Assembly (NCBI GenBank): GCA_030690215.1
Contig: JAUYHD010000022.1
Coordinates: forward strand, 1 to 61,793
Origin: a bacterium
Lineage (GTDB): Bacteria > Patescibacteriota > Minisyncoccia > 1-14-0-10-42-19
Reading direction: 5' to 3'
Length of the DNA: 61,793 nucleotides
The notes under the pieces are model-generated. The model saw only the letters and a program-made list of their open reading frames with translations. It ran no database searches and was not told the DNA's origin. This document shows, in pieces, positions 1 to 61,793 of the stretch. The first letter of the stretch is position 1. Each line of letters starts with the position of its first letter. The translations under genes and the position numbers were made by a program.

Positions 1-136
1 AGTAAGTACTTAAAATCGCAAGGGATTTCGAACCTCCGTTTGGCCGCGCGCGAAGCGCGCGGAAACCCCATTTTGCCGTATGAGGCGGCGCAACGCGCCG
101 CCGAATTAGTCGGGGAAAAATCTGAAAGTTTGATAT

Positions 137-221
137 TGGTGCCGCCGGTCGGAGTCGAACCGACACGAGTTGCCTCACACGATTTTGAGTCGTGCGCGTC
201 TACCAGTTCCGCCACGGCGGC
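137..221 (-). tRNA. tRNA-Leu(CAA), type II with long variable arm, CCA encoded
   Basis: Minus strand reads GCCGCCG-TG-GCGG..CGC-G-CACGA-CTCAAAA-TCGTG-variable arm-GTCGG-TTCGACT-CCGAC-CGGCGGC-A-CCA. All stems pair by hand folding. Confidence 0.9.
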
Positions 222-227
222 ATTAAA

Positions 228-445
228 CGTACCCCACTTTTTGCTACGGGAAGTCGTGGTGAAATTGTATAAAATACAATTTCACCTACCGGTTCCGCCA
301 CTCCAGCATTTTGTACAGGAGGTCGTGGACAATGTATTTATCAAATACATTGTCCTACCATTTCACCACCTCGGCAAAATTGGTGGCGGGGTACATCTGC
401 CAGCTTGCCCCGAACACGGTCGAGGGGTTCCGCCACTCAGGCGAC
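228..445 (-). other. Three tandem tRNA-Leu-like 5' modules upstream of the intact tRNA-Leu, two with an AT-rich perfect hairpin replacing the D-arm 3' strand
   Basis: Minus strand has GCCGAGGTGGTGAAATGGTAG+hairpin(327-355)+CACGAC and GCTGGAGTGGCGGAACCGGTAG+hairpin(258-286)+CACGAC. A third unit, GAGTGGCGGAACCCC...CCCCGCCACCA, lies at 381-445. The intact gene reads GCCGCCGTGGCGGAACTGGTAGACGCGCACGAC. Confidence 0.6.
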
Positions 446-458
446 GTGTTGTGCTTTT

Positions 459-470
459 ATTGTATACCAA
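459..470 (-). promoter_or_regulatory. Extended -10 promoter (TGGTATACAAT) for the tRNA-Leu locus
   Basis: Reverse complement reads TTGGTATACAAT. The same TGGTAT-type motif precedes many units in this window. Confidence 0.45.
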
Positions 471-580
471 AAAAACATACAAAATCAAAACATTTGCACG
501 CTTGATGGGGGATGAATTTTTGCGTATACTGACTGCGGTTCTATATTTATACTTTTACAATATTTTTGAGAGGTGACGGA

Positions 581-1690
581 ATGCAGAGACTAACAGACGA
601 TACGGTGCGTAATCATCCGGATTTTGATAACCATATGATGGTTATTCATATTACTCGGGAGCGCTTCGGTTTGGAAGGAATAATCGCAATTCACGATACG
701 ACATTCGGAGACGCAACGGGCGGGACTCGCTTTTGGCCATACACATCCGTTTACGCCGCATTAAACGACGTGTTGCCGCTTTCACGCGATATGACATATA
801 AATCTGTCACTGCGAATGTGCCATGGGGCGGTGCAAAGTCGGTACTCATTGGGGACGCGGAGAAAGATAAAACGGAAGACATGGTTCGCGCGTACGCCTA
901 TTGTATCGAAAAGCTTCGCGGTCTTTTTAATACCGGGGAAGATATGGGGTTCCACGTACCTGATGTTGACATCATGGCAGAAATTACCAAGCATGTGTTC
1001 GGCCGTTCCGTAAAGGAGTATAAGGATGGCATCGTGGGAGGAGGCGATCCTTCGTTGAGCACAAAACACGGTGTTCTTTGCGGTATTCAGGTTGTTCTGG
1101 AGTTTTTATACGGAGATAAGAGTTTCAGAGGAAAGTCATTTTGCGTGCAAGGCGTTGGCGCTACCGGACTTCCTATCGCGAAAGCATTAAGCGAAGGCGG
1201 TGGGACGGTATTCATATCGGATATGAGCCAGCGGGCGATAGACAACGCGGTTAAAAATATAAACGCGCCAATCATCGTCGTGCCTCCAGGGATCGCGCAT
1301 AAAGTTTCCTGTGATGTGTTCGTGCCATGTGCCGGTGGGCGCGTTATAAATGAAAAAACGGTTGATGAATTTGATTGTCGAGCAATCGCGGGTTCCGCAA
1401 ATTGTATATTTACCAAATCAACCGCGCCATCCGCTGATTATTTGCATGCGATACGAAATATTCTTGTCGCGCCCGCGTATGTTATTAACGGCGGCGGGCT
1501 TATCCATATTTATCATGAGAAGATTGGATTTAATGCCGCAGCGGTACGGCGGGATGTTGAAAAAATAAGAGACCGCTTGATCCACATCTTTAAAGAAAGC
1601 GCATTACTCGGAAAGCCCCCGTACAAGATATCGGATGAGATAGTAGAGCGTAAGCTCCACGAAGAAGAAAGCAGACACATGAAACTGTAA
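581..1690 (+). CDS. Leu/Phe/Val dehydrogenase (Glu/Leu/Phe/Val dehydrogenase superfamily)
   Basis: IAIHDTT..GGTR, the catalytic-lysine region GGAKSVLIGD and the Rossmann motif VQGVGATG are collinear with leucine dehydrogenases as I recall them. GAGAGG RBS before ATG 581; the track start at 566 is a TTG. Confidence 0.85.
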   Translation: MQRLTDDTVRNHPDFDNHMMVIHITRERFGLEGIIAIHDTTFGDATGGTRFWPYTSVYAALNDVLPLSRDMTYKSVTANVPWGGAKSVLIGDAEKDKTEDMVRAYAYCIEKLRGLFNTGEDMGFHVPDVDIMAEITKHVFGRSVKEYKDGIVGGGDPSLSTKHGVLCGIQVVLEFLYGDKSFRGKSFCVQGVGATGLPIAKALSEGGGTVFISDMSQRAIDNAVKNINAPIIVVPPGIAHKVSCDVFVPCAGGRVINEKTVDEFDCRAIAGSANCIFTKSTAPSADYLHAIRNILVAPAYVINGGGLIHIYHEKIGFNAAAVRRDVEKIRDRLIHIFKESALLGKPPYKISDEIVERKLHEEESRHMKL

Positions 1691-1714
1691 ATAGATATTC
1701 ATGACAGCAGAAAG

Positions 1715-1737
1715 ACCTCCTTCCAGGAGGTTTTTTA
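1715..1737 (+). terminator. Intrinsic terminator
   Basis: ACCTCCT-TCC-AGGAGGT followed by a T run. Confidence 0.7.
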
Positions 1738-1912
1738 TTATCTGCCCGCACTACTGCGCGGTTTGCAGATAATAAACCCAGCACATAACTTTTAGGATAT
1801 TACCTTATTGCTTTGATAACCATGGAACATACGCACAAGATTTCAGTATGAGTCTCTATATTTGAGTTATGTGCTGGGTGGAATAACCGCACAACCGCAA
1901 TCAGCGCGGATA

Positions 1913-1962
1913 CCGCACTACTTGCTCGCCTCGCCTTCGCTTCGGCGAAGCGGGTGGTGCGG
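1913..1962 (+). repeat. GC-rich structured repeat, copy A (CTCGCCTCGC...AGCGGG core closed by CCGCAC/GTGCGG)
   Basis: Shares its core with copies at 6493-6542 (minus), 22626-22660 and 34766-34831. The closing stems differ but stay complementary. Confidence 0.6.
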
Positions 1963-2088
1963 TTATTCATTTGTTTTTTGAGTGAAAGGAAAATAGTCCG
2001 TGCCCTGTGCCGTGTCTTACATGGCCCGAAAAAAGATTGACCCCATTAGATAGGGCGTTGCAAAGCCCGCCCATTTCCTACGGCGCGG

Positions 2089-2116
2089 TTGACAAAGTCC
2101 CATTTTTCTGTATAAT
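2089..2116 (+). promoter_or_regulatory. Sigma70-type promoter TTGACA-N16-TATAAT
   Basis: Consensus hexamers at 2089-2094 and 2111-2116. Confidence 0.65.
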
Positions 2117-2265
2117 AGAGGGGATTATGAGCTCTTTGAAAGGAGGTGATTATAGCGAAGCAGAGGATGTAGACGCGTTGTTTGTATCGGTTGTATTGGT
2201 TTCTACACGCAACGGTTTGTGTATGCGTGTTCTTGCATAAAATTTTTTTTACAAGGAGGTGCCGC

Positions 2266-4647
2266 ATGGCACAAGAAAGCAAAGGATTTAATACGCCTTT
2301 CAAGAATACGTTGAAGGGCGTTACAGGAAGGGACGCATCCGAATCTGTCCCCGAGGTGCCCAAGGAAGAAACGCGTGAGGTAAAGAAACATTCTCCAGCC
2401 TCAACGCTTCCGGGCAAGAAGAGAACCATTTCTAAGAAAACAAGAAACAAAGAAATAGGATCTTCAGAGCAGGAGCAGAAAGTCGTACAGGCGTATGAGG
2501 AGAAGGAAGACTTCGCGTTGCTTGAGCTTTTCTCAAAGAGTTTTGATTCTAAAAAATCGCGCGAAGAATCAAGACAAGAGTTTGAAGAAGAGTGCAAGAA
2601 GGCGGATATGTCTGTCGCGGCCCGCGTGTCGTTGTATATCAAGATGTTTGACGTCGCCGAGCAGATGAAGAAGAAGATTGAAGAAACCGAAAATATCGGA
2701 CAGCTAGATCCGAAGTATCAGTCTCTTATTCAGGAAGATCTTTCGAGGCTTCCTGAATTCAGAAGCAGGCTTGAGCAGGCGGAGAAAGCAAAAGAGTACG
2801 CAAGAACTCACCCATATCTTAAGGAGGAAGTTCAAGCACGACTTCTCTTCCATGAAAAAACGGCACGCATCGTATCCGATCTCGCTGGAGCAAAAGGGCT
2901 TGGCAGGCGGGCATACGAAGATTCGCTTATAGGTGTCATGGAGAAGTTCGCGGGTGTGCGCGAAGGCGGAAGCCAGCTTACTGCGTTTCCGGCGCATAAC
3001 GATGACGCTCTTATGATTAGGATCGGAGGGAAAAAGTATATTCCTTCCGGTTTTACCCAAGAGGACAAGGTGCTGTCTGAATTATGGAATAAGCTTCATG
3101 CGTATTACCGGTCCATCATCTCAATGCGCGTTGGAGAACTTATGCCGGAATTCGAAAGAATAAAGGCGTATTTCTTTGAGTGTGACGAGAATAAGGACGC
3201 CGTGTATCTAGTCGGTTCAAAGGACGCTCCAGACGAGGTTGATTTCGTGCCGGCCAAGGCGTTTATTACGCCGCGAGAGTTTGCTGAAATGATGGTTGGC
3301 GACAGGCCTCTTTCTGGCGATGGATATGTTGCCGTCCTTCTGGATATTGTCGCGGAGCGGCACATGCAGGGTGGCAAAAAAGAAGAATTCCATTACGGGA
3401 AAATGCTCGTCATTGCCGATCGTGTTGCGGACGGTAAGATGGAAACCATTGTGCAGGGTGTTATGAAGCACGATGATGACTATTATTTTAAGCAGGACAT
3501 TATCGCCGCAGAAAAGATTTACGCACGAAAACGCAAGGACGGCAGCAGGTTTGTGTATGAGTGGGATACTGATATGCCTACATACACCATAACCCCGAAT
3601 GGCGATCTGAGCGTTATTTCGCACCGTGTAGTTCGCAGCTCCTTTGAGCATGTGATAGCGGGCTACGAGCGGGAAAAAACGCAAGTAGCGAAAGAAAAAG
3701 CACGGAAACAAAGGACGAAAGCTTTCTATGAAAAGCTTGAAGCGTTTTCCAGTCTTGGGGATGTCGAGCAGCCGATTCCTTTCGCGGAGCTCTTGAGAGG
3801 GACTCCCGGTACATGGGTTTTTGACAGACCCAACTGGGAAGGAAAGCGGGTTCGCGGCTATCTCCACATACGTGAAGGGCGTGTTGCGGTATACGAATCT
3901 GTATCCGGTACGAATTATGATGATAGGGAAAAACTTAGCATTACGTTTTTCTCATCACCGGGCAAGGAAATGCCTCTCGGCGGCCTTCTCTCAAACTCGG
4001 GATTTAAGGCATTCGCACGGGATAATCTTCTTGAGCAAAAACTTCAAAAGCTATTTCGCGAGAAGAAGTTTAATGTTCAGGATATTACAGTATTATTCCC
4101 TGACACTAACGCTCTTCCGTCCGAGAATGCTTCATTCTCCGTATTCGGTTTTGAATCGGGGAAAAAGGTTGAATACGTTTTTGTATACAACTCCCACGAG
4201 AAATCGATTCGGTGGGTAAAAGCAAACGATGCTTTTGCCTATCGCATGGCGGAGAGAGTGCTTGCAATGGAAAAAGGCAAAGGATATGACATATCCGATC
4301 TGCCTGTTCCTACGCGGTATTTTCTTAGGAAAGCATGGGTAAAGAGAACAGGAAGAGAGATCAACGAGGCGCCGATATATTTTCAGCCTCCCGGTCTTGC
4401 CGAGAAGATGATGATGTCTTCGGAGCAAGCCCCGGAAACGAGGACTGAAGAGACAGAAGAGATCCATACTGTTCCCGAGACAACGGTCCCCATTGTGACG
4501 GAGACGCCAGTCGTTTCAAGTCGTATTTCTAAGATACTTTCTGCTGCCGGAGTGTCTATTGAGAAAGCTCGCGAGATGTCAGACAACGAGCTTTTGGATA
4601 TAGAGGGCCTCGGCAAGAAAGCGCTTGAGGAAATACGGAAAACGTAA
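2266..4647 (+). CDS. Hypothetical large protein with K/E-rich N-terminus and C-terminal helix-hairpin-helix (RNAP alpha-CTD-like) motif
   Basis: AAGGAGG RBS before ATG 2266. Long ORF. C-terminus reads ..SDNELLDIEGLGKKALEEIRK. No other domain recognised. Confidence 0.6.
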   Translation: MAQESKGFNTPFKNTLKGVTGRDASESVPEVPKEETREVKKHSPASTLPGKKRTISKKTRNKEIGSSEQEQKVVQAYEEKEDFALLELFSKSFDSKKSREESRQEFEEECKKADMSVAARVSLYIKMFDVAEQMKKKIEETENIGQLDPKYQSLIQEDLSRLPEFRSRLEQAEKAKEYARTHPYLKEEVQARLLFHEKTARIVSDLAGAKGLGRRAYEDSLIGVMEKFAGVREGGSQLTAFPAHNDDALMIRIGGKKYIPSGFTQEDKVLSELWNKLHAYYRSIISMRVGELMPEFERIKAYFFECDENKDAVYLVGSKDAPDEVDFVPAKAFITPREFAEMMVGDRPLSGDGYVAVLLDIVAERHMQGGKKEEFHYGKMLVIADRVADGKMETIVQGVMKHDDDYYFKQDIIAAEKIYARKRKDGSRFVYEWDTDMPTYTITPNGDLSVISHRVVRSSFEHVIAGYEREKTQVAKEKARKQRTKAFYEKLEAFSSLGDVEQPIPFAELLRGTPGTWVFDRPNWEGKRVRGYLHIREGRVAVYESVSGTNYDDREKLSITFFSSPGKEMPLGGLLSNSGFKAFARDNLLEQKLQKLFREKKFNVQDITVLFPDTNALPSENASFSVFGFESGKKVEYVFVYNSHEKSIRWVKANDAFAYRMAERVLAMEKGKGYDISDLPVPTRYFLRKAWVKRTGREINEAPIYFQPPGLAEKMMMSSEQAPETRTEETEEIHTVPETTVPIVTETPVVSSRISKILSAAGVSIEKAREMSDNELLDIEGLGKKALEEIRKT

Positions 4648-4676
4648 TCACCATATCACCATCTTTTTTAAAAAAT

Positions 4677-4716
4677 GCCCCCGCGTTTCGGATGAAATGC
4701 GGGGGCTTTACTTTTT
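4677..4716 (+). terminator. Intrinsic terminator
   Basis: GCCCCCGC..GCGGGGGC stem followed by a T-rich tract. Confidence 0.7.
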
Positions 4717-4726
4717 AAAAAAATAA

Positions 4727-4735
4727 TGGTATAAT
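4727..4735 (+). promoter_or_regulatory. Extended -10 promoter TGGTATAAT
   Basis: Exact TGnTATAAT motif 67 nt upstream of the TTG start at 4802. Confidence 0.55.
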
Positions 4736-4801
4736 CGGGGAAATTCAAAAAACCCTACATCATCCAGCTGAAAGCGGGATGATCGGGCAAGGAGGTGTTC
4801 T

Positions 4802-6037
4802 TTGACAGAACTCAATAAAGATGAAAGCTTGTATGACGTAGATGTGGCGGGGAGAAAGATTTCTGGGGGTACTCACAACGGTCCTCATGGGGAAGAGATA
4901 TATTGTCTTATTCTGCTCTATCTTGCAGGGCGGTTGTTCAAGGGCATAGGGGCGTTTCTTGATGTATACGCGCCCGATAATACAATTTATTTTGGCGTGC
5001 GGAACGGTCCGTTTGACGAGCATCCTCCGTATGCAAATGAAGAAGAGCGTAAGAAAAAAGAAAATGCCTGCGCCTTAACGCTTTTTGCGGATGCGTTAAA
5101 GGAATTCGGTTTTGACGTTATGTCTCTGCCTGCTGTAAAAGCAACAGTAGAGCATCTTCTTGAGATGGATTCTCGCGCGAAAGCGCACGCGCTTGATATA
5201 ACGAATATCATAAAGGAGATGCATAGGTATTATAGAGACCATGCTATGGAGCCAAAAACCATTGCATGGGCGTTTAAAGGATTTTTGGCAAAACTTCATG
5301 AAGATCCGGATTCATCCGAAATAACAAACTTTAATATTGACTATATTGGACTGGGTCTTATGAAAGGGTTGCCCGAAGTTTTTCCCGAGCCGGACGCGGG
5401 ACAACAGTGGTATGCTCAAGGATTGGAGGCGCATACGTATTCTCACGAGACGCTGTATCAGGAAGCCAGGTGTGAATACAAACAAAAAGTCACAGTCACC
5501 ATGAAAGGGTGGGTAGATATTGAAGCATATTTTGAGAAACACGCGCCGGTAGAAGGATTTCGGATGATGCGAAAGGTGAAGCGACAACATATGGGCGATT
5601 TATTTGTACCGATTGTATTTATCCAGTCGAATAATGTGCTTGTCGGGCGGTACGCGCGCTCAAAAGAAGCGCGTAAACTAGGGATACACGCGGGAATTCT
5701 TATTCAAAGAAACTCAAGGGACCAATACTTCATCAATTTTGACAACAAGATTGAAGAGAATGGTTTCCAGCGGTTTCCCATTGAGGGAAGTCTTGTCGTT
5801 GCTCTGTTGCGGAATGAATACCGGAAAAAAGATGGGTTGAAGCAGTTGCAGATGGGGAATAAGCGATTATATGTAGTGGGTGAAAGCGCTGATGCTCCCG
5901 ACATGTTTTATTCCAAAAAAGACACGGAGAGTATTTTGAACGGCTCCGAGACGCGTCCACATGCCAAGCCGTTACCGTTTATGCCGCCAAAAGTGTTGCT
6001 TTGCGTTATTCGCGGCGTAAGAGAACAGCGACGCTAA
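4802..6037 (+). CDS. Hypothetical protein (orphan)
   Basis: AAGGAGG RBS 7 nt before TTG 4802. 411-aa ORF with no recognised domain. Shares an LYxVG..DAPD motif with the upstream protein. Confidence 0.55.
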   Translation: MTELNKDESLYDVDVAGRKISGGTHNGPHGEEIYCLILLYLAGRLFKGIGAFLDVYAPDNTIYFGVRNGPFDEHPPYANEEERKKKENACALTLFADALKEFGFDVMSLPAVKATVEHLLEMDSRAKAHALDITNIIKEMHRYYRDHAMEPKTIAWAFKGFLAKLHEDPDSSEITNFNIDYIGLGLMKGLPEVFPEPDAGQQWYAQGLEAHTYSHETLYQEARCEYKQKVTVTMKGWVDIEAYFEKHAPVEGFRMMRKVKRQHMGDLFVPIVFIQSNNVLVGRYARSKEARKLGIHAGILIQRNSRDQYFINFDNKIEENGFQRFPIEGSLVVALLRNEYRKKDGLKQLQMGNKRLYVVGESADAPDMFYSKKDTESILNGSETRPHAKPLPFMPPKVLLCVIRGVREQRR

Positions 6038-6057
6038 ACAAAATATATACACACAAG

Positions 6058-6089
6058 AGGGCCTTCGTTTTGATACGGGGCCCTTTTTA
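6058..6089 (+). terminator. Intrinsic terminator
   Basis: AGGGCC..GGCCCT stem followed by TTTTT. Confidence 0.6.
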
Positions 6090-6492
6090 TTTGATTTATT
6101 GTTCCGCAAGGAAACTTCCCGTATGCGTATACAACGCAAAAACTCCTACCGTACTATTAACGGTGGTGAAGCGTATGGACAACCATGCTGTTTTCTACAA
6201 ACGGGGTTTGACCCCGTAGAGCAATATCGCATGATGCATTCTTATACGTCATTTTACCCCGCACCAGAAAGCTCCGAGCATAAGCTCGAGGGATAAACCC
6301 CGTTAGAAGTCTTCGGCAGAAAAATTTGTACTCAAATTTTTCTTTTACGCACAAAGATGGATTTTCTCATAACACATAAACCAAACCCTCTTTATCCTTT
6401 GTGAGGATATGCCAAACTTCTAACGGGGTGAATGGTATAAAACGAGCTTTCGGTGCGGGATTTCGCGCAACGAAAGCTCAAAAGGGTTGACA

Positions 6493-6542
6493 CCCCGAGC
6501 GCCCGCTCCGACTCGCGTCGAGCGAGGCGAGCAAGCTCGGGG
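6493..6542 (-). repeat. GC-rich structured repeat, copy D (closed by CCCCGAGC/GCTCGGGG)
   Basis: Reverse complement reads CCCCGAGCTTGCTCGCCTCGCTCGACGCGAGTCGGAGCGGGCGCTCGGGG. Confidence 0.6.
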
Positions 6543-6646
6543 AGCGCTTCACAAAACAACGTTTTTGGAAAAGCAAGAAAACAAATCAATACGTGTGTAG
6601 TAAGCGGCGAACGCATGACGTATTATGCGATATTGCCTTACGGGGT

Positions 6647-6675
6647 TTGACCTCATTCGTTTTCTTCAGTATTAT
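6647..6675 (+). promoter_or_regulatory. Promoter TTGACC-N17-TATTAT for ftsH
   Basis: Hexamers at 6647-6652 and 6670-6675. The predicted transcription start falls at or next to ATG 6683. Confidence 0.55.
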
Positions 6676-6682
6676 GACAAAT

Positions 6683-8536
6683 ATGAAATTCTTCACAAAA
6701 AATGTTGCAATCGCAATTCTTATTTTTGTTTCGTTTGCTCTCGTGTGGTCGTTTTTTTCCAATGAACTGCGCGGAATTGAGCAGATAACTATTTCGCAAT
6801 TAGTGAACGATATCAACGCGGGTATCGTAGAAACAATTGTTGTAGAGGGGAATGAAGTGCGGGTAACGACTATTGATGGGACGGTAAAGCGCGCGAAAAA
6901 GGAATCTGATATTTCTCTTTTTGAGTCACTTACTAATTACGGCGTTTCTCCCGAACTGCTACGCCACATGTCCATTGAAATAAGCGAACCGTCAGGATTT
7001 TTATTCTGGGTAGGGGCGTTGCTCCCGTTTTTGATACCATTTCTTTTGATAATCGGATTTTTTTGGTTTGCGACACGCAATGTCCAGCGCTCCAATCTGC
7101 AAGCATTCAATTTTGGGCAGTCCCGCGCGCGCATCATCATGCCGGATGACAAAAAACAGCGCGTGACATTTGAAGATATCGCGGGGGTTGAGGAAGCAAA
7201 AGAGGAGCTCCGCGAAATAGTTGATTTTTTAAAAAATCCAACAAAGTTTACAAACATCGGCGCGCGGATTCCAAAAGGAGTGCTTTTAATGGGCGCCCCG
7301 GGAACCGGCAAAACGCTTCTTGCGCGCGCGGTTGCGGGGGAGGCGGCTGTCCCATTTTATTACTTGTCGGCTTCGGAGTTTGTTGAAATGTTCGTGGGAG
7401 TCGGCGCTTCGCGCGTACGCGATTTGTTTAAAATGGCGAAGCATTCAGCTCCTTCTATTATATTTGTTGATGAGATTGACGCGGTCGGGCGACACAGAGG
7501 AGCGGGTTTTGGCGGAGGGCATGACGAACGCGAACAGACATTAAACCAAATTCTTGTTGAACTAGACGGATTTGAACCTCACGAGTCAGTTATAGTAATG
7601 GCGGCAACTAACAGACCTGATGTTCTTGATCCTGCGCTTTTGCGTCCCGGGCGGTTTGATAGGCGCGTTGTTCTTGATTTGCCTGATATCAAAGATAGAG
7701 AGGCGATACTCAAAATTCATGCCCGAAATAAGAATTTGGAAAAAAGTGTTATTTTGCGGCGTGTTGCGGAACGCACTCCCGGATTTTCCGGCGCAGACCT
7801 GCAAAATCTCATTAATGAATCCGCCATTTTAGCTGCACGTAAAAATCGACGGCATATTACGCAGGAAGATATACTCAATTCTATTGAAAAAGTTCTTTTG
7901 GGTCCGGAACGAAAGGGCAGAATCATTTCTGAAGAAGAGAAAAAAATTACCGCCTATCATGAAGCAGGACACGCATTAATTGCCGCAGTATTGCCCGAAG
8001 CGGATCCGGTGCACAAAGTTACCATCATTTCGCGCGGGCGCGCGGGGGGCTACACCTTAAAGCTCCCGAGCCACGATAGGCGGCTTATCACAAAAACGCA
8101 TTTTGAAGGTGAGCTTGCGGTTGCTTTGGGCGGGTATGCCGCCGAGAAAATTGTATTTAAAGAATTAACGACTGGCGCATCAAACGATTTGCAGAACGCA
8201 ACCGATATTGCTCGCAGTCTTGTTACGCGGTATGGTATGTCTGATAAAGTGGGGCCGGTTGTGTTTGGGAACAGGGAAGAGTCAATATTTTTAGGAAAGG
8301 AGATGGGTATGCATGAGCGCGATTATTCCGAAGCGATTGCGAGCGTGATTGATAGCGAGGTTTCAAGTTTTATGAAGCGCGCGTTTAAACAGGCGCAGGT
8401 TATTATCACAAAATATCGCACTGTCTTGGATGCCATCGCGCACAAATTGATAGAGCAAGAATCTCTTGAACGAGAAGAATTCAATAAACTCATCAAGTCA
8501 TTTGGCATCAAACCAAAGCCGATTGTTTCCTCATAA
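6683..8536 (+). CDS. ftsH: ATP-dependent zinc metalloprotease FtsH
   Basis: N-terminal TM segments, Walker [12 protein letters not shown] second region of homology and the zinc motif HEAGHA. Start is uncertain (ATG 6674 or 6683); the track start at 6593 overlaps the promoter and repeats. Confidence 0.93.
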
Positions 8537-8555
8537 CTATTTGAACGGGCGATAT

Positions 8556-8585
8556 GGGAGTGTAGCTCAATGGTAGAGCACAGAG
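8556..8585 (+). other. tRNA-Ile-like 5' half (acceptor 5' strand, D-arm, anticodon-stem 5' strand)
   Basis: GGGAGTGTAGCTCAATGGTAGAGCACAGAG differs from the intact gene at 8602 only in the acceptor strand. Confidence 0.7.
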
Positions 8586-8601
8586 TCCCGAAAATGAATA
8601 T

Positions 8602-8673
8602 GCGCCTGTAGCTCAATGGTAGAGCACAGAGCTTATACCTCTGCGGTTCTAGGTTCGACCCCTAGCAGGCGCA
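8602..8673 (+). tRNA. tRNA-Ile(UAU)
   Basis: GCGCCTG-TA-GCTC-AATGGTA-GAGC-A-CAGAG-CTTATAC-CTCTG-CGGTT-CTAGG-TTCGACC-CCTAG-CAGGCGC-A. Anticodon is TAT. No CCA encoded. Confidence 0.85.
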
Positions 8674-8733
8674 TATTCATTTTCGAGGATCCTCGATATT
8701 TCAATAATATTTTTTTGATAAAGTATATCGGGA

Positions 8734-8816
8734 CTTATACCTCTGCGGTTCCGGGTTCGCCCGATTATTCAATCGGGCGACCGGTCGAATGACCGGTCGA
8801 GTCCTAGCAGGCCGCA
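8734..8816 (+). other. tRNA-Ile-like 3' half (anticodon loop to acceptor 3' end) carrying a 40-nt T-loop insertion
   Basis: CTTATACCTCTGCGGTTCCGGGTTCG + 40 nt + AGTCCTAGCAGGCCGCA. It is followed by a second copy of the 24-nt downstream flank TAT(T/G)CATTTTCGAGGATCCTCGAT. Confidence 0.7.
8760..8799 (+). repeat. 40-nt double-hairpin T-loop insertion, copy 1
   Basis: CCCGAT-TATTCA-ATCGGG followed by CGACCGGTC-GAAT-GACCGGTCG, inserted in GGTTCG^AGTCC. Confidence 0.75.
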
Positions 8817-8885
8817 TATGCATTTTCGAGGATCCTCGATTCCGTTCAAAACGGGGTCGGGATATAGCTGTCATTCAATCTTTGC

Positions 8886-8918
8886 AAATAGCACACTAGT
8901 GTGCTATTTTGTTTTTGA
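8886..8918 (+). terminator. ACTAGT-centred 24-nt perfect palindrome plus T run (terminator of the tRNA-Ile locus)
   Basis: AAATAGCACACTAGTGTGCTATTT followed by TGTTTTTG. Confidence 0.6.
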
Positions 8919-8945
8919 AAATCAAAAATGTAGGAGGAGATAACG

Positions 8946-9398
8946 GTGCAGCAATATATTGTATATGCGGTTCTCGCAGGTGTTGCGTGGGGTGTAGGAG
9001 GTTACTTTGAAAAATCTGGTTTACAATCAATGGGGTTGCCGCCCATCATAGGGATTGTGTTGCGTACCGCAGTTGCTCTCATCATACTTGGAGCGTTTTC
9101 TATACCTGTATGGAAGTCAGCCATAAACCAATTGGATATGAAAGCGTTGCTGGCGGTAATTATAGGTGGGGGTGTTATAGCAGGAAGCTTAGGAATGTGG
9201 AGTTTTTATTCAGCGCTTTCAGTTTCAGAAAATCTTGGTGTTACGCTCGCCATAGCTTTTGCATGTTCTCCGGTTGCGGGGACCATCATAGGGCTTCTTA
9301 AAGGAAATCAGTATATTGATTTTAAGATAGGACTTGGTATTCTTGCTATCATTATTGGGATTATTTTGATCCAGCTTTCTCATAAGCCTATACAATAA
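8946..9398 (+). CDS. Small EamA/DMT-like membrane protein
   Basis: AGGAGGAG RBS before GTG 8946. 150 aa, almost entirely hydrophobic helices. Confidence 0.55.
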   Translation: MQQYIVYAVLAGVAWGVGGYFEKSGLQSMGLPPIIGIVLRTAVALIILGAFSIPVWKSAINQLDMKALLAVIIGGGVIAGSLGMWSFYSALSVSENLGVTLAIAFACSPVAGTIIGLLKGNQYIDFKIGLGILAIIIGIILIQLSHKPIQ

Positions 9399-9407
9399 AT
9401 ATAATTT

Positions 9408-9436
9408 CAGGGACATATATGCTCCCTGATTTTTTA
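9408..9436 (+). terminator. Intrinsic terminator
   Basis: CAGGGA..TCCCTG stem followed by TTTTTT. Confidence 0.65.
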
Positions 9437-9584
9437 TTATAGTTTTACGCTACCTATAATGCCTCTAATTTTTGGGGTTTTCCTTATATATTTGTCTACG
9501 CATTGCTCAACTTCAAGAACGGGGTTGACTCCCTCTTATATTAGTAGCCGACTATGTCGGCTTTTGAGTGTTCATTTGCAAAAG

Positions 9585-9593
9585 TGGTACAAT
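9585..9593 (+). promoter_or_regulatory. Extended -10 promoter TGGTACAAT upstream of prkA
   Basis: TGnTACAAT motif about 50 nt before ATG 9645. Confidence 0.5.
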
Positions 9594-9644
9594 AGACGAG
9601 TATAAAAGTTTTTTTAAAAATAGAATACGCAACGGGAGGCATAG

Positions 9645-11744
9645 ATGGCTGATAACAAGATTAATAAACATGGCCAAGGATCAAAAGTCGTGATCCAAGA
9701 TAACATGCGGTTGCCGTTTCATATCCGGGAGGTCTTGGGAAATAAGCGGCGTTTTGAAAATGCCGCCCAAGCTGTTTCCAGAATGATTCTGGAAAAAAAG
9801 GTGAACAGGATCGTCCGAGCGGGAAAAAGCGCTTACGATTTTGAATTTTTTAGGGCAGACAAAAAACATATCATCGGCTGGTTTGATGAGATAAATGAAT
9901 TTGTGCATTTTGTGAAAGATGCGGCGGAAGGAGGATCGGCAAAAGAAATGGCGATCGTTCTTGTCGGAGAGGCAGGCAACGGAAAGACATTTTTTGTCGA
10001 TTTTCTTTGTTCAAAGTTCAGGGAATTTCTTTCACGGCCGGATAATACAAAATATACATTTGAATTTGTAGACATTAATGAATTGGGAAGTTATGGGAAC
10101 ATAACAGTGATCCAGTCGCAAACCTTCGAGGACCCCATGGTTCTTGCCATGAATGTATTTGATTCTAAAGATGAAACAAAGGAATTTCTTGGGAAGAACG
10201 GTTTTAGCGACCGACGGATAGAGTCCCTTTTCGGGAATTATCGTCCCTTGGGCGCCTGTTCTGAATATATATGGAAAAGCATCCGTAATTTTTGCAGCGG
10301 CGATCTGGATAAGATGCTTGAATTTATAAGGATCGTGCCGGTGCCGATGAGTGAAAGTCTCGGTACTGTTACCGGAAAATATTCGGCGCGGGATAAGATC
10401 ACTTCATCCGCGGTTGACCTATTAGGCGAAGAATCCATGTTCCGTTTGTTGAATATCGTTGATACCGATAATCCCTATAAACTGGATGTACGAAGAGGCG
10501 CGCTCGCCCGAGTTGCGGGCGGAGGAATCCATTTCTCTGACGAGATCTTTAAGAATAAGAAAGATCTTGTGCAGATCTATCTTCAAGTGATCCAGAACAG
10601 GAATATCGAGCTTGACGGTTTCAAGTGGCCCATTGATACATTGATAATCGCTACGAGCAATAACTGGGAATATAATCGGTTTGTTTCGGAAAAGGAAGAA
10701 GCGCCTATTAAGGACAGATGCCGTCTTTGTTATGTCGCGCACAATACGGATTATAAACTGCAGAGAGAATTGACCGACTACGCTATTGGGAGCGAAAAAA
10801 AGAGCACTATTTCAGGCGATCAAATGCATGAAGACCCTAATTTGAATTATGCCGCTTCAGTCAGCGTTGTTTTATCGCGTCTTCCTCATTCTGAAAAACT
10901 CACTCCGATTGAGACCATGAAGCTGGAAGCCGGAGAAATCGCAGGCGAAAAAGGCGTAAAAACCCTTGTTGAAGTAAAAGAGATGTCAAATGCAAATCCT
11001 GATGTGACTCGGAGATGGGGCCAAAAAGGGCTTGGGCATCGTGATCTCGGCAGATCCCTTCAGATATTAGGATCTCTTGCCGAATCAAATGAAGGCAAGT
11101 GTTTATTTGCGAAAGATATCTTTAAGGCTCTTGAGCGTATCATTCTTGATTACGTTATTGAAGCGACAGACCGCGATAAATTTTTTGCGGATTTGAAGAT
11201 CGCAAAAAAACTTTATCGCGAGCAAGTTAAAACCGTCATCTTTAACGCATATCGCGATGATCCGCAAGCAATCCGTAAAGATGTTTTGACCTACGTTAAT
11301 ATGATTATTGGGATGGACGCAGAACATCTTGGCCCCGATAAAATGTGGCGATATAAGGATCCGCAGACAAGGGAGTTAAAATCAATAAAGATAGACGATA
11401 AATACATCAACTCGGTCGAGGATAGGCTGGGCCTTGCTAATAAGGAACGCAAAGAATCATTCCGTAATTCGATTAGGAAGATCTACGGCCAAAAGATTTC
11501 TATCGATCCGGCATATGATTTTATGGACAATCAGGAATTAGTGAAAGCGGTTACTGATGTCCGTCTAGAGTCTGATGTTGCCGGAGCGGGTTCTTTGGTC
11601 GGCGCATTGGCGAACCGTACAAACGAAGAAAACCTCAAGGTGTATAGCCGTATGATTGATACCATGCTCCAAAAGATGGGTCATTGTCTGACATGCGCGC
11701 AAAAAACAATCGAGTATTTTTGCGAAAAAGAAGACGAACATTAA
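9645..11744 (+). CDS. prkA: PrkA family serine protein kinase (YeaG-like AAA+ protein)
   Basis: P-loop VLVGEAGNGKTF. Length and N-terminal layout match YeaG/PrkA. Followed by DUF444 and SpoVR genes. Confidence 0.85.
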   Translation: MADNKINKHGQGSKVVIQDNMRLPFHIREVLGNKRRFENAAQAVSRMILEKKVNRIVRAGKSAYDFEFFRADKKHIIGWFDEINEFVHFVKDAAEGGSAKEMAIVLVGEAGNGKTFFVDFLCSKFREFLSRPDNTKYTFEFVDINELGSYGNITVIQSQTFEDPMVLAMNVFDSKDETKEFLGKNGFSDRRIESLFGNYRPLGACSEYIWKSIRNFCSGDLDKMLEFIRIVPVPMSESLGTVTGKYSARDKITSSAVDLLGEESMFRLLNIVDTDNPYKLDVRRGALARVAGGGIHFSDEIFKNKKDLVQIYLQVIQNRNIELDGFKWPIDTLIIATSNNWEYNRFVSEKEEAPIKDRCRLCYVAHNTDYKLQRELTDYAIGSEKKSTISGDQMHEDPNLNYAASVSVVLSRLPHSEKLTPIETMKLEAGEIAGEKGVKTLVEVKEMSNANPDVTRRWGQKGLGHRDLGRSLQILGSLAESNEGKCLFAKDIFKALERIILDYVIEATDRDKFFADLKIAKKLYREQVKTVIFNAYRDDPQAIRKDVLTYVNMIIGMDAEHLGPDKMWRYKDPQTRELKSIKIDDKYINSVEDRLGLANKERKESFRNSIRKIYGQKISIDPAYDFMDNQELVKAVTDVRLESDVAGAGSLVGALANRTNEENLKVYSRMIDTMLQKMGHCLTCAQKTIEYFCEKEDEH

Positions 11745-11757
11745 GAATACCTATAAG

Positions 11758-11786
11758 GCCGGGCACTGTGCTCCGGCTTTTTTTTA
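11758..11786 (+). terminator. Terminator-like hairpin between prkA and yeaH
   Basis: GCCGG..CCGGC stem followed by TTTTTTTT. Confidence 0.5.
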
Positions 11787-11892
11787 TGATCTTATCTATT
11801 TCAGTTGTATCGTATCTTTGAGGGCAAAGGTAAAAATGCTACTATGGATACGAATAAGAATTGACAAATAAATATAAAAAGAGGTGTGTACT

Positions 11893-13170
11893 ATGAAAGG
11901 AAAGCATGTAACTGATTTGGATATTGAAGGAATGAAGTTGCGGATGAAATCGAAATTCGGCCGAATGAATAATATCCCCGCGTGCGCAGTCACGCCGATG
12001 CCGGCGCTCATATCCTTTGAAGACCTTCTGAAGAAGGATAAAGAAAGGGAAAAGGACGGTTTTAAAAGAAAAATAAAGATCAGAAAGATTCTTGCGGGAT
12101 CAGATAGAATTATTGTTGTGCCGTACGCGGAAGAAGAAAAGTTAGTCCATGGGGGTGTTAAGCCCCAAAATGAGAACGGCGATCTCGGAGAAGAAGTTGG
12201 CCATGGCGATTATGCGGTCGGAGACGTGATCGGACAATTTCCGTTATTTGGTGAAGACGGGGATGACGGAGACGGTGATGAAGGCGAAGGGGAAGGGGGA
12301 AAAGGCGACGAAGACCACAGTATTGAATCTGCAGCCTATGAATTAGGTAAAGAGCTTGCCGAGCGGTTTCAGCTTCCGAACCTGAAAGATAAAGGCAAAA
12401 AGGTGCCTACGAATGAGTATATTTATGATTTGACTGACAAACATCAGGGATCCGGGCAGGTGTTAGATAAAAAAGCAACATTAAAGAAAATAGTTACCAC
12501 CAATATTGCTCTTGGCCGGCTGGATAAGGATGCCGTTGATACGTCAAAGCTCATAGCTGCCCCCCGGGATAAGATCTTTCGCGTCCTTTCAAGGGAAAAG
12601 GTCTGGAAATCTCAGGCGATAGTTTTTTTTGTAAGGGATTATTCAGGCTCCATGTGGGGTGAGCCTACGAAAGCGATAGTAAATCAGCATCTCATGATCT
12701 ACGCCTGGCTTTTGGTGCAGTATGAAAAATTGGTAGTTCCGCGGTTTATCGTTCATGACCACGATGCGCACGAAGTAACTGTTGATGATTATTTTACCAA
12801 GAAAGCGTCGGGTGGAACGTATATTGCTTCGGCGTACAAGAAAATAAATGAGATCGTTGAAGGCGAAGCGCTTGAGCGGGACTATAATATATATGTTTTT
12901 CAGGGTACCGATGGCGAAGACGGTGATACTGCTGACGGCGATGCGGCACTTCCGGAATTACGAAAAATTCTGCGTTATGTCAATCGCATGGGAGTGAGCG
13001 TTCTTCGGCATGCGGCCTATGGCACGTCAGAAAGCCGTTTTGAAGAGTATCTAAAAAAAGGCGGCATTCTCGATCTTACGGATATTTTCCGGATGCACTC
13101 AATGCCGAGCGCGGGAGTCACCGAAGAAGAGAACGTAGAAGCGATTCGCACCATCATTTCACAGGACTAG
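11893..13170 (+). CDS. yeaH: YeaH/YhbH family protein (DUF444, vWA-like)
   Basis: Acidic G/D/E-rich tract, FFVRDYSGSMWG (the DxSGSM motif of DUF444) and a C-terminal metal-site-like FQGTDGEDGD. ATG 11893 follows AGAGG. Confidence 0.85.
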   Translation: MKGKHVTDLDIEGMKLRMKSKFGRMNNIPACAVTPMPALISFEDLLKKDKEREKDGFKRKIKIRKILAGSDRIIVVPYAEEEKLVHGGVKPQNENGDLGEEVGHGDYAVGDVIGQFPLFGEDGDDGDGDEGEGEGGKGDEDHSIESAAYELGKELAERFQLPNLKDKGKKVPTNEYIYDLTDKHQGSGQVLDKKATLKKIVTTNIALGRLDKDAVDTSKLIAAPRDKIFRVLSREKVWKSQAIVFFVRDYSGSMWGEPTKAIVNQHLMIYAWLLVQYEKLVVPRFIVHDHDAHEVTVDDYFTKKASGGTYIASAYKKINEIVEGEALERDYNIYVFQGTDGEDGDTADGDAALPELRKILRYVNRMGVSVLRHAAYGTSESRFEEYLKKGGILDLTDIFRMHSMPSAGVTEEENVEAIRTIISQD

Positions 13171-13179
13171 GAGGGAGCC

Positions 13180-14886
13180 ATGGAATTAATTGATCAAAAA
13201 ACAAAGAAAATAATGGAAGAATGCAAAGAAAAGGCGAAAATTGCAGGGTTGGAAGTTCGCGGAGAGACGCTTGAATATATTACCACAAATCAGGATCTTC
13301 TTGAGCTTTCACCGAAAGCAATGATACCCACTCTCTATGACTATTGGATCGACGATATTGATGTTATTCGTGGCAAGTGGCTGTATTCAATATATCCACA
13401 TAATCCGTATGAGACAGTCATAAATACAAGGCCCGCGATATCATTTTATAATGATAATAATCCGGATTGGTTTAACGTGATGATCTTTTACCATGTGCTG
13501 GGTCATATTCATTATTTCCAGAATAATATCTTCTTCAGAAATACATGGGCAGATGATTTTTGCGGGCAGGCGTTGGCTGATAAAAGATTGTTGAATAGGA
13601 TCCGGGAAGAAATGGGTGCGGAAAAACGATGGGTTGATTATGCCATAGAATTTGCACGAGGTATCGATAATCTTGTCGGCTATTACCCGGAGCTTGAAGC
13701 TGCTGATGCGGGCTGTGCGCATGCTCCGTACGGCGACTTATCTCAAAAGGCAGATTTTTATTTTGGCGAATTTTTGCGGCGTTTGTTTGAAGAAGGGTCG
13801 CTCACGATGAAGTTTTACCATCAGGAGATTGATCGTTATAATGCGTGCCAACGGACATTCGGCAAAGAACAGGCTGAAGATCTGTTTTTCAACAGTAATG
13901 ATCTTTTGAGCAAATTCCCGGAATTCAATGGAGTATTTGAAAAGAGTAAACAGATTCAGAAAACGGGAACAAGGGATATTTTCGATTATCTTATGCAGCA
14001 TTCGACATTTATGAATACGGCTGAAAATCGCTGGATGAAGGATGTGATGAGCATAGTGCGGAGGACTTCCCTCTTTTTTCAAGCACAAATCCGCACGCAT
14101 AGCAGTAATGAAGGCTATGCGAGTTACTGGCATGAGAAATTATTTCTTGGCGATGATGCGCTCAAGAGCCATGAAGTGGATTATGCGCGGGTAAATTCAG
14201 CCGTTGTTGCGAACCCGAAAATAGGATTTAATCCTTATGCGGTGTACAAGCACTTGTTTGAATTTATTGAAGATATGGCCGTAAAAGGAAAATTGTCCCA
14301 TAATTTTCAGCTGATACAAGACCGTGAGTTAAGAAAGCGATTCGATCAGCGGTGCGGGGCAGAGTACGGCAAGGATGTCTTGCTGCATGCAGCAAAGTAT
14401 TGCGATGACGCGCAGTTGGTGAATTTTCTTTCGGACGATGATTTTCAGGAATTCGTCGACAGATATAAATTATTTGTCGCCGGTGCCCGCATTCATCCTG
14501 AAAAATTTGGATATGCGGAAGTGTATGTCAAGTCAAGAAGCGGCAAAGACTATCGAAAAATGCTCAATGAGAGGTTGTATCATCCGCCGTATATTGTCAT
14601 CAACGAAGCAAAAGCCAAAAAGGGGGAGCTGTATCTTGACCATGTCTATGAAAAGCGGACTCTTGTAACGCGATATGTGCCCGCCGTACTTATTGGCCTC
14701 TCTTATCTTTTTGGCGAAACTGTCAAACTTGAAACAACAGAGTTTGAGATGGATAGCGTAGATATCTGGGATAGGTTCAATAATCCTGACGAAAAGCCGG
14801 AAGTTACAACATCACGCGTGCTATATACGTGTAAAAATAAGAGCATCCAAAGACAGGTCCTTGCGTATGTTAAGGAGGAAGAATGA
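13180..14886 (+). CDS. spoVR: SpoVR family protein
   Basis: Size and the conserved FYHVLGHIHYF and NEGYASYWHE motifs are typical of SpoVR/YcgB. GGAGGGAG RBS. Confidence 0.85.
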   Translation: MELIDQKTKKIMEECKEKAKIAGLEVRGETLEYITTNQDLLELSPKAMIPTLYDYWIDDIDVIRGKWLYSIYPHNPYETVINTRPAISFYNDNNPDWFNVMIFYHVLGHIHYFQNNIFFRNTWADDFCGQALADKRLLNRIREEMGAEKRWVDYAIEFARGIDNLVGYYPELEAADAGCAHAPYGDLSQKADFYFGEFLRRLFEEGSLTMKFYHQEIDRYNACQRTFGKEQAEDLFFNSNDLLSKFPEFNGVFEKSKQIQKTGTRDIFDYLMQHSTFMNTAENRWMKDVMSIVRRTSLFFQAQIRTHSSNEGYASYWHEKLFLGDDALKSHEVDYARVNSAVVANPKIGFNPYAVYKHLFEFIEDMAVKGKLSHNFQLIQDRELRKRFDQRCGAEYGKDVLLHAAKYCDDAQLVNFLSDDDFQEFVDRYKLFVAGARIHPEKFGYAEVYVKSRSGKDYRKMLNERLYHPPYIVINEAKAKKGELYLDHVYEKRTLVTRYVPAVLIGLSYLFGETVKLETTEFEMDSVDIWDRFNNPDEKPEVTTSRVLYTCKNKSIQRQVLAYVKEEE

Positions 14887-17057
14887 CAAAGGGAACAGAC
14901 GAAGCCTTACGGGCATTGAAACTGTATGTTGAAAACAAGGAAAGAAGAACGACTTTGAACTTTGAGCAGTATCTTGCTGATGTTCAGCAGAACCCGCAGC
15001 GATTGTTAAGGAATATTTTTCAGCTGGTGTATGATATGGTGAAAACCTCGGTCGCAGAGGGGAAAGATGAATATCCTGATGACCCCGAACGGATTGGTTT
15101 TGTGAAATATGATTGTTCAAAACTGTTCGTTGAAGGATCAGACAATCCTTTTTTTGCAGACAGGCTTTTTGCGAACAGATTGATGCGCCAAGTGGAGTCT
15201 TTGAAGCACGGATCCCAGCAGAACCGGGTGCATATCTATGAAGGCGCTCATGGATGCGGCAAAAGCACGTTCTTAAATAGTTTTCTTCGAAAATTTGAGG
15301 ATTATACTCAATCTCGAGAGGGGCAGATACATGAGATTTGCTGGGCAATAGACATGGAGGAGGGGAAATGTAATGTTTCCTGTCCGAGCCACGACCATCC
15401 CATGCTTATAATTCCAAAGCCATATCGCATCGAATTTCTGCAGGAATTATTGTCAACTAGCCCGGATGAGATCCAAAAGAAGGTTTTTCATGAAAAAGAG
15501 TACGAATGGCTTATGCGGAGGGATGTATGCACAATATGCAGATCCCTTTTTACAGCACTCTTGGATAGACTTGGATCTTTTGAAAAGGTTCTCGGCATGG
15601 TAAAGGCCCGGCCGTATGTCTTTGACAGGCGTTTAGGAGAAGGGATAAGTATTTTTAACCCTGGCGATAAACCGATGAAGGACTTGTATGTGTCAGACCG
15701 GCAACTCCAGGCAAAGCTTGATAAGATATTTGGCGCCAACCTCATCAAATATGTATATTCCCATCACGCAAAGACTAATAACGGAATTTATGCGCTTATG
15801 GATATCAAATCCCACAATAAAGAACGGCTCTTGGAGCTTCATAACATCATTAGTGAGGGAGTTCATAAGGTAAACGGGACCATTGAAGAGGAGATAAATT
15901 CGCTGTTTATAGCGCTTATGAACCCCGAAGACAAGACATCCCTTGAATCAGAGAATCTCATGGAGTCATTCCGTGAAAGGATCCAATATAACAAAATTGC
16001 CTATGTGATGGAAGTGCAGACGGAGATCCAGATCTACCAAAATACATTTGGAGACCAGATCAAGCAGCGATTCCTGCCACGCGTAATTGAAAATTTCGCG
16101 CGTGTGATTATTTCATCACGGATGAAGCCCGATTCCAAAATCCCTAAGGAATGGATCCCCAATATGGGGAAATATAAAAAATACTGCGATGAGGCAGGGC
16201 TCTTGTTACGAATGGAAATATTCGGGGGTATTATACCGGAATGGCTTTCTGAAGAAGATAAAAAGAATTTTACCCGAGCGATCAGAAGAAATATAATTGC
16301 CAATGCCGAAGACGAAGGTGGTATAGGATTTTCGGGGAGAGATTCGATCAGGCTTTTTGGAGATTTTTTCAAATCGCGTGGGTCACAACCGAATTTGATC
16401 ACTATGAATGACGTGGCTGTATATTTCAAAAAAGGCATCGGCAGAAAAAAAAGAGATGATTTTATACCGAAAAATTTTTTGGCGTCTCTTATAGATTGGT
16501 ATGATTATACGGTTTTGAATGAAGTAAAAGAAGCTCTTTATTTTTACAATCAAGAGCAGATATCCGAAGATATCCTGAATTATATGTCCGCTGTCAATTA
16601 CGATGTCGGAAGCAAGACCAAATGTAAATTTACGGGTAAGAGTATTCATGTTACGGCTAAATTTTTGAAGCACATGGGGTCTGCAATTACGGGAGAAGAG
16701 ATGAGCGATAATGACGCGTTGCGCTATGCCCAGCATATCCAGAAAAAATTTGTGAATATTATGGCCCAGGACCAGAATGCGGAGATTACGGAAACAGAAT
16801 TGTATCTTGAATTGTATGGGTCATACGCAAGGCACTTGAAAGAAAAGGTATTCCAGCCGTTTCTTAACAATGAGAATTTCCGCGAGGCAGTAAAATCTTT
16901 CGGGTCCGAAGATTTTGAAATTTTCGATACCCGGTTAAAAGAGCATATTGTCTACATGATCAGTAATCTTGCGGAAAAATTCGGCTATACGGAACAGGGG
17001 GCAAAAGAAATTTGTCTCTATGTGGTAGACCAGGCATTGGTAAAGAAATTCGCGTAA
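14883..17057 (+). CDS. Second, divergent PrkA-like P-loop protein
   Basis: ATGA overlap with the spoVR stop. P-loop EGAHGCGKSTF. N-terminal layout (LNFEQYL...) resembles YeaG. 724 aa. Confidence 0.6.
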   Translation: MTKGTDEALRALKLYVENKERRTTLNFEQYLADVQQNPQRLLRNIFQLVYDMVKTSVAEGKDEYPDDPERIGFVKYDCSKLFVEGSDNPFFADRLFANRLMRQVESLKHGSQQNRVHIYEGAHGCGKSTFLNSFLRKFEDYTQSREGQIHEICWAIDMEEGKCNVSCPSHDHPMLIIPKPYRIEFLQELLSTSPDEIQKKVFHEKEYEWLMRRDVCTICRSLFTALLDRLGSFEKVLGMVKARPYVFDRRLGEGISIFNPGDKPMKDLYVSDRQLQAKLDKIFGANLIKYVYSHHAKTNNGIYALMDIKSHNKERLLELHNIISEGVHKVNGTIEEEINSLFIALMNPEDKTSLESENLMESFRERIQYNKIAYVMEVQTEIQIYQNTFGDQIKQRFLPRVIENFARVIISSRMKPDSKIPKEWIPNMGKYKKYCDEAGLLLRMEIFGGIIPEWLSEEDKKNFTRAIRRNIIANAEDEGGIGFSGRDSIRLFGDFFKSRGSQPNLITMNDVAVYFKKGIGRKKRDDFIPKNFLASLIDWYDYTVLNEVKEALYFYNQEQISEDILNYMSAVNYDVGSKTKCKFTGKSIHVTAKFLKHMGSAITGEEMSDNDALRYAQHIQKKFVNIMAQDQNAEITETELYLELYGSYARHLKEKVFQPFLNNENFREAVKSFGSEDFEIFDTRLKEHIVYMISNLAEKFGYTEQGAKEICLYVVDQALVKKFA

Positions 17058-17098
17058 GAGAACGGTATACACACCATATAATGATATGTAACCAAAGC

Positions 17099-17127
17099 GT
17101 CCCGAAAGCAATTTCGGGACTTTTTTA
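17099..17127 (+). terminator. Intrinsic terminator
   Basis: GTCCCGAAA-GCAA-TTTCGGGAC followed by TTTTTT. Confidence 0.75.
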
Positions 17128-17175
17128 TAGAAAAAATTGATATGGCGTGGAAGGCGGACAAAAAAAACGCGCATA

Positions 17176-17205
17176 AAGTCCGGCACACAACGCCGGACTT
17201 TTTTA
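17176..17205 (+). terminator. Second intrinsic terminator
   Basis: AAGTCCGGC..GCCGGACTT followed by TTTT. Confidence 0.65.
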
Positions 17206-17250
17206 ACAGGTAAAAGTATTCCGCATAGCAAGAGATGGTATACTATATAT

Positions 17251-17547
17251 ATGATAGTTTTTGACGCGGTTATAGGATATTTTGTTTCTCATTTTTTTGC
17301 CGGCAAAAAGCCCGGCCAGCGCGGGCGCCTGCCGTCGTTCCGGTTTCGCGTAAAAAGAAACTATATCGTCCATCTCCACCACTGGTTTTTGTGCAGTATC
17401 GCGCTTATAAGCTTATCCGTTATTGATCTCTATAACACGCTTTTGTATGGGCTTCTTATGGGTTTTACTCTTCAGGGACTTACCTATAAGGATTTTTATA
17501 AATTGATTTACAGGCACAAAAAAGAGACCGACGAAGCATCCGTTTGA
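17251..17547 (+). CDS. Small membrane protein, hypothetical
   Basis: TGGTATACT extended -10 at 17236-17244 sits just before ATG 17251, so the start may be leaderless. Hydrophobic segments present. Confidence 0.4.
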   Translation: MIVFDAVIGYFVSHFFAGKKPGQRGRLPSFRFRVKRNYIVHLHHWFLCSIALISLSVIDLYNTLLYGLLMGFTLQGLTYKDFYKLIYRHKKETDEASV

Positions 17548-17639
17548 AAAAGATTGCCGTTGGCGTTATGGTAAATAATGTTCCGCTTTGGGTGCGGTAG
17601 TTCAATACGGCCTAGGGTTGTACCCCGGGCTTTTATTAT

Positions 17640-19172
17640 ATGCGGCAGGAATTTCTTCATATTGTCTCACATAGTGATTTTACGGGTCGTGATAGGATTG
17701 TGTATCGCTTTTTTGAAATGGTGCCGGGGCTTTTGGCGTGGGGTACTATTGCGGGCGTCATTCTTTTGTCGTGGCTCTGGCCCTTAGGAGTGGCCATTTT
17801 CATCATTCTTTTTAGCATCTACTGGGTTATTCGGACGTTTTATTTGCTTGTGCACTTGCGCGTAAATTGGGGGCGTATACGACGCTTCCAGAAAACAGAT
17901 TGGGAAAAGCGTATGCGCAATTTAAAATGGGATGGGTTGTGGCAGCTTGTGCTTTTGCCGGCGTATCACGAACCGTATGATGTCATCCGCGAAACCCTTG
18001 AACATCTGAAAGAAGCGCGTTGGCCGCGCCAACGCTTTATTGTTGTACTTGCGCTTGAGGAGCGCGCGGGGGCGGAGATAGAAAAGCAGGCGGAGCGATT
18101 ACGAGAAGAATTCAAAGATTCATTCCGTTTTTTTGAAGTAACCAAGCATCCGGCGAACCTCTCGGGAGAAATCCCCGGGAAGGGTTCCAACTCCTCATGG
18201 GCGCTCGCGCAAGTTCGGCGCGATATCATTGATAAAGAAGCAATTCCGTACGAAGACATACTGGTCTCCGCGTTTGATGTGGACACGCAGGTCTTTCCTG
18301 ATTATTTTTATTGCCTTGCCTACCATTTTTTAACTGCGGAAAAACCCCATCGTTCTTCCTACCAGCCGGTCCCGCTGTACAACAATAATATGTGGGACGC
18401 GTCATTTTTGTCGCGCGTGGTCGCAAGCTCAAATACGTTCTGGCAGATGATGGAGCAGGAACGGCCCGAACGATTAGTTACGTTTTCGTCGCATTCCATG
18501 AGCTTTAAGATGCTTGTTGAGGTCGGGTATTGGCAAAAAAATATTGTGTCTGAAGATTCGCGTATTTTTTGGAACAGCTTGTTACATTATGATGGCGATT
18601 ACCGGGTAGTACCGCTTTCGTATCCTGTGAGCATGGATGTAAATGTCGGCGCGGGTTTTTGGCAGACGGCAAAGCAGGTATATCGCCAGCAGAGGCGCTG
18701 GATGTGGGGAGTAGAAAATATTCCATACATCATGTTTTGTTTTTGGAAAAATAAAAAAATTCCCGGCAGGCAAAAAGCGCATTATATATTCGCGCAACTC
18801 GAAGGATTTTGGTCGCTTGCGACAAACCCGCTTTTGCTTTTTGCGGTCGGGTGGATGCCCCTGCTTCTTGGCGGACAGGAGTTTAATAACACGCTTCTTT
18901 CGTATAATCTTCCGCGCACGCTTCAGATATTGATGACGCTCGCGCTCGGAGGATTGTTGGTGCTTGTTCCTATCTCGTGGTCTTTTTTGCCGAAACGGCC
19001 CGCAGGAAGAAGCATGTTCGGTTCTCTTTTGATGATTCTTCAATGGGCGTTTATTCCCATCACCATCATTCTTTTCGGCTCAATCCCCGGGATTGAGGCA
19101 CAGACCCGTCTTATGCTAAACAAACCCCTTGGATTTTGGGTCACGCCGAAGCATCGGAACCCTGGAAGCTAG
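17640..19172 (+). CDS. Membrane-embedded family 2 glycosyltransferase (processive synthase-like)
   Basis: N- and C-terminal TM helices flank a GT-A domain with FDVDT, SEDSRIF and QQRRWMWG (a QxxRW-type motif). Confidence 0.75.
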   Translation: MRQEFLHIVSHSDFTGRDRIVYRFFEMVPGLLAWGTIAGVILLSWLWPLGVAIFIILFSIYWVIRTFYLLVHLRVNWGRIRRFQKTDWEKRMRNLKWDGLWQLVLLPAYHEPYDVIRETLEHLKEARWPRQRFIVVLALEERAGAEIEKQAERLREEFKDSFRFFEVTKHPANLSGEIPGKGSNSSWALAQVRRDIIDKEAIPYEDILVSAFDVDTQVFPDYFYCLAYHFLTAEKPHRSSYQPVPLYNNNMWDASFLSRVVASSNTFWQMMEQERPERLVTFSSHSMSFKMLVEVGYWQKNIVSEDSRIFWNSLLHYDGDYRVVPLSYPVSMDVNVGAGFWQTAKQVYRQQRRWMWGVENIPYIMFCFWKNKKIPGRQKAHYIFAQLEGFWSLATNPLLLFAVGWMPLLLGGQEFNNTLLSYNLPRTLQILMTLALGGLLVLVPISWSFLPKRPAGRSMFGSLLMILQWAFIPITIILFGSIPGIEAQTRLMLNKPLGFWVTPKHRNPGS

Positions 19173-19258
19173 CGGCTTACTCAAGGTGTATTGATTTTTT
19201 GATACGGATGAGTACTTCGATACATCGCTGTATCGAAGTATCTGTTTTGCATACAATT

Positions 19259-19285
19259 TCGGAAGTCGGACTTCCGATTTTTATT
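19259..19285. terminator. Hairpin between the convergent GT2 and recG genes
   Basis: TCGGAAGTC-G-GACTTCCGA followed by TTTTTATT. A second 11-bp hairpin lies at about 19213-19240. Confidence 0.55.
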
Positions 19286-21419
19286 CAAAATGTATATGAG
19301 AATCTCCGAGCGTGTCCGCTTTTTCTTTGAGAAGCGGATATTTTTTTAGTTCAAAGTCTTCCGTCAGGAGATTGCGAGCTTCGGTGCGCGCGGCTTCTAC
19401 CATTTTGAGATTTTGGAGTGCCATCATGCCGACATCCGAAATACCCCACTGTTTGATTCCCGTAAGTTCTCCCGCACCTCTAAATTGCAAATCGTATTCG
19501 GCAAGCTCAAATCCGTTTTTTGCGTTTACAAGCGCTTGCAAGCGTTCCTGTGTTTTTTGCGACGCAGAATCGGTAAAAATAAAACAATATGGCTGATGCG
19601 TTCCTCGCAGTACGCGTCCGCGAAGCTGGTGGAGCTGGGCTAACCCGAAGCGTTCAGCGCCCTCGATCATCATAATGGTAGCGTTCGGCACATTTACTCC
19701 CACCTCAATGACTGATGTTGCCACAAGCACCTGCGTTTTGCCTTGCCGGAATGCATTCATTGCTTTTTCTTTTTCTTTGGGGTTCATCTGCCCATGGAGC
19801 ATGCCGATAGAAAGCTCGGGGAAAATGTCTTTTGAAAGTTTTTTGTACTCCGCTTTTACCGACTTCATATCCAAAAACATAGGATTGTCTGTACGCGCTT
19901 CTTCCGCAATTCGCGGGCAAACCACAAATGCCTGTCTCCCATTTTGGATTTCTTTGCGCATAAACTCATAGGCATCGTTTCGTTTGTCCGGTTCTACGAT
20001 TGTTGTTTTGATTTGTTTTCGGCCGGGGGGCATTTCGTCCAAAAGGGTCAAATCAAGGTCGCCATATATGGTGAGCGCGAGTGTGCGCGGGATTGGGGTT
20101 GCGGTCATGCTCAGCAAATGCGGCAACATTTGCTGCGCGGACTTACGCCGGCCAACGAGCATTGCTCGTTGGCGTATCCCAAAGCGATGCTGTTCATCAA
20201 TGACCGCGAGCGCCAAGTTTTTGAATGTTACATTCTTTTGGATGAGCGCGTGTGTCCCAACAAGAATGTTTATTTCGCCGGACGCCACCCATTTGAGCAG
20301 TTGGCTTTTTGAGATGTGCGTATCGGGCTCGTAGCTGACTTTTGATGGGAATTTTCGGCATTCAGATGAAGTAATAAGCCCGATGTATATGCGCTTATTT
20401 TTGAACAGCGTTTGGAGTTCCTGGTAGTGCTGGCGCGCGACCACTTCGGTTGGCGCCATGAATGCCGCCTGCAGTCCTTCTTCAAGCACCGCATTAATTG
20501 CGCTTGCAGCCACCACCGTTTTGCCTGATCCTACATCTCCTTCCAGGAGGCGTGCCATTGGCGTTTCGTCTGTGAGATTTTTAAAAATAATGTCAATTGC
20601 TTTTGTCTGTGCGCCGGTTAACGAAAACGGAAGCGCGCTTAAAAAATTCGGAAGCGTTTTTTCGGGAGAGCCAAGCATGAAGGATGGATGGCTTTTGCGT
20701 TCCAGTCGTTCGCGCTGGCGCAACAGCTGGATAAAAAATATTTCTTCAAACGCAAAGCGCTTGCGCGCGGTTTCTATATGCGTATGTTTTTTGGGAGAAT
20801 GGATTGCGCTTAATGATTGGAGTATGTCCGGGAGTTTGTAGCGCGCACGCATATCGTCGGGAAGGGGATCGACGAGCGCTATATTATTTTTTTCTATCGC
20901 TTTGAATATTTTTTGGAGAGTGAATGCTATCCATCGCGACGAAATGCCTTTTGTTTCGGGATAGAAGGGGACGAGCTGGTCTCCTTTTTCAATGATGACT
21001 TCTTTTTCTTTGGTAAACGGCGTTTTGCTTTCAAAGCGGGGGTTTGCCATAAAAAGCCCTTTTTTGTCGCGTTGTACTTTACCCGAGAATGTATGCATGG
21101 CACCACCCGACAAAATATTTGCCATATACGGCTGGTTAAACCATACGATGCGGATGGAAGCAGTCCCGTCCGAAACAACGGTGCGCGCGATATTCATTTT
21201 CCGTTTCCATGTTTTTTCCGCTTTCGCGCTTATGACGCGCCCCTGGATGGTTGCTTCTTCGCCTTCCGAAAGATCGGCGATGGCTTTTTGGTCTTCAAAC
21301 GATTTGTATCGGATAGGGAAGTGGTAGAGTAAGTCGCGCACCGTTTTTATGCCCAAATGCGAAAGCGCGCGCTCATGTTGAGGTGTTATATTGAGGTGGT
21401 TTGAAAGCGGGCTCTTCAT
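19281..21419 (-). CDS. recG: ATP-dependent DNA helicase RecG
   Basis: OB/wedge N-terminus, helicase motifs GDVGSGKT and DEQHRFG, and the QLHQLRGRV motif. Confidence 0.95.
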   Translation of the reverse strand: MKSPLSNHLNITPQHERALSHLGIKTVRDLLYHFPIRYKSFEDQKAIADLSEGEEATIQGRVISAKAEKTWKRKMNIARTVVSDGTASIRIVWFNQPYMANILSGGAMHTFSGKVQRDKKGLFMANPRFESKTPFTKEKEVIIEKGDQLVPFYPETKGISSRWIAFTLQKIFKAIEKNNIALVDPLPDDMRARYKLPDILQSLSAIHSPKKHTHIETARKRFAFEEIFFIQLLRQRERLERKSHPSFMLGSPEKTLPNFLSALPFSLTGAQTKAIDIIFKNLTDETPMARLLEGDVGSGKTVVAASAINAVLEEGLQAAFMAPTEVVARQHYQELQTLFKNKRIYIGLITSSECRKFPSKVSYEPDTHISKSQLLKWVASGEINILVGTHALIQKNVTFKNLALAVIDEQHRFGIRQRAMLVGRRKSAQQMLPHLLSMTATPIPRTLALTIYGDLDLTLLDEMPPGRKQIKTTIVEPDKRNDAYEFMRKEIQNGRQAFVVCPRIAEEARTDNPMFLDMKSVKAEYKKLSKDIFPELSIGMLHGQMNPKEKEKAMNAFRQGKTQVLVATSVIEVGVNVPNATIMMIEGAERFGLAQLHQLRGRVLRGTHQPYCFIFTDSASQKTQERLQALVNAKNGFELAEYDLQFRGAGELTGIKQWGISDVGMMALQNLKMVEAARTEARNLLTEDFELKKYPLLKEKADTLGDSHIHFE

Positions 21420-21507
21420 CTCTTTATGATGCGGAAAAGCTAGCTAAAAGACAAACAAATAAAAAACCCGCCAAATGTGCCTGCCTAAAACACTCGAGAG
21501 AAAATGA

Positions 21508-21825
21508 TCAGGATAGCCAATGTTCCCTCAAATTTTTTATATCAGGGCGTTTTTCTTTTATCTCCTTTCTCAGCGCTTCATAGGAAAGCGGATTACGTTG
21601 AAACGAATGTAATTTGGTTTTGATTTCTTCTCTGGTGCCATGTTCTACAAGAAATCCCCTCATGAGATCACGTTCCTCAAGTGTAATGTTTTTTTCATTT
21701 CCGTTCAGATAGTTTCCCCATTTTTCTTTTGCTTCAATGCGAAAATGTTTCACGAAGCTTTCATCGTTTTCTTCATATGGCAATTCTTGTTCTTGCGGTT
21801 GCTCTTGGGATGATGGTTTTTCCAT
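21508..21825 (-). CDS. Hypothetical protein
   Basis: 105-aa ORF in the same orientation as recG. No recognised domain. Confidence 0.4.
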   Translation of the reverse strand: MEKPSSQEQPQEQELPYEENDESFVKHFRIEAKEKWGNYLNGNEKNITLEERDLMRGFLVEHGTREEIKTKLHSFQRNPLSYEALRKEIKEKRPDIKNLREHWLS

Positions 21826-21841
21826 AGATGAAATTTATTAA

Positions 21842-21913
21842 TGCGCCCGCGAAGAATCGGACTTCGATCTTGGGTTCCGCAAACCCACACTCTATCCATT
21901 GAGCTACGGGCGC
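21842..21913 (-). tRNA. tRNA-Arg(GCG)
   Basis: GCGCCCG-TA-GCTC-AATGGATA-GAGT-G-TGGGT-TTGCGGA-ACCCA-AGAT-CGAAG-TCCGATT-CTTCG-CGGGCGC-A. The T-loop reads TCC instead of TTC. Confidence 0.78.
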
Positions 21914-21937
21914 AAAATGATTTTATGCCGTTACCTT

Positions 21938-21966
21938 AATATAGCCATCTGATACTATTTTTTCAA
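21938..21966 (-). promoter_or_regulatory. Promoter TTGAAA-N17-TATATT for tRNA-Arg
   Basis: Reverse complement gives TTGAAA (21961-21966) and TATATT (21938-21943). Confidence 0.5.
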
Positions 21967-22058
21967 TATAATCTTTCCGTTTAAAATTAAAAAAAGATGC
22001 TCGTCCGCCGAAGCTCAGATGCAATATGAGCGAAGGAGGAAACGACGAGGGCAATATA

Positions 22059-22532
22059 TTAGAATCTGAGATACCGTCCCAATGTATCGGCAAATGCTTC
22101 TTCTTGCTGTTCTTCGCGTATGTATTTAATAAGAGTGTTTCGAACTTCGTTCGGGTCTGCATTTCCCAAAGGCACCGAAAGGCGCGGCATGATGCCTTTT
22201 CTAAAAATGATAGTCATCTCTTTGGGCCGCGGGGGGCCGTCATTTACCCAGAACGATTTTATATTCTCGTATGGATACAAGCGGTCTTCAATCCGCAAAC
22301 CTTGAACGGTGATTCCAAAAATGACTATTTTTGGCCGGCGCGCGCCGTATAGGGCAAGCGCAAAGGATGACACTATAATTAATACTCCAAATAAAAAATT
22401 ATTCAAGAGGTACGCAAGAACAAGTAGTATAAGGGTAAGCCCCCCTAAAGCGGCATACCACCCGCCCCCTTTTTGATAATACAGGTATTCGGGCGCTTGC
22501 CACGAAAATAGTGTTTTCATTTCGGTTGCCAT
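22059..22532 (-). CDS. Hypothetical membrane protein
   Basis: Two TM helices, then a soluble domain. Start set at the internal Met (MATEMKTLF..) because the longer ORF runs into the tRNA promoter region. Confidence 0.5.
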   Translation of the reverse strand: MATEMKTLFSWQAPEYLYYQKGGGWYAALGGLTLILLVLAYLLNNFLFGVLIIVSSFALALYGARRPKIVIFGITVQGLRIEDRLYPYENIKSFWVNDGPPRPKEMTIIFRKGIMPRLSVPLGNADPNEVRNTLIKYIREEQQEEAFADTLGRYLRF

Positions 22533-22579
22533 AAAGATAGTATAGCGCATCAAAACGTCTAGAAAAAACTCATATTTTT

Positions 22580-22591
22580 TGGTACTATAAT
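22580..22591 (+). promoter_or_regulatory. Extended -10 promoter TGGTACTATAAT for the tRNA-Ser locus
   Basis: TATAAT at 22586-22591, about 7 nt before GGTGGGG. Confidence 0.55.
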
Positions 22592-22597
22592 GAAACA

Positions 22598-22760
22598 CGG
22601 TGGGGTGGCCGCCTGTCCGCTAAAGCTCTCGCCTCGCCGGAGCCTTCGGCGTAGCGCGGGTTAGCGTCGGCGGAAGTGGTTGAAGGCGAGAGTCTTGTTA
22701 CCGATTTGCCTGCGAGCAAAGCGAGTAGTCGCAAATCGCAATCCCGTTCCACATTTCTAT
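22598..22760 (+). other. tRNA-Ser-like 5' module with a GC-rich insertion of about 62 nt in the D-loop and a non-tRNA 3' part
   Basis: GGTGGGGTGGCC + insertion (holding GC-rich repeat copy B, 22626-22660) + AAGTGGTTGAAGGCGAGAGTCTTG. The intact gene reads GGTGGGGTGGCTGAGTGGTTGAAGGCGACAGTCTTG. Confidence 0.55.
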
Positions 22761-22873
22761 CGGAAAAAAAACGGAGGCGTGGCTGAGCGGTTGAAGGCAC
22801 CGGTCCTGTCCTCCGGAGGAGGATCCGCCTCTGGCGGAAAAACTTATTTACAAAAGTATATTTTCTTTCTTGC

Positions 22874-22963
22874 GGTGGGGTGGCTGAGTGGTTGAAGGCG
22901 ACAGTCTTGAAAACTGTTGTACTCGCAAGGGTACCGTGAGTTCGAATCTCACCCCCACCGCCA
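22874..22963 (+). tRNA. tRNA-Ser(UGA), CCA encoded
   Basis: GGTGGGG-TG-GCTGAGTGGTTGAAGGC-G-ACAGT-CTTGAAA-ACTGT-long variable arm-GTGAG-TTCGAAT-CTCAC-CCCCACC-G-CCA. Confidence 0.9.
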
Positions 22964-23010
22964 GGAAGAAAATATAAAAGTTTAGTATCCGCAAGAGTGC
23001 CGTGAGTTCG

Positions 23011-23050
23011 CCCGATCATCCGATCGGGCGCCCAGTCGAATGACTGGGCG
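23011..23050 (+). repeat. 40-nt double-hairpin T-loop insertion, copy 2
   Basis: CCCGATC-ATCC-GATCGGG followed by CGCCCAGTC-GAAT-GACTGGGCG, inserted in GAGTTCG^AATCC. Confidence 0.75.
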
Positions 23051-23084
23051 AATCCTCTCGCTTCCGTTTTCGGATAATAAGAAT

Positions 23085-23468
23085 ATGACTCAACGAGAAT
23101 TTGAAACGATAGTCGCCGATATCGGACTTTCTGCGGTACCGGAAAAATTAAGGGACAGGATTAAAAATGTCGCTTTCATTATTGAGTATGAACCAAGCAA
23201 AGAAACCCGCAAAAAGCAGGGATTGCGTCATAACCAGACGCTCCTTGGTTTATATCACGGCATTCCTCAAAGCGTGCGCGGTGTAAACTACGGGGTAGGG
23301 AATGTCTTGCCTGATACGATTACGCTCTACCAAAAACCTATTGAAGAAGCAGGCGGGGGAGATCCCGTAAAAATCCGGGAGGTTATTAAAAACACCATTT
23401 GGCATGAAGTGGCTCACCACTTCGGTCTTGACCATAAAGAAATCGCAAAACGAGAACGAAAAGTATAG
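23085..23468 (+). CDS. Metallopeptidase family protein (Zincin_1/DUF1025-like)
   Basis: HEVAHHFG zinc motif near the C-terminus of a protein of about 127 aa. Start set at the Met after the tRNA locus. Confidence 0.65.
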   Translation: MTQREFETIVADIGLSAVPEKLRDRIKNVAFIIEYEPSKETRKKQGLRHNQTLLGLYHGIPQSVRGVNYGVGNVLPDTITLYQKPIEEAGGGDPVKIREVIKNTIWHEVAHHFGLDHKEIAKRERKV

Positions 23469-23538
23469 CTTCTTTCATTTGCGCTCATACATGTGAATTA
23501 GCATTGTACGGGGGTTTGATTTTACATATTATATAGAT

Positions 23539-26500
23539 ATGGATGAGATTGCGAACCCAGACATATCCGTTACTCCTAAAAAGGAAATATCGCAAGCGGG
23601 CGGCATTTCAGGCGGTGGCGGCAAGAAAGACAATTTCCTTTCTTTTTTTTCTCAATATAAAAAAAATATCGGGATAATCCTTTTTATACTGGTTGTTGCC
23701 GGTCTTTTTTATTTTTCGGGAGTTGTAGAAAAATTCGGCAGTCCCCGGTATGAAGAGCCCTATACGCTAGTGCCTGAAAAAATATCACAAAGCGCCGCTA
23801 TCCTTGTGCGCTTGCCCGAAGGCATTCGTATGGACGCAGACCAAGCTGTAGAAAAAATCACGTTTGAGCCCGTGATTGCGGGTGAATGGATAAGCGGTAA
23901 AAATGATTCTGAGCTTATTTTTCGGCCGAAGACAAAGTTAGAATTTGGTAAATATTATTCCGTTATTCTTGCGGCTGATGAAATTCGTCTTGAAAAAGAT
24001 TTTCTTATTGATGAGGACCCCAGGGTTATTTCTGTGTTTCCGGATGGGGGTTCCGAAGCATCCGAATATTCCAGCATCACCATTGTATTTAATAGGCCTA
24101 TGGTTCCTTTGACTACGCTTGATGTTCTTGCCAAAGAAAATGTTCCGGTTGAAATTTTGCCGCAAACGCCAGGGCGTTTTAAATGGATCACAACAAGGAA
24201 TTTACAATTTATTCCCGAGACGCGCTTGCAACGCTCTTCAAGTTACATCGTACGAATTAAGCAGGGTCTTGTTTCGCTCGACGGTCTTTCGGTTGCCGAA
24301 TTGGAACATAGATTTACGACAAGGCCGCTTCGTTATGAAGACGGACAGCAGGGACGTAGGCGGGGTGTTTCAAAAACGCTGTATAGCCAGCCAATCCGCA
24401 TTTTTTTTAATCAGCCTGTTGATATCGAAAGAACAAAGCAAGAGTTTGAGCTTACCCAAGTTAGTAGAGGCAGAGTTGATTTTACTGCCACATATGGAGT
24501 CCGCTCGATCTATAACGAAGAGACAAGAAAATATGAGCACAAGCTCGATAAATCAATTTTAGAAATTTATAACGCCCAAGACCGCCATGGCCGAAAAGGG
24601 TTTTGGGATTTTAATACCAATTATTCATATGTGCTTAAAAAAGCATATCCTCTTGAGGGGGACATTGATCTGCGCCAATCGATTGCCGGATCAATTGCAA
24701 CCACCGATATTATTGACACTCTTTCTGCGGAATCTCCGCGTACAGAGTTTGCCGAACCCGACCTCTTTGATCCACAGGGAAAATTATGGGTGACATTTTT
24801 TGAAGATATAGACAAGGACGCAAGTTCTATTGATGCCGATTTGCTTAAAGAAATTGGTTATGGAGAAAAGTGCAGAGAGCCGGAAGAGGGAGAGGAGGTT
24901 TCTTACGGAAAGGATTGCGAGAAGGTTACCGATTATAAACGGCTTTCGTTCACTTTTGATGAAAGCAAGTTCAAGCGCGGGCAACAGATATCATTGGAAT
25001 TTAAGAAAATTTTCAACAGGGCGGGACTTCGTTTAAATGCGGAGACGGTTACGCGTTCTGTAACCGCGTATCCCGAACTTGTGGTGTATAAAACGGTGCC
25101 TGCGGAAGGATCGCTTGACGCTGCTCTGACCGGAATGACTTTGTGCACATCAAATCCGCTTGCTGTGCCGGATGAAACAACTTTTTATGAATGGGTAAAA
25201 AGCAATGTTACTATCGGTCTTTGGAATTGGTACCCGCCTTTTCGGGTTCGGAGTGCGAATAGTAATTCTCTCTGTTCGCCGGGCCAATTTCAAAATACAA
25301 TTCGTTACGGTCTTGTCCCGGAATTCCCATATAAGATTGCGCTTTCTGTTGTTGATGATTTTGGCCAAAAAATTTCCAGAGAAGTTAATTTTACCAGTGG
25401 GAAATTATCTTCGTTTTCTCGGAACTTTTTTCATATGCAGGGACGGTATAATGTGACCTCTCCCGAACGAACAAAGCTGACATTTGCGGTAGACAATTTG
25501 GAATATGTGGATATGCATATTTGTAAAATTTCTGCCGAAACCATGCTGTCGTATATTGAAAAAAGACCGAACATAAGCTCTTCGCCCGCAAGCTTGAATT
25601 GCGAACAGGTTTTTGAGAAACGGATTGATTTGCCGAAGCGATATTGGTCCCGTGTATATTTTCAGGCAAATCTTAACGATTATGTTACGAGCCCGCTTGG
25701 GCATTATGTAGTTACGTTTAGTCATCCTGATTATCGCAGGGTCAGTCGTGAATGGAACTCTGCGAGCAGGCAGTATGTTGAACGGGTTGAGGGGCAACTC
25801 TATGAAAAATCCCTACTTACGGTAACGAAACTTGCGGTACAGGAAAAAAAGATTGACCGTCCTGAATTGGATATCCGGACAGAATTGGATAATGCGGTTT
25901 TGTCCCAATTTCCCCAGAATCTTTATTGGGTTACGGAGTTTGGCACTCTAGCATCGGTTATAGGCGCCAAAGTAGATTTATATAGGAAAGGACAGGAACG
26001 GGTTGGTTCATACAGTACGGATAGCGATGGCATCGCGCTTACCGATACATTTGAGGGCTTGGTAGGAGCTGTTGTGCGAAAAGATGGCGATAGCGCTATC
26101 GTGTCGTCCGGTATTGATCGATTGCAGTGGGGTTCTTCGGCTGTAGGCGTTGAGCGGACCTATCTTTATACTGACCGGCCAATTTATCGTCCCGGAGACA
26201 AGGTGTCTATTAAGGGCCTGTATCGTATCGGATATGATGCCCAATATGAAATTTTCCGGGATAATGATGCAACGATTGAGATTCGGGATAGTAATTATGA
26301 TGTTGCTTTGAAGAAGCAGGTTTCCATAAGCGATTACGGCACCTTTATTACTGAATTTACGCTTGATGCGCATGCGCCTCTTGGTACATATTCAATGGCA
26401 GCGCTTGATGGTTATGTGACGTTTGATGTAGAAGAATATGTTCCCGCGGCTTTTAAAGTGGAGACAAATGCCGATAAAGAGGAATATATTGCCGGGGGCA

Positions 26501-29500
26501 TGGCAAAGATTTCCGTGAACGCCGAATATTATTTTGGCGTACCGGTGGAGGGCGGAGAAGTGGAATATTCCGTTACTACCCAGAACTATTATTTTGATCG
26601 CTATCATGATGGATATTTCCGCTTTGGCAATGATTGGTATTACGATTTTGACGGATATTATGGCGATACGTTTATTTCTCGCGGGAAGGTCCCGTTAAAT
26701 AAAGGCGGGAAGGCATCGATTGAACAACAGCTTGATTTTGCGAAACTATTTAAGGAGGAAGACGGTGAGAAGAGTAAAATATTCACGGTGAATATTACGG
26801 TAAAAAATAAGAATGGAGAATCCATTTCATCCCAAAAATCTTTCATTGTTCATCGCGGAACTTTTTACGCGGGTATTAATAGTGATAAGAACTTTTTAGG
26901 AAAAGGGGAGAAAACATCGTTGCGTATTAAAACTGTTGATATAAACGGCAAAGAAATATCGGCAAATAATATTCTTCTCGAGATAAAAAAGATCCGATGG
27001 GAATCGTATAAGCGCCTTGAGGTTGACGGCAATTATTATTATCGTACGGAGCAGAAAAAAGAAACCGTGCAAAAAGATACGCTCCACACCGATCGGAGCG
27101 GTAATGCGTCGTACGAGTTTGCTCTCAACGATCCGGGAGAATATGAGGCCTCTGTAAGCGTAGAGGACGCCGATGGTAACCCCATAAAAGCGACGTATGA
27201 CGTGTATGTGTCAGGGACCGGCAGTGTTACGATACGGCCTACAAATAATGAAACGCTTGATCTCGCAACCGACAAAGGGAAAGTGGATGTGGGCGAAAAG
27301 ATAAAAATTATTATTAAATCTCCGTTTGAACGCGCAAAGGCGCTTATAACTCTTGAGCGGGGCAAGATATTTAAATACGACATTATTTCTCTTACCAGCA
27401 ATTTGGTAGAGTACACATTTCAGGTCGCGAAAGAACACATCCCAAATTTATTTGCGTCCGTGTTGCTTATTTCACCTGATCCCGAAGTTAAATATGGCCA
27501 TATTGAATATCAGGTAAATACGGCAGAGCGGGAGTTGGATATTACCGTGCGTTCACACAAGAATAATTATCTTCCCGGAGAAGAAGTGTGGCTTGAAGTA
27601 GAAACAAGGGATAAAAAGGGCAACCCTGTAGGGTCCGAAGTCTCTCTTGCGGTTGTCGATATGAGTGTTCTTGCGCTTAAGGGCAACCCAAAGAAGGACC
27701 CCGTCCTCTTTTTCTATAACGGCAGTCCTTTGACGGTGAGCACTGCCTCTAACATTAAAAATATACTTCATGAGGCGGATATCCCTACGGGGACTAAAGG
27801 TGGCGGTGGCGGCAGCGAAGATTTGGCGAAGAAAAAACGAGGGGTGTTTAAGGATACCGCATTTTGGGAAGGGGTAGTCCATACCGATGCAAATGGCAAG
27901 ACGAAGGTTTCATTTGTGCTTCCTGACAATTTAACTACGTGGCAGATTGAGTCTGTCGGTATAACAAAAGATACAAAAGTAGGCGTTGGGTATGAGGAGT
28001 TTAAGGCGCAGAAAGACCTTATGGTGGTTCCGTTGCGCCCAAGATTTATTATCCCTGGAGACCAGTTTTTTGTTGGCGCAAAAATATTCAATGAAACGCC
28101 GTCCCGCCAGAAATTAAAGATAGATATTATGAGCGATACGCTTTTGCTCACCGGAAAGCGCGAAATTTCTGTGAGCATTGAGCCGCATGATACTATGACC
28201 GTGTATTTCCCGGCTGAAGCTCCCCAAAATATACAAGACGGCGAACATGTATTTACTCTTTCCGCAAAAAACAACGACTATGAAGATACTGTTGAAAATT
28301 CAATTAAGATTACGCGCAATAATACATACGAATCAGTTGCTACAGCGTCATACACAAACGCGGAAGTAACTCGTGAGTATGTATATCTTCCGCCGAATGT
28401 TCTTGCTGACCGCGGCGGTCTGGAAATTAAAACGAGCGCGACGCTGGCAGTATTTCTTTCCGATGCTTTGAACTACCTTGTTGAGTATCCGTACGGGTGC
28501 AGCGAACAAATCGCAAGCAAGTTAAGCGCATTGGGCATTCTTAAGCGCGGTCTTAATTTAAAAAATATTGCAGATGCCTTTACGTTGAAAGATGTTGAAT
28601 TTGAGGGGCAAGCATATACTCCCGATGATGTTGTAAGAATAGGCCTTGCAAGGCTCTACGAAAACCAAGATGAAGACGGAGGATTTGCTTACTATAAAGG
28701 CATGGAGCCGAATTATTATTTAACGCTTCATATTGCGGGAGCTTTGATGGATCTTAAGGATGCAGGATATGAGGTGGAAGACGAGCGTATTGAAAACGCA
28801 AAAGAGTACATAGTGCGGGAATTAAAACAGAAACAGCAATTGTTGCAGGATAAAGACCTCCTTATTCTTGTAGGATACACGCTTTTCCGGATTGACGGGG
28901 CAGCGTATGATCCGAATGTAAAAAATAGGATTATGTCCGTCGCTCAAGATGAGGCATTTATCCAAGAAAAAATTTCTAATGTAGGCCTTTCATACCTTGC
29001 TATTTTGATTGCAAATGATGACGCGGCAGATTCTTTGGAGGAAGATGTTTTTGATACTCTCGAAAATAGATTAGTGATCGATTCGCGGGGGGCTTCATTG
29101 CGTCCTCAAGGAGACAATTATGTGTATCAATTTTATGAGACTCCCATCAAAGATACGGCGCTAATGATAAAGGCGCTCGCAAAGAGCGAGCGTGAAAATC
29201 CGGTGCTTGATAAAATGTTGCGATGGATTCTTAGAAGCAGGGCAAAAGACGGAGCGTGGGGGTCAACGAATAATACCGTTACTGTTATAGACGCGCTTAC
29301 CGATTTTCTTGTTTGGAAGAAAGAGAATGAGTCTCAATTTGATCTTGCTCTTGTGGTTGACCAGAATGCGCTTGGCGAGTTTTCTTTTGATAAAAATTCA
29401 ATATTAAAAACATTCGAAAAATTTGTTCCAATCCAAGAGATCGGCTTAGGAAAATTGCGTTCATTGGTGTTCACCAAAACGAACAAGAATACCGCGCCTA

Positions 29501-30186
29501 ATAATTATTATTATGATGCGATGCTTAAGTACTATTTGCCTGTTGAAAAAATTTCTTCTCGCGACGAAGGGTTTTCAATCACGCGGGAACTGTATCGGGC
29601 TGATGACGAAAAACGTAGCAAGCCGGTCAGTGAGGCGAAGCAGGGGGATGTATTGAGGGTTCGTCTTGTTATTACCACTCCAACAGTAAGGAATTTTGTT
29701 TCTGTGGAAGATTACATCCCTGCCGGAATGGAAATTGTTAATCTTCGGCTTGCGACCGAGGATCAATCTCTCCGCGAACAAAATCCCGGATATGATGATT
29801 TGTATCGGCCTTATTACTATTATGAAGACGGCGCCGGTGCAGTGCGCGGTTTTAATCTTGCGGGCGCAGGTTCGTTTTTGCGCCAGTTTTTTGGAGGCGT
29901 TTCTCCCATTACTCCAGCAACTGACGGAGAACTTGAAGATGATTTTTATGGGAAGCAGGTTAACGTTGTCGCTCCTTTCTGGCCGGATGCCAATGAGCTT
30001 CACGATGACCGGGCGTTCTTATTTAAAGAACGGTTGCTACCGGGCGTATATGAATATGAATACTTTGTGCGTGCCCTTGTCCCCGGAACGTTCCATCATT
30101 TACCCGCTGTAGTAAATGAGATGTATTTTCCTGAAAATTTTGGCAGAACGCGAGGAGATATTTTTATGGTCAAAGAAGCTCAATAG
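23539..30186 (+). CDS. Alpha-2-macroglobulin family protein with thioester motif, N-terminally membrane-anchored
   Basis: 2215 aa. TM helix near residue 45, repeated MG-like beta-sandwich segments, the thioester site YPYGCSEQ and a C-terminal receptor-binding-like domain. PBP1C is adjacent. Confidence 0.9.
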   Translation: MDEIANPDISVTPKKEISQAGGISGGGGKKDNFLSFFSQYKKNIGIILFILVVAGLFYFSGVVEKFGSPRYEEPYTLVPEKISQSAAILVRLPEGIRMDADQAVEKITFEPVIAGEWISGKNDSELIFRPKTKLEFGKYYSVILAADEIRLEKDFLIDEDPRVISVFPDGGSEASEYSSITIVFNRPMVPLTTLDVLAKENVPVEILPQTPGRFKWITTRNLQFIPETRLQRSSSYIVRIKQGLVSLDGLSVAELEHRFTTRPLRYEDGQQGRRRGVSKTLYSQPIRIFFNQPVDIERTKQEFELTQVSRGRVDFTATYGVRSIYNEETRKYEHKLDKSILEIYNAQDRHGRKGFWDFNTNYSYVLKKAYPLEGDIDLRQSIAGSIATTDIIDTLSAESPRTEFAEPDLFDPQGKLWVTFFEDIDKDASSIDADLLKEIGYGEKCREPEEGEEVSYGKDCEKVTDYKRLSFTFDESKFKRGQQISLEFKKIFNRAGLRLNAETVTRSVTAYPELVVYKTVPAEGSLDAALTGMTLCTSNPLAVPDETTFYEWVKSNVTIGLWNWYPPFRVRSANSNSLCSPGQFQNTIRYGLVPEFPYKIALSVVDDFGQKISREVNFTSGKLSSFSRNFFHMQGRYNVTSPERTKLTFAVDNLEYVDMHICKISAETMLSYIEKRPNISSSPASLNCEQVFEKRIDLPKRYWSRVYFQANLNDYVTSPLGHYVVTFSHPDYRRVSREWNSASRQYVERVEGQLYEKSLLTVTKLAVQEKKIDRPELDIRTELDNAVLSQFPQNLYWVTEFGTLASVIGAKVDLYRKGQERVGSYSTDSDGIALTDTFEGLVGAVVRKDGDSAIVSSGIDRLQWGSSAVGVERTYLYTDRPIYRPGDKVSIKGLYRIGYDAQYEIFRDNDATIEIRDSNYDVALKKQVSISDYGTFITEFTLDAHAPLGTYSMAALDGYVTFDVEEYVPAAFKVETNADKEEYIAGGMAKISVNAEYYFGVPVEGGEVEYSVTTQNYYFDRYHDGYFRFGNDWYYDFDGYYGDTFISRGKVPLNKGGKASIEQQLDFAKLFKEEDGEKSKIFTVNITVKNKNGESISSQKSFIVHRGTFYAGINSDKNFLGKGEKTSLRIKTVDINGKEISANNILLEIKKIRWESYKRLEVDGNYYYRTEQKKETVQKDTLHTDRSGNASYEFALNDPGEYEASVSVEDADGNPIKATYDVYVSGTGSVTIRPTNNETLDLATDKGKVDVGEKIKIIIKSPFERAKALITLERGKIFKYDIISLTSNLVEYTFQVAKEHIPNLFASVLLISPDPEVKYGHIEYQVNTAERELDITVRSHKNNYLPGEEVWLEVETRDKKGNPVGSEVSLAVVDMSVLALKGNPKKDPVLFFYNGSPLTVSTASNIKNILHEADIPTGTKGGGGGSEDLAKKKRGVFKDTAFWEGVVHTDANGKTKVSFVLPDNLTTWQIESVGITKDTKVGVGYEEFKAQKDLMVVPLRPRFIIPGDQFFVGAKIFNETPSRQKLKIDIMSDTLLLTGKREISVSIEPHDTMTVYFPAEAPQNIQDGEHVFTLSAKNNDYEDTVENSIKITRNNTYESVATASYTNAEVTREYVYLPPNVLADRGGLEIKTSATLAVFLSDALNYLVEYPYGCSEQIASKLSALGILKRGLNLKNIADAFTLKDVEFEGQAYTPDDVVRIGLARLYENQDEDGGFAYYKGMEPNYYLTLHIAGALMDLKDAGYEVEDERIENAKEYIVRELKQKQQLLQDKDLLILVGYTLFRIDGAAYDPNVKNRIMSVAQDEAFIQEKISNVGLSYLAILIANDDAADSLEEDVFDTLENRLVIDSRGASLRPQGDNYVYQFYETPIKDTALMIKALAKSERENPVLDKMLRWILRSRAKDGAWGSTNNTVTVIDALTDFLVWKKENESQFDLALVVDQNALGEFSFDKNSILKTFEKFVPIQEIGLGKLRSLVFTKTNKNTAPNNYYYDAMLKYYLPVEKISSRDEGFSITRELYRADDEKRSKPVSEAKQGDVLRVRLVITTPTVRNFVSVEDYIPAGMEIVNLRLATEDQSLREQNPGYDDLYRPYYYYEDGAGAVRGFNLAGAGSFLRQFFGGVSPITPATDGELEDDFYGKQVNVVAPFWPDANELHDDRAFLFKERLLPGVYEYEYFVRALVPGTFHHLPAVVNEMYFPENFGRTRGDIFMVKEAQ

Positions 30187-32303
30187 TTTTTTTCTTTGAC
30201 GATATCAATTTTTACTTTTTGGGTCTTTTGATTCGCTCCGCGTGCGGTTATCAGGTAGATACCCGCTGCGGAGGGGCTCCATGAGATGCGATTTCCTGTG
30301 CCAAGAAAGGTATCGTTGACGCTCCAGTCCACTGTTTCATTTGCGATAAGCGGTATGGTCATTCCATTTTCAAAATACAGAGTATCGTTATGGTGCGGTT
30401 GTGTTACGAGGGCATTATTTTTTAGAATACCGCGAGCAAATGCGTAATCATCTCCCTTGAGCCCATATTCCAATATGCCGTTTTCCGGGTATTCGGCAAT
30501 GGAATTAAAGCTAAATTCGCGCCCGGTATTGTATTCTCCGTTGAGTAAAATGGCCATAACGTCATGCCATATTTTTCCGGCTCCTACGGAGCCGGAAAGC
30601 TGTTGCATCGCGGTATTGTCGCTATTGCCGAGCCACACGCCGACTACAAAATCAGGAGTATATCCGATTGTCCAGCTATCATGATAATCATACGTTGTGC
30701 CTGTCTTTACCGCATAATTCGGTGAGGGCAGGTTGAGGTTGCTTTTGAGGCCGAATTGGCCAACGCCGGTACTGCGATCCGAAAGAATTTTCGTAACCAG
30801 TTCGGTATATGCCGGGTCAAAAATTTGTTTTTCGGTGTTCGGCTGTGTGCTCATGGGAAGTTCCGGGTATTGATTTTCAGTAATGATAAGAGGTTTAAGG
30901 ACTCCATTGTTCGGGAAAATGGAAAAATAATTTGCGAGACTTAATAAATCCATTTCAAGACCGCCAAGCGCGATGCTTAATTGGTATTGTTCAAGCGGTT
31001 GTTGCGGCCTAAATTCCAGATCTTTAGTAAGAAATTGTGCAAAATGTTCGAGCCCAACATATTCGAGTACTCGTACTGCAGGCACGTTCAAGCTATTTGC
31101 TAGGGCGTAATGAAGAGTCACTTCGCCTTGGTATTTCCCATCATAATTTTTAGGATAAAAAGCAAAACCAGTGCCGATTTCGTATTTGTATTCTGTGTCG
31201 TCCACGATCGTATAGGGGCGGGCGCCTTGTTTGAATGCCTCTGCGTAAATAAAGGGTTTCCAGGTAGACCCAATGGGGCGCGGTTTTAATGCCATATTGA
31301 TTTGATGTCCGCTTTGCGTGCTGTAGGGATACGGTGATCCAACGATTGCGAGTATTTCGTTTGCCGTTTTTGTCTTGTCGGTGCGCAATACAACAATGGC
31401 GCCATTGTGTACGCTTTGGAACGCAGGGCTTGCCAAGTTTTTTTGGAGCACCCCCCGTAATAACGCGCTAAGATTACTGTCCACCGTAAGATTACATGCG
31501 GTATCGCATTGATACAGAGAGGAGAGCTCAAATGAATTTTCATTTTTTCTTTTGTAGGCGTAATCATTGTCGGCAGTACTTCGGTTTTCTTTCGTGATGG
31601 CGTTTTCATCCATTGAGATGCCAAATCGTTTCGCATATGCCCTGACCCGTTGGTCGTTCTTTACCGTATAGGGGATGTCGGCGGGGCGGCTAAGTGTTGC
31701 AAGAAGCTGTAACAATTGTGTGTCTGTGAGGGCTTCAGGGTCGCTATTAAAATATACACGCGACGCTTCAACGATTCCCCCTGTCTGTTCCCCAAAATAT
31801 GCAGTATCAGCATACATAGTTAGAATATCGTTTTTTGATTTATGAAGTTCGAGGCTGAATGCGTATATTGACTCAATAATTTTATTGAAAAACGTTCTTT
31901 TGTTTTCGTTTGCGAGAAGATTTTTTACGAGTTGTTGCGTTATAGTACTTGAGCCGCTAAAACGGCCGGTAAATATATATCCAAAAGAGCTGCGAAGAAT
32001 GCTCGCTGGGTTAATACCTACGTGATAGAAAAAGAAACGATCCTCCTTTCTTACCAGAAGATCTTTGAACCGTTCCGGCACGGCACCGGGGCGCATATAA
32101 TGACCCTTTATATTCGGCTGTATCAGGAGTTCCTCTCCTTTTCTGTCTTTGATTGTTATAGACAATTGATTTGCATAAAGGGTTTGAAGGCGCGAACTGA
32201 AGTAAAAGGAAATGCCGTATGCGAGCACAACAAAAAAAGCTATGCGCATAAGCGCGCGGCGGCTTCGGAGTCTTTTTACATATGTTAAAAAGGCACGCTT
32301 CAT
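30180..32303 (-). CDS. pbpC: Penicillin-binding protein 1C (glycosyltransferase + transpeptidase)
   Basis: GT51 motifs RKEDRFFFYHVG and GSSTITQQL. Transpeptidase motifs STWK, SLN and KTGT. C-terminal PBP1C-type extension. Confidence 0.88.
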   Translation of the reverse strand: MKRAFLTYVKRLRSRRALMRIAFFVVLAYGISFYFSSRLQTLYANQLSITIKDRKGEELLIQPNIKGHYMRPGAVPERFKDLLVRKEDRFFFYHVGINPASILRSSFGYIFTGRFSGSSTITQQLVKNLLANENKRTFFNKIIESIYAFSLELHKSKNDILTMYADTAYFGEQTGGIVEASRVYFNSDPEALTDTQLLQLLATLSRPADIPYTVKNDQRVRAYAKRFGISMDENAITKENRSTADNDYAYKRKNENSFELSSLYQCDTACNLTVDSNLSALLRGVLQKNLASPAFQSVHNGAIVVLRTDKTKTANEILAIVGSPYPYSTQSGHQINMALKPRPIGSTWKPFIYAEAFKQGARPYTIVDDTEYKYEIGTGFAFYPKNYDGKYQGEVTLHYALANSLNVPAVRVLEYVGLEHFAQFLTKDLEFRPQQPLEQYQLSIALGGLEMDLLSLANYFSIFPNNGVLKPLIITENQYPELPMSTQPNTEKQIFDPAYTELVTKILSDRSTGVGQFGLKSNLNLPSPNYAVKTGTTYDYHDSWTIGYTPDFVVGVWLGNSDNTAMQQLSGSVGAGKIWHDVMAILLNGEYNTGREFSFNSIAEYPENGILEYGLKGDDYAFARGILKNNALVTQPHHNDTLYFENGMTIPLIANETVDWSVNDTFLGTGNRISWSPSAAGIYLITARGANQKTQKVKIDIVKEKNY

Positions 32304-32365
32304 AAAATTAATTTTACCATATTGCCGAGACTAAGCATTATAAAAAAATGATATGATAGAAGCAT

Positions 32366-33892
32366 ATGGTTTCGGGCAATTTTGATGTAAAGGGGTTTAT
32401 TTTTTTTGTGCGACTTTTGGCATTTGTATTTATTTTTGTTGTGGCGGGGCACTATGGATCCCGATATGCCGTGAACATATTTTATGCGACGGAATATAAC
32501 ACTTCGCATATTGAACAGCGCATTGGTGAAATTCGTTTTGATCGCCTAAAACGAATCGCGGATCAAAATAGAATCCTTGATCCCCGCGTCACCCGCACCA
32601 TAGGAGTGGGCGACTATATTCCCATTGAAGGAAAATTTATTGCAGTGAATCTTGATAGCATGAAACTTGATTTGTATGAAGATGGAGAAATTGTGGGCGA
32701 GCTTGATGTTCTTTCTAAGGGCAGAGAGGGATCGTATTGGGAAACTCCAAGCGGATTATACAAAATTATGGCCAAAGAGGAGAGCCATTATTCTTCTATC
32801 GGGGGCGTGTATATGCCGTATAGCATGCAATTTTTTGGGAATTTCTTTATCCATGGATGGCCGTATTATCCGGGCAACACTCCCGTGGCGAGTTCGTATT
32901 CCGGAGGATGCGTGCGCCTTTCGACGGAAGATGCAAAAACGGTATACGAATTTGTTGATAATGGGACAAAAGTATTTGTATATGATGGAGAGCCGGCTCG
33001 TGGCTTTGCTATCGCTACAAAAATCAGAAATATACCAAAGCCTCTTATCTCGGCTCGCGCAGTATTGGTTGCTGATATGAATACGGGAAGTATATATTAT
33101 GAGCAAAATCCGGATCAGGATCTTCCCATAGCGTCTCTTACTAAGCTGATGACCGCAGCCGTTGCGAACGAAACTATTAGTTTTGATAAATTAGTGACTG
33201 TGCAAAATTATTCCGAATCTGAAGGGGACGATTCGGGCACGATTAAGTCCGGCGATTCGTTTTTTGTCGGCGAGCTTATCTATCCGTTGCTCATGGAGTC
33301 GAATAATGATGTTGCCCATTCGTTGTCGGCATATTATGGAGATAAGGAATTTATTTCCTGGATGAATACAAAAGCAGAAGCGCTTGGCATGGTTGCAACA
33401 AAATTTCACGATCCTTCAGGGCTTTCCGAGTTTAATGTTTCTACGGCAAGCGACCTTTTCCGGCTTGTACAGTATTTATACAACAAACAGTCTTTTGTTT
33501 TTGAGGCAAGCCGAGAAAAAACAAAGCGGATGATATCAAGCAGCGGGAGAGAATATTTGTTTCATAATTTTAATACATTTGTGGAGCAGGGTAATTTTGT
33601 TGCTGGGAAAACAGGGTTTACCAATGCTGCCCATCAGACCATGGCCTCGGTTTTTGACGTTCCTGTCGAAGATAGCACCTCGACTATAGCAGTTATTATT
33701 CTTGCCTCTGAAAATAGGGAACAGGACACCGCGGATCTTTTGCAATGGTTTTCTGTTGCCGCTGTTCCTGTAGACAAAGAGCCTTCGTTGTTTTCCCGCA
33801 GTGTGTGGAAATATATAGGAGCAGAAGCAGGCAAGGGAGCGAGAGATTCGCTTGCGTCAGTTTTTGGGGGGTTCTCGCCGTTTATTAAATAG
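32366..33892 (+). CDS. Fusion protein: L,D-transpeptidase (YkuD) domain + D-alanyl-D-alanine carboxypeptidase (S11) domain
   Basis: N-terminal TM, the YkuD catalytic motif HGW..SGGCVRL, then the S11 motifs ASLTKLMT (SxxK), ESNND (SxN) and KTGFT (KTG). Confidence 0.8.
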   Translation: MVSGNFDVKGFIFFVRLLAFVFIFVVAGHYGSRYAVNIFYATEYNTSHIEQRIGEIRFDRLKRIADQNRILDPRVTRTIGVGDYIPIEGKFIAVNLDSMKLDLYEDGEIVGELDVLSKGREGSYWETPSGLYKIMAKEESHYSSIGGVYMPYSMQFFGNFFIHGWPYYPGNTPVASSYSGGCVRLSTEDAKTVYEFVDNGTKVFVYDGEPARGFAIATKIRNIPKPLISARAVLVADMNTGSIYYEQNPDQDLPIASLTKLMTAAVANETISFDKLVTVQNYSESEGDDSGTIKSGDSFFVGELIYPLLMESNNDVAHSLSAYYGDKEFISWMNTKAEALGMVATKFHDPSGLSEFNVSTASDLFRLVQYLYNKQSFVFEASREKTKRMISSSGREYLFHNFNTFVEQGNFVAGKTGFTNAAHQTMASVFDVPVEDSTSTIAVIILASENREQDTADLLQWFSVAAVPVDKEPSLFSRSVWKYIGAEAGKGARDSLASVFGGFSPFIK

Positions 33893-34079
33893 AGGCATAG
33901 GTTTAAAAAAATAATCAGATTTTTTCAGGAGGGAGGGGCGCGTTAAAAGAAAAATTACAAGGGAAAATTTCTACGAGGTTGCCGCCGGAGCGTTGAGCTG
34001 CGGCGGGTGGCGGGGCGGGTCAGTTTCCCCCGAAAAAAGTTTGCGCAAAGGATATAATTTCACCGTTTTGTTCCTTTGG

Positions 34080-34207
34080 TATCAATTTATAGCGGGAAAA
34101 ACCGGAGTATCCGCAAGGATGGAAAGCAAAAGTTTTTGCTTTCCATGAGGTTCGCCCGATCGTCCGATCGGGCGCCCAGTCGAATGACTGGGCGAGTCCC
34201 CTCCCCT
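34080..34207 (+). other. Orphan tRNA 3'-like module (variable-arm-like and T-arm-like parts) with a T-loop insertion, flanked by 16-17 nt direct repeats
   Basis: GTATCCGCAAGGATGG..GAGGTTCG+40 nt+AGTCCCCTCCCCTCCG. Direct repeats CCGTTTTGTTCCTT(T)GG at 34063-34079 and 34208-34223. Confidence 0.6.
34155..34194 (+). repeat. 40-nt double-hairpin T-loop insertion, copy 3
   Basis: CCCGATC-GTCC-GATCGGG followed by CGCCCAGTC-GAAT-GACTGGGCG, inserted in GAGGTTCG^AGTCC. Confidence 0.75.
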
Positions 34208-34311
34208 CCGTTTTGTTCCTTGGATAGTATGTGGACTGTAAAAATTGAGAGAGAGAAATCGTTTAGAGATCCGGTTTCTCTTGAGGGCGTTATTAAATTG
34301 TATATTGTATT

Positions 34312-34752
34312 ATGAAAATTACGTTTCATCTCCGCGCACGGGCTCTTATATATCAAAAAAATAAAATTCTTTTAGCTCACGCAAAGGGCAAAGACAACAC
34401 ATTTCTTCCGGGCGGACACATTGAACCAGGCGAAAAAGCGGAAGATGCACTTGTGAGAGAAATCCAAGAAGAATTGGGGGTGGGTAGCGCTGTAACATCC
34501 TATCTAGGGACGATTGAAAATAGCTGGCTTGACGGAGTAATACGGCATCACGAAATAAACCTTATTTTTGAAGTAGCTATTAATCCCAATGCGGGGGCAG
34601 AGATTTTTTCCAACGAGGATCATATTGAATTTTTTTGGTCAGGGGTAGATGAATTAGATAAAAATAATTTGCTCCCAATTTCGCTTAAAAAATTTATCCC
34701 GGATTGGCTGAAGGGGAATAGGAAAGTTTGGTGGGGGAGCGAGTTTACATAA
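34312..34752 (+). CDS. NUDIX hydrolase
   Basis: Nudix box GGHIEPGEKAEDALVREIQEELG. Confidence 0.85.
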   Translation: MKITFHLRARALIYQKNKILLAHAKGKDNTFLPGGHIEPGEKAEDALVREIQEELGVGSAVTSYLGTIENSWLDGVIRHHEINLIFEVAINPNAGAEIFSNEDHIEFFWSGVDELDKNNLLPISLKKFIPDWLKGNRKVWWGSEFT

Positions 34753-34765
34753 TCGTTGCCTGCCC

Positions 34766-34831
34766 CGCTCCAGAAAGTCCTGAGCGCTCGCCTCGCTTTG
34801 CGAGAGCGAAGCGGGTACGCTCGCGGAGCGC
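34766..34831 (+). repeat. GC-rich structured repeat, copy C (nested closing stems CGCTCC/GGAGCG and GAGCG/CGCTC)
   Basis: Core reads GCTCGCCTCGCTTTGCGAGAGCGAAGCGGG. Confidence 0.6.
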
Positions 34832-34901
34832 CTTACTTGTTTAAAAAATATTTAGTATAATAAAACCGTGCATCCCAAATTCATTGAGAGATGCACCGTA
34901 T

Positions 34902-35129
34902 ATGCCTCCATGGAAAAGAAAAAAATTAACAGTCGGGAGATTTTTTCGGATATTTTCCGTTGTTGCCGGTTTGGTATTGATCTGGCGGGGGATTTGGTAT
35001 GTGCTTGATGGGTTTGACATGATGGTATTCGGCGGGAGCCACGCATGGACCGCGATAGGCGGTATTGTTCTTGGGTTTTTGATTTTGTGGTTACCCGACC
35101 ACGATTTAAAAGAAATTGAGAAATTATAG
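34902..35129 (+). CDS. Small two-TM membrane protein, hypothetical
   Basis: ORF with two hydrophobic helices. Start uncertain (TTG 34884 or ATG 34902). Confidence 0.35.
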   Translation: MPPWKRKKLTVGRFFRIFSVVAGLVLIWRGIWYVLDGFDMMVFGGSHAWTAIGGIVLGFLILWLPDHDLKEIEKL

Positions 35130-35224
35130 AGAATTACTGCCTTTGACATATTTATATAAAAGTATTAATCTCTGGGGAGGCAGTTTTTTTTATTTAAAAT
35201 CTAATGTAGAAGAGGAGAACTAGC

Positions 35225-35437
35225 TTGGACGAAGAAATAAAGGAAGCGCTTGAGGAAACGAAAGAAGTAACGAAAGAAGTGATGCGTATTTTTCTTGAAG
35301 ATGAAGAGTTTTTTGTTCTCATGGCAGAAACTTTGGGTAAGTCTCACGCCGCGCTTATGAAGGCGGGTTTTTCAAGAGAGGAAGCAACTAACATTGTTGC
35401 GCATCAGGCTGCCGCAGGAGTAGTACGGTCTCATTAA
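35225..35437 (+). CDS. Small acidic hypothetical protein
   Basis: GAGGAG RBS before TTG 35225. 70 aa. Confidence 0.35.
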   Translation: MDEEIKEALEETKEVTKEVMRIFLEDEEFFVLMAETLGKSHAALMKAGFSREEATNIVAHQAAAGVVRSH

Positions 35438-35465
35438 TTCTTTTTCTATTCATTGTAAATAAAAG

Positions 35466-35497
35466 TCCCACCCCGTTTTTAGCGGAGTGGGATTTTA
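35466..35497. terminator. Terminator between convergent genes
   Basis: TCCCAC..GTGGGA stem followed by TTTTATTATTTTTT. Confidence 0.6.
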
Positions 35498-35594
35498 TTA
35501 TTTTTTATTAACAAATGTACGGAGAAAGTTAACGCAATAAAAATAATACAAGAACATAAATCGCCATACCTCAAAAGAGTATGGCGATATTTTT

Positions 35595-36773
35595 TTATCG
35601 TTCTAATGTTCCGCGCAATTCTTGTTCGTGTTCTATGGACTCAAAAAGCGCTTTAAAGTTCCCGATGCCGAATCCTTTCGCTCCCATGCGCTGGATTATC
35701 TCAAAAAAGAGCGTTGGCCGATCTTCTTGCGGTTTGGTAAATACCTGCAGAAGGTACCCATCTTCATCCGCGTCTACAAGAATAGATAATTCCTGCAGTG
35801 ATTGTATATCTTCCTTGAACGAATCCTTATGCGCTCCCAAGCGTTGCGGTATTTCGTCATAATACGCTTGGGGCGGGCGGGAGAGAAATTCAACGCCTCG
35901 CGCGCGAAGCGCACGTACTGTTTTGATAATGTCATCGGTAGCTACCGCAATATGCTGGACGCCCGGGCCTTCGTAAAAATCGAGGTATTCTTCTATCTGC
36001 GACTTTTTCTTTCCTTGCGCCGGTTCATTAATAGGGAATTTGATACGGCCGTTGTTATTTGCCATCACCTTACTCATGAGCGCTGACCATTTGGTATGAA
36101 TCTGTTTGTCGTCAAACGTTAAGAAGTTCGCAAACCCCATAACGACTTCGTACCATTTTGCCCACACGACCATCTGTCCCAATTGCACGTTGCCTACCAT
36201 GTGGTCAATGAATTTTAAGCCGACCGGCGGAGGATTATAATCGGGTTTCCATTCTTTGTATCCTGGAAGAAAGGGGCCATTGTAGTTTTTGCGTTCTACA
36301 AAAACATGCACCGTGTCTCCGTAGGTATGGATTCCTGAACGAACCGTTCCCCCATACTCGTCTTTTTCAACGGTGGGCTCCATGTATGGTATTGCTCCAC
36401 GTTCGGTGGTTTCTTCAAACGCGCTACGCGCATCATCTACCCAGAGAGCAATTACTTTTACGCCGTCACCGTGCTTTTTTGCATGTTCACCTATGGGCGA
36501 ATCGCTATGGAGTGCCGAAGTAAACACCAATTTTATTTTATCCTGCGCTACAACGTATGAAGTCCTGTCGCGCATTCCTGTTTCAAGCCCCGCGTATGCA
36601 AGCGGTTGAAAGCCGAACGCAGTCTGGTAGTAGTACGCTGCTTGTTTGGCGTTACCCACATAAAACTCAACATAGTCAGTTCCCAAAAGCGGGAGAAAAT
36701 CCTTTGCTTCGGTGAATATTTTTTCTAAGCCGTATTCCACGTTTTTTATCTCGGGTGAAGATGTTTTTCCCAT
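35595..36773 (-). CDS. hppD: 4-hydroxyphenylpyruvate dioxygenase
   Basis: Two VOC modules. The C-terminal signature FFEIIQRMG..GFGIGNFKALFESIE is typical of HPPD. Confidence 0.92.
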   Translation of the reverse strand: MGKTSSPEIKNVEYGLEKIFTEAKDFLPLLGTDYVEFYVGNAKQAAYYYQTAFGFQPLAYAGLETGMRDRTSYVVAQDKIKLVFTSALHSDSPIGEHAKKHGDGVKVIALWVDDARSAFEETTERGAIPYMEPTVEKDEYGGTVRSGIHTYGDTVHVFVERKNYNGPFLPGYKEWKPDYNPPPVGLKFIDHMVGNVQLGQMVVWAKWYEVVMGFANFLTFDDKQIHTKWSALMSKVMANNNGRIKFPINEPAQGKKKSQIEEYLDFYEGPGVQHIAVATDDIIKTVRALRARGVEFLSRPPQAYYDEIPQRLGAHKDSFKEDIQSLQELSILVDADEDGYLLQVFTKPQEDRPTLFFEIIQRMGAKGFGIGNFKALFESIEHEQELRGTLER

Positions 36774-36913
36774 CTCTCCCTCCCTGTGAAGTTTTTAAAA
36801 TTCGTTCATACTGTAAAGAATATTGGTGATCGTGTCTATATTGACATAAGCAGAAACACGTGATACCCTTTCTGGGATAGCATTTTGAAAATTTTCTAGA
36901 TTAGGGAGGTTGT

Positions 36914-38179
36914 ATGTCTGCACTTTATTTTTCGACCGGGTCTTATCAAAAAAAGAGCATGGCTCGTAAGGGGTACGAGCATCTTTTGAAAAAAATGGAT
37001 GGGTCGCCGCGTGGGGATTTGTATGTAGGGAAGATTGGTTTTGCTACCGAACTCTATATGGAAAAACTGCCGACTCTTATCAAACGTGTATCTGAGATAG
37101 CGGATAGGGATTTTGAGATTAGGTTTGCGGAAGTAGAAAATAATCTTTCCCCGCAGGCGTTCAAAATCGCGCAACGGTTAAAAAAGAGGGAGACGCCATA
37201 TACTCTTCTCAGTACAGATGACCAGCAAATTACCATACGGGCTTGTGTTTTTGGTCCGTCGCGTCCTACGCTTCGTTTTTTGAATATGGATGCGGATAGC
37301 GTTTGGTTTGTGTATAAAGGGAGTGGTTTTTGTGATACTACCCTTGGGCGAATATTTTTTGAGTCAGGGGATTTTGTATATATCCCAGCCCGCATATGTT
37401 ATAAATTTAGCGCAATCGGCAACAAAGAAACGGATAAAGTTATTATGATAGGGATGGAAGGCGCTAGTGGTTTTCAAGAACCCCAGCCAAGAGTGTTTGA
37501 TAATAACGATATCCCATATTCTTATGAAGATATTCGTTTGCCTGACCCGTGTGATATGCGCGATCTTGATATGTATGATTGCGCGGAGCTTACTAGCAAG
37601 GTTGAGGATTTTTACGTTTTTGTAAAACGGAATCGCAGATGGAGCAGGGTAACGTATCCGTTTACGCCGTTTCAATGCGTCGCGTGGAAAGGAACGGTGT
37701 ATCCGTTTGCGGTGCACGAGAGCGATCTTCATTTTTCCTACACCACCGACATTCATCCCGACCCGTCTAATTTCGCGATGTTTGCTGCCAAAGATTTTTC
37801 TGCGGTGATTTCGGTTCTTAAGGGACGTTTTGTGCATAGTATTCCGTATAACCACCTCAACACGTTGGAAGAATTTCTTTTTTATGGGAAGGAATACGAA
37901 GCGCGTAAAGGCAGTGTGGTTGGCGAAGGAGGAGACGCAACACTCCATCCGCAGGGCGTGTGGCATGGACCACAGCCGAAAGCATTACGAGAATGGAAGC
38001 GCCCAGCATCTCCAAAGGACATACCCTTTGTCGATGATCTGGCGATTATGTTTGAAGCTTCAAAGCCATTGCTTTTGTGTGAAGATGGCGCTGACATAGC
38101 TGTTTCCGGGTATGAACGTTCTTGGTATGAAGATTGGGAAGAATACCAGGAACTGCAAGAAGAACATCAGGAATTGTAA
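36914..38179 (+). CDS. hmgA: Homogentisate 1,2-dioxygenase-like cupin protein
   Basis: Cupin core and a C-terminal ..ATLHPQGVWHGPQP resembling the HGD ..LH..M.PHGP. region. Lies divergent from hppD and upstream of an FAH-family gene. Assignment rests partly on context. Confidence 0.62.
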   Translation: MSALYFSTGSYQKKSMARKGYEHLLKKMDGSPRGDLYVGKIGFATELYMEKLPTLIKRVSEIADRDFEIRFAEVENNLSPQAFKIAQRLKKRETPYTLLSTDDQQITIRACVFGPSRPTLRFLNMDADSVWFVYKGSGFCDTTLGRIFFESGDFVYIPARICYKFSAIGNKETDKVIMIGMEGASGFQEPQPRVFDNNDIPYSYEDIRLPDPCDMRDLDMYDCAELTSKVEDFYVFVKRNRRWSRVTYPFTPFQCVAWKGTVYPFAVHESDLHFSYTTDIHPDPSNFAMFAAKDFSAVISVLKGRFVHSIPYNHLNTLEEFLFYGKEYEARKGSVVGEGGDATLHPQGVWHGPQPKALREWKRPASPKDIPFVDDLAIMFEASKPLLLCEDGADIAVSGYERSWYEDWEEYQELQEEHQEL

Positions 38180-38340
38180 AAAGAGAAAAAGCAAAATAGC
38201 ACCCCGTTAGATGAACGTCCCGTTAGATAGGCCAGCCGCCATCCCACGGGACTATCTAACGGGGTTTACTTTTTGTAGAAAGTATTGTATATAAAAGAAG
38301 GTGTTGTTTAAAATTGACACAGAAGGAGGTAGGGCTTGCT

Positions 38341-39135
38341 ATGGACACACGGTCCTTCATTGATAAGACAAACCGGCATCTGCGGGATTTTCTTGGTTTT
38401 GAGGAACATATGCGCCAGATCCGCAAACAGCGAGGGGATTCTGTCCCTGATGCGTGGTATCGTTTTCCCTATTATTACGAATTGTTGCTTGGAAAAGATA
38501 AAATGCGCCATTCCGGCGAGTTGCTTCGTTTCCCATCGTATGTTCAGAAAAAAGATTACGAATTTGAGATCGTCGGGATGTTCTTAAAGCCGATAAAAAC
38601 GACGGACAAAAAGGAAGCAATCGCACACATACGCGACCACATGGTCTTTTGTATCTTTAATGACGCGAGCTGCAGGGATTTTCAAGCACGCGATATGCTG
38701 TTGCCATTAGGCGTTTCTAATTCCAAAGGAATTGCCGACAAGAGTTTCGGTCCGCTTTGTCTGCAGGGCGGGGATATTCCTATGGACGAGAACGGCGTGT
38801 TCAATATTCCCATGAGCCTTCATGTAAACGACGAACTTCGCGCGTATACGAATTTTAATACGATCTATTTTACGCACCCGAAGACAGGAGAATTAAAAAA
38901 CTGGTCGTTTGCTGAAGCAGTAGTTTTTATGGGATATATGAACCAGGGATTTGAGGAGGGTTCGCTTATTGGTTCAGGAACGGTCGGCAATGGTTCCATT
39001 GCCGAGCATACGGATCGTTATCCGTGGCTTACAGACGGCGATCGTATATGTATGCACGCCAAAGGATTGGGAGATTTGGCGAATGTGGTAGAGATTGTTC
39101 CTATGGTTGACCCGATGGAAATATACAAAGAGTAA
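38341..39135 (+). CDS. Fumarylacetoacetate hydrolase (FAH) family protein
   Basis: DYEFEIV, FNDASCRDFQ..LG.SNSKG and GSGTVG segments match the FAH catalytic domain. AAGGAGG RBS 8 nt before ATG 38341. Confidence 0.78.
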   Translation: MDTRSFIDKTNRHLRDFLGFEEHMRQIRKQRGDSVPDAWYRFPYYYELLLGKDKMRHSGELLRFPSYVQKKDYEFEIVGMFLKPIKTTDKKEAIAHIRDHMVFCIFNDASCRDFQARDMLLPLGVSNSKGIADKSFGPLCLQGGDIPMDENGVFNIPMSLHVNDELRAYTNFNTIYFTHPKTGELKNWSFAEAVVFMGYMNQGFEEGSLIGSGTVGNGSIAEHTDRYPWLTDGDRICMHAKGLGDLANVVEIVPMVDPMEIYKE

Positions 39136-39144
39136 GGAGGGATT

Positions 39145-39807
39145 ATGCCAAAACATATCACTGTTGTGTCCGAGACGTTTGATCCGGATATCATGAAGGA
39201 GTTGCTGAAGACAGAAAGACTTTTTTTTGGAGATGCGCACGTATTGTATCCTGCCGATTGCGATGGGTCGCATCTTACCCGGTTTTTTATGGTAGAGAAG
39301 ATACTTTCGGGAGAAAATGATTTTTCATCGTTTATCGCGCTTGATATATACAACTGGATCAGGCGTGAAAAGATAGACTTTGATTTTGTTTTTGCGCCGG
39401 CACAACCTGGGGTAAAAGAAATCGCAAAAATAATTGCGCGGGAATTCAAAAAACAATACGCATTATGGGATTATTTTCCTACGGGAAGATTTGGCGATAT
39501 GGCGGCAAAAGATTCGCCGCCGATGATTCCTTTCGGTAGGGCTCTCATGTTTAACGGCATGAGCGCGCAAGGGAGATGTATCGGAGATCGTCTTCCGAGC
39601 TTTTTAAAACGATGCCAGGCATATCCGGTTGCAGCCGCTGTATTTGCGAAAGGAACGACTGGATTGGTGAATAAGGTGGAAGAAACATTTGGTTCAAGAT
39701 TTTATTCTACGATTCAGGTTGATATTCCTGTGTATACTCGTGGTACGTGTCCCAAATGCAAGAGCGGGGATGTTGCTAGCTTGCAAAGATGGACTGATCT
39801 TCAATAA
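39145..39807 (+). CDS. Hypothetical protein, possibly a degenerate phosphoribosyltransferase-like fold
   Basis: GGAGGG RBS. FDFVFAPAQPGV..IA and ALMFNGMSAQG resemble PRTase strands, but the acidic PRPP motif is absent. C-terminal CPKC. Confidence 0.4.
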   Translation: MPKHITVVSETFDPDIMKELLKTERLFFGDAHVLYPADCDGSHLTRFFMVEKILSGENDFSSFIALDIYNWIRREKIDFDFVFAPAQPGVKEIAKIIAREFKKQYALWDYFPTGRFGDMAAKDSPPMIPFGRALMFNGMSAQGRCIGDRLPSFLKRCQAYPVAAAVFAKGTTGLVNKVEETFGSRFYSTIQVDIPVYTRGTCPKCKSGDVASLQRWTDLQ

Positions 39808-39815
39808 ATATTAGA

Positions 39816-39850
39816 GCCGAGAACAGAAATGTTTTCGGCTTTTATTTTTG
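39816..39850 (+). terminator. Intrinsic terminator (left copy of a duplicated terminator-promoter cassette)
   Basis: GCCGAGAAC..GTTTTCGGC followed by TTTTATTTTT. Confidence 0.7.
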
Positions 39851-39898
39851 ATGATTGTGTGGTATTGTTCTAAAAAATTAAAAGGAGGAGTATTGAAT

Positions 39899-40306
39899 AT
39901 GCCCTTTGTTGATTTGGTGGACACGCTATTTGCGAAACTCGCAGACGGACAAACAGATAAATTTTTTGAACATGTGTGGGACAATGTGACATGGACGGTC
40001 CATGGGACTCATGCGCTGGCAGGCGTATATCGCGACAAAAATACTTTTTTGAAAAACGCACTTGGAGAGGTTCGCAAACGGCTTAAGGGAAATTGGACAT
40101 TAAAAATAAAAAATATAATTGTATCGAATTATTACGATACTGCAGTTGTGGAAATGGAATCATTGTCCGTCGCTCTGAATGGTAAGCCTTTCAATAATAC
40201 GTATTGTTGGATAGTTCATTTCCAGAGAGATGTCATTGTTCGGGTAGATGCATATGTTGATTCTGTGTTAGTCCAGCAATTGCTAGATGAAAATCCAATA
40301 GACTAA
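39899..40306 (+). CDS. SnoaL/NTF2-like (ketosteroid-isomerase-fold) protein
   Basis: About 135 aa. The pattern ..FFEHVWDNVTWTVHG..AGVYRDKNTFL.. is typical of SnoaL_2-type proteins. AAGGAGGAG RBS. Confidence 0.55.
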   Translation: MPFVDLVDTLFAKLADGQTDKFFEHVWDNVTWTVHGTHALAGVYRDKNTFLKNALGEVRKRLKGNWTLKIKNIIVSNYYDTAVVEMESLSVALNGKPFNNTYCWIVHFQRDVIVRVDAYVDSVLVQQLLDENPID

Positions 40307-40313
40307 TACTAAA

Positions 40314-40345
40314 GCCGAGAAGAATATTCTCGGCTTTTATTTTTG
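40314..40345 (+). terminator. Intrinsic terminator (right copy of the cassette)
   Basis: GCCGAGAA-GAATA-TTCTCGGC followed by TTTTATTTTT. Confidence 0.7.
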
Positions 40346-40438
40346 GTGATTTTGTGGTATCGTGCACATGGATAAATACACAAAAGACCCTTCTACGTTT
40401 CGCTTTTACGGAACTTTGAAGGGCGAGGGTCTTTGAAA

Positions 40439-42424
40439 ATGGCAGAGAAAACATATGCATGGGAGCCGAACGAATATTTTTTGAACGAATCGCGCATCGC
40501 GCGCTTTATGCAGAAATACGGAATTTCTTCATGGCAGGAGTTGATAGAACGATCAAATGACATTGATTGGTTTTGGCCACGAGCCTTGGATTTCCTGGGC
40601 ATTCAGTGGTTTACGCCGTATGCGGAACTGTATGATAATTCGCAAGGAATTTCGCATACCAAGTGGTTCATCGGCGGGAAGCTGAATATTTACGAAAATT
40701 GCATTGAGCGCAACATCAAGCGCGGGCTGGGAGACAAAACATGTATATTCTACGAGCACGAATCGGGCAAAGAAAGTAAAGCAACCTTTTCCGAATTCAA
40801 AGAGTTCATTGACGCAATTGCCTCATCCATGAAAGCAAACGGCATTAAGAAAGGTGATTTTGTAGGAATGTGCATGCCGATATCAATTGAATCTGCGGCA
40901 GTTATGTTTGCGTGTTTCAAGATTGGCGCGGTATGCATCCAAATGGCGCCGACCATCACGCAAGCCGGAGTAGAAGACATTATCAGCCACATTCAAATCA
41001 CAAAAGCGAAAATGCTTTTTATGGTTGATGAGTATATCTATAAAGGAAAAGAATATGCATTGAACGACATATACTACGGCTTGAGAGATATGCTTTGTTT
41101 GGAACACGTTGTTGTTTTGGGAAATACTGTTTCTTCACAGCATTTTTCTTCTTTTCTTATTGAAGAATATGGGAAAGGCGAACGAGAAGTGTTATGGGAA
41201 GATTTTTTAAAAAAGGGGATTGGGAAGAAGGTGCGCACCGAACGATGCAGTGCCGAGGATCTTGCACTCATGCTTTTTAGCTCGGGCACCACGGATACTC
41301 CCAAACGTATTCTTCATACCCACGGAGGCGTGCTTGCGCAGGTATGCAAGGAAGTTGGATTTGCCTTTGACTGCAAAGAAGATGATGTCTTTTACTGGAT
41401 GACAAATTTCGGTTGGATGATGGCGCCGTGGGAAATTATCGGCGCATTGTATTTCGGGGCGTCGCTTGTTTTTTTTGAAGGAGTGCCGATGCATCCGAAG
41501 GCAGATCGTGTCTTTGAAATTATACAAAAATACAGAGTTACGATTCTGGGTTCTACGCCGGGTCATATTACGGGATTTCGCGATGCAAATGTAACTGGAG
41601 AGGGATATGATCTCTCATCATTGCGGATACTGGGGTCTACTGGAGATACGCTCCATCCGGAAAATTGGATATGGTATTTCGAAATATTCGGGAAATGCAA
41701 ATGCCCGATTATAAATATCATAGGGGGGACAGAATTGATTGGATGCATATTTTCTCCTCTGGGTATCATGATATTGTATCCGGGCACCGTCGGTTCGTTC
41801 GCGTTAGGCATGGGAGCAGAAGTGGTGGATGACTATGGTAATCCGATTCGTAATCGCATGGGGCAAGTGGTATGCACAGTTCCTTTCCCATCAATGACAC
41901 GGAGTTTTTTTGAAGATGAAAAAGGATTTCAGGATACATACAAATTCAATCCCTATTGGAATCATTCTGATTTTGCCATCGCGGATGATAATGGTTTTGT
42001 ATACATGATGGGGCGAAGTGACGATGTTGTTCCTAAGGATGGGCATAAGTTTTCTCCCGCAAAAATAGAGGGAGCGCTTGTAAGTTATGGGGGGGCGGAT
42101 TTTCGAGTGATGGAAGCGGCGGCAATCGGCGTTTCAAATGCAATACTTTGTTTTGTGGTGGTCCAAGGGAAAAATATGCTTAGCGAAGCCGATGTATATG
42201 CCCTTAAAACACTCGTTGCAAAAATTGTTCATCCTGTTGCCAAGCCAGACAGGATCTATCCGGTAAAAGCACTGCCGAGAAATGCCGCGGCAAAAGTTCC
42301 GCATAAAGATATCAGGAAGGCATTTTCCGGGGAAGATATGAGCAACGTTAAATTATTAAACCCTGAATCGCTCAAGGCGATACAAGAATACGGAAAAGAA
42401 TTTTTTTCTGCCGATAATATATAA
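40439..42424 (+). CDS. Acetoacetyl-CoA synthetase-like AMP-forming acyl-CoA ligase
   Basis: AMP-binding motif FSSGTTDTPKRILHTHGG. The N-terminal region (..W.PNEYFLNESRIARFM..) and the length of about 660 aa resemble acetoacetate/acetate-CoA ligases. Confidence 0.75.
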   Translation: MAEKTYAWEPNEYFLNESRIARFMQKYGISSWQELIERSNDIDWFWPRALDFLGIQWFTPYAELYDNSQGISHTKWFIGGKLNIYENCIERNIKRGLGDKTCIFYEHESGKESKATFSEFKEFIDAIASSMKANGIKKGDFVGMCMPISIESAAVMFACFKIGAVCIQMAPTITQAGVEDIISHIQITKAKMLFMVDEYIYKGKEYALNDIYYGLRDMLCLEHVVVLGNTVSSQHFSSFLIEEYGKGEREVLWEDFLKKGIGKKVRTERCSAEDLALMLFSSGTTDTPKRILHTHGGVLAQVCKEVGFAFDCKEDDVFYWMTNFGWMMAPWEIIGALYFGASLVFFEGVPMHPKADRVFEIIQKYRVTILGSTPGHITGFRDANVTGEGYDLSSLRILGSTGDTLHPENWIWYFEIFGKCKCPIINIIGGTELIGCIFSPLGIMILYPGTVGSFALGMGAEVVDDYGNPIRNRMGQVVCTVPFPSMTRSFFEDEKGFQDTYKFNPYWNHSDFAIADDNGFVYMMGRSDDVVPKDGHKFSPAKIEGALVSYGGADFRVMEAAAIGVSNAILCFVVVQGKNMLSEADVYALKTLVAKIVHPVAKPDRIYPVKALPRNAAAKVPHKDIRKAFSGEDMSNVKLLNPESLKAIQEYGKEFFSADNI

Positions 42425-42497
42425 GAAAAGCAAGAGCCGTTTCGCATTATGCGGGCGGTTTTTTATTTTTTGTCCACAAAAAGCTTCTTCTCTAATG

Positions 42498-42533
42498 CTA
42501 ATAGAACCACAGACTAGTCTGTGGTTCTATTAG
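42498..42533. repeat. 36-nt perfect palindrome centred on ACTAGT, upstream of ileS
   Basis: CTAATAGAACCACAGACTAGTCTGTGGTTCTATTAG. All 18 pairs checked by hand. Confidence 0.85.
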
Positions 42534-42609
42534 GGAATTGGGCAGTGCAATGAAACCTGCTGATTTTCATGTATAAAAACGCTAGATTTAGTAGCTATTT
42601 TTCTATAGA

Positions 42610-45600
42610 ATGAAGGAAATGGCGGATATGGAGAAAAAAGAAGTACCGGCTCAAAAAACGATATTTCCTCAGATAGAAGAGGAAGTTCTTTCGTATTGGA
42701 CGAAAAACGATACATTCAAAAAAGTTCTTGCGAAAACAGCAAAGGGCAAGAAGTTTGTCTTTTATGAAGGCCCTCCCTATGCGAATGGCCGTCCGGGTAT
42801 TCACCATGTACTTGCGCGCGCCTATAAAGACGTTGTGTTGCGGTTTAAGACGATGCAGAGATATAGCGTGCCAAGAAAAGCTGGCTGGGATACGCATGGG
42901 CTCCCTGTAGAGATGGAGGTTGAGAAAAAATTGAATGTTCATTCTAAAAAAGAAATTGAGACATTGGGGATTGAAAAATTTATTGAAACTGCACGACATA
43001 GCGTTTTTGAGTATAAAAAGGATCATGAAAAGATGACACGACGCATGGGGTATTGGTTGGATTTGGAAAATGCATATGTCACAATGACCAACGAATATAT
43101 AGCGGGTTTGTGGCGGGTGTTTGGAGAGATCGCAAAGAATGGATATGTCTACCGTGATTACAAAGTGCTTCCGTGGTGTCCCCGGTGCGAGACCTCTCTT
43201 TCGTCGCACGAAGTTGCGCAGGGATATAAAAAGGTAAAAGACACCGCGATAACCGTAAAATTTCAAATTTCTAATTCTCAATTTCCAAACACATTTTTTT
43301 TGGCATGGACTACGACGCCGTGGACTTTGCCGGGGAATGTTGCATTGGCAATAAATTCGAAAGTTAGATATGTAAAAATAAAGCCACAAGACACAAATGA
43401 GATTTATATAGTAGCAAAAGATTTATTGCTTAAGGTTTTTCCAGAGTTTAATGGAGCAGATCTCGGGTTTATAAATGGGAAAGATTTAATTGGTTTAAAG
43501 TATGAACCATTGTACGAGACGAAGACTCAAGATAAAGAATCAAAGATATACGAAGTTATTGCGGGGGATTTTGTAACCACCGAAGACGGTACTGGTATTG
43601 TGCATATTGCGCCTGCGTTCGGAGCGGATGATCAGAAAGTGGGAAAGAAAAACAATTTGCCCACGCTCGTTACGGTTGGCGAGGATGGGAAAATGAAAAC
43701 GCCGGGATACGCATGGGACGGCAAAATGTTTTTTGAGGCAAATCCAATTATTATCAAAGATCTCGCCGAAAAAAAACTTCTTTTTAAAGAAAAAGTATAC
43801 GAGCATGATTACCCATATTGCTGGCGATGCAAGTCGGCACTCATGTATTACGCAAAAAATTCGTGGTTTTTAAAAACAACCGCGGTAAAAAGCGCGATGC
43901 AGAAAGAAAACGCAAAAGTAGATTGGCACCCCGATTTTATGGGAACAAATCGGTTTGGCGAATGGCTTCGTGAAAATGTTGATTGGGCGATTTCACGCGA
44001 GCGATATTGGGGCATGCCGCTTCCAATTTGGAAATGCGATGCGTGTGATTTGCATGAAATAGTTTCTTCTCTGGAAGATTTAGACAAGCGGGCAATGCCC
44101 GATACAACAGAGCTCTATGTAATGCGCCATGGCGAAGCGACACACAATGTAAATGGAGTTGTGGGACCTGCGATTCCTAAAACAGACAAGAAGAATGAGT
44201 TAACCGAAAAGGGTAAAGAGCAGGCAAAAAAAACCGCACAAACGCTCAAAGGAAAAATTGATGTTATCGTATGCTCGCCTTTGCGCCGCACAAAGGATAC
44301 GGCGCACATTGTATCTAAGGAATTAGGGGGACTTCCCGTGGAAGTGGAAGAAAGCATCCATGATATTGATGTTGGCGAATACACGGGGAAGAAAATCATA
44401 GAAGTTAATAAAATATTTCCGCGCGAAGAACGCTTTACGCATCCCTTTCCCAACGGTGAAAGCATGCGTGATGTCCGCGTTCGCATGATGAAAAATATTC
44501 GCGATATTCTTTTGCGTAACAAAGGCAAGCGGATACTTGTTATTTCTCATGGCGATCCGTTGTGGGAACTCTACGCCGCTCTTGAAGGAAAGAAAGAAGA
44601 AGATTATTTTGCCTCGTGGTATCCGAAAACGGGAGAAACAAAAAAATTAGATTTGCACAACTGGCCGTATAGCATGGAACGGGGCGAACTTGATTTTCAC
44701 CGGCCGTATATTGACGGTATTTTGCTTCAATGCAAAAAATGCAAAAAAGAGATGCGTCGTATCCCTGATGTCGCTGATGTCTGGTTTGATTCGGGCGCAA
44801 TGCCGTATGCGCAAAATTCAGATTCGTTACAAGTAATTGGAAATTGGAAATTGTCCTCCAAAGGCGGATCCGCCTCGGGCGGAAAAATTGAAAATTTGCG
44901 CAAGCATATAGATTATCCTGCTGACTATATTTGCGAGGGGGTTGACCAGACGAGGGGATGGTTTTATACATTGCTCGCGGTTGCCTCCCTCATGCATCTT
45001 CCGGTGCCGTACGAAAATGTAATAACGGTTGGTTTGGTTCTTGATAAAAAAGGCGAGAAGATGTCAAAATCGCGCGGTAACACTGTTGACCCGTTTTTAC
45101 TTTTTGAGCAGTATGGCGCGGATGCGGTGCGATGGTATTTTTATACGATTAATCAGCCATGGGACGAAAAATTATTTGATGAACGCGACGTGCAATCGGC
45201 CTCCCGTAAGTTTTTGATGATATTTTGGAATGTATTTCGGTATTGGGAAGGCATTACGCATAGCGCAAATTTAAAATTACAAATTCCAAAACCGAAATTA
45301 TTAATTAATATCTGGCTGTTGGCGCGCTTGCAAGAAGTTTCAATCTCTATAACAAAACACCTAGAAGAGTATGAAGTTGTAAAAGCGGCGCGTCTCCTTG
45401 AAGAATTTGTGGGAGAAGACATATCGCGCTGGTATGTGCGCCGTATCCGGGATGGTATGAAAATAGGAAAAGAAAACGAACGAAACGAGACCGATGCCGT
45501 GCTGGGTTTCGTACTGCGCGCAACTTCGCTTCTTGCAGCACCTTTCGCGCCGTTTATAAGCGAAGCGGTAGGAAGGCGTGCGGGCATACACCATAGCGTT

Positions 45601-46158
45601 CACGAAGAAACATGGCCGAAATATAAGGCGGTAGGCGTGAAGGAAAGGGTGTTGTTGGAAGACATGAAAGAAGCGCGGGGCATCGTTTCTTTGGCGTTGC
45701 AAGAGCGCGCAAAAGCCGGCATAAAAGTGCGCCAACCACTCGCTTCGCTTAAGCTCAAAGCTCAAAGCTCAAAGCTCAAAGCTGATAAAGAATTGCAAGA
45801 ATTAATAAAAGGAGAGGTGAACATAAAAGATATCGTATTTGATGCACATATAAAAAATTCAGTTGAGCTTGATACGGCGCTTACTCCGGAATTAAAACGA
45901 GAAGGATCGTTCCGCGAGCTTGTGCGGCGCATACAAGACATGCGCAAAGAAGCAGGTCTTACCCCCAAAGATTCAATTATTCTTCATATCGGAAGCGATG
46001 AAAAAGGAAAAGCATTTATTGATGAATACAAAAAAGATATTCAAACAGCGGTGACCGCGGAATCAATTGTTGAAGAGGCGCTTTCGCATCAGCTTTTTAT
46101 GAAGGCAGTCCTGCAGATTGATGATTACTATTTTGAAATTGGAATTATTAAAAAATAG
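42610..46158 (+). CDS. ileS: Isoleucine--tRNA ligase (type 2) with an inserted histidine-phosphatase domain
   Basis: PYANGRPGIHH (HIGH), CP1 editing motif TTTPWTLPGN, DWAISRERYWG, KMSKSRGN. Residues from about 500 to 690 carry RHGE, SPLRRT and SHG motifs. Confidence 0.95.
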   Translation: MKEMADMEKKEVPAQKTIFPQIEEEVLSYWTKNDTFKKVLAKTAKGKKFVFYEGPPYANGRPGIHHVLARAYKDVVLRFKTMQRYSVPRKAGWDTHGLPVEMEVEKKLNVHSKKEIETLGIEKFIETARHSVFEYKKDHEKMTRRMGYWLDLENAYVTMTNEYIAGLWRVFGEIAKNGYVYRDYKVLPWCPRCETSLSSHEVAQGYKKVKDTAITVKFQISNSQFPNTFFLAWTTTPWTLPGNVALAINSKVRYVKIKPQDTNEIYIVAKDLLLKVFPEFNGADLGFINGKDLIGLKYEPLYETKTQDKESKIYEVIAGDFVTTEDGTGIVHIAPAFGADDQKVGKKNNLPTLVTVGEDGKMKTPGYAWDGKMFFEANPIIIKDLAEKKLLFKEKVYEHDYPYCWRCKSALMYYAKNSWFLKTTAVKSAMQKENAKVDWHPDFMGTNRFGEWLRENVDWAISRERYWGMPLPIWKCDACDLHEIVSSLEDLDKRAMPDTTELYVMRHGEATHNVNGVVGPAIPKTDKKNELTEKGKEQAKKTAQTLKGKIDVIVCSPLRRTKDTAHIVSKELGGLPVEVEESIHDIDVGEYTGKKIIEVNKIFPREERFTHPFPNGESMRDVRVRMMKNIRDILLRNKGKRILVISHGDPLWELYAALEGKKEEDYFASWYPKTGETKKLDLHNWPYSMERGELDFHRPYIDGILLQCKKCKKEMRRIPDVADVWFDSGAMPYAQNSDSLQVIGNWKLSSKGGSASGGKIENLRKHIDYPADYICEGVDQTRGWFYTLLAVASLMHLPVPYENVITVGLVLDKKGEKMSKSRGNTVDPFLLFEQYGADAVRWYFYTINQPWDEKLFDERDVQSASRKFLMIFWNVFRYWEGITHSANLKLQIPKPKLLINIWLLARLQEVSISITKHLEEYEVVKAARLLEEFVGEDISRWYVRRIRDGMKIGKENERNETDAVLGFVLRATSLLAAPFAPFISEAVGRRAGIHHSVHEETWPKYKAVGVKERVLLEDMKEARGIVSLALQERAKAGIKVRQPLASLKLKAQSSKLKADKELQELIKGEVNIKDIVFDAHIKNSVELDTALTPELKREGSFRELVRRIQDMRKEAGLTPKDSIILHIGSDEKGKAFIDEYKKDIQTAVTAESIVEEALSHQLFMKAVLQIDDYYFEIGIIKK

Positions 46159-46160
46159 CC

Positions 46161-46757
46161 ATGTCTTCTCTCATATACCACACTGACGCTATTGTGCTTG
46201 ATTCTTTTGATGTGGGAGAAACCGACCGGATATACGCTGTGTTTTCAAAAGAATTCGGATTATTGCGCGTGTCGGCAAAAAGCATTCGCGCCCAGGCATC
46301 AAAATTAAGGGGGCACACAACGCTTTTTTCTCATAGCCGTATTTCATTTGTGTTGGGGAGGGCGTATATGCGTTTGATTGATGCTGAAGAACTGGAAAGG
46401 CGGAATTTTTCCGGCGAACGGTTTTTTGCAGCCGGGCATATGAGCCGTTTTCTTTTGCGTGTCATCCAGGGAGAAGAACGCGATACCCGTGTTTGGGAAA
46501 TCGTTTCTTCCGCGTTGCGATTTTTGGGCACGCTTGAATCTCAAAAGAGAAACGCGTATGAACGCGACGCGTTACTGTCTTTTGAACTTCTGTTTAGCGC
46601 GCGGCTGCTCTATGTGTTGGGGTATGTTGGAGAAGACAAAAAAGATATAGAAAAATTGCTCCATGCTTCGGAGTGGGATATTTCTTTTACAGATAATGAA
46701 AAAACAGCCCTTCGTTCACTGGTGGACAAAGGGATGCGCGCAAGCCATTTGTGGTGA
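46161..46757 (+). CDS. recO: DNA repair protein RecO (short form)
   Basis: The N-terminal OB-fold pattern (..DAIVLDSFDVGETDRIYAVFSKEFG..) is typical of RecO. 198 aa. Confidence 0.7.
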   Translation: MSSLIYHTDAIVLDSFDVGETDRIYAVFSKEFGLLRVSAKSIRAQASKLRGHTTLFSHSRISFVLGRAYMRLIDAEELERRNFSGERFFAAGHMSRFLLRVIQGEERDTRVWEIVSSALRFLGTLESQKRNAYERDALLSFELLFSARLLYVLGYVGEDKKDIEKLLHASEWDISFTDNEKTALRSLVDKGMRASHLW

Positions 46758-46797
46758 TATATCGTCTTTAGGTAATTTTTTATATAATGAATATATA

Positions 46798-48750
46798 ATG
46801 TCTGCAGATAACGAAAGATTTGATAATAATAATTCCAACCACGCATCTGATGATGCGCTTGGGCGTTTGCGAAAACGTATTTATGGAAGGGAAGAAACGT
46901 ATGGGAAAGGACGCATCCAGCGTCCTGAGCTCTCGCCGTTGCGCGACCGGGTATCTCATGATTGGCACACGGTGGAAGAAGAAGAAATGACGCAGAAAAA
47001 AAATCGTCCGTCAAAAAAAATGTCATATCTCGTGCTTTTTTTGATAGGGAGCGGCGTTCTCGCGGTCATTACTGTTAGTGTCGCGGCATGGCTTATACTT
47101 TCGGGCGCGGGCGGCATTTCATTGGAAGGCGCAGAAGTATCTATTGACGCGCCTCGCGAAATTGCGGGTGGTGATTTTGTGACATGGGAAGTGCATGTGC
47201 GCAATAACGTTGGAAGCGATCTGGAAATCGCCGACCTTATTTTTGTGTATCCTGATGGCGCGCGTCCGGCGGTAGAAGAAGACAGAAAGACATTACGAAG
47301 GCGTATTTCCTTGGGGCCGCTGCGCCAAGGCGAAGAAATAACAAAAACATTTGAAGGTTTTTTGTTCGGAGAAAAAGACAGTATCAAGACCGCGCGCGCG
47401 ACATTTGAATATCGGGTGGCAGGAGCAAACGTGATTCTCGCGAATGAAGCTGAGGGAAAAACAAAAATTACTCAATCTCCGCTCGCGGTATTCATACAAG
47501 GCCCCGATATTATTAATTCAGGGGATGAAGCGCAGTTTATGGTAGAAATTTCTTCTCATGCCGATGACGTGCTTGAAAGCGCAGTACTTGTGCTCCAGTA
47601 TCCGGAAGGATTTTCATTTCTTGAAGCAACTCCGGCGCCGTCATTCGGCGACAATAAATGGATACTGGGCACTATTGGGCGCGGCGAATCAATACGCATT
47701 ACATTCCGCGGCATTATTTCGGGGGGTGAACAAGAAAATAAATTATTCCGCGCTGATATCGGGCAGGAAAAAAACAATGTTCTTTCGGTGTTGTATGGCG
47801 TTGACAGCGCGTCCGTGACGATTGCAAAATCATTTCTTGATTTTTCATATCTCGTGAATGACGGCACCCCGAATGTGCTTGCGCCGAATAGTTTTGTTGA
47901 TGTGCAGATTCGCTGGAAAAACAATCTTTCAGTGCCCATAGAGAATGCCGTGTTCCGCATGCACTTTGAAGGAAAGGGGTACACCGAATCATCCGTCATT
48001 GCGCCGAACGGGTCATATCGCGGTACGGACCAGACTATTACGTGGAACGCGTCTTCATACGCGCCGTTTGCGTTCCTTGAACCCGGAGAACAAGGAACGT
48101 TTAATTTTCGTTTTCGCGTGCCGCAGTCATTTCCAATCCACTCCGTATCGGATTCCAATTTTTTTGTTCGATTTGACGGCACATTAGAGGCGCTCAATCG
48201 TCCGCCGGGGTTTGAAAACACCGATATTTCTATACAGAAGCAGTATGAAATAAAAATAAACACTGATTTGCAGGTTGTACGCAAGGCGTTATATTTTGAT
48301 ACCGTGTTGCCGGGTACGGGGCCTTTGCCGCCTGAAGTGGGGCGGGAGACGATTTATACTATTGTTTGGTCTCTTGTGAATTCGTCAAATGATATTAGGA
48401 ATCTCACCGTAAAAGCATCGCTTCCCTCGTATATTATTTGGAAAGGAAGGGTAGATCCGCAGGGTTCGGGAATAACATATGATCCCGTAACGAACCAGAT
48501 AACGTGGTCTATAGATACGCTTCCGCAAGGGACAGGTATTATACGGCCGGTTCGCGAAATATATTTTCAAGTCGGGTACATTCCCGCAACAGGAGACGTG
48601 GGACAGCGTCCGATTATTTTGTCGGAGGTGGTTGCCGAAGGCATTGATGTGTTCACAGAAGCGTTGATCCGCGAAACTGCAGCTGCGCAAAATACAGAAC
48701 TTCGTTTTGACACGGGAACAGGACAGGACGACTGGCGGGTGGTGCCGTAG
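46798..48750 (+). CDS. Membrane-anchored hypothetical protein with repeated beta-sandwich-like segments
   Basis: TATAAT-like box immediately upstream of ATG 46798. One TM helix, then repetitive segments of about 110 aa. No catalytic motif seen. Confidence 0.5.
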   Translation: MSADNERFDNNNSNHASDDALGRLRKRIYGREETYGKGRIQRPELSPLRDRVSHDWHTVEEEEMTQKKNRPSKKMSYLVLFLIGSGVLAVITVSVAAWLILSGAGGISLEGAEVSIDAPREIAGGDFVTWEVHVRNNVGSDLEIADLIFVYPDGARPAVEEDRKTLRRRISLGPLRQGEEITKTFEGFLFGEKDSIKTARATFEYRVAGANVILANEAEGKTKITQSPLAVFIQGPDIINSGDEAQFMVEISSHADDVLESAVLVLQYPEGFSFLEATPAPSFGDNKWILGTIGRGESIRITFRGIISGGEQENKLFRADIGQEKNNVLSVLYGVDSASVTIAKSFLDFSYLVNDGTPNVLAPNSFVDVQIRWKNNLSVPIENAVFRMHFEGKGYTESSVIAPNGSYRGTDQTITWNASSYAPFAFLEPGEQGTFNFRFRVPQSFPIHSVSDSNFFVRFDGTLEALNRPPGFENTDISIQKQYEIKINTDLQVVRKALYFDTVLPGTGPLPPEVGRETIYTIVWSLVNSSNDIRNLTVKASLPSYIIWKGRVDPQGSGITYDPVTNQITWSIDTLPQGTGIIRPVREIYFQVGYIPATGDVGQRPIILSEVVAEGIDVFTEALIRETAAAQNTELRFDTGTGQDDWRVVP

Positions 48751-48799
48751 CGCAAGTCTTGTAGCATGGAGTGCACATCATGTAGTATGTAATGCATAT

Positions 48800-50134
48800 A
48801 TGGAGCAGGAAAAAATGGAACATATAATACGTTTTGCGAAGCGACGGGGATTTATATTCCCCGGTTCTTCGTTGTATGGGGGGCTGGCAGGCACGTGGGA
48901 TTACGGTCCCCTGGGGTTTCGTCTGAAAGAGAATATTCGGCGAGCGTGGCTTTCCTTTTTTGTGGATACGCGCGAACACATGCACGCCATAGATGCGCCC
49001 ATTTTGCTTCATCCGAGAGTGTGGGAAATGTCAGGGCATATAAAAGAATTTACCGATCCGCTCGTTGATTGTAAAAGCTGTAAAGGCAGATTTCGCGCAG
49101 ACCACATACAAGGGAATACATGTCCTACATGCGGTAAGAAAGAGCTGACCGATGCGCGACCCTTTAATATGCTTTTTAAAACATGGGCGGGCCCCCTTGA
49201 AGAAGAATCTTCGCAAGTATATTTGCGTCCGGAACATGCGCAGGGAATTTTTATTAATTTTAAAAATGTCATGGATACAGTGCACCCGAAATTGCCGTTT
49301 GGTATTGCGCAGATTGGGAAAGTATTCAGAAATGAAATTTCTCCGGGGGAATTCTTATTCCGCTCTCGTGAGTTTGAGCTCATGGAATTCGAATATTTTG
49401 TGCGTAAGGAGGATTGGAAGAACGCATTTGAATATTGGTTAGAAGAAATGTTGAAGTGGACGGATGTGCTCGGCCTTCCTCGTAAAAAAATTCATGCCAA
49501 TGATTTGCCTGACGGCGAGCGCGCGCATTATTCGTCTCGTACAGTTGATTTTGAATACGAATATCCGTCCGGAACGAAAGAGCTTATGGCGATTGCGTAT
49601 CGGGGCGATTACGATATGAAGCGGCATATGGAAGGGAGTAGTGTGGATATCCGTTATTTTGACGAAGAAAAAAAGGAGCACGAACTCCCGCATGCCGTAG
49701 AGCCGACATTCGGGCTTGACCGCGCGTTTCTTGCTGTACTTGCCCAATCATATGCCGAAGAACAAATCAACTCTGCTCGGGGTAAACAGGAAAAAGAAAA
49801 AGACACGCGGATTGTATTGAAGATCCCAAAGAAACTCGCGCCATTCCAAGCAGCGGTATTTCCGTTGGTTGCGAATAAAAAAGATATCACCGAAAAAGCT
49901 CGCGCAATATACGAACGATTGCAAGGTGAAATTGCTGTCGCATGGGATGATATCGGCAATATCGGCAAGCGCTATCGCAGGCAAGACGAGATTGGCACGC
50001 CCTGGTGTATTACAATTGATTACGATACGCTTGAGAACGGCACGGTAACCATACGCGACAGAGATACCATGGAACAAGAACGGGTATCTGCCGACGACAT
50101 CGTATTGTATATACGGGGAAAATTAAACACATAA
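48800..50134 (+). CDS. glyQS: Glycine--tRNA ligase (dimeric class II, GlyQS type)
   Basis: RRGFIFPGSSLYGGLAGTWDYGPLG, FRNEISP and a zinc-knuckle-like CKSCKG..CPTCG insertion. C-terminal anticodon-binding domain. Confidence 0.92.
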   Translation: MEQEKMEHIIRFAKRRGFIFPGSSLYGGLAGTWDYGPLGFRLKENIRRAWLSFFVDTREHMHAIDAPILLHPRVWEMSGHIKEFTDPLVDCKSCKGRFRADHIQGNTCPTCGKKELTDARPFNMLFKTWAGPLEEESSQVYLRPEHAQGIFINFKNVMDTVHPKLPFGIAQIGKVFRNEISPGEFLFRSREFELMEFEYFVRKEDWKNAFEYWLEEMLKWTDVLGLPRKKIHANDLPDGERAHYSSRTVDFEYEYPSGTKELMAIAYRGDYDMKRHMEGSSVDIRYFDEEKKEHELPHAVEPTFGLDRAFLAVLAQSYAEEQINSARGKQEKEKDTRIVLKIPKKLAPFQAAVFPLVANKKDITEKARAIYERLQGEIAVAWDDIGNIGKRYRRQDEIGTPWCITIDYDTLENGTVTIRDRDTMEQERVSADDIVLYIRGKLNT

Positions 50135-50138
50135 CCAT

Positions 50139-51434
50139 ATGAAAAAGAAAAAATTATCTTTCAAAAAAACGCTTCCGAATGGCCTTCGCATTATTGTTGC
50201 CCCCATGAGAGCAACGCAGGCAGTAACGCTTTTGGTGCTGGTAAAAACCGGTTCAAAATATGAAACAAAACGTACAAACGGCGTATCGCATTATTTGGAG
50301 CATCTCTTTTTTAAAGGAACGACGAAGCGCCCCCGCCCAGAACAAATTGCGCGCGAGCTTGATAGGATGGGCGCGCAATTTAACGCGTTTACTCTTCGTG
50401 AGACTACGGGGTACTGGGTAAAGAGCGCTACAAAGCATTTTGATACATCTTTGGATATCATTGCGGATATACTCCTTGATCCGCTGTTTGAAAAAGAAGA
50501 AATAGAAAAGGAGCGCGGAGTTATTGCCCAGGAATTAATGATGTATGAAGACATGCCTCAGCGCAAAGTGTTTGACGTATGGGAAGAGCTTTTGTACGGC
50601 AACCAGCCTGCAGGATGGCCTATCGGGGGAACGGTAGATACTATGCGGGGGATTACGCGTAATGACATTATGAAGTATCGCGAAAGCCAATACGTTGGTA
50701 CAAATACGGTTATTGTTGTTGCGGGGAACATTGATCCTTCTGTCGCATTTCAGAAAATCGGGAAAGCGTTTGCTTCGTTTAAGCGCGGCCACCCAAAAGG
50801 GAAACACGGCGTGAAGGAACGGCAGATAAAACCCGCACAAAAAATATTCCATAAAAAAACCGAACAGTCGCATGTAGTTGTAGGTGTCCGGGCGTATGAT
50901 ATGTATGATGATCGCAGATATGCATTGGGGCTTTTGAGCGCTATTTTGGGGGGCACTATGTCATCCCGTCTTTTTGTTGAAATTCGTGAACGGCTTGGGC
51001 TTGCCTATTACGTGCAATCAGGCGTTGAGTCGTATACGGACTCGGGGTACATTATTGCCCGTGCGGGAGTTAAGCATGATTCAGTTGCGCTTACGACCAA
51101 TAAAATTTTGGAACAATTTTTTGATATGCGGCTAAAAGGGCCCACTGATGAAGAAGTATCATTTGCGAAAGATCACCTCCGCGGATCGCTTGCCCTGTCA
51201 TTTGAGTCGTCTGACGAAATTGCCCAATTTTACGCCGAACGGGAACTTTTTTACAATGATAGTAAAACGCCGGAAGAAATAGTAAGGCGGTTTGAGAAAG
51301 TAACCAGGAATGATATTATACAGGTAGCGCGCGATGTGTTTGATTCTAAAAAAATAAACTTTGCGCTTGTAGGACCGCAGAAAGGTATTCATCTCTCAAC
51401 TCTTATTAAAGATGCTTCGCGGTACAAAAAATAA
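50139..51434 (+). CDS. M16 family (pitrilysin-like) zinc peptidase
   Basis: Inverted zinc motif HYLEH followed by ..E. Confidence 0.85.
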   Translation: MKKKKLSFKKTLPNGLRIIVAPMRATQAVTLLVLVKTGSKYETKRTNGVSHYLEHLFFKGTTKRPRPEQIARELDRMGAQFNAFTLRETTGYWVKSATKHFDTSLDIIADILLDPLFEKEEIEKERGVIAQELMMYEDMPQRKVFDVWEELLYGNQPAGWPIGGTVDTMRGITRNDIMKYRESQYVGTNTVIVVAGNIDPSVAFQKIGKAFASFKRGHPKGKHGVKERQIKPAQKIFHKKTEQSHVVVGVRAYDMYDDRRYALGLLSAILGGTMSSRLFVEIRERLGLAYYVQSGVESYTDSGYIIARAGVKHDSVALTTNKILEQFFDMRLKGPTDEEVSFAKDHLRGSLALSFESSDEIAQFYAERELFYNDSKTPEEIVRRFEKVTRNDIIQVARDVFDSKKINFALVGPQKGIHLSTLIKDASRYKK

Positions 51435-51463
51435 TCCACTGCTGTATACGCAGTAGCACATGT

Positions 51464-52498
51464 ATGGGTACTTCTAAACAGATAATTGAAATAGGGAGCG
51501 GTACGATTTTACGCGTCATTCTTTTTTTGTTGCTATTGGCGTTTTTGTATTTTATACGCAACATTCTTGCAATCGCGATTTTTTCCGTTGTAATTGCATC
51601 GGCCGTTGAGCCGGCAGCCGCCTGGTTTGCCCAGAGGAAAATCCCCCGCGTTATAGGGGTGCTTATTACGTATATTGCGGCATTTATTGTATTGACTGCC
51701 GCATTTTCGTTGGTTGTGCCGCCGCTTTTCTCCCAGTTTTCAAGTTTAGCAACGGACATCCCCGCGTTTATTGAAAACGTAACGGAACCTACGGTGCTTG
51801 CGGAGTATTTTCCTTCATTGCCTTCGTCCATCGGGAATCTTCTTGGGTCAATCGGGCAGGATCTCTCGCAGGCAATCTCCGGACTTTCGGGCGATTTTTT
51901 TCAGACAGCTTCGGGGGTATTCGGCGGGGCACTTTCTCTTTTTATCATTATTGTGCTTTCGTTTTATCTCTCGGTGCAGGAAAACGGAATTGAAAGTTTT
52001 TTACGCGTTGTAACGCCTCTTCATTATGAAGAATATGTGTTGAGTGTGTGGAGGCGCTCAAAACGGAAAATCGGGCGTTGGATGAGGGGGCAGATTTTAT
52101 TAGGCGTGCTTGTAGGGGTTATGAGTTTTTTGGGCCTCGCTATTTTGCAGGTTGATTTTGCGTTGTCCCTGGCGATACTTGCCGGGGTTTTTGAATTGAT
52201 TCCCATGTTTGGAGCAACGCTCGCGGCGATTCCTGCCGTTATTCTCGCATTTCTCCAAGAACCGATTTTGGGTTTGCTGGTTCTCGCGCTCTATATTATT
52301 ATTCAGCAGATTGAAAATAATTTGATATATCCCATTGTTATGCGCAAAGCCATAGGTGTGCATCCCGCGCTCGTTATTCTTTCAATGATTATCGGCGCGC
52401 AGATGGGGGGAGTTGCGGGGGTGCTTCTCGCAGTCCCTATTGTTGTTGTGCTTGTAGAAATATCAAATGATATCATTGCCGAAAAGCACACGACATAA
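51464..52498 (+). CDS. AI-2E family transporter (PerM/UPF0118)
   Basis: About 8 TM helices in the layout typical of the family. 344 aa. Confidence 0.8.
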   Translation: MGTSKQIIEIGSGTILRVILFLLLLAFLYFIRNILAIAIFSVVIASAVEPAAAWFAQRKIPRVIGVLITYIAAFIVLTAAFSLVVPPLFSQFSSLATDIPAFIENVTEPTVLAEYFPSLPSSIGNLLGSIGQDLSQAISGLSGDFFQTASGVFGGALSLFIIIVLSFYLSVQENGIESFLRVVTPLHYEEYVLSVWRRSKRKIGRWMRGQILLGVLVGVMSFLGLAILQVDFALSLAILAGVFELIPMFGATLAAIPAVILAFLQEPILGLLVLALYIIIQQIENNLIYPIVMRKAIGVHPALVILSMIIGAQMGGVAGVLLAVPIVVVLVEISNDIIAEKHTT

Positions 52499-52587
52499 GC
52501 TCAAAGCGTAAAACGAAAAGCTCAAAGCAAACGTTTAGTACAAGATTGGTTTTGAGTTTTACGTTTTGAACTTTTAGTTTTTATACT

Positions 52588-54153
52588 ATGGAGAAATTCT
52601 ATATAACCACTTCTCTTCCGTATGTAAACGCTCCTCCCCACATAGGATTTGCGTTGGAGGCCGTACAAACAGATGTCGTTGCACGATGGAGACGCATCAA
52701 GGGAGATGATGTCTTTTTTTTGTCGGGCACGGATGAGCACGGCGCAAAAATAGTGCGGAGCGCTGAAAAAGCGGGGAAAACGCCGAAAGCGCTTGTTGAC
52801 GACAATGCCGCGTTATTCAAGCGTCTCCTTTCGGAACTTTATATTTCAAATAACGATTTTATCCGTACATCCGACCAGACGCGCCATTGGCAGGGAGCGC
52901 AGGCGCTCTGGAAAGCGATTGCAGAGAAGGGGGATTTGTATAAAGCAACATATAAAGGATTGTATTGCGTGGGGCATGAAGCATTCATTACTGAAAAAGA
53001 TTTGGTTGACGGGAAATGCACCGATCACAACCAAGCACCTGAACTATTGGAGGAGGAAAATTATTTTTTTCGTCTTTCAAAATATTCTCAAAAAATAAAA
53101 GAGCTTATTTCCAAAGACGAAATAAAAATATACCCCGATTTTCGCAAGAACGAAATTATGGCGCTCTTGGAAGAGGGGTTGCAGGATATCAGTTTTTCAC
53201 GGCCGTCAAAAGATATTTCGTGGGGTGTGCCGGTACCGGGCGACTCTTCGCAGACAATGTATGTATGGTGCGATGCGCTTTCAAACTACGTCTCCGCACT
53301 CGGATTTGGGGGTAGTAACAATTCCCATTTCAAAAAGTATTGGCCTGCAGATCTTCATGTTATAGGAAAAGATATTCTTCGGTTTCATGCGGCAATCTGG
53401 ATAGGAATGCTTTTGTCGGCGGGGCTTCTTTTGCCGAAAGTTATTTTTGTCCATGGATTTATTACTTCGGGAGGTAAGAAAATGTCAAAAACGATAGGCA
53501 ATGTCGTTGATCCATTTGATCTTATTCGCCGTTTTAGCGCGGATGCGTTACGATATTTTTTACTCCGTGAAGTCCAGCCGTTTGAGGATGGCGATTTTAC
53601 GGAGGAACATTTTGTGCAAGCGTATAACGCCAATCTTGCCAACGGGCTTGGAAATTATATTTCGCGCGTTTCTAAAATGATAGTGCAATATTTTGGGGAA
53701 GATTTTGAAAAGCCCGCCGAATCATTTTTGGATTCGGTCCCACTGCAGGCGCATTCCGAATTGTTGCGAATTCAAAACAAAGACGGAGGTAATATAGAAA
53801 CATTCAGTGTTCCGTTTTCATATGAGCAGTATGTGTACCCGCAATATAAAAAGGCGCTTGATGCCTACCAATTTTCACGCGCGCTTGATATAACATGGGG
53901 CTTTTTGGGAGAACTTGACCGATATATACAGCACTACGAGCCGTTTAAGCTTATAAAAACCGATAAAGAAAAAACCCACGCGGTATTATGGCAAACGGCA
54001 TACGGAGCGCTTGCATGCGCTGATATGCTTCGGCCGTTTCTTCCCGAAACCGCAAAAAAGATTTTTGAAATATTCGGAACAACTCCGGATGGATACCAGA
54101 ACAAAAAATCATTCAATATTACGCCCGGGGAAGGGCTTTTCCCAAGAAAATAA
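52588..54153 (+). CDS. metG: Methionine--tRNA ligase (short form, no C-terminal tRNA-binding domain)
   Basis: YVNAPPHIGF (HIGH-type motif), KMSKTIGN (KMSKS) and an anticodon-binding helical domain. Confidence 0.93.
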   Translation: MEKFYITTSLPYVNAPPHIGFALEAVQTDVVARWRRIKGDDVFFLSGTDEHGAKIVRSAEKAGKTPKALVDDNAALFKRLLSELYISNNDFIRTSDQTRHWQGAQALWKAIAEKGDLYKATYKGLYCVGHEAFITEKDLVDGKCTDHNQAPELLEEENYFFRLSKYSQKIKELISKDEIKIYPDFRKNEIMALLEEGLQDISFSRPSKDISWGVPVPGDSSQTMYVWCDALSNYVSALGFGGSNNSHFKKYWPADLHVIGKDILRFHAAIWIGMLLSAGLLLPKVIFVHGFITSGGKKMSKTIGNVVDPFDLIRRFSADALRYFLLREVQPFEDGDFTEEHFVQAYNANLANGLGNYISRVSKMIVQYFGEDFEKPAESFLDSVPLQAHSELLRIQNKDGGNIETFSVPFSYEQYVYPQYKKALDAYQFSRALDITWGFLGELDRYIQHYEPFKLIKTDKEKTHAVLWQTAYGALACADMLRPFLPETAKKIFEIFGTTPDGYQNKKSFNITPGEGLFPRK

Positions 54154-54180
54154 AAAACGACCCGGGGGTCGTTTTTTTTG
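54152..54180. terminator. Bidirectional intrinsic terminator
   Basis: AAAAAACGACCC-GG-GGGTCGTTTTTTTT. Confidence 0.8.
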
Positions 54181-54585
54181 TTAGGCAACCTTTATATCGG
54201 TTGTGAAAATTTTTTTTATCACTATTTTCATTTTTGTTTCTACAAACTCATTCAGTTCATCGCCGCTCAATCCCGCTGAAGCACCCCAAACATAAATTTT
54301 TTTTTCTATATTTATCAGCATGGCTCGATCTCCGTCGTTCCACCCAAGAAATTTATCACTTTCCATCAGGATTACGTCTTTTATGAAGACCCCTTCTCCC
54401 CGTATCATTTCAATTTGTTCTCCGGTTGGGTCCACAAAAATCTCAAGCAGAAGTCCTTTCTCATTTTTAATCGCGAAGGATGAATTTTTTGGCTGGCGTA
54501 TTGCGAGCAATACGCCGGTGTCCGTTTCTTGGCATTCAATATCGCCTGGGCAAGCCCAAGTTTTTAGTGGTTCTTGCTTTCTCAT
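54181..54585 (-). CDS. Hypothetical protein (134 aa)
   Basis: AGGAGA RBS. Its start lies 10 nt downstream of the upstream ORF's stop, and its RBS overlaps that stop. No recognised domain. Confidence 0.45.
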   Translation of the reverse strand: MRKQEPLKTWACPGDIECQETDTGVLLAIRQPKNSSFAIKNEKGLLLEIFVDPTGEQIEMIRGEGVFIKDVILMESDKFLGWNDGDRAMLINIEKKIYVWGASAGLSGDELNEFVETKMKIVIKKIFTTDIKVA

Positions 54586-54594
54586 ACTTTTCTC

Positions 54595-54978
54595 CTAACC
54601 GTCCCAATCCGGATCCCAGTCATCTTTTTCTTCCATAATATAAAATATTATTGCCACATATTCTCTTCTCTTATAATGGATTATGTCTGCGCGTGCGCGG
54701 GCGTTTTCTCCATACACTGCTTTGATATAATCCCGTAAAGAGGGAATAAGCAACCGTTCTAGCGCATTCTGGATAGTTCGCAACAAAATGGTTCCCGTTC
54801 TTCTTCCAAAAAAGTATTTTGTTGTTTTATTTTGAATAAAATGACACTCTTTTTTAGAGAACAAAAATCGTGTCCCATCACAACCTAGCTTAAATAGTTT
54901 TAATTTTATAGCACTTAGAAGGGAATCTTCAGGATCAATATGTATGATTTCCGTGTTGTCCTTTTTTAATATTATCAA
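54595..54978 (-). CDS. Hypothetical protein (127 aa)
   Basis: AGGAG RBS 6 nt before a TTG start. No recognised domain. Confidence 0.45.
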   Translation of the reverse strand: MIILKKDNTEIIHIDPEDSLLSAIKLKLFKLGCDGTRFLFSKKECHFIQNKTTKYFFGRRTGTILLRTIQNALERLLIPSLRDYIKAVYGENARARADIIHYKRREYVAIIFYIMEEKDDWDPDWDG

Positions 54979-55028
54979 AGACGGTCTCCTTTCATTTTAT
55001 CTCTTAATTTTATATCATAATTTTATGT

Positions 55029-55871
55029 ATGAAGCAACCGCGATTGATTGATTCCCACACACACATGCAGTTCGCTGCTTTTAAGGACGATATGCCGGAA
55101 GTTATTCGGCGTGCGCTTGAACATGGAGTTTGGATGGTAAATGTCGGGACGCAGAAAGACACCTCGAGACAAGCAATTACGCTTGCCGAAATGTATGATG
55201 AGGGGGTGTATGCAGCGGTTGGGCTTCATCCGATTCATGCCGATAAATCTTTTCATGATACAGACGAACTCGGAGGAGACGCAGGATTTGAAAGCAGGGG
55301 AGAAGAATTTGATGTTGATTATTATACAAACTTGGCACAGCGCAAAAAAGTGGTTGCCGTCGGTGAATGCGGATTAGATTATTTTCGGGTTGAGGGTGAT
55401 GCGGAGTCAATAAAAATAAAACAAAAAGAAATATTTAAAAAACACATAGATGTCGCCCGCGCTATCGGCAAGCCCCTCATGATTCATTGCAGGCCCTCAA
55501 AACACAATGACGCATATGAAGATATCATCGCGCTATTGCAAGAGAGGCATGTTGCGGGTGGAGTCGTTCATTTTTTTGTCGGGTCTATAGATATTGCCGA
55601 AAAATTTCTTGCTCTTGGTTTTTCGTTTACGTTTGGGGGAGTGATTACCTTTGTGCACGATTACGACAAGGTGGTGCGGTATATTCCCTTAGATCGGATA
55701 CTAACCGAAACAGATGCGCCGTATGTTACTCCCGCTCCGTACAGAGGCAAGCGGAACGAACCGTCTTATGTAGAAGAGGTTGCAAAAAAAATAGCGGAGT
55801 TGAAAGGAGTGTCATTTGAGGAAGCAGCAAGGCAAACGGTATTGAATGCGAAAAAGATTTTTAATATATGA
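55029..55871 (+). CDS. tatD: TatD family metal-dependent hydrolase
   Basis: N-terminal IDSHTH, GECGLDY and the C-terminal ETDAPY motif. Confidence 0.9.
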   Translation: MKQPRLIDSHTHMQFAAFKDDMPEVIRRALEHGVWMVNVGTQKDTSRQAITLAEMYDEGVYAAVGLHPIHADKSFHDTDELGGDAGFESRGEEFDVDYYTNLAQRKKVVAVGECGLDYFRVEGDAESIKIKQKEIFKKHIDVARAIGKPLMIHCRPSKHNDAYEDIIALLQERHVAGGVVHFFVGSIDIAEKFLALGFSFTFGGVITFVHDYDKVVRYIPLDRILTETDAPYVTPAPYRGKRNEPSYVEEVAKKIAELKGVSFEEAARQTVLNAKKIFNI

Positions 55872-55932
55872 GAGAGTGCAGCATATAAAAAAGGACTACT
55901 GTAATAAGTGGTCCTTTTTGTGTGGATTTTTT

Positions 55933-56946
55933 CTATTGTCTTTCCGCAATCGGTTTTAAATAAGAATCAAGTAACGCGTCCATATGCTTAAACGATTCGC
56001 AGACAAAAAATATCGGGTTGAAGGCATATACAGTTTTGGGAATACGTGCGATGGTTTCTACGTCAAACGGCGCGAGTATTACTCCGCCTCCGAAATAGCC
56101 GCGACGGGCAATGTTTAATTTGGTATACAGGGAATCCATTACATTCCATCCCGCTTCTGGAGACGACATATTTCCTTGTTCGTGCAGCTCATTGACGCCG
56201 TCAGTGATGCGATATATGTCGCTCTTATGTGCGGCGAACTGATCGGTAAGCTGGTTGAATATGTCTTTTGTATAATCAATCATGTTGTCGCGGGAAAGCC
56301 GATAGAACTCCATGATGGTGTTTGCAAGTTCCGCACGGCCAGAAAGGATTCCCGCACCGAATATCTTGAAGCGATTTTCTTCTATGACCAATCCGAACTC
56401 GGTACTGTACCATGCAAGACGCTTGATAACTTCCTTTTCTTCCGGTGTCGCTTTCAGGTATGCGGGAGCGAATTTATCTTCAATATCGGCATAGAATTTC
56501 TGTGTTAGGTATGGCAAGTGCCCGAAAATATCATGGAACATGTCTGGTTTTGGTGTAAACTCCATCTCATTGCGATCCCGCAAATAATCGGTAACAAGAA
56601 AAATGCGTTTTGCAAATTTCGGATACCAATTATCCCCTTCGGTGTATCGCACGATCGTGCGTTCTACTTTCCATCCCGTGCGAGAGGCAATGTGTCTGTT
56701 GAGGTGGGCAACAGTAGGGATGCGGCGCGGTTCGAGTTCTAGCAGAGGTAATCCATTTTTGAACTCCCGACAGATATGTTCCAATATATATGGCTGATGA
56801 ATGCCCGCGTATAAATCTGCCCAAATCGCGTGTTGTTCTGGGGAAAAATCAATTTCCTGGTTAAGAGCGGTGTACTCTTTTGTCGGATCAATATCCTGAT
56901 GAGCAATATCGCCTGTATAGAACGGCTCTTTTTTTTCTTCGGTCAT
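55933..56946 (-). CDS. phhA: Phenylalanine 4-monooxygenase (aromatic amino acid hydroxylase)
   Basis: Iron-binding region PDMFHDIFGHLPYL and ..WYSTEFGL... GAGGAGGG RBS before ATG 56946. The longer track ORF crosses the divergent promoter region. Confidence 0.85.
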   Translation of the reverse strand: MTEEKKEPFYTGDIAHQDIDPTKEYTALNQEIDFSPEQHAIWADLYAGIHQPYILEHICREFKNGLPLLELEPRRIPTVAHLNRHIASRTGWKVERTIVRYTEGDNWYPKFAKRIFLVTDYLRDRNEMEFTPKPDMFHDIFGHLPYLTQKFYADIEDKFAPAYLKATPEEKEVIKRLAWYSTEFGLVIEENRFKIFGAGILSGRAELANTIMEFYRLSRDNMIDYTKDIFNQLTDQFAAHKSDIYRITDGVNELHEQGNMSSPEAGWNVMDSLYTKLNIARRGYFGGGVILAPFDVETIARIPKTVYAFNPIFFVCESFKHMDALLDSYLKPIAERQ

Positions 56947-57116
56947 ACTATAATCCCTCCTCGCAATCGGTGATTGCAAAGCCCAATATGATGATACAAT
57001 TTTTAAAGATTGCAAGGTCATGGTATCACCGGAAAAAAAGCAGGTCAACAGAAGAGCGTACAAAAATTCCCAATCATTTCTATATGCGCGCGGGGCTTTT
57101 CTTTTGGAAAAAATTG

Positions 57117-57125
57117 TGGTATTAT
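57117..57125 (+). promoter_or_regulatory. Extended -10 promoter TGGTATTAT
   Basis: TGnTATTAT motif about 50 nt before ATG 57176. Confidence 0.45.
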
Positions 57126-57175
57126 GCAAACGATGTTTTTTGAAAAATAAAAATAAACCCGCCCTTGTTAACACT

Positions 57176-58426
57176 ATGGCGAGGCGGAGAAGGACTCACA
57201 CGATGAAAATACTAGATTGGCTTGGAGTTGATCCCATGGGTTGGTTTTTGGGCGACAAGGATGTTGCATCTCGCTTGATACAGATGACCATGATTGTTTC
57301 TCAAACGAATGATCCGGACGATATTAAAAAAGCATTTTTCGGATTACTTGAACCGGTAAAAGATAAATTACCGCGGATATTTTCTCTCCTGTTTCTTTCG
57401 GGGAAAATGTCGTCGGCATTGCTTGCGTATGAACTGCATATAGGATTTCGGATATTTGCCGGGCGCTTTATTGGGGGGAACGATATGCCAAGCATTGTGC
57501 GTACCATTCGTTCATATCACGCAAAAGGCATAAAGGTAAATTTGGATATTTTGGGAGATGCGGTATTTTCCGAAAAAGAAGCTCAAAAATATATTGACGA
57601 CTATTGTCTTTTGTTTTCCGAGCTTCCAAAATACGGAATTAATGCGTCGCATGATGTGAGCGCGTCAATAAAAATTTCGGCTGCGTATTCGCAAATTGAT
57701 CCATCTAATCCCGACTATTCTGTTGGCGTGATATGCAATCGTCTTGAACCATTTTTTGTGCTAGCGCAAAAATTTGGATTCAATATCTATTTTGATGCGC
57801 TTGAACGGGAGTATCGGGAGATTCAATTTCGCGTCTTTGAGCGGATGCATAAAAAATATGGCGATACCGCGCGGTTTGTGGTGCAGTCATATTTCAAAGA
57901 TTCGCTCGGCATGATAGACCGTCTTGCGGAAATGCGGGTGCGGCACGGCAGTCCTGTGTGGGTGCGCTTGGTGCTTGGCGCCTACCACTCCTTTGAGCAA
58001 TATACCGCGCGCATTCGCGGACAGGATATTCCTGTGTGGACCGTAAAAGAGGACACGAATCGTAATTTTCGAGCGTGTTTTAGCGAGGGAGTACGTCGAA
58101 GTCTTTGTATGGTGTCAGGCACACAAAATGCGGATCATATTCTGTATGCGCTGAAAAACGGTTCGTCCGGGACCCAGCTATTACGGGGTATGGGTGAACC
58201 GTATGCGTTCGGTGCGCTTGTCCCACAGGGGTTCCCGGTATGTTTTTATGTTCCGGTGGTCCTTACTAAGAGCTTTGCCCAGGGCATAGGATTTTTGATA
58301 CGGCGGGTTGATGATAATACCGGCCCCGAAAGTTTTCTTGCGCGTTATTTTGGCAGAAAAATGAAAGGAGCCGTCCGCACTCTCAAAGAAGGCATAGAGG
58401 AAATTGAATGGAGGAAAGCAGCATGA
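57176..58426 (+). CDS. Proline dehydrogenase (monofunctional)
   Basis: PRODH barrel motifs ..SIKISA.., ..VVQSYFKD.. and ..VRLVLGAY... Followed by a P5C dehydrogenase gene with an ATGA overlap. Confidence 0.72.
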   Translation: MARRRRTHTMKILDWLGVDPMGWFLGDKDVASRLIQMTMIVSQTNDPDDIKKAFFGLLEPVKDKLPRIFSLLFLSGKMSSALLAYELHIGFRIFAGRFIGGNDMPSIVRTIRSYHAKGIKVNLDILGDAVFSEKEAQKYIDDYCLLFSELPKYGINASHDVSASIKISAAYSQIDPSNPDYSVGVICNRLEPFFVLAQKFGFNIYFDALEREYREIQFRVFERMHKKYGDTARFVVQSYFKDSLGMIDRLAEMRVRHGSPVWVRLVLGAYHSFEQYTARIRGQDIPVWTVKEDTNRNFRACFSEGVRRSLCMVSGTQNADHILYALKNGSSGTQLLRGMGEPYAFGALVPQGFPVCFYVPVVLTKSFAQGIGFLIRRVDDNTGPESFLARYFGRKMKGAVRTLKEGIEEIEWRKAA

Positions 58427-60087
58427 TGATACAAAACGAATATTTCAGAAATGAACCACAGGAAGATTTTTCCGATCCGCACATTATCGCAAAGATAGAG
58501 CAGGGGATTAAGGCGTTTGAATCTAAGTGGTTTGGCGTGATGAAGCCTCGTCCGGTAATTATTGGCGGAGACGAAGACAATACGGGCGATTATATGGATA
58601 TATATGATCCCGCAAGGCGTTTTCGGTTGTTGGGGCGCGTACGCATTGCGACTCCCGACAATGTTGAAAAAGCCTGCCTGGTAGCCCACAGGGCGTTCCA
58701 AAAAAGTTTAGAATTTTTCTGGGATGATTTTGACGGGTGGCTTTTGGGACGGAAACGCGTTATCCAAAAAGCGCTCGAGCTTATCCGCGAGGAGCGCTAT
58801 ATTATTGCGCCATTAATTTCGTGCGAAGTTTCAAAATCGCTGAAAGGTTCTTTCGGAGAAATAGAAGAAGCGATTGATTTTGGCGAATATTATCTTTCGC
58901 AGGTTGATGCTTTATTTGAGCGGGTTCGCACTCGTTCGGATATAGAGACAGAAAAGAATATGCGTATTCCTGTTCCAAGGGGACCCACCGTAGCAATAAA
59001 AGTTTGGAATTTCCCACTCTCGCTTTCGTTTGAAAGCATAGGCGCGTCCTACCTTGCAGGGTGCCCGGTCCTTTTTAAGCCGGCGGAGCAATCGTCATTG
59101 GTTGGGTATTATCTTGTTGATCTTTTGTTGCGTGCGGGTATGGAATCTGATTTTATTTCGTATCTTCCCGGGTATGGAGACATAGGTGAAGCGCTTGTGA
59201 AAAATCCATATACAGCCCACATTTGTTTTACGGGCTCCATGGAAGTAGGGCACAAGATAAATGTTGCTGCAGCCGTTGCTGTTGCCGAAAACCCATATGC
59301 GTATCCATGTGGCACGAAACGAATTGAGGGAGAGCTTGGCGCGAATAATCCTATGATTGTGACGCGAAGCGCGAATATTGACGATGTAGTAAAAGCGATT
59401 CTTGTTTCCAAATGGAATCAGGAGGGAAGAAAATGTTCTGCGTTGCAGCGCTTATTTATTGTAGCGTCACCGGAACACGAATTTTCCAAGGCTCTTATGT
59501 CGCGGGTGATCGGAGGAGCTTCTTCGTTTGAATATGGCCATCCGGTATTCGGCAAGAAAAGATACAGCAATAATGCGGTCATTGATGGGGAGGCTTTTAA
59601 GCGGATCAAAGATCGCATCAATGAATGCAGAAAGATAAAAGAACCATTGCTTGAAGTTGATTTGTCGGATATGGAAGAAGACGGATATTTTATCGGTCCT
59701 GTAATTTTTGAGGGTATCCCTCATGATTCATCACTCGTACGAGAAGAAATATTCGGTCCGGTGCTGTTTATCTTTTTTGTAGACTCGCTTGAAGAAGCGA
59801 TCCGCATGGCCAACATGTATCCTCATATTACTACAGGCATTTTTACGCAGGACGCGAAAGAAAAAGGGCAGTTCATCCGCGGGATGATGACGGGAGGGAA
59901 AAGCGGTTTAATATACGTAAACCGCGAAATTGTCGGAGCGGTAGCAGGACAGCATCAATTCGGCCCTATCAATCAATCGGGGAGCGGATATAAGCTTGCA
60001 ACGCCGAATCGCATGAGACTCTTTGTAAATGAAGTGGGGGTCTCGGAAAACTTCTTATCTCAGGGTGTTCTTTTTAAAAATGAATAA
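58423..60087 (+). CDS. L-glutamate gamma-semialdehyde (P5C) dehydrogenase, aldehyde dehydrogenase family
   Basis: N-terminal F.NEP..DF, FTGS, ELGANNP, catalytic GRKCSA and EEIFGPV. Confidence 0.83.
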   Translation: MMIQNEYFRNEPQEDFSDPHIIAKIEQGIKAFESKWFGVMKPRPVIIGGDEDNTGDYMDIYDPARRFRLLGRVRIATPDNVEKACLVAHRAFQKSLEFFWDDFDGWLLGRKRVIQKALELIREERYIIAPLISCEVSKSLKGSFGEIEEAIDFGEYYLSQVDALFERVRTRSDIETEKNMRIPVPRGPTVAIKVWNFPLSLSFESIGASYLAGCPVLFKPAEQSSLVGYYLVDLLLRAGMESDFISYLPGYGDIGEALVKNPYTAHICFTGSMEVGHKINVAAAVAVAENPYAYPCGTKRIEGELGANNPMIVTRSANIDDVVKAILVSKWNQEGRKCSALQRLFIVASPEHEFSKALMSRVIGGASSFEYGHPVFGKKRYSNNAVIDGEAFKRIKDRINECRKIKEPLLEVDLSDMEEDGYFIGPVIFEGIPHDSSLVREEIFGPVLFIFFVDSLEEAIRMANMYPHITTGIFTQDAKEKGQFIRGMMTGGKSGLIYVNREIVGAVAGQHQFGPINQSGSGYKLATPNRMRLFVNEVGVSENFLSQGVLFKNE

Positions 60088-60093
60088 CAAAAA

Positions 60094-60123
60094 GCCTCGT
60101 ACCAAGCGTACGGGGCCTTTTTA
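60094..60123 (+). terminator. Intrinsic terminator
   Basis: GCCTCGTAC..GTACGGGGC followed by TTTTT. Confidence 0.7.
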
Positions 60124-60325
60124 TTGCTATAATATGAATAATGGGTTATTTTATGCATTGATTATATGACTAATTTCTTATAACTCATAACATATAACTT
60201 TTTACAATGAATCCCGTTAGAGATCGCGGACGCGCAATATAAAGTCAGATTTTATAAAATGTTTAAATATCTTATTAAAAAATGTAGTACGTGGAATACT
60301 AAGTCCGCGTCCTATCTCTAACGGG

Positions 60326-61793
60326 ATGAAACGAGTTCCCAAAAAAAATGTTTCCTTAGTCCTGCATGATGTACGGCCGCCCGAGGGAGTAACGCTTCGT
60401 CCGGCGCCGTCTGCGCTAAACGCTATTCCCGCGACGCCTAAAAAAAACCATATTCTCTACACCCGCGTAGAAAATTCTACGGTGCGTTTTGCGTCGGTTC
60501 GTGATATTGCGCCGCAAGCGAGAAATAAAAAAGAAGCCCAGAAATTTTTGCGCCATAAAAAAAATAATCTCGAACTGCCTAGCAGGTTATCTTACCGAAC
60601 CGGCAATAAATGGTGGAAGAAAGTGGCGATCGCGATCTCTTTCGCGGTATTTATTTTGGGCGTAGTCTACGGGGTCGGTATTTTGAATTTTAAACGCGAT
60701 AGCGTCGCCTCGCTTCGGAGCATATACGGCGATTTCCAGTCTTCGGTTCAGTCTTTTAAAAATTGGCGTCCGGAGGCGGCGAAGACATCTTTGCTTCAAG
60801 CGGATGCCAAACTTTCAGGCTTAACCAATGGCGCCAATCGTTATGGGTTGTTTCAGCTCTCCGATATTCTTGATTCGATTATTCCGGCCTTTGGGGCTGT
60901 GCCATCAGTGTTTAAAAATTTAGGCAGCTTTACCAACTCGCTCTTGGAGGCTGCGGGCGCGCTCCATGAGCTTAAAACTTCCGGCCTAAGTTATTTTATC
61001 TCCGGAGACGGCGATAAGTTTCTCGCGCTTCTAAGGACGCTCCAAAAGAATAGCGACGAGATTACTCATAGCAGTACTGACCTAATAAACGAAGCCAATA
61101 CTTTAAAAAATTTGCCTCTGGGCAAGGAATTTCTGAATGTTAGTTTGGCAGAAAATTTGCCTATGCTAACTGAACTTTATTCCGCTAAAGATCTTTTGCG
61201 GAGCTTAATAACGCTCTTAGAAAAACCTGACGGCTTTCACTTCGCGCTTTTTTTCCAAAACCCTTCGGAGATGCGCCCATCAGGCGGTTTTATTGGTTCT
61301 TACGCTGACCTGTTTGTAGAGAACGGCGCGATAAAAAATATTGACGTACGCGACATTTACGATCCAGACGGCCAGTTGGATTTAAAAGTTGTTCCGCCCA
61401 AACCTCTTCAAGGTACGACGGTGAGCTGGGGCGCGCGGGATGCCAATTGGTTCTTTGATTTTCCTAAAACCGCGGCCAAGGTACTGGGCTTTCTCCAGGT
61501 TTCTAAAATCTATTCGGAAAAAAATGTGACATTTGAGGGCGCGGTTGCTTTAAATACCGACCTCATTGAAGGCATTTTAGGCATTACCGGACCTATCGCG
61601 CTTCCCGATTACAACCTCGCGCTTGCTAAGGATAATTTTTTAACCGAGGTTCAGAAAGAAGTGGAGACCGGCACGAATAAGGAGTTACATCAGCCAAAAA
61701 AAATTTTAAAAGATTTCATGCCGCTTTTTTTGGCGTCGCTCAAAAATTTGAATGATGATGGCAAAGAAAAACTGCTTGAGCTTGTTGCCGGCC
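60326..61793 (+). CDS. DUF4012 domain-containing membrane-anchored protein (3' partial, runs off the window)
   Basis: Hand-translated open frame from ATG 60326 to the window end with no stop. It is absent from the ORF track because it is open-ended. One TM helix, then ..PSGGFIGSYADLFVENGAIKNIDVRDIYDPDGQLD.., as I recall for DUF4012. Confidence 0.7.
   Translation, partial: MKRVPKKNVSLVLHDVRPPEGVTLRPAPSALNAIPATPKKNHILYTRVENSTVRFASVRDIAPQARNKKEAQKFLRHKKNNLELPSRLSYRTGNKWWKKVAIAISFAVFILGVVYGVGILNFKRDSVASLRSIYGDFQSSVQSFKNWRPEAAKTSLLQADAKLSGLTNGANRYGLFQLSDILDSIIPAFGAVPSVFKNLGSFTNSLLEAAGALHELKTSGLSYFISGDGDKFLALLRTLQKNSDEITHSSTDLINEANTLKNLPLGKEFLNVSLAENLPMLTELYSAKDLLRSLITLLEKPDGFHFALFFQNPSEMRPSGGFIGSYADLFVENGAIKNIDVRDIYDPDGQLDLKVVPPKPLQGTTVSWGARDANWFFDFPKTAAKVLGFLQVSKIYSEKNVTFEGAVALNTDLIEGILGITGPIALPDYNLALAKDNFLTEVQKEVETGTNKELHQPKKILKDFMPLFLASLKNLNDDGKEKLLELVAG

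Follow-up and report, generated by a model that had tools for sequence, protein, structure and literature searches.

The locus described here raises the question of why isoleucyl-tRNA synthetase (IleRS), an essential enzyme of protein synthesis, carries in an uncultivated ultra-small bacterium what looks like a second enzyme within its catalytic body. An initial sequence-only reading had proposed a complete embedded histidine phosphatase, described as PGAM-like, and had listed as speculative roles an action on a phosphorylated nucleotide or tRNA end, regulatory dephosphorylation and a purely structural domain. The host gene itself encodes an IleRS, as its open reading frame scores 828.5 bits against the TIGR00392 equivalog model (cutoff 621.4), and the solved structures nearest to it are those of IleRS2 (8c8w/8c9d), plus 1ile. 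No second ileS was found in the 61.8-kb window (the whole stretch of 61,793 nucleotides that was analysed). The parts of the host enzyme and its downstream neighbor are the following:

42610-46158, forward strand: ileS, type-2 isoleucyl-tRNA synthetase of 1182 aa (open reading frame; TIGR00392; solved relatives)
42796-42807, forward strand: class I signature in its non-canonical GXHH form, G63-I-H-H66 (translation)
44035-44046, forward strand: first CP3 zinc knuckle, Cys476-x2-Cys479 (conserved in 120/120 and 119/120)
44731-44742, forward strand: second CP3 zinc knuckle, Cys708-x2-Cys711 (both Cys in 120/120)
44815-44913, forward strand: additional loop rich in Gly and Ser, aa 736-768, following the WFDSG motif (without counterpart in 112-118 of 120 orthologues)
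45058-45072, forward strand: KMSKS loop, aa 817-821 (K817, M818 and K820 invariant; S819 and S821 at least 90% conserved)
45313-46140, forward strand: anticodon-binding and type-2 C-terminal domains (Pfam Anticodon_1, aa 902-1044, and DUF5915, aa 995-1177)
46161-46757, forward strand: recO, directly downstream of ileS (RecO_N)

A gene caller's version of ileS starts at Met7, which gives a product of 1176 aa. The GXHH variant has been described for IleRS2 (PMC10485003), and in alignment A1 H66 is invariant, with conservation of at least 90% at G63 and H65. The CP1 editing domain is present, with structures 1wk8 and 1wny aligning to aa 205-403, and the charging and editing parts of the enzyme appear to be retained as normal. 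The pairs Cys476/479 and Cys708/711 match the zinc motif reported in CP3 of Thermus thermophilus IleRS (PMC7191050). The Gly/Ser-rich loop, modeled with pLDDT below 50 at aa 749-755, occupies the second of the insertion sites discussed below, where other lineages bear a histidine phosphatase copy.

The additional domain lies in subdomain CP3, in the loop that joins its two Cys-x2-Cys zinc knuckles. Pfam His_Phos_1 (PF00300) matches aa 502-667 (nt 44113-44610) with an E-value of 2.4e-35 and 122.4 bits, far above the curated gathering cutoff of 21.7; the match spans profile positions 1-167 of 194 and is flanked on both sides by pieces of tRNA-synt_1, which bears out the proposal of a complete embedded histidine phosphatase. 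In the alignment to the solved type-2 enzyme 8c8w, query residues 21-495 correspond to chain residues 12-478 and query residues 693-1079 to chain residues 485-851; therefore, ~197 residues stand in place of ~6, in agreement with the earlier estimate of ~190-200 extra residues at 44095-44700 (aa 496-697). The domain and its motifs are located as follows:

44095-44685, forward strand: inserted histidine phosphatase domain, aa 496-692 (PF00300; alignment to 8c8w; AF2; Foldseek)
44125-44133, forward strand: RHG motif, with R506, nucleophile H507 and G508 (120/120, 120/120 and 118/120 orthologues)
44287-44289, forward strand: second phosphate-pocket arginine, R560, in SPLRRT (120/120 orthologues)
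44362-44364, forward strand: putative proton donor D585, Glu in most relatives (D/E in 119/120)
44458-44484, forward strand: GES...R motif, E617 to R625 (E617 in 119/120, R625 in 119/120)
44548-44550, forward strand: second catalytic histidine, H647, in SHG (120/120 orthologues)

The hallmark motifs thus occur in the order first noticed, namely RHG at 506-508, CSPLRRTKDTA with R560 and VISHGDPL with H647, and residue 585 is a candidate proton donor by its position in the L-x-E-x3-G motif of the family. In the AF2 model of the whole protein (mean pLDDT 90.9, pTM 0.86) the insert reaches pLDDT 88-98, and the excised region is modeled at 94.9, so that the domain is predicted with high confidence to fold independently. 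The GC content of the insert is 0.447 and that of the remainder of ileS 0.425, i.e., there is no compositional break. The known type-2 enzymes of T. thermophilus (1ILE) and Priestia megaterium (IleRS2, 8C8U-8C9D) share with the query the family, domain order, CP3 knuckles, GXHH/HXGH signature region, KMSKS loop and C-terminal domain (TM normalised to target 0.82-0.92), but their knuckles lie only a few to a few dozen residues apart, whereas in the query a 197-aa enzyme domain lies between them.

By its score, its RHG nucleophile, its second arginine, histidine and acidic residue and its alpha/beta fold, the insert belongs to branch 1 of PF00300. The label "PGAM-like" stood as far as the histidine phosphatase superfamily is concerned; nevertheless, it was too specific, since no equivalog cutoff was reached. 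As a dPGM the insert scored 36.2 against 81.7 for TIGR01258 and 73.6 against 225 for NF038349 (dPGM_arch), with ~190 aa instead of ~250 aa; as a CobC alpha-ribazole phosphatase 74.5 bits (NCBIfam cutoff 162.9), as a PspA phosphoserine phosphatase 79.8 bits (cutoff 350) and as a SixA 51.4 bits (cutoff 74.5). The top NCBIfam model was that of the RNase H/acid phosphatase fusion PRK07238, at 91.3 bits and likewise short of its cutoff of 326. The nearest folds by Foldseek were PhoE/YhfR, PspA, CobC and Rv2419c and not the 250-aa mutases: PhoE structures 1h2e and 1ebb matched with E ~1e-13 and TM 0.77-0.79 normalised to target, and on the same measure phosphatases of ~200 aa gave 0.70-0.79, versus 0.60-0.66 for mutases of 230-250 aa. 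The modeled fold therefore identifies the insert as a small histidine phosphatase of the PhoE/PspA/CobC type, of ~190-200 aa. These relatives (1H2E, 1EBB; PspA 4IJ5; CobC 6E4B, 6NRU; Rv2419c) have the same fold, ~190-210 aa and the catalytic R-H-G, R, E/D and H, but they are free-standing metabolic enzymes, whereas the query domain is embedded and fails every curated equivalog cutoff. A C-terminal WYPxTGE strand is specific to the subfamily and common to the insert and to the stand-alone genes linked to ileS.

The fused form is not peculiar to this genome. All 120 best homologues, at 44-73% identity, carry the insert, and they come from Niyogi-, Giovannoni-, Taga- and Nealsonbacteria and other Patescibacteria, with identical junctions in >120 independent assemblies. 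As the survey of relatives suggested earlier was meant to reveal, the catalytic Arg and His residues are conserved: R506, H507, R560 and H647 show no variation, and D/E585, E617 and R625 are each present in 119 of the 120 orthologues. Among representative synthetase-embedded copies, tandem and alternative-site copies included, R560 was found in 104/104 and H647 in 102/104, and RHG in 99/104 of the embedded representatives, the remaining five being alignment gaps. Mean pairwise identity is 40.9% for the insert and 41.1% for the IleRS C-terminal domain. The fusion is a lineage-wide feature, already present in public protein databases and unremarked.

Other lineages place the same domain elsewhere. 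In query numbering, three IleRS insertion sites were recognized (496-692, 735-770 and 845-900), the two further loops being used in Peribacteria-type enzymes; inserts at the second site were seen in P0149, P0204, P0218, P0269 and P0132. Tandem arrays of two to four copies exist in other lineages, with the catalytic residues kept in nearly every copy. Valyl-tRNA synthetase (ValRS) bears the domain in 72 of 119 relatives (Gracilibacteria/Peregrinibacteria), mostly at the CP3-equivalent site, and these copies form a separate pure clade; at two loci with an insert-less valS, translation in genetic code 11 or 25 revealed no histidine phosphatase neighbor within 8 kb. Proteins of ~930 aa with the domain at ~260-450, considered as a third host synthetase, turned out to be N-terminally truncated IleRS fragments. 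The subfamily is also found fused to TsaC and to an ATP sulfurylase adjoining a sulfotransferase. TsaC of the same lineage has 2H cyclic phosphodiesterase domains as alternative partners and is joined promiscuously to Ogt, TruB, MPG, NUDIX and GNAT, and because of this promiscuity its fusion to the phosphatase carries little weight.

Another arrangement consists of two separate genes. A metagenome scan was queried with a 10-sequence subset (A4), the 44-sequence stand-alone alignment (A3) being too diverse, and returned 80 loci. A stand-alone phosphatase gene with ileS directly downstream, usually after a gap of 3-54 nt, was found in 55/80, which is not an unbiased frequency because the query alignment included ileS-linked proteins; the rest comprised 15 embedded copies and 10 loci without detectable ileS, four of these with <300 nt of flank. 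Among the 47 complete IleRS open reading frames, 34 were insert-less and had the upstream gene, 13 had the insert and no upstream gene, and none had both. Stand-alone relatives adjoin an insert-less ileS in L081, L082, L083, L086 and L087, and in L083 the order is phosphatase, ileS, one further gene and recO. In L084, a close stand-alone relative lies away from ileS with a ROK kinase, a HAD hydrolase and GlmS, and in L089/L090 a two-domain relative, also away from ileS, lies between fmt and panE-like genes. In neighbor-joining trees, which carry no support values, the inserted and adjacent states are interleaved, with ~12 parsimony changes. The embedded domain represents a conserved two-gene module in fused form, and any one genome has either the fused or the two-gene arrangement. 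As insert-less relatives encode the same phosphatase just upstream, an undescribed phosphate-removing step seems tied to IleRS.

We consider it likely that the insert is a catalytically competent phosphatase lodged in CP3 of IleRS, the fused counterpart of the upstream gene, and functionally coupled to the synthetase. It would act as a phosphomonoesterase through a phospho-His507 intermediate, with R506, R560 and H647 forming the phosphate pocket and D/E585 serving as proton donor, and its target may be the synthetase itself or something that the synthetase binds or releases. Observed are the identity, fold, conservation and distribution of the domain, its gene linkage and the exclusivity of the two arrangements, whereas catalysis, coupling and substrate are inferred. 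Our first choice of substrate, put forward tentatively and with considerable doubt, is an adenosine-type end carrying a 2'- or 3'-phosphate, i.e., the tRNA 3'-terminal A76 or a 3'-phosphoadenylate; if left in place, such a phosphate would block the acceptor or nucleotide site. Circumstantial backing for a nucleotide or RNA-end substrate comes from the similarity to PRK07238, the fusions with TsaC and ATP sulfurylase, the 2H link and the basic character of the insert (net charge +8.9, pI ~9), the last being weakly informative because the whole IleRS is basic. Against a tRNA end, we know of no histidine phosphatase of this branch that acts on RNA ends, and of no process that puts phosphate specifically on tRNA-Ile or tRNA-Val ends; moreover, the phosphatase works in tandem copies, at any of three or four insertion sites and as a separate protein, so that precise placement beside the CCA end does not seem to be needed. 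Counting against the overall reading are also the close stand-alone relatives of L084 and L089/L090, which lie away from ileS, and the two insert-less valS loci where no phosphatase neighbor was found within 8 kb. The notion that Patescibacteria are without a bacterial-type CCA-adding enzyme found no support (10.64898/2026.05.29.728689).

The alternative that survives best, although we regard it as rather unlikely, is that of a hitch-hiking metabolic phosphatase, which would act on an ordinary small metabolite (a sugar phosphate, phosphoserine or similar) unrelated to aminoacylation and owe its place in or at ileS solely to co-expression, in a streamlined genome, with an essential gene whose expression is high and constitutive. 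The characterized fold relatives are nearly all small-molecule phosphatases, the stand-alone relatives of L084 and L089 lie in sugar-metabolism or other contexts, TsaC illustrates in the same lineage how small housekeeping enzymes fuse promiscuously to an essential gene, and the free-standing form, the several sites and the tandem copies are all tolerated. However, co-expression alone leaves unexplained why the domain repeatedly entered loops inside the catalytic body, why insert and upstream gene are strictly exclusive and why ValRS, the closest paralogue, gained the domain independently at the equivalent CP3 site. Nor does it account for the missing simple N-terminal fusions: none to IleRS was seen among the relatives, despite a gap of only 3-54 nt in most loci, from which it can be argued that position on the synthetase matters.

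A built-in phosphoprotein phosphatase is unlikely too. It would dephosphorylate the synthetase (for example a KMSKS serine) or a bound translation factor, reversing an inhibitory phosphorylation by a regulatory or toxin kinase. The histidine phosphatase superfamily includes the protein phosphatases SixA, PGAM5 and Sts-1, and the insert gives a sub-threshold match to the SixA model (51.4 versus 74.5 bits), but its fold neighbors are metabolite phosphatases and not SixA or PGAM5. To our knowledge, no kinase targets IleRS or ValRS, and none was identified in this analysis. A precedent on class I synthetases is offered by HipA-family kinases, which inactivate them through phosphorylation of a conserved serine in the ATP-positioning motif (GltX Ser239, TrpS Ser197; PMC7029023). 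An enzyme tethered to its own target would tolerate several sites, tandem copies or a co-translated partner, the specificity for IleRS and ValRS would be accounted for, and the IleRS sites 496-692, 735-770 and 845-900 flank KMSKS (aa 817-821) in sequence. Traits driven by conflict are nevertheless usually patchy, while the insert is fixed across a deep lineage.

Still less probable, in our judgment, is a local removal of pyrophosphate (PPi), in which hydrolysis of the PPi from amino-acid activation would pull adenylate formation forward. All non-self fusion partners found (IleRS, ValRS, TsaC and ATP sulfurylase) form an adenylate and release PPi, and both the increase in copy number and the independence from exact position suit a diffusible product. 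Members of branch 2 of the superfamily can cleave phosphoanhydrides, as in the case of Escherichia coli AppA, but we know of no branch-1 histidine phosphatase that is a pyrophosphatase. Among ~20 PPi-releasing synthetases, a need in IleRS and ValRS only would also go unexplained. Finally, an inorganic pyrophosphatase has been reported from Peribacteria (PMC4736985), a group with one or two copies of the domain in IleRS, and the idea that the host bacteria are missing such an enzyme is therefore not supported.

The purely structural role listed at the outset, either as a spacer or as a tRNA- or phosphate-binding surface, is very improbable, given that nearly all copies, tandem ones included, retain the catalytic residues. 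The accessory CP insertions of class Ia synthetases often play a structural role and the insert is basic, but the full catalytic set is invariant among homologues at 44-73% identity, against a mean identity of 41% at non-catalytic positions. An artefact or selfish element (assembly chimera, frameshifted gene pair, intein or mobile insertion without host function), for which the transposase-like domain within the IleRS of one relative (P0240) might speak, is of negligible probability given an uninterrupted open reading frame, the same junctions in >120 independent assemblies, no intein (Hint) or endonuclease domain detected by Pfam in the insert, no compositional break and a confident whole-protein model.

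Several known systems resemble this one in part. IleRS with a GNAT domain (NF040702) is a precedent for a second enzyme domain in IleRS, but the query scores 323.2 against a cutoff of 1999 for this model and has no acetyltransferase Pfam match; GNAT and the histidine phosphatase occur together in the IleRS relatives P0240 and P0269, and P0240 is also the enzyme that contains the transposase-like domain. In the Rv2228c-type RNase H/acid phosphatase, a CobC-like histidine phosphatase is likewise fused to a nucleic-acid enzyme, although end to end and with another partner, whereas the query domain is an internal insertion. The leucine-specific domain of LeuRS, the ZN modules and the eukaryotic GST, WHEP and UNE domains are lineage-specific additions as well, placed in surface loops or at the ends of a conserved core, but they are binding, structural or editing modules, whereas the insert described here is a phosphatase domain. 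The AARS Online paper lists the catalogued synthetase domain superfamilies, and the word "phosphatase" occurs in it 0 times. In the full-text literature, searched also with PGAM, CPR, Parcubacteria and Patescibacteria, no description of a fusion between IleRS, or any aminoacyl-tRNA synthetase, and a histidine phosphatase was found.

Synthetases are among the best-studied enzymes, and their added domains are known mostly from eukaryotes, as binding or editing modules; we found no published description of a second, apparently active hydrolase housed in the catalytic body of bacterial IleRS and, as a separate case, in that of ValRS. The tight gene pair, its mutual exclusivity with the fused form and the convergent insertion into CP3 in two paralogues are strong grounds for a functional link. 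Since no phosphorylated substrate is known in Ile or Val charging, identifying the substrate could reveal something new, be it tRNA-end repair, phospho-regulation of a synthetase or an activity new to the histidine phosphatase fold. Known placements (upstream of ileS, in three IleRS loops and in two ValRS loops, in one to four copies) make the domain a useful natural example of domain insertion. As a possibility that we raise with caution and would not yet expect to hold, a large part of the Patescibacteria might have a new phosphate-dependent control or repair of tRNA-Ile and tRNA-Val charging, through healing of the acceptor end or dephosphorylation of the KMSKS loop. A dedicated histidine phosphatase beside or inside IleRS or ValRS would carry it out, and the domain would have moved repeatedly between a separate upstream gene and several loops inside the synthetase, in a lineage that makes up a large share of bacterial diversity.

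The ileS gene of the window encodes what is, its insert and its GXHH signature excepted, an ordinary type-2 isoleucyl-tRNA synthetase (IleRS), with these features:

42610-46158, + strand: ileS, 1182 aa (TIGR00392, 828.5 bits against a cutoff of 621.4)
42796-42807, + strand: GIHH, a swapped class I HXGH signature (aa 63-66)
44095-44685, + strand: the insert (aa 496-692), with Cys476-x2-Cys479 before it and Cys708-x2-Cys711 after it
44815-44913, + strand: Gly/Ser-rich loop NSDSLQVIGNWKLSSKGGSASGGKIENLRKH (aa 736-768)

The class I catalytic domain is split by Pfam into two parts, between which lies His_Phos_1 (PF00300; aa 502-667; E 2.4e-35, 122.4 bits against a cutoff of 21.7). In an alignment with the solved type-2 IleRS of Priestia megaterium (8c8w), residues 21-495 correspond to chain residues 12-478 and residues 693-1079 to 485-851, so that about 197 residues stand in place of about six. 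The sequence-only reading, which had proposed a 1182-aa IleRS with a complete phosphatase domain of about 190-200 extra residues in its body, is thereby borne out, and the motifs that it quoted are all present in the insert. The insert-bearing part is known as CP3, which carries a zinc-binding motif in the T. thermophilus enzyme (PMC7191050). GC content is 0.447 in the insert and 0.425 in the remainder of the gene, with no break between them, and no intein or endonuclease domain was found by Pfam in the IleRS protein. The whole AlphaFold2 model was matched by Foldseek to IleRS2 structures, and in a 113-sequence alignment H66 never varies, while conservation of G63 and of H65 is 90% or more. 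The GXHH signature has been described in IleRS2 and linked to mupirocin hyper-resistance (PMC10485003).

Several other genes of the window deserve mention:

8601-8674, + strand: tRNA-Ile, anticodon TAT (UAU) (ARAGORN; Rfam tRNA, 71.8 bits)
9645-11744, + strand: PrkA-family protein
11884-13170: 428-aa ORF
13180-14886: SpoVR-like protein
14883-17057, + strand: second PrkA-family protein
23539-30186, + strand: 2215-aa bacterial alpha-2-macroglobulin (MG2, bait region, A2M, TED, MG10)
30180-32303, opposite strand: class A penicillin-binding protein, after the alpha-2-macroglobulin gene
48707-50134, + strand: class II synthetase (tRNA-synt_2b and HGTP_anticodon, 475 aa), three genes downstream of ileS

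In most bacteria AUA is read by a lysidine-modified CAU tRNA and a UAU-type tRNA-Ile is rare; the gene found here may bear on tRNA recognition by this IleRS. The cluster at 9645-17057, which we take to resemble the prkA-yeaH-spoVR/ycgB module of other bacteria, was not expected in a lineage with such small genomes, and the pairing of alpha-2-macroglobulin with a class A penicillin-binding protein is known from other bacteria.

The insert is genuine, is under selection and forms a complete, well-folded histidine phosphatase in which every catalytic residue is conserved. PF00133 and PF00300 occur together in every one of the 120 best database homologues, which are 1074-1246 aa long and show 44-73% identity; their source names are Candidatus Niyogibacteria, Giovannonibacteria, Tagabacteria, Nealsonbacteria, Pacebacteria, Parcubacteria and Patescibacteria, and they are annotated solely as 'isoleucine--tRNA ligase' or 'class I tRNA ligase family protein'. 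In their alignment R506, H507, R560 and H647 are invariant, as are the zinc-knuckle residues Cys476, Cys708 and Cys711; Cys479, E617, R625 and an Asp or Glu at position 585 are each found in 119 of 120, and G508 in 118. Mean pairwise identity is 40.9% for the insert, 41.1% for the IleRS C-terminal domain and 66-67% for the Rossmann halves. AlphaFold2 with the homologue alignment gave a mean pLDDT of 90.9 and a pTM of 0.86 for the whole protein, with 88-98 in the insert, and a pLDDT of 94.9 when insert and knuckles were modelled alone. The predicted fold of the guest is that of an ordinary small branch-1 histidine phosphatase, and its Foldseek neighbours are PhoE/YhfR (1h2e, 1ebb; TM 0.77-0.79 normalised to target), PspA, CobC, Rv2419c and similar phosphatases of about 200 aa. 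The curated cutoffs for dPGM, CobC, PspA and SixA were not reached by the insert, which is therefore assigned to the superfamily and to none of those functional families; the earlier label "PGAM-like" is too narrow.

An exhaustive search with the insert against 1.84 billion representative proteins returned 12,314 relatives at E <= 1e-3, of which 823 reach E <= 1e-10. Of the best 150, about two thirds are IleRS, either complete or cut off by a contig end, and the other third or so are 185-215-aa proteins that stand alone. Tandem copies also occur at the CP3 site (e.g., P0137, 1468 aa). In Candidatus Peribacteria and Gracilibacteria, IleRS variants carry the domain at a second site that follows the WFDSG motif (query aa 735-770; P0132, P0149, P0204, P0218, P0269) and at a third, with the KMSKS region on one side and the anticodon-binding domain on the other (query aa 845-900; P0149, P0158, P0192, P0204). 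The Gly/Ser-rich loop, absent in nearly all orthologues and modelled with low confidence, lies exactly at the His_Phos site of Peribacteria-type IleRS and thus seems to be a second place where insertions are tolerated. A further 77 type-2 IleRS loci retrieved as relatives, nearly all from Spirochaetes, contained no His_Phos copy. Of 104 copies embedded in synthetases, 99-104 retain the catalytic residues, the sole clear exception being the second copy of P0261.

Other architectures were also observed. P0269 (1406 aa) has a GNAT domain directly ahead of its copy at the post-WFDSG loop, and P0240 (1066 aa) a REP-associated tyrosine transposase-like domain (aa 326-472) followed by His_Phos and GNAT domains. 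TsaC, the t6A enzyme (Sua5/YrdC domain), is fused in Minisyncoccia/Paceibacteria (P0274-P0382) to many unrelated small enzymes, most often an Ogt methyltransferase domain (PF01035) and further TruB, 2H/cyclic phosphodiesterase, methylpurine glycosylase, GNAT, NUDIX and, in four clusters, His_Phos_1. At L085 (9001-11536), a His_Phos, PUA_2 and ATP-sulfurylase fusion (P0206, 568 aa) precedes a sulfotransferase in a glycosyltransferase-rich cluster; its phosphatase might serve there to hydrolyse PPi or to release the 3'-phosphate from PAP. Loci L089 (1183-3509) and L090 (105-2431) encode 430-aa proteins with two His_Phos domains, both catalytically intact, whose genes overlap by 13 nt a downstream ApbA/PanE-like reductase gene; in L089 fmt comes before.

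The paralogue valyl-tRNA synthetase (ValRS) acquired the domain independently at the equivalent loop. P0122, P0261 and P0389, identified as ValRS by NF004349/TIGR00422, the motifs ISPQWF, DWCISRQIWWGHRIPVWY and DTWFSS, and Val_tRNA-synt_C, carry two to four copies, and 72 of 119 ValRS relatives, from Gracilibacteria or Peregrinibacteria where named, have the domain, mostly at the CP3-equivalent loop and in seven cases before CP2. In a neighbour-joining tree of 227 domain copies, computed without support values, the 62 ValRS copies group together in a single clade that contains nothing else, whereas IleRS copies are intermixed with free-standing ones; this pattern fits separate acquisition followed by duplication within the gene. 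Two Peribacteria-type genomes (P0394/P0471 and L002/P0500), paired only by equal-sized contigs (439,541 and 630,865 bp), appear to have His_Phos copies in IleRS and none in ValRS, a hint that genomes place the domain in one synthetase or the other.

Fusion, a conserved tight gene pair and mutual exclusivity tie the domain to IleRS. Five free-standing relatives adjoin an insert-less ileS:

L081: stand-alone gene, then directly the ileS start
L082: one gene between stand-alone gene and ileS; IleRS 999 aa
L083: 8-nt gap; IleRS 955 aa; recO after one further gene, whereas in the window it directly follows ileS
L086: stand-alone gene and ileS convergent
L087: 10-nt gap

In L082 and L083 CP3 is short with both zinc knuckles present, and the C-terminal WYPxTGE strand of the insert recurs in the proteins encoded upstream. 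Ten such stand-alone proteins served as query for a metagenome scan, which returned 80 loci:

Domain inside IleRS: 15
Separate gene with ileS as its immediate downstream neighbour in the same orientation, usually after 3-54 nt: 55 (55/80 is no unbiased frequency, since ileS-linked proteins were in the query alignment)
ileS not detectable: 10 (four with less than 300 nt of downstream sequence)

The upstream gene accompanies all 34 insert-less IleRS (862-1036 aa) among the 47 complete ORFs at these loci and none of the 13 insert-bearing ones (1132-1234 aa); the window has a single His_Phos copy in its 61.8 kb. Linkage and mutual exclusivity are clear despite the query bias. Loss of a stop codon alone would create an N-terminal fusion; none was seen among relatives and metagenome loci. 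Domain-masked IleRS trees interleave the inserted and adjacent arrangements.

We infer that the domain is probably an active phosphomonoesterase whose action would be coupled to the synthetase. Ranked first, though tentatively, is a 2'/3'-phosphate on an adenosine-type end (tRNA A76 or 3'-phosphoadenylate) as substrate. In its favour count the nearest NCBIfam profile to the insert, an RNase H/acid phosphatase fusion; the other fusion partners, TsaC and ATP sulfurylase beside sulfotransferase, where a PAP 3'-phosphatase would be sensible; and the alternative fusion of this lineage's TsaC to 2H cyclic phosphodiesterases. Tandem copies, several sites and a persisting free-standing form argue against any model of exact positioning. 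That the domain and synthetase are only co-expressed, without mechanistic link, is doubtful: some relatives do lie in unrelated gene contexts, but internal insertion at recurrent loops and the ValRS convergence would be left unexplained. Dephosphorylation of the synthetase itself appears unlikely, even though HipA-type kinases phosphorylate a serine in the ATP-positioning motif of class I synthetases (PMC7029023). Local hydrolysis of PPi, which all fusion partners release, seems quite improbable. To our knowledge no branch-1 histidine phosphatase is a pyrophosphatase, which counts against this role, and a conventional pyrophosphatase has been reported in Peribacteria (PMC4736985). The purely structural role also raised by the sequence-only reading is very improbable because of the catalytic-residue conservation pattern.

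No phosphatase appears in the AARS Online catalogue of synthetase domain superfamilies, and no description of an IleRS-histidine phosphatase fusion was found in the literature searched. Enzyme domains inside IleRS have a precedent in NF040702 (NCBIfam), whose embedded domain is a GNAT acetyltransferase; two relatives here have both GNAT and His_Phos. A synthetase with a lineage-specific added domain is thus not categorically new; the combination of IleRS and phosphatase is new to us, neither host nor guest being unusual. The case is surprising to specialists, broadly distributed and directly testable: domain and IleRS form a conserved module, either as gene pair or as fusion, a design to which ValRS has converged as well.
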